Source: Ruditapes philippinarum (lineage: Eukaryota). From it: a stretch of 64,000 bases of DNA. How positions within the stretch are numbered: the first letter of the stretch is position 1; the number at the start of each line of letters is the position of its first letter. Positions 1 through 64,000 of the stretch are shown in pieces. The DNA is taken from contig NW_026865491.1 in NCBI RefSeq assembly GCF_026571515.1, positions 1-64,000 on the forward strand, given 5' to 3'. The translations under genes and the position numbers were made by a program. Under the pieces are notes generated by a model that saw only the letters and a list, made by a program, of their open reading frames with translations, was not told the origin of the DNA and did no database searches.

Positions 1-223
1 CAATATGATCAGAAACAACAGAGCAAGGTCAACAGTCTGACGTCAAAAACAGCGTCTCTAGAATCACAGGTGCGAAACCACACTAATGAAATAAACGGTC
101 TCCAAACCAGATTGCTGATCGAGCAGTCTAAAGTGAGTAAGGTGGACAAAGATATCACAGTCGTGCACGATGCTCTTGCACAGTTTAGGAAAACAACCCT
201 GCCCAAAATGAACCAAATAGACA
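1..223 (+). CDS. gene A internal exon (5'-incomplete)
   Basis: Frame 1 open from base 1; donor A|GTATGT at 224, phase 1. Confidence 0.8.
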
Positions 224-2022
224 GTATGTATAAACCATATTCAAATTTTCTTATTGCTGTTATTATGTTTTTAATGTTCGTTTTTTTATTCATTTTTTCA
301 GGAAATTATTCTTTTAAATATTGAACCATTTTAAAAATTTCAGTAACACTTAGTGGAGCTGGACTGTTTGATAAAATACGACAAATTTATCATATAATAA
401 TTCAATACATTTTTTTTTTTCATAGGGCTTACACAGCTAACTCAACTTAATATTTATCTTGAGGCATTATAATGACTTAAATTGGTTTTTACTTTTTTAT
501 CATATCGCATTATTTTCCTATATTGCTATGATTCTGAAAAAACTGCCTTCGTTTTATGCTAACTCTATAGTATATAACTTAAAGAAACTCCACTAAGGTC
601 AAAACGTCTAAAAGAAAAATGAAAATATAAATTTTACAAAAATCAAAAGACGTACGTGAGATGAAAAACAAAACTGCTAAGGATAGTAATGAAATATTCA
701 GAATTCAATTGAAAACCGTAAGATAGTGCAATTTTTAGTCCGATTTGAGTGAAAAGAGTTACAACATTTGCACAATAAAAAATAATTTAGCCGCGTCACG
801 ACAAAACCAACATAATGGGTTTGCGACCAGCATGGATCCAGACCAGCCTGCGCATCCGCGCATTCTGATCAGGATCCATGCTGTTCGCTATCAGTTTCTC
901 TACTTGTTATACGGTTTGTAAGCGAACATCATTGATCCTGATCAGACTGCGCGGATGCGCAGGCTGGTCTGGATCCATGCTGGTCGCAAACGCACTATGA
1001 TGGGTTTTGTCGTGACGCGGCTAAATTATTCTGGTAAAACGGGGTGAGAAACAAATTATTGGTTTAGACCAACATCTGACAGTATACAAATCCGGGAATA
1101 TTTCCAGTCCCGTCATGTCGAAATGAATCAGTGGAGTCCCTTTAACTTAAGTCATTTTATCATATATTGTCAATCGATGATGACGTGTCGATGATGACAC
1201 TGATTTAAGTGGGAAAATGTAATACATGTATATTATAATATATTCAAGTGTTTTGTTGAAAACGTATTTTGATATGTGGTGCTCAATATGTTTTAAGTAA
1301 CACGATAAGTCTGAATACACCGATGAATTGTGTATTGCATAATTATATGAAATTTATCAAGTGACGCAAGTAAAATGGAAAAATCTGCTAAGTTTAATAA
1401 TAAATACCCTCAGACCAATAGGTAGTGCAATTCTGTGATAAGCGTTGCAAGGCATTAATGAGCCGCGTCACGACAAAACCAACATAATGGGTTTGCGACC
1501 AGCATGGACCCAGACCAGCCTGCGCATCCGCGCAGTCTGATCAGGATCCATGATGTTCGCTTACAAACCCTATAGCAAGTAGAGAAACTGATAGCGAACA
1601 GCATGGATCCTGATCAGACTGCGCGGATGCGCAGGCTGGTCTGGATCCATGCTGGTCGCAAACGCATTGCGTTAGTTTTGTCGTGACGCGGCTCATTTCT
1701 TTTTTGGGTCATTTTGCACAATAAAAATAATCATTCTGGTAAAATGGGATTAGGAAACGACCTGAAAACTTGCATATACAAGTTATTGATTTAGACCTTT
1801 ATCAAATGGAACACAAGTCTTGGAAAATCTTTCCAGTCAAATTATGCAAAGGAACATCATTGTAAGAGCGTTACACGAGAGACAAAGTGTTTAAAATGAT
1901 AATATCTTTAATACGTATTGTCTTACTATAAAAGCAGCAATTTTGAATAAATGAAATGATTTATTGATTAATTAATTAGTAAATTAATTAATTAATTAAT
2001 TAATTAATTATTAATTTATTAT

Positions 2023-2055
<33 letters not shown>

Positions 2056-3245
2056 TATATCTATTTAATAATCTAAATATACTTCATCGTTAATGGACAT
2101 CACCAAGTACTTAGTACTTATTGATATTTTCTGAGATTTCAGTTTAGAGCCATAATTACGAATACAATAGATTTGTAACTTGTGCAAATACTACCAANNN
2201 NNNNNNNNNNNNNNNNNNNNNNNNNNNNNNNNNNNNNNNNNNNNNNNNNNNNNNNNNNNNNNNNNNNNNNNNNNNNNNNNNNNNNNNNNNNNNNNNNNNN
2301 NNNNNNNNNNNNNNNNNNNNNNNNNNNNNNNNNNNNNNNNNNNNNNNNNNNNNNNNNNNNNNNNNNNNNNNNNNNNNNNNNNNNNNAATTGTAACGCAAA
2401 GGGTTTTAAAATGTAACTATTTTACTTTTATTTACTAAAAGAACTGGAAAAATTATGAAGATATATATGTGGTCATTTTCCTCAAGGTGATGTCCAGAAA
2501 CTGACAACAAACTTGACCACCATCGATGCAAGTGTCAAGAGAGTAGCAAAGACGGCCTTTAATTTGGTGATGCAAGTAGGACAAGATAGTGCTAAACTTA
2601 CAAGCTTAGACACACAGGTAATTTAATGCAAGTAGGACAAGATAGTGCTAAACTTACAAGCTTAGACACACAGGTAATTTAATGCAAGTAGGACAAGATA
2701 GTGCTAAACTTACAGCCTTAGACACCAAGGTAATTTAAGTAATGTATATAAATGTTCCGGCAAATACTCCTTTATAAAGACGTGCAAATTCCAAAAATAA
2801 TTACATACATAGTTTGTTTTAATATACCACTATTAGAAGAGGTTTCATGCAGACACTTATATCACTTTACAAGTATATAACAAATGTGTGACACCAAGCT
2901 ATACTTATTGAACTGTAAATTATTAACCAGAACTTCATTGTTTGTTGTTATTTTTTTCATCTTTCGTACTAGTCAAACCAGCTGAAGACAGACGTTAAGA
3001 AAATAGAGACTGATCTAACATCACAGAAGAACGAAATAAGGAACATCCAGAGCGGAATGACTTCATTGAAAAATGCCATACCTCTAGCTGAGCTAACACA
3101 GATGAACAATAGCGTTCTTGACGTATTAAATGCAGTGTCTACTGGAAAAACACCAACCAAAAAGCAGCTTCAAGACCTTACACAGGCTATAACTGCTATC
3201 AAAAATAAACTTGGATCAATCAGCACTGGTCCCTCGTCCGGATAA
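1..3245 (+). CDS. 3' part of uncharacterised coiled-coil protein gene (gene A); exons <1-223, 2487-2617, 2973-3245
   Basis: Three open segments join in frame through GT-AG introns (phase 1, then 0) into QYDQKQQSKVNSLTSKTASLESQV...AIKNKLGSISTGPSSG*. Heptad-like composition. The 5' part lies outside the window, and the N gap in the first intron could hide an exon. Confidence 0.8.
788..1023. mobile_element. Foldback MITE family A copy 1 (GAGCC-type ends, 4-bp TSD; Sola-like, tentative)
   Basis: Near-complete palindrome (T)AGCCGCGTCACGACAAAACC...GGTTTTGTCGTGACGCGGCT(A); AATT duplicated at 784-787 and 1024-1027. Confidence 0.85.
1460..1694. mobile_element. Foldback MITE family A copy 2
   Basis: Same ~100-bp inverted arms; central part inverted relative to copy 1; flanks TAAT/ATTT are not an exact TSD. 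Confidence 0.85.
1963..2054. repeat. Compound microsatellite (ATTA)n/(ATTG)n
   Basis: Directly visible tetranucleotide runs. Confidence 0.9.
2198..2386. other. Assembly gap (189 N)
   Basis: Run of n. Confidence 1.
2487..2617 (+). CDS. gene A penultimate coding exon
   Basis: TTTTCCTCAAG| acceptor; (S)DVQKLTTNLTTIDASVKRVAKTAFNLVMQVGQDSAKLTSLDTQ; CAG|GTAATT donor. Confidence 0.8.
2570..2737 (+). repeat. 3 x 56-bp tandem repeat covering the 3' part of a gene A exon plus its donor
   Basis: Unit ATGCAAGTAGGACAAGATAGTGCTAAACTTACAAGCTTAGACACACAGGTAATTTA starts at 2570, 2626 and 2682; the third copy is diverged. Confidence 0.95.
2973..3245 (+). CDS. gene A last coding exon
   Basis: Polypyrimidine tract + TAG| acceptor, phase 0; SNQLKTDVKKIETDL...TGPSSG, TAA at 3243-3245. 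Confidence 0.8.
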   Translation, partial: SNQLKTDVKKIETDLTSQKNEIRNIQSGMTSLKNAIPLAELTQMNNSVLDVLNAVSTGKTPTKKQLQDLTQAITAIKNKLGSISTGPSSG

Positions 3246-6200
3246 GTGTCGACTGATGAATATTGTATAAGAAGTGGTATACCTAGCTTTAAAAGGAGAC
3301 AATTTGTTTAATTTATTACTACATATATTGTTGTCAAAATTATTACACAGAGTTAGACAAGGGATTTTTTTTTCGTTGTCTCAAAAACTGGTTTATCACC
3401 GCAATTTGAATTCTTTGGGCATTTAAAGAATAATGTAAGAATAATTCCGATTGTGACCAAGGGGATAAGGATTTATTTCAATATAATTTGAAACTTTGAC
3501 AGATAACTCTTCATTTTGATGTATAAAAATACTACTGCTGAATGGCTGATGTGACCCTATTTATTGAACAATAAGCTAAAACTTGATACTTAACATTCTC
3601 TTGAAAATATTTCAGCAGAAATACTTTAACGGTTATCTGTATTCGATTTTTTCATGATTGAATGCAATTTAGATTTTTGCAACCTTCGTTGGGAGAAGAT
3701 TACAGTATATAATTTGTCGATGAGTCTTTAAACCAATTATGCCTGTATCATTTTGATAAACAGTTTTTTCTCATGTTTCATTAAAAAAGAAGCCATATAA
3801 ATGGTATTGTTTCTTCGTTTGATTTGTTGTTATTTACCATACAGAAGAAGGAACAATTATATATATATAATACATAACATACATTTGTATAGGTATTGTA
3901 AACTACCGTACTTCATGTCATGTTATTGAAAAGATCTTATTAACGGAACAAAGTCCTTTGCAATATCCATCCAGTCACACAAACCCATCGGAAAGAAAGG
4001 CACCTAATAGGGTAAATATACTTGTTCAATCATTTAAATGTATTACCTGATTGGACATAGGCATGGTAAACAATGACCACTATTCAAATTAAAGTGAAAA
4101 AAAAACATGTTTCAAACAACTCTGAACAAAGTATGATCTAAAGAGATTAAAACTTGTAAAAAATGAAAGTTATCAAGGTATGATCTGAAATATGAATTCA
4201 TACTGTGATACTTGAACGCGACCGTTTGAAGATTATTTGGAAATATAAAGTATTCCACTAGAGCACATGCGTACTGTCTTGATTAAAACAACAATGTCAT
4301 AATAATGCCAATTTCCAATGATCATTGTTATTCGAGAGACTTTCTTTTATTTAATTTTTGAAACTTTGCTCTAATACAGAATCTACCAATCACTGCCAAT
4401 TAAAAAGATCAAATGGTTTGACGTATTACTTTTTTATTCACTTTGATAACTTGGTGGGAAATAACATGACATATATACGCGTTAAAATATGCAATTGGAG
4501 AAGATATGTATTGGACATGCTATTTTAACGTTTTAGTGATCCTTCCTTTAATGCTCAGCTTCTTATTGGCACATGCTAGTATTCTGTATTTGGTAAAGCA
4601 AAACTCTCCAGTCAGATCATACATGTTAACTTCAGAGCAATTGTATGTGAATATGCATGTAATCTTAGTTGAATGAGGGTATATCCGGCTTCAGTTAGAT
4701 ACAAGGAGTACCGGTCCCGAACATGTGACCGTCATGCCCGTATAAAGTTAATGTCGATTCAATAGGGGTATTCGCCAAAGAAACGATTTTTGAGCCAAGA
4801 AATAGGTCACATGGGAAAAACAACATACAACAAGTACAAATGTTGCTACAATGCAGCAATTGAGAAGCTCCGCGCAAAAAATGCGCTCATTACAGATACC
4901 TTACCAAATTATTCCTACATTCAGATTAAGTACTATTGTAGATTTTTTCCGAATGTTTTGTAAACCATTTTTGGCATAATTATACTTATCTTATGCACTG
5001 TCCATAATTAAAAAGAGGGGAAAGATATTTAATATAAAAAATGCTTTCACTGACGCCTACCTGGTAAGGAAAGTACTTCCATTGAATACAAACAATACTT
5101 ACAAGACTTGTAAATGTTATCTGACATGACTGTACTATGTTCTGTTTGTGTCACTACTGTAGTCAGTAACATAAGATGATAAAAATATCAAAGTCTGGTT
5201 TTTATTATTATAATTGTAACAAATATACAAATAGTAACCAAAGGGACTAATGTTATAATATAGTAGTATTACATGCATTTTTTGCATGTCAAATTAAAAA
5301 AAAATGGTTTCTTTCAATATTGAAAGTAGAACACACTCTGTAATGAAAAAATGGGATGAATTTCAAAAAGACCAAATTCAGGATTTTTTTTGTTTGTTGT
5401 ACACGCGTTACATGGTGATACAGTATTTATCAATATAATAGAAGACTTTTACCTGAATTTTAGGCAGGTATGAGGAAATTCACTAACAGCATCTTCGTGC
5501 GAGTCAAAGATATAAAAGCTATTTGACATTGGTAATATAAAAAAAAAGTATTGTTAATTGATTTATTGGGAGATCAAAATATACTTTTGTTGAATTGCAT
5601 AAAAAACATTACACTTCATGTTCAAACTGCAGATCAAAGTTTCTGTTGTTATAATGATATCTCTCTATAGCCAATGCTTAATGAGGGTCCATTCGCTCGT
5701 AAGGCCACAAAATGCAGCTTTCGTTGTCGAGTACGGACCCCCGGACATGTCACCAGTCATACCCTTAAAGCACAAAGTGGTATACTCTTCCAATAACGCA
5801 AATGAAATGTAACGTTATATACTAAAGTTTAATTATTTCAAAACAACCAATATATCAAACATTTAATTTCATAAATATAAATTAAGAATAATTATCAAAA
5901 GCAAAATTGTTAAAGTCTTATGCCTGAAATCTTCTTTATATTGACAAATTCGTTCACTAAGAGTATACTTGATATGCTGTGTGTAAATGTAATTCCAAAT
6001 GTAAGAAATTATAATTTCATGTACTACTAAAAAAGGGAAATAACAAATTTATAACCTAAGTGTCAAAAATCAGAACATTTATATTCGAATTCATGTTCAG
6101 CTGCGAATCACCAATATAGAAATCGAAAGTTCTTGAATGCAGATTTATTTTTAGCTGTAAATCGAAGGGATTTTTGGATCAAATCCGGGCCCATGGACAA

Positions 6201-7480
6201 AAAAATAGTAAACACAAATAGCTCCGAGCAATAACAATTGGCTATAGTATGTTTGTATGTAATTTATAAGAGTCCATCCGCCCGTTAAGACAAAAACGCA
6301 GCTTTAACTATCGAGTACGGACCCCGGACATCTCACCACACATGCCTTTAGATATTTGATTTTTAAGCAAAATGTGGTTATAATTTCAATATCTATCGAG
6401 TATAACAAAAGAAATGATTTTTAGCCGGAAGAAGTTCACTGTACAGCGGTCAATAAGCACATAAACGCACAGTATCTAGTGTCAATAAAGAAGGTGGTTT
6501 GCCCTGAAAAGAGCTATTCTGTTTGTGTCAGCAAAGCACAGAAGAAAACGTTACTTTATAACTTTTACTTAAATATATCGAATTTTTATTTTTTAAATAT
6601 CAAATGAATAACTCAATTAGGAAAATTTATTATCAAAATACATGTATGACATTGACAGTGTCACAAAACTGAAAGTTCTGCAGCTCGACCTGCCTTAATT
6701 CAAGGCGTAAATTTTATTCAGATTCGAAAAATAAAATAAAATGCAGACATGGGGATGCTTAAACAAAATGTTTAACTTATTAAGCTCTTTGTTCAAAGTT
6801 CTTCATTCTACTCACGCATGTTCTTTTTCTCAAACGTAGACGGCTGCCATTCCTTAATGAAAGAAGTAGACCACTACATTTGTAAATTTTTTGGAGCATT
6901 AAAAAGGACATGTGGAGCGTGTTATAATTACAAATATTATACTGCAGGCATGTGCGGTAAATCTATGATAACAAATATTCTTCTGAATAATTGGCTATAT
7001 TGGCTATTAATTGTTAAGAAAGAAATGAGTCAAATGCCTTATTCTCGAAGTTTTCAACATTAAATGCCTGACAATGCTCATTTGGGTTCAGAGTGTGTAC
7101 TGATTGTAATGATTGTAAATAATTATATGTGAGCCACAATCAGTGTTTATTTCTTTATACTTATAATCATTTATTATTAGACTCCATTATTAAAATTTCT
7201 GGGTGATTTTTTTAATGTCAACGGAAAAGAAATAAAACTATATCATTGTCTGTTTATCATTTAATGTTTTGATAAAATGAGTTTTCAAACCAATTTAATT
7301 AAAGGTTTGCAAGTCCTACAGTTAATTAAACTTTCAGTTTTGTGATATAAGTTCTGATAAACGGCTAGAAAAACAAACGAAGAAAAAAACTTAATGTTAT
7401 TAATAATAATAAAATCTTAATTCAAGAAGGTAACGTATAAGTGTACAGAGTTAATAGAAAACTAAGATACATCTTATTTC

Positions 7481-7799
7481 ATGGTTACACGTTACTCTAA
7501 GGTCGGCCTGAGGTCATTTTTAGACTCTCACAAGTCCAAAATTTTCTTGGAGATGAGGGGGTCTGCAGACCCCCTTCACCACCCCCCCCCCTTAACAGCA
7601 GGGGGCACATACCCCCTGGCACCCCTTGATCTATCTATTTGATAGGGGGTGGCGCAAAAAATGAACACTTTTTTAAACTCCATTCCTCAAAACGAAAACA
7701 AGTGTTTGGGGTCTAAATAGGGCATTTTTTTTCTCTTTTTAGGCCTTTAAAGGGAAGTGAAAAGGCGTGAAAAGACGTCTATATGAAGTAATAGGTTAA
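7481..7799 (-). mobile_element. Diverged partial copy of the TTAA/CCC piggyBac-like MITE seen at 52801 and 53548
   Basis: Reverse-complement similarity (CTCACAAGTCCAAAATTTTCTTGG, ACAAGTGTTTGGGG); ends ATGAAGTAATAGG-TTAA. Confidence 0.7.
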
Positions 7800-8486
7800 A
7801 ATGGCCCTTTTTATTATCGCTTGAAAAGTAGCATAATATTTTGTTTTGGAACATTTCAGTATGTTTACGTACAAAATTCATGTGCGTTAGATAATAGACA
7901 TTCGAGAACTACCTATATTTTTGGCATCAAAAGAATTTCAATTGTTTATAAATGTTACCAAAAAATATTATTCGATATAGCTTTATACACTGTAATACTT
8001 TCAGAAAAGTAGTAACCTTAAAGATCCTGTATGTTCTAATTGAGGTTGTATACCACACTTAACTGAAATTATATAAATGTATATTATTATGCTTATAAAA
8101 CAATTTTCAAACATCGAAGAATATGTAAAATATGCATTGCAAATTTTTGTGAATATTATATGTTATCATTAAAATATATGCATTCATTTCTTACTGAAAA
8201 ACTTGACATAGACTTTTAAGAAAATAATTGTTATTACCTTCCTTTATTTGCATGAAAGGTTAAATTCGGTTATTGTTTTTTTTATAAATAATGATTTTTG
8301 GAACTTAAAAAAACGGATAAATCTTAATTTTGATCATCATATTTATTATATAAAACCATAAAAAATTGTGTTACAGAATCTTTAAGCTGGCATTATGTAA
8401 AAATTTTGTTTTCAAAATGTGCGTTACAACATTGTCCATTGACTGAGGCGTGCACGTCGCGGAGAAGGTACACAACAGGTCAATGT

Positions 8487-8796
8487 GGTGGTGTTTGCGG
8501 TTTTGGTAGTTTTTACTCCGAATCACGGCAGAAAGCCACATTGAATTTACAATGGTAAAGTTCAACCACCGCACCGTTCCTCGGCAGGCTGTCAAACAGT
8601 TTACCATTACTAGTTGCCTTCAGTTTCGCAAGGTACTGATAACTTCTGTACATGCAGAGCAGGGGAACAATGCGAATGACCTTAGAAAGGATTTCACGGT
8701 CTATCACAACGAAAGTGACTTGCGCCATCCGGGAATCAACCCGGGTCACCCGATTCACAATCCAACGCTCTACCTATTGAGCTAACCAGACGATAT
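8487..8796 (-). mobile_element. tRNA-derived SINE with Meta-like central domain
   Basis: Minus-strand head GGTTAGCTCAATAGGTAGAGCG...GGGTTGATTCCCGG (A/B boxes); (CAC)n-like tail; exact 12-bp TSD ACAGGTCAATGT at 8475-8486 and 8797-8808. Domain name is from recalled consensus. Confidence 0.8.
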
Positions 8797-8846
8797 ACAG
8801 GTCAATGTCAATTCATCCTAGGAACCATTGTCTTGACAACCTTAAA

Positions 8847-9795
8847 AGCTGCGGTCTCACTCCCGGCAGAGCCCAGGACCATCCCGGTAAGTTACCGGGA
8901 TGATCCGGGACGATCCGGGATGAAATTATCGTTGCGGTCACACGTACCCCGGCAGCACTACGGTAGTTCCGAAATAACCACCCAGGATGCGCTCCGGATC
9001 ATCCAGGCAGAGCCCAGGTGAAGCTACGGTTCATGCCGGTGCTTCCCCGGTCATTCCCGGATGACGCCGGAAGAGCCCCGGTTGACCCAGGCAGAGCCCC
9101 GGTCGATCCAGGCAGAGCCCAGGACGATCCAGGCAGAGCCCCGGTAGAACCCCGGTGGATTGAAAACGACCGAAAAAAATAACATTGATACATAATTTTT
9201 ATTTAATATAATATCTATTGTTCCAGAATAGTAATTCATGATGATTTTCTGAAAATTCCTTATGCCATACTGGATAGAAGGGAAATGGGAAGGATTTTAA
9301 TACAAACAATTGCAATCATCGCAAATTGTCGTTATTCTTTTGAAATGATCCGGGCTATGCCGGGGCTCTACCGGAATCAACCGTAGCTCTACCTTCATCC
9401 TCCGGGGCTCTGCCTGTAGTTACCGGGGCTCTGTCGGCATATACCGGGGCTCTACCGTAGCTCTACCGGCTATATCATACCCCGGATCATCCCCGGTTTG
9501 TGCCGGCAGAGCTACGGTGCTTCCCCGGTATAACCCCGGTCGTTCCCGGTAGAGCTAAGGAGGAAGCCGGCAAAGCTCTACCTTCCCGGATCATCCCGGA
9601 CCACCCCGGTGATATTAGATATTTTATTCTATCCGGGGTCGAATGCCGGATGTTCCCGGATCATCCTGGATCATCCCGGACGTTGCCGGCAGAGTTACGG
9701 ATGTACTCCGGTTGTTTCCGGTTGTACCCCGGTCGTTCCCGGATCACCCCGGACGTCTACCGGGGCTCTGCCGGGATGTAAGTGAGACTGTAGCT
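8847..9795. mobile_element. GC-rich MITE with CCGG-rich subterminal repeats (PIF/Harbinger-like, tentative)
   Basis: TIRs AGCTGCGGTCTCACT / AGTGAGACTGTAGCT; GGCAGAGCCC repeats on the left arm are mirrored by GGGCTCTGCC on the right; AT-rich centre; no clean TSD. Confidence 0.75.
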
Positions 9796-10584
9796 GTAGG
9801 AAGGAAACCGTTTCGTTTCGTTTGAAACAATGATGCCTTGGAAGTTTTGTCAACTACTTACCACCATATCGAACAAAGAAAGGGCTAGATTCTGCTGGAA
9901 AAGTCGCCGCTAATGTGAGGACCAGCGAGATATTTTAACCCATATGGTTAATTCATATATTAACTAAAGGTAATTCTTTTTTACTGAAACCGCTATGTGA
10001 GAGTGCGAATGTGCGTGTGCATCTATAAAATGAAAAAGGAATTAAAAATGTTTGAGATTGCAGATTACTTTGTGTATATTGTTTTTTGTAGAAGTCAAAG
10101 CTTTTAAACACCTTCCTGATGCAAACTGTTTATGTTATTTCTCCTAAAATGTACCTGTTGACTTAAACGCTCAAACATTTCAACATGCAATAATTGTAAG
10201 TGATGGAAGTGTATAATGCCTAATTACCTAAACTGTCATCTGTTCAAATAAACAATATAACAAATGAATATAAATGGAAACCGTAAATATCCGACAAAAA
10301 TAAGTTCCTGGTGTGCATGGTGCACACACGTGGTATTTTAAAGTACATTCATCCTTGTAAACAATAAGATATACATGTAACTTGTAATTACTGAAATATT
10401 TGTTTAAGAATTAAAAACCATAGAATTAGTGATCTGCAATGACTTAAATGTATACATGTATATACAGTCACATAATCAGTGGATAGTTTATACCATTCTC
10501 GAAGGTGATCATTTTATCATTCGGAAAAAGTTTCAGACATGCAGCACTGTTGACAAGAAACAACGATAACAATGCACTCATTAT

Positions 10585-11858
10585 TACGGAAGAGCATTAG
10601 TGCCAGGTGTATGTTTTTTATTAACTCGAAATTTCGAGTTACTAACTCGAAATTTCGACTTACTTATCTCGAAATTTCGAGTTACAAACTCGAAATTTCG
10701 ACTTAGTAACTCGAAATTTCGACTTATTAACATTACAAGAATGGCCAAAGTTATTAGTTAGATGGTATAAGATATAGTAGGCAGTGCCTTTGAACGATGG
10801 AGATGGAGAAACGGGTGCCTGGACAAAAACTATTGAAATTAAACTTAAACTTAGTAATGGCATGTACACACCCGACCTAAAAAAACAAGGCTTCCTTAAT
10901 TTGTACGTTCAGGCGTTCTTCAGACGTTGTATTGTATCCCATCTGTTCGAACATATCTTTTCACTAATCTTAATTCTTCTCATCCCTGTAAAAAAACCGA
11001 TCCTATACTTCACGTGTGGGACATCTGAGGAAAGTATCGTGGCGTGGCCAAAATAGGGCGTGCTGAGGCCTTTATCAAAATTGTTGGACTGACTATATTT
11101 CTTGTAAAATCGGATGCTTTTATATTATTCCCAACATTATATAACAACAAGTATCACTTTTATCAACTTTTATCAACACAATATCAAAGTATTAGTAAAT
11201 GATGAATAATGTTACAAAAACATTATTAGTATAAAGAAACGTGACAGACTAACTGGCGTATACACGCCAATTAAAACTTATTTAACACATGATATTGCAC
11301 ATGTAGTTTACAACAGGGTGGGTTTTGGACTTGTTGTTTCTCCACATGATGGTTGTATGTGTGCTTAAGAAAAAGAAACACCCGGTTAACACAGAAATGT
11401 GGAAAGTGTGATTTTACAACCCCCCCCCCCCCCTCCACAAAAAAGCGAAGGATATGTTCAGTATGTGTGGACAATTTGACCCTATAAAATTGTTCTGTTA
11501 AATAAATGTTAAAGGTGCTCTGTCAATGTGCAACAGCTATATACACACGAAAGAAAGTATCTTGAATTCAATCCTTGCTTTCACCGGCAACCAATGAAAG
11601 TCGTGCAATGTAAGTCGAAATTTCGAGTTAGTAAGTCGAAATTTCGAGTTAGTAAGTCGAAATTTCGAGTTAGTAAGTCGAAATTTCGAGATAAGTAACT
11701 CGAAATTTCGAGTTAGTAAGTCGAAATTTCGAGTTAGTAAGTCGAAATTTCGAGATAAGTAAGTCGAAATTTCGAGTTAGTAACTCGAAATTTCGAGTTA
11801 GTAACTCGAAATTTCGAGTTAATAAAAAACATACACCTGGCACTAATGCTCTTCCGTA
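10585..11858. mobile_element. Non-autonomous DNA transposon, IS3EU-like (TAC...GTA ends, 6-bp TSD)
   Basis: Perfect TIR TACGGAAGAGCATTAGTGCCAGGTGTATGTTTTTTATTAACTCGAAATTTCGAGTTAC; CATTAT at 10579-10584 and 11859-11864; 21-bp subterminal repeats containing the palindrome TCGAAATTTCGA. Confidence 0.85.
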
Positions 11859-12668
11859 CATTATACATAGTACAGCGTAAAATTTGGGGTTTTAACATGA
11901 ACTCTTATTAACAAAAAAAGGGGAAGTTTTGGAGTCTTGGTTGCTGATTTGGTAACAAATAATCATACATTGTTTTCAATGAAGGAAATGTTATCTTGTT
12001 TATACGGTTTTAGGCACAAAAAACTTCCTGGGTGCATCATGCATTTGTATAGCATTATCATTTTAATTAAGGAAAGAAATCTGTTGTATTTGAAATGACT
12101 GTACTTTTACCTGGTAATTTGGATTAGTCATACAATTTTGCTTCGGGTTTTTCATAGATAAAAAATAAATAAAAGTACGTTGCTAACAACACATTCTATA
12201 TTAAAACATTTTCTAAATCATTTTTTTAAGACTAATAAGTAATTTATATGATTGTTTTAGAGAGTTATTTAAACTTTAACAATTGCAATTTGTTCAAAAG
12301 ATTTACATAACATCCCAGTTGACATTGACATTATCTCGTATTAAAGGTAATTTTATTTAAAAGATTTTCAATAAAACCTGGAGTAAAAATCAAAGTTAAT
12401 GAAAATGAACTGAAGACTCGTCGATAATTTTATTTGGTCAGTACAACACTAGTGTCTATTCTGAATCAAAACAACTGAAACGTATAAAGGCATGCTACTG
12501 TGATTTAATTATCATTATTCTATGTTCCTGCTTTGGGATCTGTTCAACCGAAGTTAAGATATTTCTCCTATACCTTAATTGTATGTTTTGACGGCTGTGT
12601 TGCGTATAATACTTTTTTGAAATGTTTCATTTTCTTTTGTTCCGACAATCGTTCTTGATTTTCTCGTT

Positions 12669-12699
<31 letters not shown>

Positions 12700-13872
12700 T
12701 TGTTTTTTTTGGACATGTACTTTTTAACAGGTGACTCAACATTGAAGGTTTAACTATTAACAAAGTATGAACATTTAATGTCAGAATTTTCTTGTTTTCT
12801 TAAAGCGGCGTTGGTGGTGGGCATAGACAGAAACTTACATTTCCAGCAAAAAGCAGGCTCTGTCAATCCGAACCTGCAACATTTTGGTCCTTTCCATATA
12901 AGGAGATTTTCTATGGTTCGTTTTCTTGATATCTGTGATTGCAGCTTTCTTTTCCTTATGGACATGCACTGAATGTTTTATAACTTTTTGAGTATTAATT
13001 AAAAGTGAGTATTTTAACTATGATGTTCTGTATGCACGGCAAATTCAACTAACTACTGTTTCTCATATGTAAATGTACAGGGCTCAATCTGTTTCGTTCT
13101 AATTGATTGTGGTCAGATTTTGTCGTTATCTAAATTAAGGTGGTTATAACTGATATCATATCATAAACTGTTCACAACGACGTAAACAATCGGCTCCGGA
13201 GGATTAGGGCTGGACATAAGTTTGCTTATTCCCATATTTTACACATCATTGAAAAGTAATTTAATCACTCAAAAATTACTAACTCCTTTGATTTAAGTAG
13301 TATGACGATAAAAATGGAGAAACATTGTAAATTTCATTCTTTTCACGCCAATGTGTTACTGTTTGGCACTTTAGTGAATGAAATTTAAGAACCTGTACTT
13401 ATAGTCCCTTCATAGATGTGAACTGAGAGAAATTGAGAACAACTCGCAAAAGACATCGACAATTTGAGCATGTATGTACAAGAATAATTCCTTAATGTTA
13501 AGCATGATTAGAAATAGTAATATTTGTACTGACAGGATAATATTTCTGTTCTAATTGATAACTAATTTCATATATAAGCTAATGTATTTACGCACACAAT
13601 GACCTTTTTTTATGCTCAGTAAAAGTGCTTGATAATATAGACATCAAAACCATACAAATGAGTTTTTTTAAAGTTATTTCTGAAATATTTAAAGACATTA
13701 CAAGGCAGTTACACTTACTCTTCATTATTTAAATACATAGCTTCAACATTTGATATAAATTAGTATTTCCCTAACTATGACAGTATTTGCATAAAAAATA
13801 ATAACTTTTATATGCATAAAAAAGCATAAACGAAATTCTGCATTTATCAAACCTTGACATGCTGTAAACGAC

Positions 13873-15168
13873 AATGACAGTGTAAAGCCGGGCATGCGTG
13901 CACATCTTAATGATAGTGTAAAGCCGGGCATGCGTGCACATCTTAATGATAGTGTAAAGCCGGGCATGCGTGCACATCTTAATGATAGTGTAAAGCCGGG
14001 CATGCGTGCACATCTTAATGATAGTGTAAAGCCGGGCATGCGTGCACATCTTAATGATAGTGTAAAGCCGGGCATGCGTGCACATCTTAATGATAGTGTA
14101 AAGCCGGGCATGCGTGCACATCTTAATGATAGTGTAAAGCCGGGCATGCGTGCACATCTTAATGATAGTGTAAAGCCGGGCATGCGTGCACATCTTAATG
14201 ATAGTGTAAAGCCGGGCATGCGTGCACATCTTAATGATAGTGTAAAGCCGGGCATGCGTGCACATCTTAATGATAGTGTAAAGCCGGGCATGCGTGCACA
14301 TCTTAATGATAGTGTAAAGCCGGGCATGCGTGCACATCTTAATGATAGTGTAAAGCCGGGCATGCGTGCTCATCTTTATGATAGTGTAAAGCCGGGCATG
14401 CGTGCACATCTTAATGATAGTGTAAAGCCGGGCATGCGTGCACATCTTAATGATAGTGTAAAGCCGGGCATGCGTGCACATTTTAATGATAGTGTAAAGC
14501 CGGGCATGCGTGCACATCTTAATGATAGTGTAGAGTCGGGCATGCGTGCACATCTTAATGATAGTGTAAAACCGGGCATGCGTGCACATCTTAATGATAG
14601 TGTAAAGCCGGGCATGCGTGCTCATCTTTATGATAGTGTAGAGCAGGACATGCGTGCACATCTTAATGATAGTGTAGAGTCGGGCATGCGTGCACATCTT
14701 TATGATAGTGTAGAGCCGGGCATGCGTGCACATCTTTATGATAGTGTAGCGTCGGGCATGCGTGCACATCTTTATAATAGTGTAGAGTCGGGCATGCGTG
14801 CTCATCTTTATAATAGTGTAGAGTCGGGCATGCGTGCTCATCTTTATGATAGTGTAGCGCCGGGCATGCGTGCTTATCTTTATGATAGTGTACAGCCGGA
14901 CATGCGTGCTCATCTTTACGATAGTGTAGCGCCGGGCATGCGTGCTCATCTTTATGATAGTGTAGCGCCGGGCATGCGTGATCATCTTTATGATAGTGTA
15001 GCGCCGGGCATGCGTGCTCATCTTTATGATAGTGTACAGCCGGGCATGCGTGATAATCTTAGTGATAGTGTAGCGCCGGGCATGCGTGCTCATCTTTATG
15101 ATAGTGTACAGCCGGGCATGCGTGCTCATCTTTACGATAGTGTAGAGCTGCGGATGCGTGATCATCTT
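13873..15168. repeat. 36-bp minisatellite, ~36 copies
   Basis: Unit AATGATAGTGTAAAGCCGGGCATGCGTGCACATCTT; identical copies on the left, increasingly diverged to the right. Confidence 0.97.
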
Positions 15169-16734
15169 TGCAGCCTGGCCAAACACTATACTGATGGCAG
15201 CTCGATTTCTGCATTTTAGTATTGAAAGCCCTTAAATTTTTTATTTACCGCTCTATATTCATAGTAGGTCAAGTCCAAAATACCTTTTCAGCAGATTAAG
15301 GGCAATTCCATGTTTTATTCAGATATGCCACCGAAATAAATAATAGAAAGAGCATCGAAACACGAGGCTATCTGATTTGTACGAGGGGGCGTAGCCCCAG
15401 AGTATTAATCAGATTGCCGAGTGTTTTGATGTTCTTTCTCTTTTGTATCATAGCCAAACATAAAAAACACGTTCCCTGTTGTCACAACATGAAACCCCGG
15501 CAAAAAAGGAACCAATGAACGAACATATGAATATGATATTTCTGTCGCTTTCCCTTTCTCTGCCGTCACAATATGTAAACCCCAGCAAATATGAGCCAAT
15601 CAATGGGCATGCTCTGGAGTGCGGGTAACTAATACCTGCACTCTAGTTAACGCACGGTGCATGTATGTATACGATTTAACTCTGACACATTTTCAATAGA
15701 AAGGTCCTCAAACTATGATACAATAAGATGTTACAGCAATACAAAATGTGTTTTAGTAAGGATAAACTTAACAACTGAAATTTTGATGACACTGATAAGG
15801 CACATCTTGAAAAGTGAACCTGCGATGTTTTTGACGATGTCAAAATCGAATGTAATAATTATAAACGTTCGTCATTTTTAAATAACTAATTATCTGTTGT
15901 TGTTTTCTGATTAATATTCTCTGTTTAAAAAATAACAACATTAGGGTACGCTTCCTGTAAAATTAATTAAGATATGGAAAAAACATTAGAAAGCAAAATA
16001 CAAGAAGTTGAAGACGATATAAATTGAATTGTCAAGAAGTTAACAAGAAAGTTGAAGATGATTATTGATATTTGTCATTTATCGGTTATCGGTCTGGTGC
16101 GCGATGTTTGTCCAATTTATCTAAACGCGTGACGGCGTTACAAACGTCTAAAGTGTGTTTATATTTCCCGCATTATATTTCCATGTGAATTCCTTTACAG
16201 CTTGAATATCTTGACGACGCGGTTATACTGTTCGCTGTTTCTCCATTGAAACCTTTACTTTGTGCTTTATTCTCTTCATTCCAGGAGCTGTAAAGGCGAC
16301 ACAAAACATAACATAAGGTCATAGTTGTGAATTTAAATTGTAAACAACTTGTTTGATCCTCACAATGAGTTTGTCTACTTAATTTAATAGGATGGTGTAT
16401 AAATTTGGAGGGTATCTATAAGAGGTTTTATCTAGACAGGGATCTTGCTCTTCTATTGGATATAGCTGACATATCAGGAAACAACATTAAACATGCAAGG
16501 GAGGGCGCACGTTATTGAACTTTGTTAATCAACCTCTTAACATAAAATAACTCGCAACAAGTGGAGGACTTATAAACGATTAGTAGATGTTTATTTATTG
16601 TTTGGAAATATTTTTTTCATACCAGATTTCGCAGCTGAATTATTCAAGTGTTCATTATCCATTCGCTCTACAACAAAATATATTTAGTGAATTTGTAGAA
16701 ACATAAACAAAGTTACGCTTATTTTCTTGCCAAG

Positions 16735-17368
16735 ATGAATTCATATATTTGTTACTTTATGTGTATCGGTGCATTATCATGCATTGCACGTATTACGGCC
16801 ATGTCACAGTGTTCCGTAAAGGTGCCAGTACCTGACATATCGTTCTGTGATGCAACAGGAGCGCTGGAAGAAAAGGTCGACGCGAACATTTATGAGACAA
16901 GCGGACGTGTAAAGGCGGTTCAAGACTTTCAATACGATGCTTTTGAATTATTTAACCATCAGCTGACGACGTTATTAGACGATTCAAAAAGCACGGATAT
17001 GAACATTCATGATGTTGAAGAAGAAATTTTAACTTTAAAACGATTTGTGAGTCGTGTACTGTCGGACTCGGTTAACGACGAGATACCAGCAATCAGCGGA
17101 ACGAGACATAAACGTGCTGCATCTGTAAATCAAACCCAACAACTTCTGAACTCGGCTAAAGCAACCTTCCAACAAGAACTTGCCAAAATTACAAATAAAT
17201 TGGCCATTATTTCAAGTTCTATCGCTAAAGAAGCCGCTCAGACTACAGCTATACACACGAAACTTCTGAACGAACTTACTTCAAATCAACTAACACTAAC
17301 GGCTACAGAGCAGCAATTAAACGCCCTTGATACAACAATCAGAAATGTCCTTAAAACAACAAAACCAG
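16735..17368 (+). CDS. gene B exon 1
   Basis: AAGATGA start; MNSYICYFMCIGALSCIARITA...VLKTTKP; CAG|GTACAC donor, phase 1. Confidence 0.85.
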
Positions 17369-18800
17369 GTACACATGTAGTTTGTTATCATAAAAATATA
17401 CTTATTCTAAAATAACAGTTTAGAAAATAATCATGATTCTCGAATTCCAAAAATGAACCAAGTCAAACGTATGATAGATAAGGGTAAATGTTAAATTATA
17501 TTTAGTTGTAATATAATGATAATATAACAATAATGAATGACATATATAAGTTAGATAATTTAACGTTATTTTGCCGACAATAATGAAACAATAATTGGTG
17601 GGAACACCGGGAAAATGGAAAAACAAAATACATTTCATTGCTGCATGTTCTCTGTAAAGACTTGCCATGTATACATACTGCTGTTCTTTTGTTTTTACAA
17701 ATATTCCCTGTTTATAAACCCCATGTTTGTATCATCTATGATGCTCTGAGAGAATTTGATTTATATTTGAATTATATCAGAAAGCATACCTTAATGATAT
17801 GAATCAAATATATATCTGATATCATATTACCGTACTAGCAGCTATGCTACTGAAAAGAAATATTACCCAGGCGTATTTATATGCAAACACGTCGCATCAC
17901 TGTCATAGCATCATTACGTTTTTTAAATATTTGTTTTCATGTTTCATTTGATGATGTATCATCACATTCAAATTTAGAATAATAGAATTTCACTCATTGA
18001 ATAAAGTGGTATGCATTGTAGTTGTGATAACTTGTTAAAGTGACATGATGCTCATCTTTTTCATCTTATTGCCAGTACAATAATACTGAATTGCTTTCAT
18101 CTGTTTAAATATATCTGATACAGTTGTTGTAGATTGACATTTTAATTTAAATCATGTTCTTTATTGATATTTGATAATTGATATTGATATGAAATGAATG
18201 AAAATACATGTGCTCAACACTCAACACAGATACCTACAACATCAGCAGTGGGTCTTTGTCCGAAAATTGCAATTTAATATTAAACATCGGGGACACGTCT
18301 AGTGTCATGTAGGGTCTAATGGTGATTTTATGCGAAACATATCTCAGCCTATACGAAAATAAAGAACAAGTTAAAATATCTAAATAAAATATTGATATAA
18401 AAAAGTTGAAACATTGTAGGTGTAGGCGGTGTGAGTCTGTCGGCAGTGAGGCAACAAATCACGGACCTGGTAATAAACGCCAGTGTAGCAGAACAAATTA
18501 CACAACGACAACTAGACAACATCGAAAAACTGGTAAGAACAAAACATTTAAATAACACTAACTTTTTAGTGTGTCTGTGTATGTTGGGAGGTAAAAAAAT
18601 ACCTCCATGTGTTAATGTCAAGCGGTGACTTGAAAGCTACTTGGTGAAGAAAACTCTAATTTACCCGAGCATGCATCGAAAATAATAGAAAATACATGTA
18701 ACAGTTTATTCATATCATTTATATATTTTTCAGAAATCAAGATATGTTATTTGTGTTTTCACGGTTGTATGTCTTTATGTGTTGCCTTCTTTAAATAAAG

Positions 18801-18861
<61 letters not shown>

Positions 18862-21800
18862 TGTTTTTGGACATTGACGGAATTTTCTTCATTGGTTTTG
18901 ATGTTTTTGATCTCGTTTCAATGATTGAAAGAATTTCATTTGATTTCATTAGCTTACTGGATATGCTGACTATAGACAAAAGCAGTGCAATAGTCAGTTG
19001 ATATACAGGGCATGTTTGTCTTTTTTAAAGCAGATTACCGACAATTACTTTAAAATGAGACTTTTTTCTTTCAACAAGCCACAACACGTAGGCGAAGTAT
19101 TCCAGTTTCCCTTTCATTCCATTCATTATTTTTATCATAAAGTAATCTCAAATGGTTTAGAATAAACTGTGAATGTTAAAGCTATTAATATTGAAAGATG
19201 GACTATGTTTTGACGGTTTTTAGAATACCGAAGCTTCATATTTAATCATTTTTAGTGAAAATCAATGCAACCCAAAAATTCTGGGGTATCAAGTGGGAAG
19301 CTTCAAGGGCATCTTATAACAAAACTTTCATATGTTAACACAAACACTGTGATCGTATGGATATTTAATGTATTAACTTTTTAAAATATTTATTTCACGT
19401 AAAAACTGGGTTAAAAGAAGAAAAAAACTCGACGATTAAAAAAGATTTAGTTCAAATCTTTATGTCAAACTCGGCTGATAAATGCGGCCATGGTGTCGCT
19501 AAAATAGCAGAATTGTTTGGTCTTCACGCATTGTGTTTCGTCCACAGATATATGAGCCGCGTCACGACAAAACCAACATAATGCGTTTGCGACCAGCATG
19601 GATCCAGACCAGCCTGCGCATCCGTTTGCAGTCTGATCAGGATTCATGCTGTTCGCTATCAGTTTAACTACTTGTAATAGGGTTTGTAAGCGAACAGCAT
19701 GGATCCTGATCAGACTGCGCGGATGCACAGGCTGGTCTGGATCCATGCTGGTCGCAAACGCATTATGTTGGTTTTGTCGTGACGCGGCTCATATGTACAA
19801 ATTCTTTAGAAATATAAAACGTCAAGAAAATAAAGATAGCAGCAATGCTTTACTCGTGTATGTCAATGTTACAATAAATTATACTAATATTCTCTTCTAA
19901 TTTATCATTAAACATGTACAACTTGAAATGAAACCTTGCAGATATATTCATGACACAGCGCCTTTAAACGATTAATATTGAAAATAAACATATTGCTTAA
20001 AGGATGTCCGGACCTTAAATGCTCTTCTCTAAATTCCGTTCTTCATTTCTGACATTATAATGTTGTGCTTCATAACATTATTGGCAATTTTTACTAAGAC
20101 TATAAAATACAATAACACTTGCTCAACAATACAAAGGTCCAAGCCATTTGAAAACAACTTCCAGCATATTTCTGCTTCTCACTATTGTTCAAATACAGTA
20201 ATGTTGATTGTGAGTTTCATCAAAATAATCACAAATGTGTCAATTTTACAAGATAACGATTTTCCTCCTTAAACAATCTGTTGCTAAATGAAATAAATAA
20301 ATTTATAAAACAAATAAATTGTATATACTAGTTCGACTTGTAAAGGTTGAACAAGAAAACATGGGAATCGCACATCTCTTATGTTACTATTTCAGGAACA
20401 ACAAATGGAGCGTAGTGAACAAGCTGCAGGAGCTAAGCTGACTTCTCTCGAGACAGATATTAGTAACCTTGACAACCGTCTCCCAAACATAACTCATCAA
20501 ATTGCCAATCTGAAAGGTAATTGTGAGGTTTTTTTTTTAAACAACTCTTATAAATATATTTAAGTTATGGCTTTATTTAATAATTTCTTATCAAATTCTA
20601 TTATTTTAATGTAATGAACACAAGAATATCAGTAGAAAAATTTGAAATAGCATAGATTCAAGACGTGTATTTCTTTGAAGATGTCCTACGTGTTCCCAAA
20701 TGTTCTTTTTGTACGTGTCCTGTCCTCTATTTTTTTCGTGTAATTATTTCATTCTGTACATTTTGTACGTGTCTCCAAACGTTTTGGTCGGTATTACAAA
20801 CATATATGCTGCGCATTATTAGTGTGAAAAGTATTTGCAATAGATTTGCATTATACTGCGTCACATGTCCGTGTGCGTAAAGAATCTCCCTGCGGTTTTT
20901 ATCACGCAGATAGACTCTTCATGCCACATGTATAATAAGAAATAGAAATATATCACGACGAATCTGAAGGTTCATCTGTCATGGGATTGACATGTTTCAA
21001 CTGTTGTTTAATTGGCTGGAAATATATTTGAAACTGTTTCATATAGCAAGAACTTCTTTTTTCCATAAGGATGCGTGTCATTACTTATAATAGAACGGAC
21101 ATACCCTCGGTTATCTTCCATTTATACCTGTTCATCTATAACTGAAATAGCTCATCAAAGACGCACACAAATGCGAACAAAGCAAGCAGGCCCAGTGAAT
21201 AATTTCAAGTTTAAACATATGACCATGAAATCTCAAAATCAAAGAGACCACTGTGTTAATTTTTTTCTACAAACGTTTTAGTTACCGATCAAATCGACGT
21301 ACATTTCAAGTAATTTGACAAATAAATGTTTTAGTCTTAGCAAAAGCAACTAACAAAATCCCTAAAGAACGTCTAAATCGGTAAAGTTGAAAAGGTTTCC
21401 GTTGTGCCTGTTCATGGGTTGTAGTGGTAAATGTAAAGCTAGTAACGTCCACGCCCCCTAGCACCGGCTTTTAGAAAACAGTAGTATGACAAGTCAACGG
21501 TGAAAATTAAAAACATTCACAAATGTGTTCAAGTCTAAAAAAAGAAACAAGTGGTTTATCATTTCTATAAAATGATTAAGGGTAAAAAAGAAAAAGCATT
21601 AACGCCGCGGTTTCAAGTATCTTTTTTCTATTTTGAATGGATTTTCTTCAAATAAAACCTGTAAGTATAATAGATCTTTGCTCGGTTGTTTCCTACTTTC
21701 TGTAAAACCTCTTTGCTCTGATTTCCGGTACTTTTTGCAATCAGCATTCCGATCTATTAAATTATCTCAGAAACATTAATAATAATGGAAATTCAGAGAG

Positions 21801-24627
21801 ATACAAAACTTTCCTTGCAAGTGTTTATCAACTTTATTTGAAAAGTATAAAATGATATTCTGAAGTGGGCTTTACACAGACTTTCCCCTAAATGTCACGT
21901 GGGATTGTTAAAAATGTCATATATTCGGCGATATTCATAGTGGTATTTCGACAACAATTTGATTGATCAATACAATGTCTGAGTGATTAATTTTGTTATT
22001 TCTTGTAACAGGAGGAGAACGTATATACGAGGACAAGATTGGTACATTTATCTACAACACGACACATGACGTCGCTGATCTGACAGCGAAACAGGCCACT
22101 CTACAACAGGAAGTGACAAAGGTTTGATTTTATTTACATTTTTTTAAATTTCTTCCCCGAATTCTGTCCATTTTGCTCCGAATACTAGTTAGTTTCTGCT
22201 GAGCAACTGATTTAAGACAACCTATAATGCTGCATTAACTGCATCAACGCCAATACAATGTTTTCTGACTTCAAATAAGACTACATGTATGCATTTTCAG
22301 TCCGTGATTATAACTAAAGAACACGCGCTCTTTTAAAGAGTATTCTGTAAGTAAAGTAAGCGAGCAGTCAGATGGCTCTTTAAGAACAAACGAGAAAATT
22401 CATCCAATCCAACCATTTAGAAGTAATATCAAACTTTGTAAGAACATATAATTTTATACCTTACGGAGAATTTCTGATGATATTGTAGACCTTTAAGCAA
22501 AATTTCTCTTTTTTGGTATTCGTGTACCACGAATGTAACGGGTCTTACATAAAGAAATATCACAAAAAATAAACATAAAGCAAAGCACTTAATTGGCCTT
22601 ATTATATACTTGTCACCAATAATTCTCGGCACGTGAACAAATCTCGTTCTACTGTCTACATGTATAAGTATTTTTTTATGCAATTATGTTGTAACCTTTG
22701 TTTATATTTGTCAAAAATTAATACTTCTCGGCAACGTTAACAAATATTTTTCCTTCTTTGACATTTGTTTCTTACATGTATAAGTATTTCTTATGCAAAC
22801 TGTTACATATATCATAACATTTGTTCATATCGTTAGCAATACTTCTCGGCTAATTGTAACTTGTAACACTTTACAGATTTGACAATAAATTGTATGTTTA
22901 CAATTTTATGTTAAATAAAATTTATGTTATGTTATGTTATATACTGAGAATATATATGTACCAATATAATTTGCTAAACGATGTAAACTATAAAGTGGGT
23001 CATCTTACTGTAAGAACAATTGAATTCATTCCATGGACTTTAATAATATGTACAACAATTGACACGTCTGCTCGCACCAATGACGGAACTGAGAGATGAC
23101 ATAGACAATGTTCATGGCATTAAAGTCTCACCGTGCACCCAAACGTTTACAATAATTGTAAGGATATGATAATGGTGAACAAATACCTTTACATTGACAA
23201 CAGACACCGATGATAATGTGTTGTTTCTGAAACTTTTTACCAGGAAAAATATAGGTCTATGCATATAACGGTCAGTTCATGTCTTGATGGAGTCGTGATC
23301 GTGTAATTTGTTGTTATCTGGAACTCGGCAAATGTGGGTTTTTTTCTAAGCTAATCCCTCGGGACAAAGAAACTTTTATCGTTATAGCTACACGGTGCAC
23401 TACCGGTCATAAAAGTTTAGTCAACCAGTTGCGCTAATTTTCGAAGCTATAACTGTAAAATTGCGTTTGCACCCAAAGATTTGCTGGGGGAAAAACCAAA
23501 ATATTCTTAATCCGGAGTTAATCTATTCCGGAGTAGGTTTATTGATTACTCTGTTGTGTAAATGTGTTTTGATTATTTTGTACTATTCATTGTTACAGGC
23601 AGGTCAAGATGCATTCAGCGCAACAATGAAACTCGGGGCTTATGAACAAAATCTCACACAGTTCAGGTAATACTGCCAGCATTATTTCTACTTTAATCTT
23701 TCCCATGAAAACACAACACTAACAATACAATTAATTAAAATAGAATAAAAACTTTGTAAAAATAATAACACAAATGATAATATTACTGGTGAACAAACAT
23801 TCACAATAATTGTAATAATATGATAATGGTAATTGGTTAAGCATATCTTAAATATAGAGAAATTAAAAATGTCACACATACACTAAAATATTATCAGTGT
23901 CATGGACTTGCAGTATTAAAGAGGCTGTCCTTTATCATTTCAAAAATGCCATCAGTCGATCGTGTTACATCATGTCGCGCGATTCTTTAGTCGAATATAA
24001 GAGACGTTGCATGGTGGAATACCGATATATTTCTATCATAATTAAGTAGAAAAGCATTTTTTTTGCATAAAGAGCGCCAAAATAGTATACAAGTGTTCAG
24101 GTTTTTTCTTCTTCATGTTTTTATTTTCTTTTATTGAGATATTAATTTCATATATTAAAAGAAAGGTTTTCCACTAGGTTACAGAAATTCGACATTACAA
24201 GCTGATCAATGATGATTACCTTTAATACTTCTATAAGTTAAGTTGGAATGTGGAAATTTCATAAAAAGTGAGTTCCCATGTCCCCTTTACTGTCGCCAAT
24301 TTTCAAAAAAAGTAATATATATTAATGAGCCGCGTCACGACAAAACCAACATAATGGGTTTGCAATCACCATGGATCCAGACCAGTCGCGGATGCGCAGG
24401 CTGGTCTGGATCCATGCTGGTCGCAAACCCATTATGTTGGTTTTGTCGTGACTCGGCTCATTTATTTTATTTTCAGACATAATGTTGATGGTATCCAGAG
24501 CATAGTTACGTTCATTCAGCCAATCCAACAAGCTCAGAGCGGACAAATTCTTCAATTAAAGAAAACTCTAGCAGACAACATCCATGTTATGCAGTACGCG
24601 TTCGGGGTCCGTTCTACACCACCTTGA
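16735..24627 (+). CDS. Uncharacterised secreted coiled-coil protein (gene B), 398 aa, 6 coding exons: 16735-17368, 18420-18532, 20396-20516, 22012-22121, 23599-23666, 24477-24627
   Basis: All introns GT-AG with compatible phases (1,0,1,0,2); 1197 nt ending in TGA; hydrophobic N-terminus; RHKR at aa 124-127; AATAAA 83 nt after the stop. Confidence 0.85.
18420..18532 (+). CDS. gene B exon 2
   Basis: TGTAG| acceptor (a second in-frame acceptor would start at 18426); GVGGVSLSAVRQQITDLVINASV...IEKL; CTG|GTAAGA. Confidence 0.75.
18802..18859. repeat. (ATT)n microsatellite
   Basis: About 19 perfect units. Confidence 0.97.
19554..19790. mobile_element. Foldback MITE family A copy 3
   Basis: GAGCC...GGCTC ends; exact TSD ATAT at 19550-19553 and 19791-19794. 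Confidence 0.9.
20396..20516 (+). CDS. gene B exon 3
   Basis: TTTCAG| EQQMERSEQAAGAKLTSLETDISNLDNRLPNITHQIANLK; AAG|GTAATT. Confidence 0.85.
22012..22121 (+). CDS. gene B exon 4
   Basis: TAACAG| GGERIYEDKIGTFIYNTTHDVADLTAKQATLQQEVTK; AAG|GTTTGA. Confidence 0.8.
23599..23666 (+). CDS. gene B exon 5
   Basis: TTACAG| AGQDAFSATMKLGAYEQNLTQF(R); CAG|GTAATA, phase 2. Confidence 0.8.
24327..24459. mobile_element. Foldback MITE family A copy 4 (internally deleted)
   Basis: Both termini kept; ~100 bp of the centre missing. Confidence 0.85.
24477..24627 (+). CDS. gene B exon 6 (last)
   Basis: TTTTCAG| (R)HNVDGIQSIVTFIQPIQQAQSGQILQLKKTLADNIHVMQYAFGVRSTPP*. Confidence 0.8.
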
Positions 24628-24709
24628 TATAAATCTGCTAGTGTTTCAAAAAACAAACTGTTTACTTAAATGACCCTTCCATGAAGTTGTTGTATATTTT
24701 CTAAATTAT

Positions 24710-24715
24710 AATAAA
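24710..24715 (+). terminator. Candidate polyadenylation signal of gene B
   Basis: First AATAAA downstream of the TGA. Confidence 0.5.
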
Positions 24716-25573
24716 GTTGATTAAGGCGAGACAAAAAAATTGTTTGAATGTAGACAAACCGATAAAATAGAGAAGTTCTTACGCACACAAATATTTTAAC
24801 ACACTCACCTCGATAATCAGAATTGTCTTCTTAAATCAAGAAAACAAATTTATCACAAAATTTTAAATAATTCTTACCTGTAAATAAAAAAACAGGCTAA
24901 GTTATGAATATTTGTTCTTTATAAGGTGGTGTCTCTTAGAAATCAACTTTTATTCATTTGTTCTTTTTATATTCATGATTTCTTATTTAGCTGGCCTCAT
25001 TCTGTACATATGTTTGATTGACCATTAAAAAGAATTTGATGTGAAAATTTTCCCCATTAGCAACTTCAGATGTTAATAATCAGCGTCAGGTGACCTTACT
25101 TTTTATATTAGGCCTATGCAATAATACATAATGTTTATAACTGCTGATATGCCTGTTACAATTATATCAACATTAAAATAAGCATCCATTTTTGGATCGG
25201 GGTCAAATTTATTTTAATCAACCTTTTGAAGAAAATATGATCTTGGAAAGTAATTAACAAAAGCTTTCCAGAAACTTTCTGTACCTTCTGTCATTTCAAG
25301 GAAACATTGAGACCTCTAATGATAATCTGTCCAGATTTCGAATTTAAAATATGAATTTTGACCACACTAATCTTTGTGATATTTAGATCAGCCACGGTCA
25401 TTTCTACACAATTAGGGAACGGGATGTTTATAAGGAAATTTCTTCCCTTTGATTGTGTTTTACGTCGCACCATCACAGTAAATGTCATACGGCGACATTC
25501 CAGCTTATCTAGTGGAGGAAGACCTCAGGAGTCACTCCATTATTTCAAGCACCCAAGTACAACCACCCACGTT

Positions 25574-26527
25574 ATGGCGGCGTGGCCAAATGGTTAATGC
25601 GTCGGTCTAGTAATCTAAAGATTCCTGATCGCTTGGGTTCAAGCCCCGTCAGGAGCAAGCCGTTGTTTCCCTGAGCAAGAAACTTTACATTCATTGCTTA
25701 GTACTGGTTGGTTCCAGGTTTCAATAAGCTTATACCTTCCAATGCAACCGAACTAAAACAAGAGCCATGTTAACATGGCCATCCCCCGCCGAATGTGTTT
25801 GCTCATTGGAAGAATGTATATGTAGTAGAGCAGAATAATTCAATTTTAAGAGGTCTTTTGGTTATGAAAACGGATGGCTGAATTAATTACAGATTTGAAA
25901 CCTATGTGAATACTGATGGCTGAAAATAACAAAGGGCAATAACTGAAAAATAATGTCGGGTAGAGTTATCATTCTTGTGTGCTGAACATCTCCTCAATAA
26001 GTTCCATCCACCTATGAAGTTTCAAGTTGATACCTTAACACTTTTGAGATAAGTTCCGGACAAAAAGTATGGAAAAAACCTCAAAAATTACAAAAAGGTT
26101 GCAAGTTATCATTCTTGCGCACAGCATTCCTCCTCAATAAGACAAATCCACCTATGAAGTTTTATGTTGACATCTCAAAGACTTTTTGAGTTATGCTCTA
26201 CTCAGGTGAAAAATTAAGTATGAAAAATAACTAAGGGCAATAACTCAAAATTATGAGAATAGAGTTATCTCATGTGCATGAATCCTGAGTGGTATATCAC
26301 TTAGTTCATGTGATTTCAAAGCTTTGAGTTGTGCTCTGGACAATTAGAAAGCAAATTGCAAATATGCAGGCGAGATATCATCTTGTGCATGCACTCCTCC
26401 TCAATATGATCTATCCACCTATGAAGTTTCAAATTGACATCTCAAATACTTTTTGAGATATGCTCTGGACAAAAATGTCGGCTACTTCTATACCCCCCCG
26501 CCGGATGATAATAAATTTGTATAAACT
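25574..26527 (+). mobile_element. tRNA-derived CORE-like SINE (body 25574-25756, tail resumes ~26510-26527)
   Basis: A box GTGGCCAAATGG, B box GGTTCAAGCC, CORE-like GTTTCCCTGAGCAAGAAACTTTAC; 13-bp TSD AACCACC(C/G)ACGTT at 25561-25573 and 26528-26540. Confidence 0.75.
25757..26512 (+). mobile_element. HINE/pearl-like element E1 with degenerate internal tandem repeats
   Basis: Starts AACAAGAG; units carry AAGGGCAATAACT and CCACCTATGAAGTTTCA boxes; CCCCCGCCG near both ends. Confidence 0.7.
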
Positions 26528-28451
26528 AACCACCGACGTTCCGTAAGCTAGCTTCCACAAAATTAGGAAATTTCCAATTTAATCTTAATCTCTTGCGTTT
26601 AAGCCACCAACACGCCCACTAAGCGATGGTACTTGCCAAATAGCTAAGCTTTGGGCATCAGTCAGGTTTAAATAGGTCTATTAATATCAAGTGACAAATA
26701 TTGACACATGTTTCGGTTAACATAGCAATGCTATATGCAAAATATCTCAACTCTTTGCATTTTAATTTCACACAAAAAGACTTGTGTGTTTTCCTTTGAA
26801 AGTTTTGACCAGAGGAAGTCCAAATTTGTGCTCTGTATATCGTCCGATTCGATTATGAGGAACATTTCTGCCAGATAATTTCAATTTTCTTTGATTAGTC
26901 GATATGGAGCAGAATTCAAACAGACTGTGACCTTGACCTGAGGAAGGAAGGTCAAACCTGCGCAAAGCACATTGCCTCATTAAGATTAAGGTTTAGCAAG
27001 TTGTTTCAATTTCTTACAGTCAGTTCAAAAGATTACACATGAAATTGCTAACAACCTGGTGAACAACAATATACGATACCCTGATAATATGAAAATGTAT
27101 TAGGACAGAAAACAAATAACACAAAATAAAATCAAATATGATTTTATTCAATAAATACATGATAGTGATGCAGTTATAACGTTTACAGGTTATCCCATTT
27201 CCAAGAAAACAGAAGCTTACATCTACCGAGACAAAGTTTTCAAATGTAATCAAAATATTAAATACATATACATGTAGCATAAAAATTCTTCCATAAATGC
27301 TTAATATAGAAATATCTTGAAATCTTCACTTCAAATATATTTGCTTATTAATTTAATGTTTTTCTAAACCTACATGTATGTGATATTTGTGAACGTTCGG
27401 AACATACCTTATCTTGCACGCATGAAATGATACAGAATATTACATAACCACCAATTAGCTGAAGAAGAGGAGCACTTGGCATCCAATTTAGAGGTTTTGG
27501 ATTCAAGTCACATAAGCAGTGCGATATTTTTTTCTCACTTCCACACTGGTTCCAACATCCAGGAAAAAGTCAATTGGTGTGACTTAAAACACATGTTAAC
27601 GTCCATCAATAGAAAAAACAACAACATAACAATACAACTAAAAGCTAAATCCGTTTAAATATGTTGAAAAATTCTAGTTGTAAGTCTATCAAATTTAAAT
27701 AAAATCTGTTAAACACCAATTCTTATTTAAAACCTTTAAAGCTCTATTAATAATACAAATAACATCTAATTATTAACAGTTTCTTTACTTCACAAAAGCC
27801 AAAGCCAATTGTTGTCATATTTAACAAAATATAACGCTTAGCACTTCAGTATATTTCAAATTGACATAAGACTAAAATTCATAATTCCTGGATAATTGTA
27901 ACAAAAACATCATTTCAGGCAGTTGCAATTTAGTTAAGTCTCATAGTCTAAAACATTTAATATGTATTTTTAACAGTCAAACAATTTGCAACTCAAATCA
28001 CAAGATTAAGCTATGAAATAAAACATTAACTACATTAATTATGTGTGCACCAAAAAGAATATATGATAAAATGTGGACTTCTCTACACTGATTATTGGAT
28101 AAGTTACCACGCTGTGTCAGTACCGCTGTTATCATACCTAACAATACAATGATTATGGCAAAAAGCAAAACTTCATTTAAATTAATGTCCGGATTGATTC
28201 ATGATTCATACACTTATTGAAACAAAACACTTAGACTATTGCATACATTCAAAAAATCTTCATATATTCAAGATAAAGTGTCTGTGTCTTTAACAATTCA
28301 TGCATCTAAGTTTGTTAATAAGGAAGGAATACTTTGAGAGTTGACCTTCATTTTTTTCACCACTGTTTCTACGCCATTTAAAATTTGCCAATAATAAATT
28401 CTCCTGTCTTTAATGAAGTCCTGGACTAAAGTGACTTGATTTTAAATGTTT

Positions 28452-28600
28452 TTAAAACTGTTCCTCAGCATCCCCACATCTGCTTGCACTGAAATCAGCA
28501 AACCTTCCTATGATTTTATCAATAGAACGTTCCCCGTGCACGTTGTTGTCACGTGTACGTACATTAGCTGACCCAGAATGCGCTTCCTTCTGACCTACCA
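28452..28600 (-). CDS. TARS1: TARS exon 20 (last)
   Basis: [49 protein letters not shown]. Confidence 0.95.
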
Positions 28601-31600
28601 CTGTAATGTAAATAAAAAAATTTATTGTTCACAATGTCATAGTTTTAAGGGAAAATATTTTCTTTTTCAGCCTTAGCCATGTTTTACAGAAGCCAAGGTT
28701 CATTATTACTCTCACTGGCTCTGACAATAGAATATACAGTAACTTTTTAGACAATATCCCTCCATACATTATTTTCTAGTACAATCAGGAATCTGTTTAA
28801 AACCTCAGATCTTCTGTGACCTAGTAAATAGATTCTGCACAAATAACCCGCAATGTAACATCCTGGGTGAGATTTCAGACCTGACATAGCAAGGTAAGAA
28901 AGATTCAGTCACAACCGTAACAACTCACCTGTAGAGGCCCCTGCTCTCTCCTTGTCAATATAACATGAAGAGTAAAGCAAATTTCAAGCCTTGTGCTGTT
29001 TACTTACCTAGAATAAAGTTATATTGAGCTAACTGCGAGTTTCTAACTTTTTTATTCAAAGTATTGGAGGCATCAAGTTCTGCATCACATAGAAATCCAG
29101 CATCATGGATTTGTTGTTTTACCTGTAAAATAATCAACACACCTCAGGTAAACTAATCAACTGGTTCATAATTAAACTCATTATTAATAGACATGTGACA
29201 TAAACAGCAACCTAACAGTATGTCTATATTAATATCATTAAATATATACTGTATGAGAATATCTAAATACCAATATTTATTATATTTTCAAATTCATGAA
29301 GGTGCAACCTATGTAATACAAAATATGACTTCAATAATTTGATGTAATCAAAAAATCGAAAGGGTAGTGATAATGCAGGGTTCATACAGACATCCAATGC
29401 CAAAATTCAAGGACTTTTTAAGCACTATTTAAGCATGTATTCCCATTTTTAAGCACATTTGTTGCACATATATATCGACATAATATTCAACCTAAGAGGG
29501 ATAGTTTATTCAGCATTTTTTCTTGAATTATACAAATTTTCTGGCCAAATTAAGGTTTTATAGAAAAGAACAACAAAGGGTGCATCAAATACAAATTAGT
29601 TCAAAACAAGTGCAATTTGTCAACTTATTGTTACCTTGAGCAAAGTTTAACATTTCAATGATTTTGATACTAAATTGGATCTTTTTCTTATTTTGTTAAC
29701 TGTTGATTTTTATCGACACTATGTCATTCAATCATTTTCAAGCATATTTTCAGCAAAAGCACTTTTTAAGCACTTTTCAGACAGTAATCAAATTCAAGGA
29801 CTTTTAAGCACTATTTTACATTTTTAAGCACTTTTTAAGACAGGGACTGAAATTTAAGCACTTTTTAAGACTGTACAAACCCTGTTTAAATGACAATGTA
29901 TAAAGTTTGAAATAAACTACATTGTTTTATCTAAATTTCATATGGTACGCTTTTCATTAGGTTAATCAAACAACCTACACTATGCATGTAATGTGTATAA
30001 AGAACTAGAACTCCGCGAGTCAGATGTGTCGCCTTGTGAACAATGTAGTTTAGGGGAAATGGCCAGGACAAAAATGAAATATGAAAAATAACAAAGGGCA
30101 ATAACTAAAAAAATAATACGTGCAGAGCAGCAGTTTCTGTACACTGCACTTCTTATCAATAAGATCTATCATTCTATGATGTTTCAAGTCCATAGCTTTC
30201 ATACTTGAGGAGAAATGACCAGGACAAAAATAAAGTAAGAAAATCAACAAAGGGCAATAACTCAAAAATAAGAAATGCAGAGTATCAGTTCTTATGCACT
30301 GCACTTCTTTTTAATGAGATCTATCATCCTATGAAGTTTCAAGTCCATAACTTTTATACTTTCGGAGAAATGGCCTGGACAAAAATAAAGTATGAAAATT
30401 AACAAAGGGCCATAACTCAAAAATGAAGAAATGCAGAGTACCGATTCTTGTGAACTGCATTTCTTAATAATGAGATCTATCATTCTATTAAGTTTCAAGT
30501 CCATAGCTTTTATACTTAAGGAGAAATGGCCCGGATAAAATTAAAGTATGAAAATAAACAAAGGGCAATAACTCAAAAAATAAGAAATGCAGAGTACCAG
30601 TTCTTGTGCACTGCATTTCTTCTTAATGAGATCTATCATCTTATGAAGTTTCAAGTCCATAGCTTTTTTAGTTGAAGAGAAATGGCCCGGACAAAATTAA
30701 AGTATGAAAATTAACAAAGGGCAATAACTCAAAAAATAAGAACTGCAGAGTACCGGTCCTTGTGCACTGCACTTCGGGTTATTGAAAGAAGCATGCATAC
30801 CAAGTTTGAAGTCAATCAGACTTATAGTGACTGAGTTATGCTCCGGACAAGCTTTAGCGGACGCCGACAAAGACACCGCCGACAAAAGTAACCCCTATAT
30901 GTCACCTTTTCAAGGCGACATAATAAAGGCAAGTTTTCTATATACAACAACTATAATGCCGAGGATCCTACACTGAACAACTGGTATGACTTATTTGTCA
31001 CCATCTTGAAGCTGGCATGCATTAACGGTACTAAATTATGGAAATTAACTAAAAGAAAATCAAAGCCCAAGTTCAAATTAAAATGTAAATATAGTTTATT
31101 TCTGTCATAAACTAACAAGGAGAATATTTCCTTTTTCAACTCTAGTCTGGAACTGACAATAATCTTATGCATTGCAGTCGCATTACTGACCCTTCAAAGC
31201 CGGATTCTTATAGAGAATCCAACTAAAATTCCCACCATTACCAAGAGATGGGTTCAAGGTTAGAATGTTACCTTACATCTGATGGCTTTGTGAATAATTC
31301 TTAAATATACATAAGACAATTTGAAATTTAAAGCATGGAAACACGATTCAACAAATTTATCAAACATTAACTTTATTTAATTAATTGAATATACCTTCAA
31401 AGCATAATCATCAAATGCTGGAGCCACTGGTATTACTATAGCTTGCCTTGGGGACAACCAGAATGGCCTGAAATCATCATTATATCGCTACTATTATCAT
31501 TATAAATATATCCAAATTAAACCAAACGTGTGCTAAATGTCAAAATATGATTTTATCTAATTATAGGCTGTTTTTCTTCAAGTTTTATTGTGTATGAAAG

Positions 31601-34600
31601 ATAGCAAGAATAAATTTAATGTTCTGAATTCCATCAAAATTTGTTCTATCATTTGACAACCTTCTGAAAAGAATTTGAGTTAACAAGTCATATATAGCTT
31701 GTTTAACAACTCTATAGTAAGTCAGTTATTCAGTACAAAAACGAAGAAGTAATGTTTTCAGTTTTTAACATTTTACTTTAAATGATTTAACAGAATTTGT
31801 TGCGCCTGTTGTTTATTTATAATTTACATGTACACTATGGAGTAATGGATAATTGAGTATCTGTGAAGTAAGCGGTTTCACAGGTTCTTTATATGTATTC
31901 ATTTAAGATATGTTTACCATTTTCCACCATAACTTTCACAGAGGATAGCAATCATTCTCTCCACGGAACCCAGTATAGCACGATGGATGATCACAGGTCG
32001 TAACTTCTCCCCGTCAGCAGACGCCCTGGTAACATACATGTACATTCATAATATATATAGAGGATATTTGTTTGTTTTGCATGTAAGATTGAAATATAAT
32101 TTCTCTGAGTGAACACCAGATGTAATATTTTCACGAGTGGCGTAGCCACGAGTGAAAATATCATAGCTGGTGTTCACGAATGAAATATATTTCAATCTTA
32201 TATGTAAAACAAATAAATTTTCTTTTTATTTCATGTGTTTTAAGTGATTTTAAGTAATTTTTACTGAATTTGCCGCGTAACGTCGCGCATTCTCCTTTGT
32301 GACGTCATCACATCATGACGTCACATCATCAATTTTGAAATATAGTTCTGTTAAATTTCTCTAATTTTGTTACGTTTTTAACATGATGTATGCTGACATC
32401 GACTTTCTTTTCCTTCAGAAGCAAAATTTACGCATGGCGGCATTTATTTCTGCCTGTTATTCCATTTAGTTATGATTTTCTTTTCATCCGCATTCATATA
32501 TAGTCCGGCTACAGTGAAAATTATATTTTATAAATTTCACTAGTGGTTTATCAGAATATAATCATCTGATATATTACAATAAAACACTGGAAAGCATGAA
32601 ATAAAATTATTATATTGTTGGATGTTAAAACAGAAATTTATGAAATTGAAATAATAAGTTTAAATATTCATTTATAGCAGCCAACAGAATTTAATTAATT
32701 CTTCTGTTTATTGCCAAATAAATGCGTCAATAGAGAGACAAATATAACAATGGTCGACAAACAAATTTAGCAATAGACATATATTTTGTTTTAATCCAAT
32801 GGACAACATATACTATTATGTAGATTGCTCATGAACAGAATTGGGTATGGATAATAAACAATGCTGTTGTTTCACCGACATCTAATATTTCTATGGGTAA
32901 TACAGACATGAAAATAATTAGAAATTGTAATCTATGCATTACTTCAAGATAGGTAGTGGCATCTTACCAATTGTCACCAGTCTTAAAATCGGAATCAAGA
33001 ATCCCTAAAGATTGAAATTTAGATATCACCAAAGACGATATGCCAGCATTTTATTAAAATCTCATTTTCTCAAAGTTCTATTTAGGCATTCTTTTTTCAT
33101 ACAAGGGTATGACTAAAATCTTGTAAATAAAGATGAAAGCATACATACAAGTGTAAGCTTGCATATGTCAACTTACCCAATGTAGCCTAGATTAAATCTG
33201 ATAGGCAACTGGAAATCAAGTTGTATAGTGGCACACTGATGGGACCTTTTTAATGCATCCATAATGGTGATGTCAATCTAAATGTAAACACATTTTCTAT
33301 CTGTTACTATAGTAATGTTAGTTAACTGCAATTAAACTTACATAATCACTTTAAAATGGACAGCTTTCATCCCTACTTAAACCTTTCATTCAATATAAAA
33401 TTAAACACTTACACCTCTTTCAATTCATGGATGTTGACTGTTCTCAATGTTAGACAACAGCAACCTTGCAAACTTTAATACAGGATCGTGTTTTAACAGT
33501 AAAGAAAGCAAGGTAAATAATTATGTATGAATTTTATTTGACATTGTACTATGTTAAAAATAGATATTTTCATTCAATCATAATAAAGCAGCACGCCTCT
33601 AGATTCATTCCAATTTTCATGAAAATTTTGAAAATGTATCTAAAAGTAAAATATTGTGAAGTAAACAAAGAAAGTAATTCAAATATTTCACACATTGCTA
33701 ACAGCACGTACAACCCATGTAAATTACCAAAATGAGGACAAAAAAATGCAAAAATAGCCCTTACTGCGGTAGTAACGCAGTAGAAATATTGTGATTAATA
33801 CTGCAATAATCTCACAAAAGATATAAATTGTAACTTGAATCTTAAATCATTTTTCTTTTTTTTTACAATTTTAGTATGTTTTGTTTATTTTCTTCAGGCA
33901 TGCAGCTTTTAGTACTTTATATAGATCACTTCTGTTACTATATATAGATTACATCTGTTACTTACTTTTGGACCATAGAAAGCACCATCACCTGGGTTCA
34001 ACTCCCATTTGAGACCAGACTTATCCAAGCACGTTGCAAGATCCTAGAAATTGTCAAAAGTAATGATGTTTAGAACATTTTGTGGCACCACTTTGATACC
34101 ATCACTTAACATAATGTTATCATATTGAATGATTCTCATTTACAGTTGTAGAATATTATTAACACTGATTGGATAACATTACTGAGTGTAAACAGAAATA
34201 AGCATAACTTTAAGCCCCACCCCAAAGCATCACTTAAACTGGAGGCATAAAATTATAAATATATTAAATTTTCAAGATATAAACTAAAATATCATCTATA
34301 AATTATGTCTATATTTGATTTTTATCAATTTTATTATTCATTTATCTCTGAAATTACATGACATGTATTCTGATGACAACTATCAAGCACTGTTAAAAAA
34401 ATCATTAACCCATGTATTTTTATTTTATGTTCATATAACACAAATTTCAACAGACTACTTTTTTAATGTATATCTATTCTGATTATTTGTTTCACAAATC
34501 ACCAACCTTCTCAGCCATATCCCACAATGAAACTTCACCTAGGAAACCTTCAGGTCGGGTTGACAACTTCAACTCAAATGTGAATCCAAAAACACCATAC

Positions 34601-37600
34601 ACAAACTTCAAAAAATCTAAACAACCCATAATTTCTTGCTCAATCTGTAAAAGAATAAATATTCTCATGCAGGAGGTGATATCTATGACAACAATAAAGA
34701 ACATTTACATTCATTGATATGTATAAGTTTGTTCAAGGAACAAATACAAGGGTATGTCTATATGCTTCATACACAATCAAACTAAAATAAATTCTATAAA
34801 TTAAAAGGTTATAAGGCTGGGGGAAACAAGACATCAACACCAGGACAGTTCACATATTTATTTAAACTACCGATTTTGGGTAAGATATACCCTTTATCAG
34901 GTTGTAAACAACTAATACAGTCTGTAGGCAAATCTAATTAACCAGACTTTGGTGCAAGCTTCTTACTTTGATATCAAAATTAGCAATTAAATCTAAAGTC
35001 ACATTATCATGATATTTTGGCAAGTTTTAATTGGGCCCTGTCAGAATTTCTTCAGCTTTAGCTTTTGTCAGTAATTCCAGAAACTGAAGATTGAAAACTA
35101 TTTTAAAAGGTTCAAGAAAATTGTTAGCTTAGTAATACCTGTTCAGGTGCACAGAATATGTGAGCATCGTCTTGTTGGAATCTTCGTACACGAGTCAATC
35201 CACTGAGAGCCCCGGACAACTCGTTTCTGTGTAGCACGCCAAAGTCAGCCATTCTCAATGGTAGTTCTTTGTGCGATCTGATACGGTGGTCAAACATCAA
35301 ACTGTTAATAGATAATATCGTATTAAAGGGTATGAAGCTATATCTTATATACAAGAGCTGTCGGAAGGACAACACGCTCGACTATTCTAAGTGCTTGATA
35401 GTAAAAGAGCCTTGATAATGTTAAATTTTTTAAGTTCACAAAAGGGCTAATTTTTTTTTATAAATTCAAGTTATAGGCCTTGAAGAGAGTCTAATTATAC
35501 AGTATTGGCTTGACTATTCGGAAGGTAATGTCACAAGGTTGTTTTATTGAGTATAATAATACTAATTACCTATGAATACATAAATTTGACAGAAAAGGTA
35601 CAAAGGCTTGTTATTAAGATGTTTTATTAAGTAAATCACAGCTTTATTATTATTAATGCTTAAATTGTCCCAAAAAAGGCACAAACCCTTCAGTAGTTAT
35701 TGAGATAACAGCTTACAAGCAAAACTTTACAATGAATTTCTAAGTTAAAAAAGGGGAGAAAAATCAGCCTAAATGCAAGATAGAATTATGGATCTTTGTC
35801 AGTGAACTACAATTATGACTCTAAATGCATATGTGAAGTTTTAAATAAATATCTTTAATAGTTATTGAGATATGTAAAACTTGCATGTAAACATTAACCA
35901 AGAGACTAAGTAGAAAAGGGGATATGAATCAGCCTTAATGCAAGATAGAGTTATGGAACTTGGTCAGTGACATACAATTATGACCCTCCAATTATGACCC
36001 TACGTGCATGTGTAAAGTTTCAAGTAAATATCTTTGAAGACCTTTAACCTTTAACCAAAATTTCTAAGTTCCAAAGGGGCATAATTCTGTCAATATTGTA
36101 GGCAGAGTTATCCAACTTGTCAATCTGATGTACCTTGTTACTATAAATAAGTATTGTAAGTTTCAATTGAATATCTCAAGCAATAATTGAGATATTTGAC
36201 TTTACAAAAAACTTAAACCAAAATTTCTAAGTTAAAAAGGGGCATAATTCTGTCAATATTGTAGGCAGAGTTATCCAACTTGTCAATCTGATGTACCTTG
36301 TTACTATAAATAAGTATTGTAAGTTTCAATTGAATATCTCAAGCAATAATTGAGATATTTGACTTTACAAAAAAACTTTAACCAAAATTTCTAAGTTAAA
36401 AAGGGGCATAATTCTGTCAATATTGTAGGCAGAGTTATCCAACTTGTCAATCTGATGTACCTTGTTACTATAAATAAGTATTGTAAGTTTCAATTGAATA
36501 TCTCAAGCAATAATTGAGATATTTGACTTTACAAAAACTTTAACCAAAATTTCTAAGTTAAAAAGGGGCATAATTCTGTCAATATTGTAGGCAGAGTTAT
36601 CCAACTTGTCAATCTGATGTACCTTGTTACTATAAATAACTATTGTCAGTTTCAATTGAATATCACAAGTAATAATATAGATATTTGACTTTACAAAAAA
36701 CTTTAAGCAACGCAGACGCCGACGCGGACGCCGACGCCGGGGCGACTACAATAGCTCTCATATTCTTCGAATAGTCGAGCTAAAAATGTATCAACAGTAA
36801 AGTTATATTGTTTCCATAATCTTGTAATTGATTTAATAAAGTTACTAAGACTGTCACTGAATCTGTAGAATAAAGATACCTTTTCATGCCATATGAAAAC
36901 AGAAGATTTCCCAAAATATGTCCAAAATGTTTCTCCAACTGCAAACAGTATTACTTTAGAATATAGATCTAGTATAAATTGTATCTGAAATTACGTACCA
37001 ATGTCCTGGACAATTCATAGGTTTCAGGCCATATTTTTCTTTTTCTATATCAAACTTGAACATGCAATCCTGAAAAATTACCGATAGTTTAAATTAAATT
37101 AAGGATTATCCTATAAAATCTTGTTAATACACTTAAATACTAATACAAATCAAATACCATCCAGCAACTTTGTAAAGAGACAATTTTAAATATAAAATGG
37201 GATAAAATGGTATAAAGCTATATCTAATGTAATATTTTTTCATAAAATAAATGAACAGTAAAGTTATGTTATTTCTATAATCTTATGGTGAACTTACAGA
37301 GTAATGTTGCCAATGGCCTGAAGTTTCCCATAACTTATGATTGTATATGTTTGGTGACACAACCTCTTGAAAGCCACGTTTTCTGTACTCACTCTGTAAT
37401 ATATACACATATATATTAGTTCAATATACATATACAGTATATACAGTCAAGACTGCCTTAGGGACCCCCTGATTTCAACAACTCCCTGTCTTATCCGACC
37501 TTGTTTCAGTCCTCCCAACATATTTTGACTGATCAAATATCACAGATAAACAAGCAATTCAAACATGGAGGTTCGCCACAGGAGAACAAGGTAACAGTGA

Positions 37601-40600
37601 GTGAGATTCTTGGAGCGACAAATTCGGTATTATTTCCGTATGATGATTCAATAAATCTATCACAGTCTGTGTTCGAATCCCCATCCATTTCTAAAAACAA
37701 TAGAGAACATACACATTCTCAAAACACTGCCAAGATATCAAAGCCCCCACAGGAGACCCCTCAAGATTTGAGATCAAATATGGCGACCACAGATCAAGGT
37801 AACGGCGCAATGTCAGAAAAAGAGCAATTGACTTTTCTATGTAATACTGTGAGGGAAATAAAATTGGGTCAAGAAAATATGCGTATATCGTTTGAAAAAA
37901 AGTTTGACAATTTAAAATCGGAACTAATGAGTACAATTAATTCGAAGGTGGACACTTTGAAAAATGAGCTCAAATTTGATATCACTCGAGAATCCGTGCG
38001 CATTGACGAGATGTTAACAAAAGTTGATCAGTTGAAAAAAAGAATGGTTTCTTTTGAGCAGGAAAGAGCGTCCGCGCATACAAGCGTTAACGGTACCTCG
38101 TTTGGTCAAGGTAATTCAATCAGTGACCCAAATCGAACATGCACGGCCAGCGGAATCCAGGTCACGGAGTTCGAGGACTTAATTCAGAAAGCACAGGAGC
38201 TAGTGAACTCATTAGGCGAAGAGGTCCAATCAAAAGTCATTGTAACGGATGCAATTCGACTACCGGCAAGATTTCACGATAGACCGCCGATATTGAAATT
38301 TAGTGTAGAAACACTAGAGCAAAAAATCCTGCTGTTGAGAAATAAGCCCAAACTACGTTTCAGTGCTGAATACAAACATGTTCAAGTACGTAGTAGTAAG
38401 TCACATATCGAACGACTTATTGAAATGAATGCAAGAGCAACCATTCGTAATTTGCCCCAAGGACGATCGTTACGCGTCGATGCTAGAGGACGCATCAAAT
38501 CGAGAGTACAGCATGAAAACGAGAGATTGCTTGGAGATAACGACGCACGTGCCGAAAATGCACGTGACCAAAATACAAACGCTGAATTTTAGGATATATC
38601 CCGGCCAAGGGCAATTCGGCTTGCTCATATCAACGTTTGCGGATGGACAAAAGATAACAATGATCTCAGAATAAGTATAATAAATTATCTACAAAGTGAC
38701 GTTATTTCGGTTTGTGAAACGCACCTTAAAGATAATATCGGATTAACAGTGCCTGGATATACGTGGATTGGTTACAATAGACAAGAAATTCATATAAATG
38801 CGCCAAAATCATCAGGTGGCGTTGGGTTGTTTGTGAAATCATGGATTTATCAGGAATACGAAGTAACTGTTATTGATAAATCGTTTGATGGAATTTTAGG
38901 AGTGAAATTCTTGCATAAAAATTCGGAGTACGAGTTTATTGTGTTTTCATGCTATTTGCCCCCAGAATGTTCAGCCCGTGGTCGTGACGCTTCTAGTTTC
39001 TTTGCACATTTATTATCGCAAATATACATAAATAGTGACAGTGATGGAATATTTTTGGCAGCTGATTTCAATGCCCGGATAGGATCATTATCGGATATAA
39101 TTAATGGTTTAGACAGCATTCCCCAAAGACACGTGTTAGATAAGACAATTAATCAGCATGGGCATGACTTTATTGAATTTCTGAATGATGCTAAATTTTG
39201 CATTCTCAATGGACGATGTGAAGTGGCCAACAATGACGCTTCTAACGGTAACGTCTCTATAGGCAACGGTTGGACATCGGTTTCACGGCGCGGAAAAGCA
39301 GTCGTTGACTATATCTGTGTACCACATGATCAATATTTAAAGTGTTTTTCGTTTGACGTCCTGTCAATGCAGTCAATAGTAGATAATTGCGGATTACATG
39401 GTTTACTTGGAGAAAGGTCAAGGTTACCCGATCACTCAGCAATTATCACACAATTTTACGCCGCGCATTCAGAAAATGTGGGTCAACAGTCGTCTACCGG
39501 TCAGGAGATTAAGCGATCGCGCTTCAAAGTAAGAAATGTACCGGACGATTTTATGGAAAGTGATTTAGCGAGGATGGCAATTATTGACTGTATATCGAGA
39601 ATTGAGAGCTTCCGGGAGACACAGGATAACATGGACAACATTTATGATCATTTTTGTGGAATGATATTTGAAGAAATAGACAGAAAAATTCCTAAACAAA
39701 ACTGTATTATTAGAGACAAGAGGCATAAAATTCGAAAACCATATTGGAATGAAACTCTGTCAGAACTATGGAAATTACAAAAACAAAAAGAACGTGAATT
39801 TCTGCGTTGTAACGGTACTCGACGTGTAAAATCTACATTACGTCGTGAATATACTATAGCAAGAGACACGTTTGATAAATCATTAAGTCAGGCTGAACGG
39901 GCATATAGAAAATCAAAGTCGGAAGAAATTGAAACAATGACAACAAAAAATCCTAACGAATTCTGGGAGAAAATAAACAAACTAGGCCCAAGAAGCAACA
40001 AATCGATCCCAATGGAAATTATTAATGGTGACGGCCATGTTACGTATGATGAAAGAGAGATTCTGAATAGATGGAAATGTGACTTTGAATGTTTATATAA
40101 TGGCACGGATTCTAATGATTTCAACAGTGAGCATTATAATCAGGCTAAAATACACAAGTCAATGTTGGAGAATAATATTAGTGATCCATTATACAACCAA
40201 AATGTAACACTTAACGGAAATATTACGTTGACGGAAATTAGTGAAGTTGTTATGAAAGCTAAATCCCGTTCAGCATGCGGTTACGATGAGATTCCGTATT
40301 TTGTTCTGAAATGTCCAGCTCTAATTGCCATCTTGAAAGAACTATTTCAGTTGATATTTGATACCGGCATTATACCATCTATATGGAGGAAATCAATTAT
40401 ATGTCCCATTTTGAAAGACCCAATGTCAGATCCACGTGTACCATTACATTATAGAGGAGTCAGTTTATTGTCATGTGTAAGTAAACTCTACACTGGTCTA
40501 GTTAATAAACGGTTGACAAAATATCTCGAAGAAAATGACTTACTGGAAGATGAGCAAAACGGCTTTAGACGCAATCGATCTTGTGAGGACCATGTCTTTT

Positions 40601-43600
40601 CGTTAAGCGGTATAATTCGCAACAATAATGAAGTATTTACATCCTTTATCGACTTACGCAAATGTTTTGATTTTATAGACATTGATATGTTATTATACAA
40701 ATTACTACTAAATGGCATTGACGGGAAAATGTACACAACAATTAAGAGCATTTATCAGAGATCTACGGCAAGTGTGCGTCTAAATAATAAGTTAACAGAC
40801 TGGTTCACATGTACTACTGGAGTAAAGCAAGGAGATTCGGCTTCCCCGACATTATATTCCATTTTCGCAAATGATCTAGTGAAGGAGATCAATGACCTTG
40901 ACCTTGGATTTAACATAGACGGAAGGAAGCTTTCGATGTTACTATATGCAGATGATATTGTATGTATCGCAAAATCTGAGGAGGACCTCCAACGTATTCT
41001 AGTCAAAGTTCGTGATTGGTGTAGACGGTGGCGAGTAATTATTAATACTGAGAAGTCCAAATGTATTCACTTCCGGAAAGGACGATCAGCACGTACGGAT
41101 TTTCAGTTCAGAGTTGGTGAAAATGTACTAAAGTTTGTTGACAGCTACAAGTATCTTGGCGTAACCTTTCGCAGTAACCATTATTTCACCATGAATGCGG
41201 AATTGCTAGCTAAAAGTGCAAGTCGAACTCTCGGTAAAATTATTGCAAAAATGCGATAAATAAAAGACTTTGGTTGTAAAAAATTCAAAAAGCTTTATAA
41301 TTCATGTGTCGTGCATATAATGGACTATTGTTCAGGTGTTTGGGGTTTTAAAAAATACCAATCGCTTGATAATGTACAGCACCGTGCTATTAGACACTAC
41401 ATGGGAGTCCACAGATTCGCACCTATTCTGGCAATCACGGGAGACATTGGATGGATACCAACAAATCAAAGACGATGGATTAACATGATACGAATATGGA
41501 ACAGGGTTATCACAATGGACGAAAATAGAATCACAAAACACGTATTTAACACGGATTACCGTAATTGTCATAATAATTGGTGTAGTGAAATCAAGGATAT
41601 ATTTTCAAAAATAGGCCTGGTAGAACATTTTAACAATCGTACGCCAGTGAATTTAATGATCGTTAAATCGGCTATTGAAAATCATTATAAGTCAGAGTGG
41701 AGCGAGAAATTGACTCAATTTTCTAAACTCAGAACATATAGACTCTTTAAAAATAACTTCGAGCAAGAATCATACCTTAAACTCAACTTAAAAAGAAACG
41801 AACGTTCATTACTCGCACAAATGCGCTGCGGTATATTACCAATTCGTGTAGAAACAGGAAGATATGTCGGTGAATTACCAGAACAGAGGCTATGTACATT
41901 ATGTGATTCAGGATCTATTGAGGATGAAATGCATTTCGTTTTAAAATGTAGCTTGTACCATGATATAAGACTCAACCATTTAAGTGAGATTTTTTCAAAT
42001 GATCAATTAACCCAATTTACAGACAGTGACAAATTTGTACATATTGTTCAGAATCACCCTAGAAAACTAGCTAGATTCTTAGTATCGGCATATATGAGGC
42101 GTAGAGACTATTTGTTTCATAGACACTGAAACTGTGATTACTTATTCATTTAAATATTTACTATTTTTTGCACTGTATTAGGACATTTTATGACATTGTA
42201 ATCTGAACTTTATTATCATATTTTATTGATATACATTAAGGTTTGAACAGTCGTAACGGTTTTTCTATAATCTTTGATAATCCCTTATTTATCACAGTAA
42301 CTGTATGTTAGAGTTATTATCGACTTAGAAATAGTATAGCATGATTTTTATGAACTATAAGATATAATGCATTAAAGGGACGTGGTCAGTTATCTTTAGA
42401 TTACAATTTAAGATAAGCCATCAATGAACTTTGAATAATGTTAAATTTTCGTTTTCGTTTTAGTATTGTTTAAAGTTAAGTACTTGGAACTTAAAATCAT
42501 ACCACGTTAACATATTCAGAACTTTTCAATAAACGTGTTTAATTTGTACATGATGTTACAATCATATTAAGATATTGAGATAAACCATAGTGAAAGGTTC
42601 TATAAACAGGTGATACATATATTTTATGAAAAATCTGTCATAATAATTCAACGTTTTCAAATGATAACAAATCTTGAATGTAACTTGTAAATTTTGGGCA
42701 TTCGATTCTTATTTGTCAAATATATTTACGGACAACATTGAATTTCTTATACAGTACTTTCTTGTGGTTAAACTATTTAGAATAAATTAGTATTTCTTTT
42801 GAGCTAGAAGATAAATAAGATCTTTCTTCTTTTTCTTTTTTTTATCTAAACATACCTTTTATGTTGTTCACGTGTTTTCAGATTTATTGTCTTCATGTTG
42901 TTTGTGTCTTATAGGCCCATTGGGCCGGGTGTATACTATTGTTTATACATGTCTTGTTTGTTCATTGCTTGTATGTTTACATATGACACATTAATAAAAT
43001 ATTTACTTACTTACTTACTTACTTACTTATTTTGCTATATAAATGGTCTGAATTATACGAATCCCTGTCATATGTGACAAGCGACCATAATTGTCTGGTC
43101 CCAATGCATTGCTTTGTCTGATTTAAATGACTTTCACACATTTTAATTGTCTGTTTATCAGGAATGTCAGACATAATCCCCTTCGGACAAAATCCCCTTC
43201 ACCTACCCGGACAAAATCCCCTTCATGGGTGGACATAATCCCCTTCATTTTTTTGCAAGGCTGGACAAAATCCCCTTCACTACCCGGACAAAATCCCCTT
43301 GTTTCATAGGTTTCTAATGTATTATTATGCTCCATAAAAATTGATGAATAATGAACTTTTTTTTATTTATTTATAATTATGTATCAATAGTTACCTTTAT
43401 TTAGTTTAGAAGTTTTCATTAAAATTATGGTAAATTATCAACTGCATAACACATATTTGATTAGGCAATTTCTTTAATAGTTTTAAATTGATTAGTATGA
43501 AAAACATTTTTATTAGCCAATAATTGTTTCATTGATTGTATAAGTTGATAATTCTAATTGATAGATACTATCCATTGTTACAATTTCTATTGATGAAAGA

Positions 43601-46600
43601 GTGATAATTTAATCAAACCACAGATCACTGCACTACTTGATTGATTGTTATGAATGCTTTAACAAAGCAATTTTAATGTGATTTAAATGTTGCTAATTGA
43701 ATGTGCTTTTCTGCTGAAATATGTTCTACTCATTTATACATTAAGATATTTACTACACAGCATAATGCAGTATGTGGCTCTCATACCCACTTAAAAAAAC
43801 AAAAATTCCTCTGAGGGGGATTTTGTCCTAGGTAGCAATTTTATGAAGGGGATTTTGTCCACTTCAAAATTTCACACATGAAGGGGATTATGTCCACCCA
43901 TGAAGGGGATTATGTCCGGATATACAAAAAGACATGAAGGGGATTTTGTCCGAAGGGGATTATGTCCGTACACCGTTTATCAGATAAATAATACCTGTTT
44001 TAACACCCAGAGGGCCAAAATAATTAAGTCCAATTATTATCAAGTAGTCAGTACACTTCAAACAACCTCTACACAACATTGCATCAATACACAGTTTACA
44101 TGTACATACAGGTATCAAGTGACTAGTATATGGTAAGCATGATGCAATCAATGTGTGTTAACACATTGAGGTGTGAAGTACATAATACCTGATCAAACTG
44201 GATTACCATTTTGTGTCCGATTTTTTTTTACTGTTTATGTAATGCCAAGGGAAGATTTTTTTAGACAGCATTTTTTTATTTCACCTTTCCATTGCTACAT
44301 GAATTCTACATGAAAATGTTGATAGATCTACCTTCCATTTAAAGAGAAAAAAAACTTTAGATATGAATATGTCTTAAAGTATGATATTTATTTTAAGGAT
44401 TTTGAATGGATCAGATTCAAGTTTATTTGTACTAAAATAATTCAATATAAATCTAATATAAAAATAAAATTTATTTTTATATGATATACATGCAATTAAT
44501 TATAATGTTTTACAGTGATTCTCATTTTATTTACATCAAGTATTTAAAGAGTTTATGTTTATTTACAATTGGTTACATATTATTCCTTCACACAGTTATG
44601 TATTTTAATTTTTTTTGAGACTGTATTAAGAGACTCCCTGTCATATGTGACCTTTTTCCAAGGGTCCCTTGGAAAGTCACATATGACAGTCTTGACTGTA
44701 TCCTCTTTTCTTGGTACAAATGTATGTTTTAATGTGAAGCTATATTTATTAGCAAAACATTAATGATTAGTTAATGAATGTTGAAATATACTTTTATGGT
44801 GTTTTTTCTGTATTCATCCTAATGTTCTAGATTAACTTGCTGTTTTTTTTTTTTTTTTTAATTAAAACAAGAATTTAAATTGTGATATTGAATTTTCACT
44901 TTGGCTAATGAAAATTTCTGTGACTGTTTAATACCTTAAGTTCTTACCTTATTAATACAGGTTAACCTGCTTAATATCTTAAATGAACTTGCCCAAGTTT
45001 CACTTTTGGAACAGTCTCTTATCAGTTTAAAAAAAATCAAGATGAAAAATTTAAAGTTGTTCAGCCAATAGGATAGAGCTTGACTTGGATCTATACTGGT
45101 GGCAAAGGCTTATCAATTTCAATTCCAGCAGATTAACTAAAAGATTTAATACATAAGACACTCACCTTCATAAAGTTTATAAGAGTGTTATATATATGTG
45201 CTCCACGTGGCAAAAAGAAACATGAACCAGGACTCAATTCGTGGAAGAAGAATAACTCCTGATCCTGAAATATACAATATATAATGTACAAGTCTGTTTA
45301 ACCATTACCATGCTATCTTAAATGAACTTGTCCATCTTGAAATCTGGACAAAACCATTCATCTTTTTTATGGAAAGTTTTAAAATAAATACTAACTGCAT
45401 ACCATACAGTGTAGAACATTTTTACTGTCTGCACTGTTCACATGGGTAAATTCAGTTACTGCCAGCCGGCTAAAGGTAAATACAGTGAAACATTATGATA
45501 GATGGTGTATCAATATCATTACATGTGAACAATAACATATAATAATCTGACTAGCCATAGAAAAAGGCAAACATTTTTTAGTTGATTTTGTTGGATTTTT
45601 CATCAAACAAATTCTGTCAAGGTCACATGACGATTTTGCAGCTTTACTGGTGAGGAAGACCTCAGGTGCCCCTGTGTGCATTATTTCAGGCACAAACAGG
45701 TACTGGAGTAGAACCACCAATCTTAGACAGATCTTAACCACTCTACTTCTTTCATTTTTGTTGGGCTTTTAACTTTTGAGTCAAATACAATATAAAGGTC
45801 ATATGGTGATTTCAGATGGCACAATATGTTACAACAGTAATTTGCAACTTTAGAGTCTGCAGCTGAAAAACGCTTACTTGATCTTTGGCCAATTATTTAT
45901 CACAAACTTACATATATGTATGTTAAACCAGCCTTTGGCACTTTGTTAACACTCAAAGCAAGACAAAATAAGGATAACTTACTACTCCAATTTTTCTATG
46001 ATTTCTTTTAGCTGCCTCCTCCTGGAAATGTTTCCATTCCTTCATCTGTTTGGGATCTGGGAATGAGATTCCATAAATTCTCTGAAGAGACTCGGCATCT
46101 GCCTTACCTTCCCAATATGTAGATGAATTCTGTAATATAACATTTAATCTTATATTTCCTAACATAATAATTTCCTCAAATTGTATAAATTCCAAGTCCC
46201 TGGCTTGAGTCAAATCTAATGCAGTAACAATGCAAGAAAGTGCAAGTTAACGTTCACAGTTCACTTTGATATATAGATAACATCAGTACTATTTATGGAA
46301 GGATTTATTAAGAGAAAGTGAGCAACTTCACTAACAAAACCATGTATACTGATCTATACCCCAATATATTAATACATGCAATACACGGGACAACTTACTT
46401 TAGTGACAGCCATTGACTTGATTTTACCAGTATGACGTACATGAGGTCCTCTACACAGATCTATCAAAGGTCCACATCTAAAATACAAAAGGTAAAGGTA
46501 GAAACATACTTTTTAAAAGGATAAAGGGGTCCATTATTGGCCTCAATAAAGGCCAAAGTTAACCCTGATAATAAAAGCCAACAACTTGAATAGCATCATA

Positions 46601-49600
46601 TATAAAATCAGTTTCAGTAAACGGACCAATCACAAGCAGTTGTGCACTATTGTTTGTTTGATTGGGTTTTACTTCACATCGACACAGTATAGGTCATTTG
46701 GCGACGTTCCAAATTTACTGGTGGAGGAAGACCTCAGGTGCCCTTCCATGCATTATTTCAGGCAAGAGCGGGCACCCGAGTAGAACCACCGACGTTCTGT
46801 AAGCTAGCTAGATAGCTTCCTCACATGAAAGAATCAAAAGTCCCTGTTGGGCTTCGAACCCACAATGGTGAGGGGCAAGTAGTTTGAAGTCAACGACCTT
46901 GTGCACTATTGTAATGATGAAACAAATAAAACAGCATTTGAAGATACGTATAATTATATACACACTGAAACACATTTTCATTAACCCTGGACTTCATTTT
47001 TAGATTAAACAATATTCATGCCATAATGTGAAATTTAGTATATTTATACAGTATCTTGATTAATGGGATCAATGAAATAATTATAAATATAAAGTTACCT
47101 ACTTGTACACAGTAGTTGTTGGGGTGGTAACCTTTTCAGTGATGATTCTTTTTTTAAACTCATTGTACTGAAAATAAATATCATAATACATTTCTGTTTA
47201 ACTTGTTAAGCATTTATTCAAGCTATGCATAGAGATGAATCTTTTGAAAAATTAAAATCATCTAATATCTTTGTCAGTGTTTAACCCAACCTGCAGGTGC
47301 AGACAAACAATATTGATTTCATATAGAAACACCAAATAATATTTACAGACTAATCAAATAAGTCCTGCATGTTTGTTTGGGTTTTACGTCACAACGACAC
47401 AGTATAGGTCATTTGGCGACTTTCCAGCTTTACTGGTGGAGGAAAACCTCAGGTGCCCTTCCGTGCATTATTTCAGGCACAAATGGGCACCGGAGTAGAA
47501 CCACAGACGTTCCATAAGCTAGCTGGATAGCTTCCTCACATGAAAGAATCCAAAGTCCCTGACGGGATTCAAACCCACTGCGTTGAGGGGCAAGTGGTTT
47601 GAAGTCAACAACCTTAACCACTCGACCAGGGACGCCCCAAGTCTTGCATGTACTGTATCTAATAAATTAAGAATATCAGTTCTTTCCCACCAAGAGCATA
47701 TAATTTTCAATATATTTGTGGGCACTTAATATCACAAAAAATAGATATGTTAAAAGGTTTTTCAATTTAATAAAAGAAATTGGTGAGTTTCTATATTTTG
47801 ATTACATACAGTTTCGCTGCCAGTTTATTAGAAGTTCATATATTTATATTACTTATATTACTTATATTAGCAACAACTTAAAACATGTCTACAAATTATC
47901 AGATATGTAACAGTCACTCTATACTTAAAATAAGTAATCTTAATTCCTAAAATATCTAGAAGGTATTAACATATTTTTCAATGATGGTTAACACTTCATT
48001 TTTTCAGAAGTTTGGTTACATATAACCATTGTTTGTTTACCTCAAACATCTTTAGAAGATTTTCCTTGGTCATAACAAGTCTCTCAAATGGTTGCTTATC
48101 TTTCACAATTTGTTTTACTCTATTCTCTATCACAGGGTAATCATTGCTTGATACCTGTCTATAATGATTGAACATAATATCTATTATCTACATTTTATTA
48201 CTTTACATAAAATACTAACAGTAGAAAAATCTCATCCAAAAACTCTTAAAATGTGTACAAATATATTATAATGTTAATAATTTTATCAACATAACAAAAA
48301 TTACTTTTTATAAGTAATTTATCCAGGCTTTGCAAACTTCTTTAATCAAATGTTAGCCTCTTGTATGAAATGTGTCTGACATTCAGAAATTTACCGTGTA
48401 TGTCTGTCCTCATATATCCATCAGTCATACTAATCATTTAACATTTTTTCCATATGTAAACATGCTTTATTAACATCAAATGTGATATCGCTACATGGCC
48501 ACTTAGAACATACAACAGAGAACAAATGATATGTTTAATGGCTTTAAAACTTCAGGCTCTACAGGAAAAGGTTTGCATGTATGCTAATTTAAGAAGTTAT
48601 TATTTCACTATGTGACAAAATGAAAAGGTACCTGTTTGACCACATGTCGTAGTAGAAACCGCCCTCTATGGGTGGACCGTAACAAAGATGTCCACCATAT
48701 AAACATTCCATGGCCTCACCTAATATATGTGCACTGGAATGCCAGAATACATACTCTCCTGCAATATATAGGCATCTAAATTATTCGGCAATCATCAAAG
48801 GTAAAAAAGATCAATCAAAATTGCCATCATATCTTGGAATAGATCCAAAAATTATGGTGCATCTGTAAAGTTTGACAAGTCTACACCCTTTTGGTTTTCT
48901 GTTTCAAGATTTTTCTACAAAAATCCTTTACGCAGAAAAATTGTCAGTTCAAGCAAATAATCACACAAATTTAGTGGTGCTGGGTTAAGACAAGTCAATA
49001 AGCCGCAAGGAAACCAGTTGCTTGGTATTTGGAAAATAATAGTAACATTTATAACAATAACATCTATAAAGATGTATGTAACAATATCAAAGAGCTTGCC
49101 AAATCAAACATACATTTTAATGCTTAAAATAAGCATGAATATCAAATACCCTATCATGGACTGAGGTATAAAATAAAGTGCATATTGTCATTTTACTCGA
49201 GATGTATAAATTCAGAAAATATCACATGTGTAATATTTATATGTGCTTTTGAAATCAACCATTTGTTCCTTTCTGTCAATAGTCTAAAGAAAGTAAGTTT
49301 ACATACACAAAAACCCTGACTTACCATCTTTATCATCAAACTTTAGCAACTGTAATGTTGCATCTTGTTCTAATGGACGATCAAGGTCCCATAATACATC
49401 GTTCACCTTTGCTATTACAGTGTTGTCTGCCAAACCTTGGCTGAAAATTATAACATTGTCTTATAACACATTTTATTTTGTACAAGACTATTATCATTCT
49501 ATTACTGTACCTACTTATAGATACAATCCGATATATATTTTTTTATTTTAAAGTTCAAAGCATTTCTGACTTGTCAAATGAATAAGCTGAATAAAGCATA

Positions 49601-52600
49601 ATGTGATTGGATAAACTGTGTTGGTTTTTGAATCTTTATATCATAACTTGTTAAACAACAATTATAAATGAGATTTTTTTATTTGAAAACAGACAACAAA
49701 CTAAACTGTATCCCTAAATAATCCACTTTATTCCATTATAATCAAAAGTTGTTGATACTTTGAATACAAATTTGTACAAATGTCAAGATTGTCTCAATTT
49801 GATTGTCTCAATTTTCAGAAAATTTAACATAAATGAGAGCAGCAGTTTAGTGGATAGAGATCCACTGACATAAACACTTACCTGATACCTTTAGCAACAT
49901 CATATGGAGTAGTCTCCCATGCCTTGCCCTCAACAACCTTCCCATCAGGCAGTGTCACATTGATTGGTTTACGTTCCTGTGCTGCCACCCAGTCATCATA
50001 TTCCTTTTTTAATTTATCCCATAATACTTGTCTTGATGCAAGAAATTCTGGTGGGGGATCCATCTAAATACAATCAAACTTTATATAGGCCAGAAACTCT
50101 ATTAAAGTATCAAATAGGCCAATTACAATGTAACAAGTACCATGTTCACAAGAAAGGTTCAAGTTAAAATATATAAAGCTAGCAAGAATGATACAGTGGC
50201 TGAAAGTAGCAAAAGTATTTTGTACAACTATCATTTGACTAATAACTAGAAATGTGTCCATAGGACACGGGTGCCCCCACTGCGCCACTGTTCTGTCAAT
50301 CTTTTTACTAAGTCAAGGGAAATAACTCTACAAATACTGGATAAATCCACAAGCGAAACCCCAGGTGCAAATCTAAAATATGCTGAGCAACCTGCCCATA
50401 AGGTTTAATGACTATGTCAAATCCTTTTTGAGAAACTTGCGACTTAAGTTGAAAATTGCAAAAATTTTCTAAGTGAAGGGCAATAACTCTAAAAATACTA
50501 TATAAATCCAGACGAAAATACCTGGTACACAACTGCACATGCTGATCAATATTCCTGTAAAGTTACATGACTCTAGGTTAAATACTTTTTGAGTTACGTG
50601 TGACACATGTTGAAAATTGCAAAATTTTACTAACTCAAGGGCAATAACTCTGAAAATACTAAAAATATCCAGACGAAAATACCCAGGTGCACAACTACAC
50701 ATGCTGATCAACATTCCTGTAAAGTTTCATGACTCTAGGTCAAATACTTTTTGAGTTACGTGCGACACATGTTGAAAATTGCCAAATTTTACTAACTCAA
50801 GGACAATAACTCTGAAAATACTAAAAATATCCAGACGAAGATACCCAGGTGCACAACTACACATGCTGATCAACATTCCTGTAAAGTTTCATGACTCTAG
50901 GTCAAATACTTTTTGAGTTACTTGCGACACAAGTTGAAAATTTCAAAATTTTACTAAGTCAAGGGCAATAACTCTGAAAATACTAAAAATATCCAGACGA
51001 AAATACCCAGGTGCACAACTACACATGCTGATCAACATTCCTGTAAAGTTTCATGACTCTAGGTGAAATACTTTTTGAGTTACTTGCGACACAAGTTGAA
51101 AATTGCAAAATTTTACTAAGTCAAGGGCAATAACTCTGAAAAAACTAAAAATATCCAGACGAAAATACCCAGGTGCACAACTACACATGCTGATCAACAT
51201 TCCTGTAAAGTTTCATGACTCTAGGTCAAATACTTTTTGAGTTACGTGCGACACAAGTTGAAAATTGCAAAATTTTACTAAGTCAAGGGCAATAACTCTG
51301 AAAATACTAAAAATATCCAGATGAAAATACCCAGGTGCACAACTACACATGCTGATCAACATTCCTGTAAAGTTTCATGACTCTAGGTCAAATACTTTTT
51401 GAGTTACGTGCGACACAAAAGTGAACGGACGGACGGAAGGACGGACGGAAGGACGGACGGACGGACGGACAAGGGTAAATCTAAATGCCCGCCACTAACG
51501 TGGGGGCACAAAAAGAATAAGGAAAGTGAAACACACGAAACAAAGTGGGTCAGGTTTCCATAACTATCATTTGAAAATAACCATCTATTAAATAGGTAAT
51601 ATTCTAACTTATGTCTGATTTTAATATTAATTTCTACCCAGTTTAACATTTAGTACCATGGTTCCATAGAACCACTGACTGCTTAATGCTGTTCAACTTA
51701 ATACTGTGCATTTTGTCTTTAAGATCAAGAGAAGGTTTAACTCAGAAAGCGAACTAATGTAACTATATAAACAGCTTACCGGTTTTAGTTTATCAACCTG
51801 ATCACCAGCAGCCTCTGCTTTAGCTTTCTTCCCTTTCTGTGACTGAAAAAAAACAAGAGCAATAAAACACTATTATACTTTTTTTTTTTGGAAAACATTC
51901 TGTGCATTATTTATCACTACACATCTTAGACTTCAAAACTCAATGTTGTACTATTCGGTAATTCCTGATAATAGTTTCTGGAATAGTATATAAATCTAAC
52001 ACCTGGTTCTTTGAAAGCTTTCTTTTTTTTCTTGGTTGGGTTTTCAGGGATTTTTTTTTGGTTATTTTATAGCCGTTATTGAGTCATATTCCAATTTGAA
52101 AAAGTGTATTATTTTCCCAATCCACAGGAAAATATCCCCAATTGAAAGTTACAAATTTGAATTTTTTTATCATAACTTATTAATAACAATTATAAATGAG
52201 ATTTTTTATTCGAAAACAGACAACAAACCAAACTGAATCTCTCCATAGTTCACTTCAATTTTAATCAAATAGTGTCACGTGAGGTGAGTCAGGTGACCCC
52301 CAGCGTAGTCACCTCACGTGTGAATTGATGTTACTAGTAATCGTAAATATTTTATTTATCGCTTTAGTTTGCATTGGAAATTGATGTTCATTTTATTCTC
52401 TGTTTTACAACAAAATACTATTTTAAAGCAATCATATTCAAATTGTTAGGGAATATAGAATAAAATATAAAGAATTCCATATCTATCAATGAAATTTTCC
52501 GTGTCAGTTCTAGTCAGGCGCATACATTTTTGGCAATCTGACCCCTATGTATTTTTCAGGTCTAAAACTTGTATATAGTACACTAAAGAAAACAGAATGA

Positions 52601-54793
52601 ACCTTATATATACTCCTGGTTTAGACCCCGGGGTCTAATCCAGGATATAGCCACATTTTCAATGTTACTCAAGAATAATAATTAGGCAGGGTATTCCGAT
52701 AAGGAAAAATCACAACTTTTCAGATTAATAATAATAATGATTGTTCAGAGTGTCAAGTGAAAGCAGAAGCAGTGCATGAAATAACGAATGACACCTTTAA
52801 CCCATTACTTCATATACACGCCTTTTAACGCCTTTTTCACCCCCCCCCCTTTTTTGTTGTCTCAAATGATGAAAAAATGCCTTATTTAGGCCCCAAACAC
52901 TTGTTTTTGTTTGAGAAATGTTGTTAAAAAAAAGTGACCTGTTTTTCGGCGCGGCCCCCCAACCAAAAGATACATCAGGGGGTTGCCAGAAGGGGGATGT
53001 GCCCCCTTATGTTTGGGGGGTTTGAAGGGGGGCGGAGTCCCCCTCATCGCCAAGAAAATTTTGGACTTGTGAGAGGCTGTAAATGACCCCAGATTGATCA
53101 TAAGGTAACGTGTAACCAACGCTGAAAAGCATTTGACTCTATCTCAATCCATTGAGAAATTATAGCACTTTGAAATCAATTTTGATGGAAAAAATCAACG
53201 CAAAATAGTGATTTTTTGCAATTTTGAGATGTCCCCTCATTGCCATGGTAACAGAAAATTTAAGTCTGAGCATGTTGTTGCAAGGGCAATGGTCCAGTCA
53301 ACATTTGTGCCAAGTTTGATTAGTGTTGAAGCAGTTTTAATAGTATCATAGCAATTTGAACTTGTAACGGGAGACTTTTCAATGAAAACAGCCATTTTTC
53401 ACAAAATGCTCATGAAGTAATGGGTTAATGAAAAAAATCAAAAAATCTACAAAACAATTTTTCTTCAAATTTATATGACAGGCCATGTTAAAACATGAAA
53501 AAACGCGATTTAGGGTAATTTCAAGTATTTTCATCATTTTCTGTTAACCCATTACTTCATATACACGCCTTTTTCACCCCCCCCCCCTTTTTTGTTGTCT
53601 CAAATGATGAAAAAATGCCTTATTTAGGCCCCAAACACTTGTTTTTGTTTGAGAAATGTTGTTAAAAAAAGTGACCTGTTTTTCGGCGGGGCCCCCCAAC
53701 CAAAAGATACATCAGGGGGTTGCCAGAAGGGGGATGTGCCCCCTTATGTTTGGGGGGTTTGAAGGGAGGCGGAGTCCCCCTCATCGCCAAGAAAATTTTG
53801 GACTTGTGAGAGGCTGTAAATGACCCCAGATTGATCATAAGGTAACGTGTAACCAACGCTGAAAAGCATTTGACTCTATCTCAATCCATTGAGAAATTGT
53901 AGCACTTTGAAATCAATTTTGATTGAAAAAATCAACGCAAAATAGTGATTTTTGGCAATTTTGAGATGTCCCCTCGTTGCCATGGTAACAGAAAATTTAA
54001 GCCTGAGCATGTTGTTGCAAGGGCAATGGTCCAGTCAACATTTGTGCCAAGTTTGATTAGTGTTGAAGCAGTTTTAATAGTATCATAGCAATTTGAACTT
54101 GTAACGGGAGACTTTTCAATGAAAACAGCCATTTTTCACAAAATGCTCATGAAGTAATGGGTTAAAACGGAACAATGAACAATTTTTTTTTATAAACCAA
54201 CTTCCCTGTTCATATAAGGTCTACTTTCAGTTTCACTTGTATGTTTTTAATATCAAATTTTGGAATTCCATTATGCTAAAAACTTCAATTTGTTTAATAA
54301 ATGATTTACCAAGAATATATCCTCCATATTCTATCCTCTACAGACGTTAGGTATATCAATACATAATCAATCAATTTGCTTAAATTTGGATGATGCAATC
54401 ACAAGTCACATCAATAGATGACGCAAATAATCCGGGTGTGTTTGCGTGTAGTTGTTTTTATTATCTTGTCAAGATTCTGAGTAGGGTGGATCTCATTACA
54501 TATAATGACATAATCATTTATTAATGATAGGAACGAGTATCTTTCTATAAGTATAATACACATTTGTGGAATGTGTAAAAATTAGTCAAGACTCAAGAAG
54601 ACAACTGTCAAAATAAATTATTTATCACACACCCGACTACTGAATCGACTGACAGTTGTTCCGAGTCGGCTGCGAAGAGAGGAAAAAGAAAATCTTGACA
54701 GCATGTTAAGCTTTAATTAAAATAAATGCGTCATGCCTTTTTCTTCTCAGATATATCCATCTTTTCCAGTTTGTTTTCCACGTTGTCGGCCAT
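28452..54793 (-). CDS. TARS1: Threonine--tRNA ligase, cytoplasmic (class II aaRS), 714 aa, 20 coding exons
   Basis: Spliced exons total 2145 nt and carry ThrRS motifs: TGS VTLPDGK...WDLDRPLE, editing WHSSAH and DLCRGPH, catalytic [80 protein letters not shown], and an anticodon-binding C-terminus. Confidence 0.97.
29008..29122 (-). CDS. TARS1: TARS exon 19
   Basis: [38 protein letters not shown]. Confidence 0.95.
29376..29884. mobile_element. hAT-like MITE
   Basis: TIRs CAGGGTTCATACAG / CTGTACAAACCCTG (12/14); repeated TTTTAAGCAC and TTCAAGGAC motifs; 8-bp flanks match at only 5/8. Confidence 0.7.
30003..30927 (+). mobile_element. HINE/pearl-like element E2 with ~5 x ~156-bp repeats
   Basis: Starts AACTAGA; subterminal IR TGTGTCGCCTT / AAGGCGACACA; short GACGCC-type repeat before the 3' hairpin. 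Confidence 0.8.
31395..31467 (-). CDS. TARS1: TARS exon 18
   Basis: [25 protein letters not shown]. Confidence 0.95.
31918..32025 (-). CDS. TARS1: TARS exon 17
   Basis: [36 protein letters not shown]. Confidence 0.95.
32056..32607. mobile_element. Non-autonomous element with a long internal palindrome (Crypton-like, tentative)
   Basis: Imperfect ~75-bp-arm inverted repeat at 32065-32218 centred on GTGGCGTAGCCAC, then a second IR pair TTTTATTTCATG / CATGAAATAAAA (~32224 and ~32606). Confidence 0.55.
33177..33277 (-). CDS. TARS1: TARS exon 16
   Basis: [33 protein letters not shown]. Confidence 0.95.
33966..34043 (-). CDS. TARS1: TARS exon 15
   Basis: [26 protein letters not shown]. Confidence 0.95.
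34507..34644 (-). CDS. TARS1: TARS exon 14
   Basis: [46 protein letters not shown]. Confidence 0.95.
35139..35301 (-). CDS. TARS1: TARS exon 13
   Basis: [55 protein letters not shown]. Confidence 0.95.
35349..36786 (+). mobile_element. HINE/pearl-like element E3 with ~163-bp repeats (4 near-identical units, 36053-36705)
   Basis: Starts ACAAGAGCTGTC; IR GCTCGACTATTC / GAATAGTCGAGC; (GACGCC)n microsatellite. Confidence 0.85.
36999..37069 (-). CDS. TARS1: TARS exon 12
   Basis: [23 protein letters not shown]. Confidence 0.95.
37298..37393 (-). CDS. TARS1: TARS exon 11
   Basis: [32 protein letters not shown]. Confidence 0.95.
37528..38592 (+). CDS. LINE A ORF1 (coiled coil + RRM-like); probably 5'-truncated, first ATG at 37780
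   Basis: Open frame to TAG 38590-38592; coiled coil [12 protein letters not shown]...LKKRMVSFE followed by AIRLP...PPILKF. Confidence 0.85.
   Translation, partial: TDQISQINKQFKHGGSPQENKVTVSEILGATNSVLFPYDDSINLSQSVFESPSISKNNREHTHSQNTAKISKPPQETPQDLRSNMATTDQGNGAMSEKEQLTFLCNTVREIKLGQENMRISFEKKFDNLKSELMSTINSKVDTLKNELKFDITRESVRIDEMLTKVDQLKKRMVSFEQERASAHTSVNGTSFGQGNSISDPNRTCTASGIQVTEFEDLIQKAQELVNSLGEEVQSKVIVTDAIRLPARFHDRPPILKFSVETLEQKILLLRNKPKLRFSAEYKHVQVRSSKSHIERLIEMNARATIRNLPQGRSLRVDARGRIKSRVQHENERLLGDNDARAENARDQNTNAEF
38593..42129 (+). CDS. LINE A ORF2 (APE endonuclease - reverse transcriptase - zinc knuckle) with one internal TAA at 41257-41259
   Basis: AHINVCG, SVCETHL, ADFNAR, VDYI and PDHS (APE); [24 protein letters not shown] and YKYLG (RT); CTLC...[10 protein letters not shown]; all in one frame. 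Confidence 0.92.
43161..43974. mobile_element. MITE with GG termini and 8-bp TSD (Mutator/Merlin-like)
   Basis: Subterminal GGACA(A/T)AATCCCCTT repeats mirrored at both ends; TSD GTTTATCA at 43153-43160 and 43975-43982. Confidence 0.85.
44961..45137 (+). mobile_element. Degenerate short TTAACC-ended repeat
   Basis: Shares TTAACC...ATCTTAAATGAACTTG(C/T)CCA with 45298-45480 and 55642-55785. Confidence 0.5.
45166..45264 (-). CDS. TARS1: TARS exon 10
   Basis: [33 protein letters not shown]. Confidence 0.95.
45298..45480 (+). mobile_element. Degenerate short TTAACC-ended repeat
   Basis: TTAACCATTACC...GAACTTGTCCATCTT...GGACAAAACCATTCAT, also at 55642. Confidence 0.55.
45580..45725 (-). mobile_element. 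Degenerate 3' half of a Nin/Deu-like SINE
   Basis: CAGCTTTACTGGTGAGGAAGACCTCAGGTGCCC...GTAGAACCAC matches 47372-47638. Confidence 0.8.
45983..46129 (-). CDS. TARS1: TARS exon 9
   Basis: [49 protein letters not shown]. Confidence 0.95.
46399..46477 (-). CDS. TARS1: TARS exon 8
   Basis: [27 protein letters not shown]. Confidence 0.95.
46654..46898 (-). mobile_element. Nin/Deu-like tRNA SINE, 5'-truncated
   Basis: Exact 14-bp TSD TTGTGCACTATTGT at 46640-46653 and 46899-46912; (AAAC)n tail; A box lost. Confidence 0.9.
47103..47167 (-). CDS. TARS1: TARS exon 7
   Basis: [21 protein letters not shown]. Confidence 0.95.
47372..47638 (-). mobile_element. Full-length Nin/Deu-like tRNA SINE
   Basis: Head GGGGCGTCCCTGGTCGAGTGGTTAAGG...GGGTTTGAATCCC; (AAAC)n tail; TSD AAGTC(C/T)TGCATG at 47360-47371 and 47639-47650. 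Confidence 0.9.
48041..48158 (-). CDS. TARS1: TARS exon 6
   Basis: [40 protein letters not shown]. Confidence 0.95.
48632..48758 (-). CDS. TARS1: TARS exon 5
   Basis: [42 protein letters not shown]. Confidence 0.95.
49325..49440 (-). CDS. TARS1: TARS exon 4
   Basis: [39 protein letters not shown]. Confidence 0.95.
49882..50063 (-). CDS. TARS1: TARS exon 3
   Basis: MDPPPEF...[25 protein letters not shown] |GTAAGT. Confidence 0.95.
50244..51513 (+). mobile_element. HINE/pearl-like element E4 with ~7 x 162-bp repeats
   Basis: Starts AACTAGA; IR GTGCCCCCAC / GTGGGGGCAC; unit markers at 50639, 50801, 50963, 51125 and 51287; (GGAC)n microsatellite. Confidence 0.9.
51780..51842 (-). CDS. TARS1: TARS exon 2
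   Basis: T8CAG| [21 protein letters not shown] |GTAAGC. Confidence 0.85.
52801..53424. mobile_element. piggyBac-like MITE copy 1
   Basis: TTAA-CCCATTACTTCAT...ATGAAGTAATGGG-TTAA. Confidence 0.9.
53548..54161. mobile_element. piggyBac-like MITE copy 2
   Basis: Same TIRs and TTAA flanks; near-identical to copy 1. Confidence 0.9.
54391..54427. promoter_or_regulatory. Candidate C/EBP-ATF (CARE/AARE) pair in TARS intron 1
   Basis: TGATGCAAT at 54391-54399 and TGACGCAAA at 54419-54427. Confidence 0.4.
54737..54793 (-). CDS. TARS1: TARS exon 1 ([19 protein letters not shown]), probable GC donor
   Basis: AGCATGG start context; in-frame TGA two codons after AAG|GCATGA; phase 0 fits exon 2. Confidence 0.7.
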
Positions 54794-54815
54794 GCTTGCT
54801 GAATTAAGTGGCACG

Positions 54816-54825
54816 ACGCATGCGC
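54816..54825. promoter_or_regulatory. NRF1-like motif just upstream of the TARS ATG
   Basis: ACGCATGCGC (9/10 to GCGCATGCGC) in a locally CpG-rich patch. Confidence 0.35.
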
Positions 54826-55641
54826 TGAGCGAGGTCTTACAATCCCAAATTTTTATTACAAGGCTGAGCATCACTAAGTTACTCCCTTCAGTAAGCGACT
54901 CCCTTAGGAAGGATGTAAGGTACTAAACACAAAATATTGTTCTATTTATTTAAAAACGTACCAGAACTGCCATCAAGCATAGTCATTTCCATTTCAAAGG
55001 TACTCGCCTTCACATAACTAGTGTAAAAATATCAACATGTTTGTTTACAGAACTTTATCAATATGCATAGAAATTAAATTTGCAGTTTCTGTGAGATAAA
55101 TGTGACCTAACAGTTGTAATTTTTCACTTGAGAAAGATATACTAACAGAACAGCTGGCTGCAGGTAGAACTAGATAAATGCCAGTTTTAAACCCGATTTA
55201 CATTATATGCTCTTTGTTTTTGTGAACTTTTATAGACACAGCTTCCTACGATATACTGTAAAAAACCTACCTGGTGCACAACACTTCTATTGCAACTAAC
55301 TGTTCTATTTGCAATCAGTTAACAGGTATGTTTATACAGGATTCTAATTTAAGTCAAAGTTGACAAAATAAAACATTGCCACAGTTAAAAATTACAGCAG
55401 TGCAAATACTTTACCAAGATGATTTTTTGTTTAAACAAGACATATTTTAATCATCCAGTTCCATATAAATCAGGGAATAAAAAATCTTTATGTACCCTGA
55501 TATAAATGTATAAGCTCAAACCACCATGTTTAGTGGCTTTAAAGTAAATCATATCATCATATCCATGACTAAATTTACATACCCCTTTTTTGCCATAGGA
55601 AAACATGGAAAATAAATATTTGGTTTTGAACTCTGTGGTGT

Positions 55642-55785
55642 TTAACCTTTACCACCCTGAATATCTTTAATGGACTTGTCCATCTTTCAGGCGGGACAAA
55701 ACCATTCATTATTAGGGAAAATTACAAAACATGCAATGAATTTACTGAATAGCAAACAGTGCAGACAATTATTGATCAGATGGCT
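55642..55785 (+). mobile_element. Partial TTAACC-ended repeat
   Basis: Similar to 45298-45480. Confidence 0.5.
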
Positions 55786-57003
55786 TCGCTGATTTCGTCA
55801 GTAAGCATGCTTTCAATCTTTAAAGGAGTATGGGAATATTTATCATATGAATTACGGACAGGGCGGACCGTGAGACAGGGCGGACCGTACCAGGGCGGAC
55901 CGTGACTCGAGACTAGGCGGACCGTATTTTTGGACAGGGCGGACCGTCACTCGAGACGAGGCGGGCCGTGATTTAAAAAAGTATTTATATGTGGACTAAT
56001 GTAATTATTGATGTTTTTGTTCTTCGTATTGATATTTCAATTCAAATATTCAATTAAAAATATAAAATACAGTAAGTTTTAAAAGTTCTTTGATGTGTCT
56101 TATTGTTTAATAAATTCTATTTCAGTGTTCATTTTATTTCATGTGTCTGTGCTTATTATTAAAATTTTAATAAGATAGTTTTGTTTTTCAAATAATTCAC
56201 TTCATTTTTTTGTTATTGTGTTGAATTGCAAATAATTTTAATGTGATGTTATTCGTTATTATTGTTATTTCGTGTATTGTACAACAAAATATTTTTTTTT
56301 ATGTGTCTAATTGTTTAATAAAGTTTATCAATTTTAGCAGCGTTAGCGCCTTATACAAACAATAACATTGTTATATCCCGATAATTGGTCAATTATCACT
56401 TGCGTAAGTCGACGCAGTTACAAATAATTTCTTGAGAAATTTTTTTTAAACTACTCTAATATACTGAAACAAAAAAGAAACTCTCTCCAAGTTTGAATGT
56501 AGATATGATTTTTAGATTTATTTATTTCATTTCCAATAGGCTTATAAGCCCATGAGGACAACATATTACAAACATAATATATATGACATGACAGAGTAAT
56601 GCATGATAATGATAATAATACATCTCTTTTTCAAATATTTGAAATATAGGAGAAGGTTGAAACTCAACCTTAAAATAACTTCTCCAATAGAGGAGAAACA
56701 ATTATTCAATACAATACATTATAATATATATGCAATCATGGGAATAGTACTCCAATTTTTAGTCAACCTTTATCGAAATCGAAAACAAAAGAGAAAAGGT
56801 CAACTCATTGGCTATTCGTGAAACATCATCATCAAAATAACTGTAGATTGATTCAAAATATCATTAATTTTTTTATTCTTTTCTCTTTGAAACTTTTAGT
56901 ATTGAATTTTATATCTTGAAAGGAGTAATATTTCCACTGTGCTGTGGCAACCAAAAGAAGAGAAGAAGAAAAATGCTGAGATATATACATTATTTTACAT
57001 GTA

Positions 57004-60000
57004 TCATTGCCCGTACATAATGTTATTTCTAATAGCAAAAGCGTTGTATACATATATTCCTAAATTTCTAATTACAGTTTTGTTATCAGATTTAATCAAT
57101 TCTAAAAACTTAAACATATTTGGTCTATTCCAATAGTATCTTGGTATATACTTTTTCCTTAAATCATTGTAAAGATAGCATTCAATTACAAAATGAAATT
57201 CATCCTCCAATAACCACATAAGTTACATTTCCTTTCATTTATTTCAATTCTTACTGGACGTGCCCATCTACCTGACTCAATTTGTAACCTGTGTGATGAA
57301 ACACGCAATCTAGATAATGCTTGGCAAAATTTATTCATTGAAAAACATTCAAGATATGGCTGACTTTGGAAAGAATGCTATGTTTCTGTAAAATAATGCT
57401 CTGCTTGAAACATTTAGTCTACTATGCCAGTTTTGAATAAATTGATCTGTTAATCTTTGTTTAACTGAAGATAAAAATAATTCAACATCACCAACATTTT
57501 TGCTCTAACCAAGCATCATAAAAACCAAGAGAACATAATAAATTTTTAACATTGAACACCAGTTTACCTTACGCTCATCTCGTTCAAAATCTAATTTTTA
57601 ACATGTTATAGATCAAATAAATATACTTATTTTCGCGTGTTCTTAATATCTTTACCAGTATTTAACAATGTTCATATGATGAATAACTTGTAAAGAGGTT
57701 CTACCCAGTTCTCCATAAACGAAATCATTTTGGGTTGTTTTTTTCACCACACCAAGAATACTTTTACAGAATTGCAAATTAACTCTTTCTATTGACATAT
57801 CATTAGTAAACCTAATATTTCACTACTATAATTTAAAATTGGCATAACTAATTTATCAAATAAATCGAGTTTATGTCGAGGTGGTATGTAAGTAAATTTT
57901 TATATAAGTATTTGTTTAACTTAAAACTGCTTTCTGAGCTTGGCCCGCCAGGGTGCTTTGAGCTGTGCTTAAAGACCCACCACAAGTGAACACTACACCT
58001 AAGTATGAGAATTTGTTAACTATGTCAAGTATTTCACCATTATAATAAAACAAAGATCACTTGGTAAACGTCCACCTTTTCCTAAAAATCATTACCTTTG
58101 TTTTTGATATGTTTTACTTTTAATTTCCAAGTGTTTACAATAATCATTTAAAACATTCAAACTATGCTGTAATCTTCAGGAGAATTTCCAAAAAGAACAA
58201 TATCATCTGCATACAACAGAAGGAAAATTTTAAACATATCTATATCTATACCATCTGAACCTCTATGTATAACGTATCTTCTAAATCATTTATGAATAGA
58301 GTGAAGAGCAAGGGAGATAAACACTCACCTTGTCTTACACCCAAGCATACATGTATATTCTTCACTAAGATTATTTAGATATTTAACACGTGATTTTACA
58401 GACTCATACATTGATTTAATGATATCTAAAATATTACCTCTAAGACCTAATTGTACAATTTATACCACAAATTGTCCCTAACTATGTAGTCAATGCTTTC
58501 GTAAAATCTACAAACACAGTGAAAAGCTGTTTACCTTGATTTAAAAAAATGATTTATAAGTCCATTTAATACAAAAACATTATCAATGGTACTCATGTTT
58601 GACCTAAAACCCGCCTGAGCTTCTATGTATACATTGTAATTTTCTGCCCATGATTTTAAATCTATTATTTTATAATACGTGTAAAAAGCTTTCCTAAAAC
58701 AACTAAGAAGTGTCACCCCACGATAATTTTCGACATTATTTATATTACTTTTTTATGCAATGGTATTACATAGCCATCAGACCATTTTTTCTGGAAAATA
58801 ACGGATTTCAAAAAAATTTTATTAAAAAGTTTATGCAAAACAGGTATAAGAACATCTTTTCCTGCCGTGAAAAATTCATTTAATATTAAGTCTGGTCCAC
58901 AGATCGATTACTTTTCAATTGTTTAATGGCATTTATTATTTCGTCAACAGATATCATATTATTAAGTTCATTAAACATAACATTAAACTCATGATTCTCG
59001 TATCTCTCATTGAAATAAGAGTACATCTTCATCCGGACTGAAAAAATTGCCATCCGGATTGTTAACCGCCTTAAAATATTTTTCAAATTCTGATAATGGT
59101 ATATTTGATTGTTTTACACCTGCTAAACCCTTTAACATAGACAGTAAATTTTTGCATTTTTTACTTTTAGCTTGTAACAGTTTTTGAAGTATTTTCATGA
59201 TCAAAATCAAATCTACATTTCCGTAACACTTTCTTATATTCTGTTCTAGCAGACACCATATTTACTCTATTACTGTCTGTCGGCATTTGGCGAAAAAATA
59301 TTCAGCATGTTTAAAAATATCTGTTTTTTCTCATAACAGTCATCATTTATACCAGGGATGATTATTTTCTGACCTACTAATTATATTTTCATTATTACTA
59401 ACATTTAAATATTTTATACATGAAGGCGTTGCCACTTCATTGATAACCTTTTGAAAAAATCACTCACGCATAAATCTATGTTTTCATGAGACATACATGA
59501 TGATATTTCATTTGATAGATGTTCAAGTTTATGCTCAATCTCACTATTTTTTAATTTTTCTAAAAACTGCACTTTCCTATCCGAATCCCAAACATATTTA
59601 CAATTAATTGTTTCCTTTTGTTCATATGGCTCATTTATTGATACATTTTCAACTTTATCAATCTTCAAAGTACATGACACAAGACAGTGATCTGATAATA
59701 TATTCGGGCAATCAATATCAAAACTATCAACATACTTAAATAATTCTTGTTTACATAATATATAGTCAATAACACTACAACCCTGATTGTTAACGAATGT
59801 GTATTTACCTATGTCGCAATCATTTCTAGCCTACCATTCATAATTCTCAAACCGGTTTGCCTACAAAAATCTAACAATAATAAGCCATTATTATTCACGT
59901 GACCATGATCTTGTGATCTCCTTGGTATTTCATTGTCACAAGTATAATCATCGGGCAATACATTTATACGTTCTAAATCAACATTGTCATTTGCTACATA

Positions 60001-60533
60001 ATCAGAAAGAGTAGAAGTTCGTGCGTTATAATCACCCAACAAGAAATAGTAACTATCGCTGTTTGATTTACTTTCAAACATGTAATATAGAGTCAATGAG
60101 TCTATCAAAAATATTATTTTCAACTAAAGATTGTCGGCTGCTTCCATCAGGCAATACATAACATAATCCTATATATACATCTTTACTAATGTTTAATTTT
60201 ACAGACGATAACTTAACCCAAAGTATATCGTCCTGACTAATATAAATAACGTGTCATCTGAAACAAGATCATTTCGTACATATATGATAATCCCCCCTGA
60301 ATTTCTTTTACTGTTACTTTTAACTAATTTTCTATGCAACACAAAATGTTCAAAAATTGTCTTTATCTAAACTTGAAAATTCATTCGTCCATGTTTCAGT
60401 AAATAATACAATATCATTATTTTCGAAAACATTGTTCAAAAAAATCAGTATTTAACTTGTTTTTGTGCGTTTTGTGACTAGTCTTGTATGTTCATCAGGG
60501 CACATCTAATCGAACAAACCTTCTCCAATCGTC
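57004..60533 (-). pseudogene. LINE B ORF2, multiply frameshifted
   Basis: APE, RT and CCHC motifs are spread over short ORFs in the expected order. Confidence 0.85.
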
Positions 60534-62108
60534 CTAGCTTTTAACCTCCACTCCTCCAGGTATACGCGAGCGGCCTATTTATAGTAACTGGGGAAGTCCT
60601 GTTCCTACCCACGTGATTCACTACGATTGTATGGTTTGACGATTGTGACCTCTTAACGCTACGGTTGTTTGCACGTGATAAATGTGTAGTTACTTTTTGT
60701 GTATTTATATTCGAGGACGAAATTTGGGTCATGTCATTCATGTTTGGATTTTGGCTATTTTCATTTGTGTTTATATTTGTGCAGTGATGTTTCGTTGGGA
60801 TGTAGCTGGATAATCTGCATTTCGATTAAGTGAACCTTCTTGGGATAACTTTGAAGTTGCATTCAAGGTAAGTTGCTCATTGTTACTATCATTTTCTGCC
60901 AATAATTGTAAGCTAGTACTTGTTAGAACAGCTATTTCTGAAATAGGCGTTTCCCATTTTGTGATTTTTCGGGAATGTATGTTGCATCCTCAGATTGATT
61001 TGTAGTACACGAATGTTTATTTTTCGTTTGAGTTTGAATAGATTTTCCATGATTTTGATTAAGTTCACTCGTATTTAATAAGTCCGATAAATGTGACATG
61101 TTACTTGGTAATTGTCTTTGAAATGTGTTTGGATCTGTGTCCATCTGCGGAACTCTTCGGGTCGAGTCTGGCTGGTGTATTTCAGTTTCCATTGGTGATG
61201 ATATTGGCCCATAGTTTGATGCCCTGTTGTCTGGTTTAGCTTTGTTGCTGATTATTTCCTCTTCATTTTGGGGAGTAGAGCTTTGTCCATGGTTGCTGAT
61301 AAAGCCAATATCTTGTAATCTATCGTTACGCATGTAGAAATTCCAATCTGGAAATTCGTCATGTATCACCCTCCCATCAGCGACTATCTTTGCCGGATAC
61401 ACAACGTTTACTTTAGAATGTGGATTCGAAATTCTGTAATTTTTATACTTTGGCCAAAGCCTTGATCTTGCGTTTTGTATTTCTTTCGGGTAATCAAAAT
61501 CAACCGAAATACCAGGGACATCTCTTAGCCTGTTAACTCGGCTCATTATCAGTTCAACATCACCATAGTCTCGAAAGTTAACTATAATTGGTCTCTTGTT
61601 AAAGTTTCTGCCTGGTGCACGTGAACCAAGTCTATGCGCTCGTGCAATATATATGTCTGTATCATAAATATCTAACCTGTTTTGCAGTAAATCTTTGATG
61701 ATAAATTTGCAATTTTCACCTCTATTTTCGGGAAATCCACGGAATACTAGGTTATTTCTTCTCGATCTGGCTTCCACGTCTATCGATTTATATGCCAAGG
61801 TTTTCAGTAAGGCTGTCTGGGCGTTAGTAACATTTACTACCTGGCCAACTTTTTCTTTCACCTGAACTAAAGTCTTTTTGAAAATTTACTATTCCTAAGC
61901 TACAGGCTACTTGTTCGTCTCGGATAAATCTCATTTCATCGAACATTAACAACAGTTTTTCATCAATAGAAGATTTCATAAACTTGTTTCTGTCGGTTCT
62001 CATATCTTTTTTACTGTTTTCAATCTCATTCACACTTTCCCGCTCACTCAGTATTTCAAAATTGTTATGTACGGGTACTGAAAAAACTGAATTTAACTCC
62101 ATTTTCAC
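60534..62108 (-). pseudogene. LINE B ORF1 (L1-type RRM), frameshifted
   Basis: ORF fragments 61824-62108, 60932-61861 and 60541-60741 in shifting frames. Confidence 0.8.
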
Positions 62109-64000
62109 ACAATATTTAATTCATAATCCTTTCAGGTCACTATAAAATTCCAATATAATCCTTACAAACAGTTTTTAAACACTTTGAGTACAATTTAGCC
62201 TAAAATTTCCAATTTTACTTCAACAGATTTGAAAAAACGCAACCACTGTCCGCCATATTTAATTACCCATTCAATTACATATTCAATTACCCATATGTTA
62301 GTACAGTTTTTCAATCCTTTTGAAACTCGATTTTTACGTTGAATAAACATTTCGGGCTTTTAAACGGGGATTAGCTGACCGATTTTGCAAACAAAATGAG
62401 TTTTACGAGCTACTACATATATACAAGTGTGTACATCTATGTGGTACCCTTGACAACTGGCACATGATACTTTGCGAAAGTTTCCTTTTTTTTGGTTCAG
62501 TATATATATGTTTCATATGTTACATAGAAAGGTTTAGATTGAAATATTATAAAGAATACCAAAATCATCCACAATTAAATACTTTCGTCTCGAGTGACAT
62601 CGTCCATTCAGCAAATTAATATTCAATTACACATGAACTTTTAAAATTTATTTTATATTTTTACTTTTATATATGCATTGAAATATTAAAACGAAGAACA
62701 AAAACATCAATAATTTAATACTTTTATTACATTAGTCCACATATAAATACTTTTTTAAATTACGGTCCGCCTCGTCTCGAGTGACGGTCCGCCCTGTCCC
62801 GATATATGGTCCGCCTAGTCTCACGGTCCACCCTGTCCTGCAGGCGTCCCCAGCCCCCTAGACATAATATTTAAGCCAGATAACATCAATAATTAAAGGT
62901 CGTTTGTGCATTTTGGATCTGAAGCATAATCATATAAGGTCGTAACTGCAGTCTTACAGATACAATAAGGCCCTATCTGGCAGATACGTCCTTTTAATAT
63001 TGAGGCAGTTTATTTCATGTTACTGTGAACATGGGGCGTAAATGGTAGATACGACCTTTTTATAGAACGTATATAGAAACTTAAAATATAAATAAACCTA
63101 TAACATGCAGTACGCATATAATGAATTCTGGCCGGCAAAAAGTCTTGTCATCCTCGAAAACGGAAATTGGAGAGACACAGTGCAGTAAACAATATGAGTG
63201 TATTTGATAGGCATGTATAAAAAAGATACACGCACATGTATGCAAACATACAGAAAAGGGATAGATTCTCGTGTCGTGACCATGCGCCGTTCAATACATA
63301 ATTTTAATATCCGTGACTTGGGATACAGTATAGACAATCAGAATCACCTAATCACACCGTATTACCGGCGGCAGTGATGGCAGATCACTGCAGTGATGGC
63401 AGATATCTGAAAATTACCGATCGGTACAGATAGGTTATAAATTTGGTTGGTTTAATTATATTACACATGTTAGAATTTTGATCTTGAATCCACAAGTGTT
63501 TTATTGTTTTATGATACCACAGCAATAAAAGTTGTGAAGACTAGTTATGTCAAATTATCAATCAATTTATTGTTCATATACATGTATCCAATAAAAAAAA
63601 ACAACAGAAAACCAGTTTTAAAGTCATTTGATGACAGAAAAAATAATCTTACTATCACTAAAATACATGTGCCAGAATGTTCCCAATGTTTTACAACAAA
63701 TACAGTAAAAAACTCATAAAATACATCTCTTCAAAGCAATTGAAAACATAGATTTTTAGACAATATCAAAATCCAGATTATTCTAATAAGCAGAAAAGAA
63801 TATGACATGTTCATGCAGACTAGACCTGTATATTTTGGTCGCATAAAGCCTCTGAAAGGTCTGAAAAATCTTATTTTTATCATACAAGTTCATATAGAAA
63901 ATATCTGAAAATAACAATTTGAAAATATGTAAATGATAACAAATGCAATAAAACTGACTTTAAAATTGAGTTTTGTGGCATGGAAATGCTTCTGCTTCAC

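What the first reader, a model, noticed from the sequence alone, without database searches (positions are those of the whole stretch)
16735..24627. Secreted, probably convertase-activated coiled-coil protein with no globular head
Seen: hydrophobic leader (~aa 1-22); CSVKVPVPDISFC; D/E-rich segment; RHKR (17104-17115); then ~270 aa of Cys- and Trp-free, T/Q/A/L-rich heptads broken by PGVGG and GG hinges, with five N-glycosylation sequons (NQT, NAS, NIT, NTT, NLT). Established: R-X-K-R is the furin consensus, and a C-x-x-x-x-x-VP..C motif ahead of a coiled coil recalls angiopoietin/olfactomedin N-termini, which normally end in FReD or OLF domains that are absent here. Inference: a propeptide-gated self-assembling extracellular fibre or matrix protein (shell, periostracum, mucus, egg coat or haemolymph clot).
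Basis: partly seen in the sequence, partly recalled or inferred. Interest (0 to 1): 0.7.

Follow-up and report, generated by a model that had tools for sequence, protein, structure and literature searches.

The report
Headless secreted coiled-coil protein of clams
This clam gene encodes an unstudied secreted, rod-like protein with a conserved cut site; its front piece seems to fold back over the rest like a clamp, perhaps controlling assembly, but where it acts is unknown.

Summary
Six GT-AG exons (16735-24627) encode a 398-aa secreted protein, and an independent database protein has the same junctions and end. It belongs to a small uncharacterised family of 22 sequences. The 4 named ones are heteroconch bivalves (Mercenaria, Mya, two unionids), and no Pfam match reaches its cut-off. 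No member has a globular head: 8 of 10 full-length members end at the same residue. R-x-[KR]-R sits at the same place in 19 of 22, after a poorly conserved linker, but both unionid members lack it. The 'propeptide' is more conserved (51%) than the mature chain (41%) and is itself a helix. The GG 'hinge' is not conserved. AlphaFold, hydrophobic mirroring and charge complementarity all point, weakly, to an antiparallel hairpin of the pro helix on the first mature helix (i+j about 250), with RHKR at the turn. Best model: a convertase nicks this clamp, freeing a glycosylated, probably trimeric coiled-coil rod to assemble outside the cell. Cleavage, oligomer state, tissue and function are untested. 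Angiopoietin/olfactomedin membership fails (no head); the N-terminal resemblance is only a lead.

The parts
16735..17368 (+). Coding exon 1 (aa 1-211): leader, Cys loop, pro helix, linker, convertase site, first mature helix
16735..16800 (+). Predicted signal peptide aa 1-22; likely cleavage 3 residues before Cys26
   Evidence: hydropathy; all 10 full-length members have a hydrophobic leader before the first Cys; cleavage position inferred from the -3,-1 rule
16810..16848 (+). Cys26-x11-Cys38 loop with VP; probably one disulfide; 68% mean identity, the most conserved stretch apart from the cut site
   Evidence: disulfide inferred
16837..17073 (+). Acidic 'pro' helix aa 35-113 (net charge of aa 24-110 is -9); proposed antiparallel clamp on the first mature helix
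   Evidence: AlphaFold helix 35-113; charges; register tests
17074..17103 (+). Variable linker aa 114-123 (low pLDDT; length differs in 9 of 9 homologues, by -12 to +14)
17104..17115 (+). RHKR furin-type convertase site aa 124-127, P1' Ala; lies at the predicted hairpin turn
   Evidence: cleavage itself inferred
17125..17358 (+). First mature coiled-coil helix (CC1) aa 131-208, with one stutter, His174 (nt 17254-17256; His in 17 of 21) and Asn184 at heptad d (nt 17284-17286; 21 of 21)
18420..18532 (+). Exon 2 (aa 212-249): end of the indel-tolerant PGVGG hinge, start of CC2, conserved sequon N231
20396..20516 (+). Exon 3 (aa 250-290): heptads, sequon N280
22012..22121 (+). Exon 4 (aa 290-326): small-residue kink, conserved sequon N305
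23599..23666 (+). Exon 5 (aa 327-349): heptads, sequon N344
24477..24627 (+). Last coding exon (aa 349-398, stop): conserved terminal motif ending A-F-G-x5-P (aa 375-398, 55% mean identity)
24710..24715 (+). First AATAAA after the stop (second at 24883); candidate poly(A) signal
   Evidence: use not shown

Best explanation
A secreted, N-glycosylated, all-helical coiled-coil protein of heteroconch clams. Shown: gene structure, expression as spliced, leader, family, absence of a head domain, conserved convertase motif in the non-unionid members. Inferred: (1) after signal cleavage, Cys26-Cys38 closes a small loop; (2) the acidic helix 35-113 folds back antiparallel on helix 131-208 (register i+j about 250), masking its core, with RHKR in the turn; (3) a furin-type convertase nicks the turn in the secretory pathway, giving pieces of about 12 and 30 kDa; (4) the nick, perhaps with a pH or salt change sensed by His174 and Asn184, loosens the clamp so that the 271-aa chain forms a parallel, probably trimeric coiled-coil rod (about 35-40 nm if extended, one flexible hinge at 208-218) that serves as a structural component of a secretion or extracellular matrix. 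Unionid members keep the same helices with a shorter, uncleavable loop.
For: Site in 19 of 22 sequences, with P1' Ala in all 20 that have a basic pair, while the preceding linker is 19% identical. Indels are nearly confined to the linker (9 of 9 homologues) and the PG hinge (6 of 9); each helical block has one exception in 9. The exon-1 AlphaFold model (21 sequences, pLDDT 72.7) has helices 35-113 and 131-208, and its structural matches are mostly antiparallel hairpins (p85 iSH2, dynein stalk, SMC, WXG100) over residues about 58-196. i+j=250 is the best of 88 pro/CC1 registers for hydrophobic mirroring (r 0.55; next antiparallel 0.41) and the best antiparallel register for charge complementarity (1.9; reached by 44 of 2000 heptad-preserving shuffles). 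The rival parallel register (r 0.51) scores only 0.29 on charge. The register pairs Gln66 with invariant Asn184 and centres the turn on residue 125. Asn is 7.5% at d versus 1.4% at a; polar d residues mark trimeric adhesin stalks (PMC13580157, passages). The six sequon columns that lie in assigned heptads are all outside a/d. Precedent for RxxR cleavage preceding matrix assembly: nematode cuticle collagens and ZP proteins (PMC11304992, passages).
Against: Both AlphaFold models have low pTM (0.32, 0.34); single-chain predictions tend to fold neighbouring helices together (own knowledge), and the full-length model (pLDDT 46) packs the three mature helices into a bundle instead. Other segment pairs reach equal hydrophobic correlations (0.57-0.59), so the mirror is not unique. 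A parallel register (offset 108) scores 2.0 on charge. The 250-252 band result (1 of 2000) was chosen after looking, and the best register falls in 248-252 in 324 of 2000 shuffles. Arg58 is lost in four members that keep Glu192, so that pair does not covary cleanly. Both unionid orthologues lack the site. Heptad letters near stutters were assigned by hand. Sequons avoiding a/d has about a 13% chance by itself. There are no data on oligomer state, tissue or fibre formation. Mya arenaria has the gene but is stated not to make byssus (PMC10691215, passage).
Confidence: 0.4

Rival explanations
1. ANGPTL3/4/8-like regulator: cleavage releases the N-terminal Cys-loop helix (aa 23-127) as the active ligand or enzyme inhibitor, and the C-terminal rod is a carrier or anchor.
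For: The N piece is the more conserved part (51% vs 41%). Furin releases the active N-terminal coiled-coil fragment of ANGPTL3, and ANGPTL8 has no fibrinogen-like domain (PMC12812637, passages). The Atlas first hit for aa 24-110 of the Mercenaria protein is a Noelin-1 cluster (0.77).
Against: Unionid members cannot be cut at this site. The C-terminal 24 residues are as conserved (55%) as the N piece. No Pfam match for the N piece at E up to 10. The Atlas score is below what shuffled proteins often reach.
Confidence: 0.2
2. Soluble compact helical bundle (four helices of about 75-95 aa) acting as a plasma, extrapallial or egg carrier or storage glycoprotein; cleavage is a maturation nick without an assembly switch.
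For: The full-length AlphaFold model packs helices 123-200, 210-282 and 286-382 (P0001 numbering) as a bundle matching designed three-helix bundles (Z 15.9, rmsd 6.7, 233 aligned). The helices have similar lengths, and CC1/CC2 and CC2/CC3-4 also show antiparallel mirror registers (r 0.57, 0.59).
Against: Model pLDDT is 46. The supposed second turn (GG) has no indel in 9 of 9 homologues, unlike true loops of this protein. Z of 13-16 is near the usual range for helical models (note).
Confidence: 0.22
3. Membrane-active protein: an alpha pore-forming toxin of the ClyA type, or a class I fusogen (possibly of viral origin) primed by furin.
For: Weak sequence match of CC1 to influenza HA2 (best E 7e-6 with the profile). 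ClyA pore Z 12.8, rmsd 3.7, 223 aligned; gp41 is the top row for the exon-1 model (Z 9.5, rmsd 11.0). A furin site upstream of a stutter- and Asn-d-containing helix resembles class I fusogens (recalled).
Against: No hydrophobic segment after the leader in any of 10 full-length members (best 19-residue hydropathy 0.74-1.37); the residues after the cut are polar; there is no membrane anchor. The gene has five spliceosomal introns. No Foldseek match reaches E 0.001.
Confidence: 0.05
4. A truncated annotation of an angiopoietin-, olfactomedin- or C1q-type gene whose head is encoded by further exons.
For: Signal peptide, Cys pair and coiled coil are the usual N-terminal layout of those families (PMC4463452, passages).
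Against: P0001 ends at the same stop. 8 of 10 full-length members end at the same column, and the other two add 53 aa with no Pfam match. No longer head-bearing form appeared. 0 of 38 plus-strand open frames of 40 aa or more in 24628-34100 match Pfam, and the convergent ThrRS gene ends at about 28455.
Confidence: 0.02

Closest known systems
ANGPTL3/4/8 (angiopoietin-like proteins)
   Same: Signal peptide, N-terminal coiled coil, internal furin site; ANGPTL8 is headless (PMC12812637, passages).
   Different: No fibrinogen-like domain; the part after the cut is a further 271-aa coiled coil; no sequence match found.
Olfactomedin-1/noelin and myocilin N-terminal domains
   Same: Cys near the N-terminus followed by a coiled coil; Olfm1 isoforms 2 and 4 lack the propeller (PMC4463452, passages). 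Atlas first hit Noelin-1 at 0.77.
   Different: One Cys pair spaced C-x11-C rather than CxCx9C; no olfactomedin domain in any member; convertase site; no Pfam PF12308 match listed.
Nematode cuticle collagens and ZP-domain proteins (convertase-gated matrix proteins)
   Same: RxxR cleavage linked to secretion and assembly; N-terminal coiled coil before the site in some collagens (PMC11304992, passages).
   Different: No Gly-X-Y repeats, no ZP domain; the whole chain is alpha-helical. A working analogy only.
Bivalve coiled-coil byssus proteins (Dreissena tpf1, Tridacna byssal coiled coil, Mytilus mefp-12)
   Same: Secreted coiled coils that build fibres or glue in bivalves (PMC10691215, PMC13022425, passages).
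   Different: tpf1 is 354-467 kDa, Asn-rich, intronless and restricted to Dreissena; mefp-12 is His-rich with globular domains and restricted to Mytilidae. This protein is 41.5 kDa, 6% Asn in the mature chain, and has five introns. The Tridacna protein's sequence was not seen.
Class A scavenger receptor stalks (SCARA3/COLEC12)
   Same: Long N-glycosylated coiled coil; Atlas rank 8, score 0.76.
   Different: No transmembrane anchor, collagen or lectin domain.
Class I viral fusion ectodomains (HA2, gp41) and ClyA-type toxins
   Same: Furin site before a long helix with a stutter and Asn at d; generic helical structure matches.
   Different: No fusion peptide, membrane anchor or hydrophobic hairpin.

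Membership tests
Angiopoietin/ANGPTL | C-terminal fibrinogen-like domain | tested here: not met
   No such domain in 10 of 10 full-length members or in 38 downstream plus-strand frames.
Angiopoietin/ANGPTL | Homology of the N-terminal coiled coil (as in headless ANGPTL8) | tested here: inconclusive
   No Pfam match for aa 24-110 at E up to 10; PF25443 is not among the 25 of 192 families shown for alignment A7; no profile-profile library available.
Olfactomedin | C-terminal olfactomedin beta-propeller | tested here: not met
Olfactomedin | N-terminal CxCx9C tetramerisation motif (PMC4463452) | tested here: not met
   The family has a single C-x11-C pair.
Olfactomedin | Remote homology to the Noelin-1 domain PF12308 | tested here: inconclusive
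   Atlas 0.77, 138 of 256 features shared, below the tool's 0.9 mark; no HMM match.
Furin-type proprotein convertase substrate | Conserved R-x-[KR]-R in an exposed loop of a secreted protein | tested here: met
   19 of 22 sequences; pLDDT below 50 at aa 114-130.
Furin-type proprotein convertase substrate | Cleavage in vivo or in vitro | not testable with these tools
   No proteomic data found; the searched supplements hold no matching id or motif.
Parallel trimeric coiled coil | Heptad repeat with polar residues (Asn) at d | tested here: inconclusive
   Heptads present; Asn184 at d in 21 of 21; Asn 7.5% at d vs 1.4% at a, but the polar share is about 32% at d vs 23% at a, far less skewed than the 45% vs 5% quoted for adhesin stalks (PMC13580157).
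Parallel trimeric coiled coil | Three-chain assembly | not testable with these tools
Class I viral fusion protein | Hydrophobic fusion peptide after the cut and C-terminal membrane anchor | tested here: not met
   Best 19-residue hydropathy after the leader is 0.74-1.37 in 10 of 10.
ClyA-type alpha pore-forming toxin | Membrane-inserting hydrophobic hairpin or helix | tested here: not met
ClyA-type alpha pore-forming toxin | ClyA helical-bundle fold | tested here: inconclusive
   Z 12.8, rmsd 3.7, 223 aligned, from a model of pLDDT 46, among many unrelated helical rows.
Dreissenid thread precursor tpf1 | 354-467 kDa, 19-20% Asn, intronless (PMC10691215) | tested here: not met
   41.5 kDa, 17 Asn in 271 aa, five introns.

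The most novel reading that the evidence does not exclude
A clam-specific, spring-loaded fibre precursor made only of coiled coil. A furin nick in a pro-helix/CC1 hairpin primes it; a pH or chloride shift on secretion (His174, Asn184 layers) releases the clamp; CC1 then zips into a parallel oligomer continuous with the C-terminal rod, and the rods bundle into fibres (periostracum, ligament, juvenile byssus or egg coat). This would be the priming logic of viral fusion proteins used by an animal matrix protein, and a candidate for the four-stranded coiled-coil byssal protein of giant clams, with unionids holding the uncleavable form.
Probability: 0.2. Interest if true: 0.75.

Novelty: new variant of a known kind. 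Interest (0 to 1): 0.45.

Why it matters
It defines an undescribed family of secreted proteins found, where named, only in heteroconch bivalves, with a natural contrast built in: venerid and myid members carry the convertase site, unionid members lack it. If the hairpin-clamp model holds, it is a very simple protease-switched self-assembling coiled coil, of interest for bivalve shell, ligament and byssus biology and as a design for triggered protein materials. If it is a soluble carrier, it is an ordinary lineage-specific glycoprotein that still needs a name.

Tried and rejected
Pfam scans of exons, homologues and alignment members gave only generic coiled-coil matches below cut-off. PDB sequence searches gave HA2, keratin and designed helices, best E 7e-6: read as coiled-coil likeness. 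Foldseek found no match at E 0.001 or better; VIA rows were all generic helical bundles or hairpins. Internal repeats: hhalign between the four segments gave probabilities of 1-8%, and reversed controls up to 11%: rejected. P0019 (27 matched positions, repetitive, no family motif) was dropped from all counts. Paralogy of the upstream coiled-coil gene: its middle exon scores 15.9 bits (0 of 490 reported shuffles reach it), but a reversed control of another exon scores 12.5 and the intron positions differ: not established. The first exon model was off by one base at two donors and was corrected. No tRNA gene in the window and no Rfam match in 14000-30000. Literature: the four gene ids are in 0 papers; topic searches (listings and abstract starts only) showed no description of the family. 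Supplements: 1 file of PMC9781830 had no match but uses other gene ids; 12 of 14 files of PMC8561940 had no motif match; those of PMC7148315 could not be read. Crystalline-style role: in the shipworm style proteome uncharacterised proteins make up 1.97% (PMC8561940, passages), which does not favour a major role there. Not checked: gene neighbourhood in other bivalves (no eukaryotic or metagenome contig collection open), organisms of 18 of 22 family sequences, SignalP/ProP/DeepCoil/HHpred.
Full report
Observation. The finding covers a six-exon plus-strand gene in AT-rich animal DNA. Exons 16735-17368, 18420-18532, 20396-20516, 22012-22121, 23599-23666 and 24477-24627 join through five GT-AG introns into 398 codons and a stop. 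Heptad periodicity beats shuffles clearly for aa 128-290 (0 and 1 of 1000), modestly for aa 38-116 (10 of 1000) and poorly for aa 291-398 in this sequence alone (107 and 46 of 1000). A database protein on a 1756-nt contig (P0001) has the same junctions and C-terminus with 5 substitutions, so the gene is expressed as modelled.

Family. Three homologue searches and one exhaustive profile search of 1.84 billion representatives (14 hits at E up to 0.001) gave 23 proteins. One (P0019) was dropped as a repetitive chance match, leaving 22, of which two (P0001, P0023) are 95% or more identical to the window protein. Four carry names: Mercenaria mercenaria LOC123565722 (62% identical), Mya arenaria LOC128225969, Sinanodonta woodiana and Potamilus streckersoni hypothetical proteins. 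Mercenaria, Mya and Potamilus are Heteroconchia (Sinanodonta as a unionid is recalled). The other 18 have no organism, so absence from mussels, oysters and scallops is suggested but not shown. The window protein is closest to P0006 and the Mercenaria protein (96/91 support), so the window is probably from a venerid clam (inference). No member has a Pfam match above cut-off (11 distinct full-length or long proteins; 21 alignment members), and the four gene ids appear in no paper of the library.

No head. Eight of ten full-length members end at the same column after a conserved A-F-G-x5-P motif; the two unionid proteins add 53 residues with no Pfam match. The search for longer forms (371-2000 aa, 1779 candidates) found only the 390- and 397-aa proteins. 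None of 38 plus-strand open frames of 40 aa or more in 24628-34100 matches Pfam, and a threonyl-tRNA synthetase gene ends on the opposite strand at about 28455 (shorter exons were not scanned). Twelve short members stop soon after the exon-1 boundary. For P0023 the tail equals the window's intron 1 read through; for the others this is inferred, and real exon-1-only isoforms are not excluded.

The cut site. R-x-[KR]-R is at the same place in 19 of 22 sequences, P0015 has S-R-R, and Ala follows in all 20. The linker before it is 19% identical and changes length in 9 of 9 homologues. This is the pattern of a site under selection in an exposed loop. Both unionid proteins lack it and have a linker 12 residues shorter. 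They form their own long branch (100/100; the tree has no outgroup, so gain versus loss is open). Cleavage is therefore a feature of one branch, not of the fold.

The piece before the cut is not a spacer. Among the eight site-bearing full-length members, aa 24-110 are 51% identical versus 41% for aa 128-398; the Cys loop is 68% and the last 24 residues 55%. The piece is acidic (net -7 to -13 in 9 of 10, -2 in one). AlphaFold on 21 sequences gives a 79-residue helix (35-113) and a 78-residue helix (131-208) with pLDDT 72.7 but pTM 0.34; the structural neighbours are mostly antiparallel hairpins. Of 88 registers between the two helices, antiparallel i+j=250 has the best hydrophobic correlation (0.55; next antiparallel 0.41; best parallel 0.51). 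It is also the best antiparallel register for opposite charges, reached by 44 of 2000 heptad-preserving shuffles. It pairs Gln66 with the invariant Asn184 and puts the turn at residue 125, on RHKR. Against this: other segment pairs reach 0.57-0.59, one parallel register scores as well on charge, the three lines are not independent, and the full-length model (8 sequences, pLDDT 46) instead bundles the three mature helices. I put the hairpin at about even odds.

The mature chain. Helical blocks tolerate almost no indels (one exception each among 9 homologues), while the PGVGG hinge differs in length in 6 of 9. The GG at 290-291 has no indel and is GG in only 3 of 10, so aa 219-390 is better read as one long kinked helix. 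The heptad phase shifts by stutters about every 60-70 residues. Asn184 at d is invariant, His174 at a is kept in 17 of 21, and Asn is enriched at d. Polar d residues are typical of trimeric adhesin stalks, where Asn layers bind chloride (PMC13580157, passages), but the skew here is much milder, so trimer is a lean, not a result. Conserved sequons (231, 305: 8 of 10 each; column 333: 6 of 10) lie outside the core. No member has a membrane-length hydrophobic segment, which argues against the fusogen and pore-former readings despite weak HA2, gp41 and ClyA matches.

Mechanism. Most likely (0.4 for the whole chain of steps): the protein is secreted with its acidic N-terminal helix clamped on the first mature helix; a furin-type enzyme nicks the turn; the loosened clamp lets the glycosylated chain form an oligomeric rod of about 35-40 nm (helix length times 0.15 nm, inferred) used in a secretion or matrix. 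The gene, family, missing head and conserved site are shown; the disulfide, hairpin, cleavage, oligomer and structural role are inferred. Rivals are a soluble bundle carrier (0.22), an ANGPTL-like released N-terminal effector (0.2), a membrane-active protein (0.05) and a truncated model (0.02).

Comparison. It works like convertase-gated matrix proteins (cuticle collagens, ZP proteins; PMC11304992, passages) or like ANGPTL3, whose furin-released N-terminal coil is the active part (PMC12812637, passages), but it is a member of neither. The olfactomedin N-terminus has CxCx9C and headless isoforms exist (PMC4463452, passages); here there is one C-x11-C pair and only a sub-threshold Atlas lead to Noelin-1 (0.77). 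Known bivalve coiled-coil byssus proteins differ in size, composition and range (PMC10691215, PMC13022425, passages), and Mya, which has the gene, is said there to make no byssus. Supplements of PMC9781830 (other gene ids), two files of PMC8561940 and all of PMC7148315 could hide expression or proteome evidence for this family.

Verdict. A real, expressed, uncharacterised secreted coiled-coil family of clams with a lineage-restricted convertase site: a new variant of a known kind, interest 0.45. The spring-loaded fibre reading (probability 0.2) would deserve 0.75.

Noticed in passing
window 1-223, 2487-2617, 2973-3245 (+): 3' end of another coiled-coil gene on the same strand (three exons, phases 1 and 0, no Cys or Trp, ends without a globular domain). 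Its middle exon scores 15.9 bits against the family profile, but reversed controls reach 12.5; paralogy not established.
   Followed up: partly
window 2570-2738: 56-bp unit in three tandem copies (96% matches) that repeats the end of the upstream gene's middle exon with its splice donor, just before; an assembly gap lies at about 2198-2386.
   Followed up: no
window 28455-46246 (-): Threonyl-tRNA synthetase-like gene, convergent with the finding; anticodon-binding exon at 28455-28628 and class II core exon at 35124-35381 (ThrRS identity from recalled motifs).
   Followed up: partly
window 37462-42129 (+): LINE-like element in an intron of that gene: 376-aa ORF1-like frame, then endonuclease/reverse-transcriptase-like frames of 888 and 289 aa separated by a stop (identity from recalled motifs). 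A second, decayed element lies on the minus strand at about 59000-62120.
   Followed up: no
window 13873-15168: 36-bp minisatellite, 36 copies, 94% matches, about 1.5 kb upstream of the start codon; open in several frames and could be mistaken for a repeat protein.
   Followed up: no
window about 790-1020, 1460-1695, 19555-19790, 24327-24460: Repeated element with inverted ends, two copies inside this gene's introns 2 and 5, the last ending about 15 bases before the exon-6 acceptor; looks like a MITE (seen).
   Followed up: no
window about 25582-25665 (+): tRNA-like stretch not called by ARAGORN or Rfam; perhaps a tRNA-derived SINE head.
   Followed up: partly
protein P0023 (JGI, 5861-base contig): 95% identical to exon 1 plus intron read-through, yet named 'septal ring factor EnvC': clam DNA mis-annotated as bacterial.
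   Followed up: partly
proteins P0020 and P0021 (unionids): Both carry a 53-aa C-terminal extension with a conserved Trp-containing end; P0021 has an extra 123 aa before the shared start Met, probably a gene-model error.
   Followed up: no
window 30052-30775, 36049-36710, 50303-51418: Tandem arrays of 156-163-bp units (4-7 copies), apparently related to one another.
   Followed up: no

Follow-up and report, generated by a model that had tools for sequence, protein, structure and literature searches.

The clade of LINE retrotransposons to which LINE A of the window belongs (the window being the whole stretch of 64,000 nucleotides that was analysed) quite probably makes its endonuclease/reverse transcriptase (RT) as an ORF1-ORF2 fusion by UAG readthrough, probably stimulated by an RNA duplex. 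Taken separately and judged from comparative sequence data, programmed UAG readthrough that gives the ORF1-ORF2 fusion is highly probable, and a long-range duplex likely serves as its stimulator. The features of LINE A are the following:

37527..43029, + strand: LINE A copy (RTE superfamily, probably RTE-X), 5'-truncated, delimited by alignment to the L260 copy and by loose read ends
37528..38589, + strand: ORF1 with coiled coil, RRM and CTD, L1-ORF1p-like (structure model and Foldseek)
38590..38592, + strand: single in-frame TAG in the context UAG GAU, a Beier-Grimm type III hexamer
38593..42129, + strand: ORF2 with APE endonuclease, RT and a C-terminal CCHC-like motif (Pfam and frame reading)
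38593..38599, + strand: unpaired spacer (+1..+7) from stop to duplex; pairing at +4..+7 is no better than permuted
38600..38612, + strand: proximal arm with core CCCGGCC (+8..+14), the predicted pairing partner of the 3'-UTR element
42911..42931, + strand: distal element about 75 nt upstream of the tail, consisting of the hairpin GGCCC-AUU-GGGCC (42914-26) and a GGG flank
43003..43029, + strand: (TTAC)n 3' tail, from the sequence

An independent insertion, L260, is 98.6% identical to LINE A, with the identity confined to 37527-43021. Because L260 extends further and carries the ORF1 AUG, LINE A, which is without the 5' UTR and the first ~13 ORF1 codons, is called 5'-truncated. Loose read ends pile up at 37526/7, its 5' border, and a short high-copy repeat with many loose read ends (37440-37526) abuts this end. 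No target-site duplication was identified for LINE A. For ORF1, Pfam gives no family over the cut-off, and a PDB sequence search with the ORF1 profile returned coiled-coil noise and nothing else; the best Foldseek matches of the ORF1 model (37780-38589, mean pLDDT 86) are human L1 ORF1p (E 4e-4). In ORF2, Pfam places RVT_1 at aa 619-859 (E 2e-36; RT at about 40447-41169) and, below its cut-off, Exo_endo_phos at aa 14-163.

The initial annotation had described ORF1 and ORF2 as one frame across a single UAG, with an ORF2 that has no early AUG, and both descriptions hold. A 376-codon stop-to-stop frame closes with the TAG at 38590-38592 and the same frame is then open for 888 codons, followed by a TAA and by 289 further codons up to a TGA. 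This TAA (41257-59) inside ORF2 is private to the window copy; a sense codon stands at 41257 in 11 of 14 raw reads (presumed RNA), in three contigs and in the sister copy L260. The junction TAG is identical in the window copy and L260. The APE motif-I Asn is codon 14 after the stop (38632-34) and the first in-frame ATG of ORF2 is codon 259, at 39367. Since the Asn precedes that ATG and is essential in Zorro3 and L1 (PMC1965478), initiation at 39367 would cost the protein its endonuclease.

The junction was surveyed in 25 DNA matches, 110 of 150 protein matches in the own genome and 77 metagenome loci. After removal of 5 copies without the motif pattern, 163 motif-I copies formed 83 clusters, of which 8 were excluded, namely, the near-duplicates L018 and L184, and L094, L102, L142, L148, L162 and L183, which looked frame-broken or lay outside the two spacing groups (L148 has an ATG directly after the TAG, and L183 has four ATGs). 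The 75 families kept, 37 from the own genome and 38 from the metagenome, fall into group A (13-20 codons from stop to Asn, 55 families) and group B (7-8 codons, 20 families).

An in-frame stop lies 7-20 codons upstream of the Asn in 153 of the 163 clade copies examined. At family level the junction stop is TAG in 67, TAA in 4 and TGA in 4, and TAG-G is found in 58/75, compared with 22% TAG and 4.3% TAGG among out-of-frame stop triplets. The upstream frame is open for at least 100 codons in 63/75 families, and the frame is kept at all ten spacer lengths (7, 8 and 13-20 codons). The TAG is not a private nonsense mutation, as TAG-G stands at the same place in 4/4 copies of the window family, and the same stop across genome and metagenome copies rules this explanation out for the clade. 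A reassigned host code is likewise ruled out, since all three stops terminate ORF2. Terminal ORF2 stops are TAA in 10, TAG in 3 and TGA in 1 of 14 families, whereas the junctions of the same 14 families have TAG in 13 and TGA in 1. Evidence against readthrough comes from the four TAA families, as TAA is a weak readthrough codon; in a tree of 36 long elements, all retrieved for this analysis, they sit nested among TAG families.

One family, L213, has a sense codon at the junction, two letters from TAG, and thereby a single 1432-aa frame; its sister L214 (71% DNA identity) has TAG. Such fusions appear to be rare, because none of the best 150 ORF1 profile matches exceeds 549 aa, and the search yielded no longer ORF1-containing proteins, which is weak evidence. 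No relatives of the clade were found in viral contigs or in the first genome-contig scan. As regards database records, the LINE contigs L213 (JBEVXV010000632.1), L214 and L215 are binned in a bacterial MAG (Sedimenticola) and probably stem from the DNA of an animal host; L213, which has a 40-nt tandem repeat at its end, bears the annotation of a bacterial reverse transcriptase. The database gene models P0064, P0071 and P0204 link ORF1 to the endonuclease, probably via invented introns or corrected stops.

ORF2 might instead be expressed from a spliced or internally started RNA, with TAG|G as 3' splice site, but this is highly improbable. TAG|G does fit an acceptor, and the junction of Tca2 contains an internal promoter (PMC2194720). 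Against splicing, there is no pyrimidine tract (T 0.18-0.19 at -20..-4), the AG is absent in 8/75 families, and no joint at 38593 occurs among those listed, while three contigs cross the junction; an internal transcript, for its part, would have no AUG.

The question whether most copies have an AUG before the APE domain was answered in the negative, as none precedes the Asn in 71/75 families. An ATG does lie between stop and Asn in 4/75, e.g., 7-9 codons past the stop in L071, L158 and L180, and these families count against readthrough. The codon right after the stop is mainly GAN, GGN or GTN, which are not start codons. In the L071 family the ATG stands 8 codons after TAG-A in 4/4 copies, yet 12/13 positions pair with the 3' element, and this family is a possible intermediate towards reinitiation. 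For the clade as a whole, AUG-independent in-frame reinitiation or stop-carry-on, in which ORF1p would be let go and the same ribosome, positioned by the duplex, would start again on ORF2 to give a separate ORF2p, is distinctly unlikely. It draws on the unconventional termination-reinitiation proposed for L1 and on SART1, which needs structure downstream of its stop-start site (PMC5972666), on the existence of the TAA families, on the group B stop, which abuts the first strand of the endonuclease, and on some near-cognate codon before the domain in 44/55 group A and 6/20 group B families. However, no start-codon place is shared (CTG, GTG, TTG or ACG in 11/55 and 3/20 families), scanning reinitiation does not need the frame, and both the strong TAG bias, unlike true ORF2 ends, and the natural fusion L213 speak against it. 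In addition, an unrelated LINE clade in the same genome has the usual Met before motif I and ORF1 in a different frame in all of the roughly four families seen (4/4) among the top 30 matches.

As stimulator, a local GGGCAA/UUGCUC stem in the GC-rich segment after the stop had been put forward. This stem is formable in the window copy, but it is complete (6/6) in just 1 of 55 families, most having 2-3/6, and two members of the window's own family score 4/6 and 5/6. The stretch 38590-38680 folds worse than shuffles (z +1.69), no conserved local structure was detected past the stop (mean z 0.01 and 0.32 versus recoding), and the junction has no Rfam match. Neither a local H-type pseudoknot of the gammaretroviral kind nor a large stem-loop presenting the proximal element, as in tombusvirids, was found. 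The readthrough proposal itself is well supported by comparison, i.e., by the frame, the stop identity, the lack of an AUG and the natural fusion, while its proposed stimulator is not.

The GC-rich segment is conserved, though as the 5' arm of the predicted long-range duplex rather than as part of a local stem. In group A, at least 5 of 6 positions of the +8..+14 motif match in 44/55 families, compared with 12/550 control windows, and Arg at codon 4 is encoded by CGN in 20/21 cases versus 42% elsewhere; throughout this group of 55 families, it is as RNA that the motif is fixed. Local pairing of +9..+14 with the motif-I codons for Gly-Trp was also considered and was dropped in favour of the 3' partner. 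It came first of 735 windows in complementarity, with weak covariation (z 1.35), 19/36 at the variable pair versus 15 (p 0.09) and a mean pair probability of about 0.05, and L214 is without these Gly-Trp codons.

In LINE A, the arm core CCCGGCC (38600-06) and GGCCGGG (42923-29) are exact reverse complements; the latter comprises the 3' strand and flank of the 3'-UTR hairpin, and the arm is the best of 64 ORF2 18-mers against the UTR. The distal hairpin has a predicted energy of -9.3 kcal/mol and the duplex, which would open it, one of -25.6 kcal/mol; the role of the hairpin is putative. Across the clade, 3.5-4.6 kb separate the stop-proximal arm from its distal partner. A degenerate pattern of the distal element has 174 exact matches in the genome, and its reversed control 0.

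For the 22 group A families with 3' sequence, positions +4..+21 were compared with 63 control ORF2 18-mers for pairing with the own UTR. The arm beats all 63 controls in 15/22 families and is beaten by at most 2 in 19/22; it ranks 5 of 63 in L155, L139 and L214 show no good partner, and the rank in L213 rests on a 126-nt UTR. Arm-UTR pairing is stronger with self (-20.0 kcal/mol) than with non-self (-16.9 kcal/mol; p 5e-5). In 18 families, where the element was located by an arm-independent pattern (L165 being shifted 3 nt by hand), 115/126 positions pair at +8..+14 and 79/126 at +15..+21, the latter versus 69.6 permuted (p 0.002), permutation p-values in this study being too small because the families are related. 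Sliding the partner along lowers the pairs from 194 to 54-135, and synonymous recoding of the arm gives -13.6 versus the real -22.9, with 0/1000 recodings as good. Two-sided changes occur in the divergent families L165, L170, L155, L174 and L176, and the core +8..+14 is conserved rather than covarying (p 0.05).

A second element in the window, LINE B, represents a lineage with a different arm:

56510..62000, - strand: LINE B, degraded LINE, ends approximate; RT about 25% identical to LINE A
60536-34, - strand: LINE B junction TAG, with arm 60526-17; family with in-frame ORF1-TAG-G-ORF2
56649..56658, - strand: distal partner of the LINE B arm, AACCTTCTCC, made up of the 3' strand of a 3'-UTR hairpin and its flank

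LINE B has many frameshifts and stops, and five copies elsewhere in the genome are 91-99% identical. In this lineage the junction TAG is present in 16/20 loci (10 families); of the remaining four loci, 3 have a broken frame or were wrongly anchored, and the other carries a sense codon, its frame being broken as well. LINE B families have a purine-rich arm from +9 that is complementary to their own 3' UTR, and for the L280 family, which has a different arm, the partner sequence was predicted beforehand and then found. A helix of 10-12 bp from +9 (in one case from +8) is predicted in 7/8 families of the lineage having a 3' end, with 70/70 pairs at +9..+18, a length that shuffled UTRs attain in 0-3/40; no good partner was found for L288. 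Two-sided changes occur at +9, +10, +13, +16 and +18 and include G-C to C-G swaps.

In group B, a 3'-UTR partner was found in 1/10 families, and the partner, located after a scan, lies in the last codons of ORF2. There, 80/90 positions pair at +9..+18, in 9/10 families, and recoding of both sides gives -7.1 versus the real -13.9 (0/1000 as good); the pairs are conserved, and covariation is not significant (p 0.22). L084, L106, L111, L115, L097 and L121 have a group B 3' element, TCTCTTATAA-hairpin-GGC, 3750-4100 nt past the stop, which resembles the group A GTGACTTATA-hairpin-GGG and is not group B's pairing partner. The three lineages, then, have three unrelated sequence pairs, and the offset of the predicted helix from the stop (+8/+9) is shared.

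This shared offset bears on a fairly unlikely explanation, in which readthrough stems from the UAG-G context alone and the duplex has a different role, be it in RNA folding, in cis preference or in recognition of the template. The fused L213 still retains a 9/10 complement to its arm just past ORF2, so the duplex may serve something besides readthrough; one mismatch is often retained at +11 or +12, and the partner overlaps a 3' hairpin, the kind bound by ORF2p in zebrafish LINEs (PMC4176376). On the other hand, a helix from +8/+9 in three lineages of unrelated sequence, independent of the distance to the endonuclease, speaks against this explanation, and the type III context is weak on its own (PMC13517186).

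Duplex-guided A-to-I editing, by which a fraction of the transcripts would carry UIG (Trp) in place of UAG, is very improbable. Editing of UAG to UIG occurs in hepatitis delta virus, each of the three stop codons can become Trp through editing, and a duplex is near the stop; the stop, however, lies 7-8 nt outside the helix, and no A>G was seen at 38591 among the reads listed (raw depth about 7, presumed RNA, X1-X3), a weak observation. Reinitiation, editing and splicing are less likely than readthrough.

For duplex-stimulated readthrough, a sequence of steps can be proposed. Most ribosomes would stop at the UAG and release ORF1p. The helix would sit at the mRNA entry channel of the UAG-paused ribosome, as does the MoMLV pseudoknot, and a few ribosomes would insert an amino acid. 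A ribosome reading through would strip the helix and free the 3' hairpin, the likely template-recognition site. As its passage frees the hairpin, RNAs whose 3' end is intact would be the main source of ORF2p, which would be delivered to them in cis. By analogy, the chances of such a switch or cis role of the 3' hairpin are about even, and the broader reading, an end-to-end RNA switch over a whole branch of the RTE superfamily in which the 3' end triggers readthrough and is then freed for template recognition, might equally well be right or wrong. In zebrafish LINEs, ORF2p binds a 3' stem-loop (PMC4176376). Counter-evidence comes from Tca2, which likewise carries a stop in frame but whose isolated junction did not promote readthrough when assayed in yeast (PMC2194720), and a junction-only reporter may show nothing in the present clade either, cf. 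CIRV and Tca2.

How ORF2p is made from a two-gene RNA, what sets the ORF1p:ORF2p ratio and how LINEs prefer their own RNA are old questions for which few elements have been studied. The present clade offers an answer that spans all its lineages, can be tested, and comes with precise nucleotide positions and with compensatory pairs that occur in nature. If true, full-length RNAs alone would make ORF2p, which would provide an RNA-level mechanism for LINE cis preference; it would also mean convergence with plant tombusviruses and extend long-range readthrough signals to animal retrotransposons. In practice, automatic gene prediction truncates ORF2 of these LINEs or joins it wrongly. A literature search that left most subscription papers and Repbase Reports uncovered turned up no account of UAG-G readthrough in the clade and none of a LINE in which a long-range duplex acts on readthrough; Repbase Reports, the source of the RTEX and Proto2 descriptions, may mention the in-frame stop. 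Readthrough in a LINE has already been suggested, for Paramecium (PMC5405496), and what is new here is the long-range pairing.

Other features of the window include a 36-nt unit repeated 36 times (94% match) at 13873-15168, with long open frames on both strands and Pfam matches that look spurious, and a 238-codon frame at 16699-17415 (+) with a signal-peptide-like start and a coiled coil, probably a first exon of a gene for a secreted host protein. Units of 156-163 nt form three arrays, at 30052-30775, 36049-36710 and 50303-51418, two of which run into short GACGCC or ACGG repeats, as in bivalve Helentron/MITE-like satellites.

The clade is probably RTE-X, with Proto2 as the alternative. ORF2 has the APE endonuclease and RT of RTE-X elements. 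Some RTEX families have an esterase in ORF1; here ORF1 consists of coiled coil, RRM and CTD, with no esterase. The nearest named proteins come from bivalves, and a medaka protein is 41% identical, so relatives of the clade reach fish. In the bivalve library (Table S7 of PMC10294476, which also notes confusion between Proto2 and RTE-X), S.grandis_24, _37, _126 and _137 are all listed as RTE-X; in the first 400 letters, read by eye, _24 and _37 have an in-frame TAG-G before motif I, and the 5' ends of _126 and _137 translate to ORF1-like peptides.

Among known systems, L1, SART1 and Zorro3 share with the clade a bicistronic LINE RNA and the L1-like ORF1 fold, but their ORF2 starts with an AUG close to the end of ORF1, which is required in Zorro3 (PMC5972666, PMC1965478) and absent here (71/75). 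In Paramecium non-LTR Group 3, for which LINE read-through was suggested from consensus sequences, ORF1 and ORF2 also share one frame; that group, however, is one ciliate clade, and the accessible text names no readthrough signal (PMC5405496).

The UAG GAU hexamer is that of WDSV (epsilonretrovirus), and a helix after an 8-nt spacer and a structural protein fused to RT recall MoMLV (PMC13517186). The type III context requires downstream structure, with the MoMLV pseudoknot at the same offset (PMC13517186); in the clade, UAG plus G is present and structure from about 8 nt past the stop is predicted computationally. Unlike in MoMLV and WDSV, there is no local pseudoknot, the helix is closed by a strand kilobases off, and the type III hexamers listed in the accessible text fit exactly in just 19/75 families. 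No protease able to cut an ORF1-ORF2 fusion was seen in the clade.

The closest parallel is the tombusvirus CIRV, in which readthrough depends on base pairing across 3.5 kb to a shape-switching 3' replication element; this switch has been suggested to weed out truncated genomes and to promote replication in cis (PMC3234231). The clade differs in being an animal-genome retrotransposon without a large stem-loop after the stop, with a linear arm directly at +8/+9 and a predicted partner in the LINE 3' hairpin or ORF2 end. As in the PRTE-DRTE system of CIRV (PMC3234231), a UAG-G separates a gene for an RNA-binding or auxiliary protein from the polymerase gene, and, in the predicted pairing, a stop-proximal element is joined over about 3.5 kb to a putative 3'-terminal replication element, with a possible switch, quality control and cis preference.
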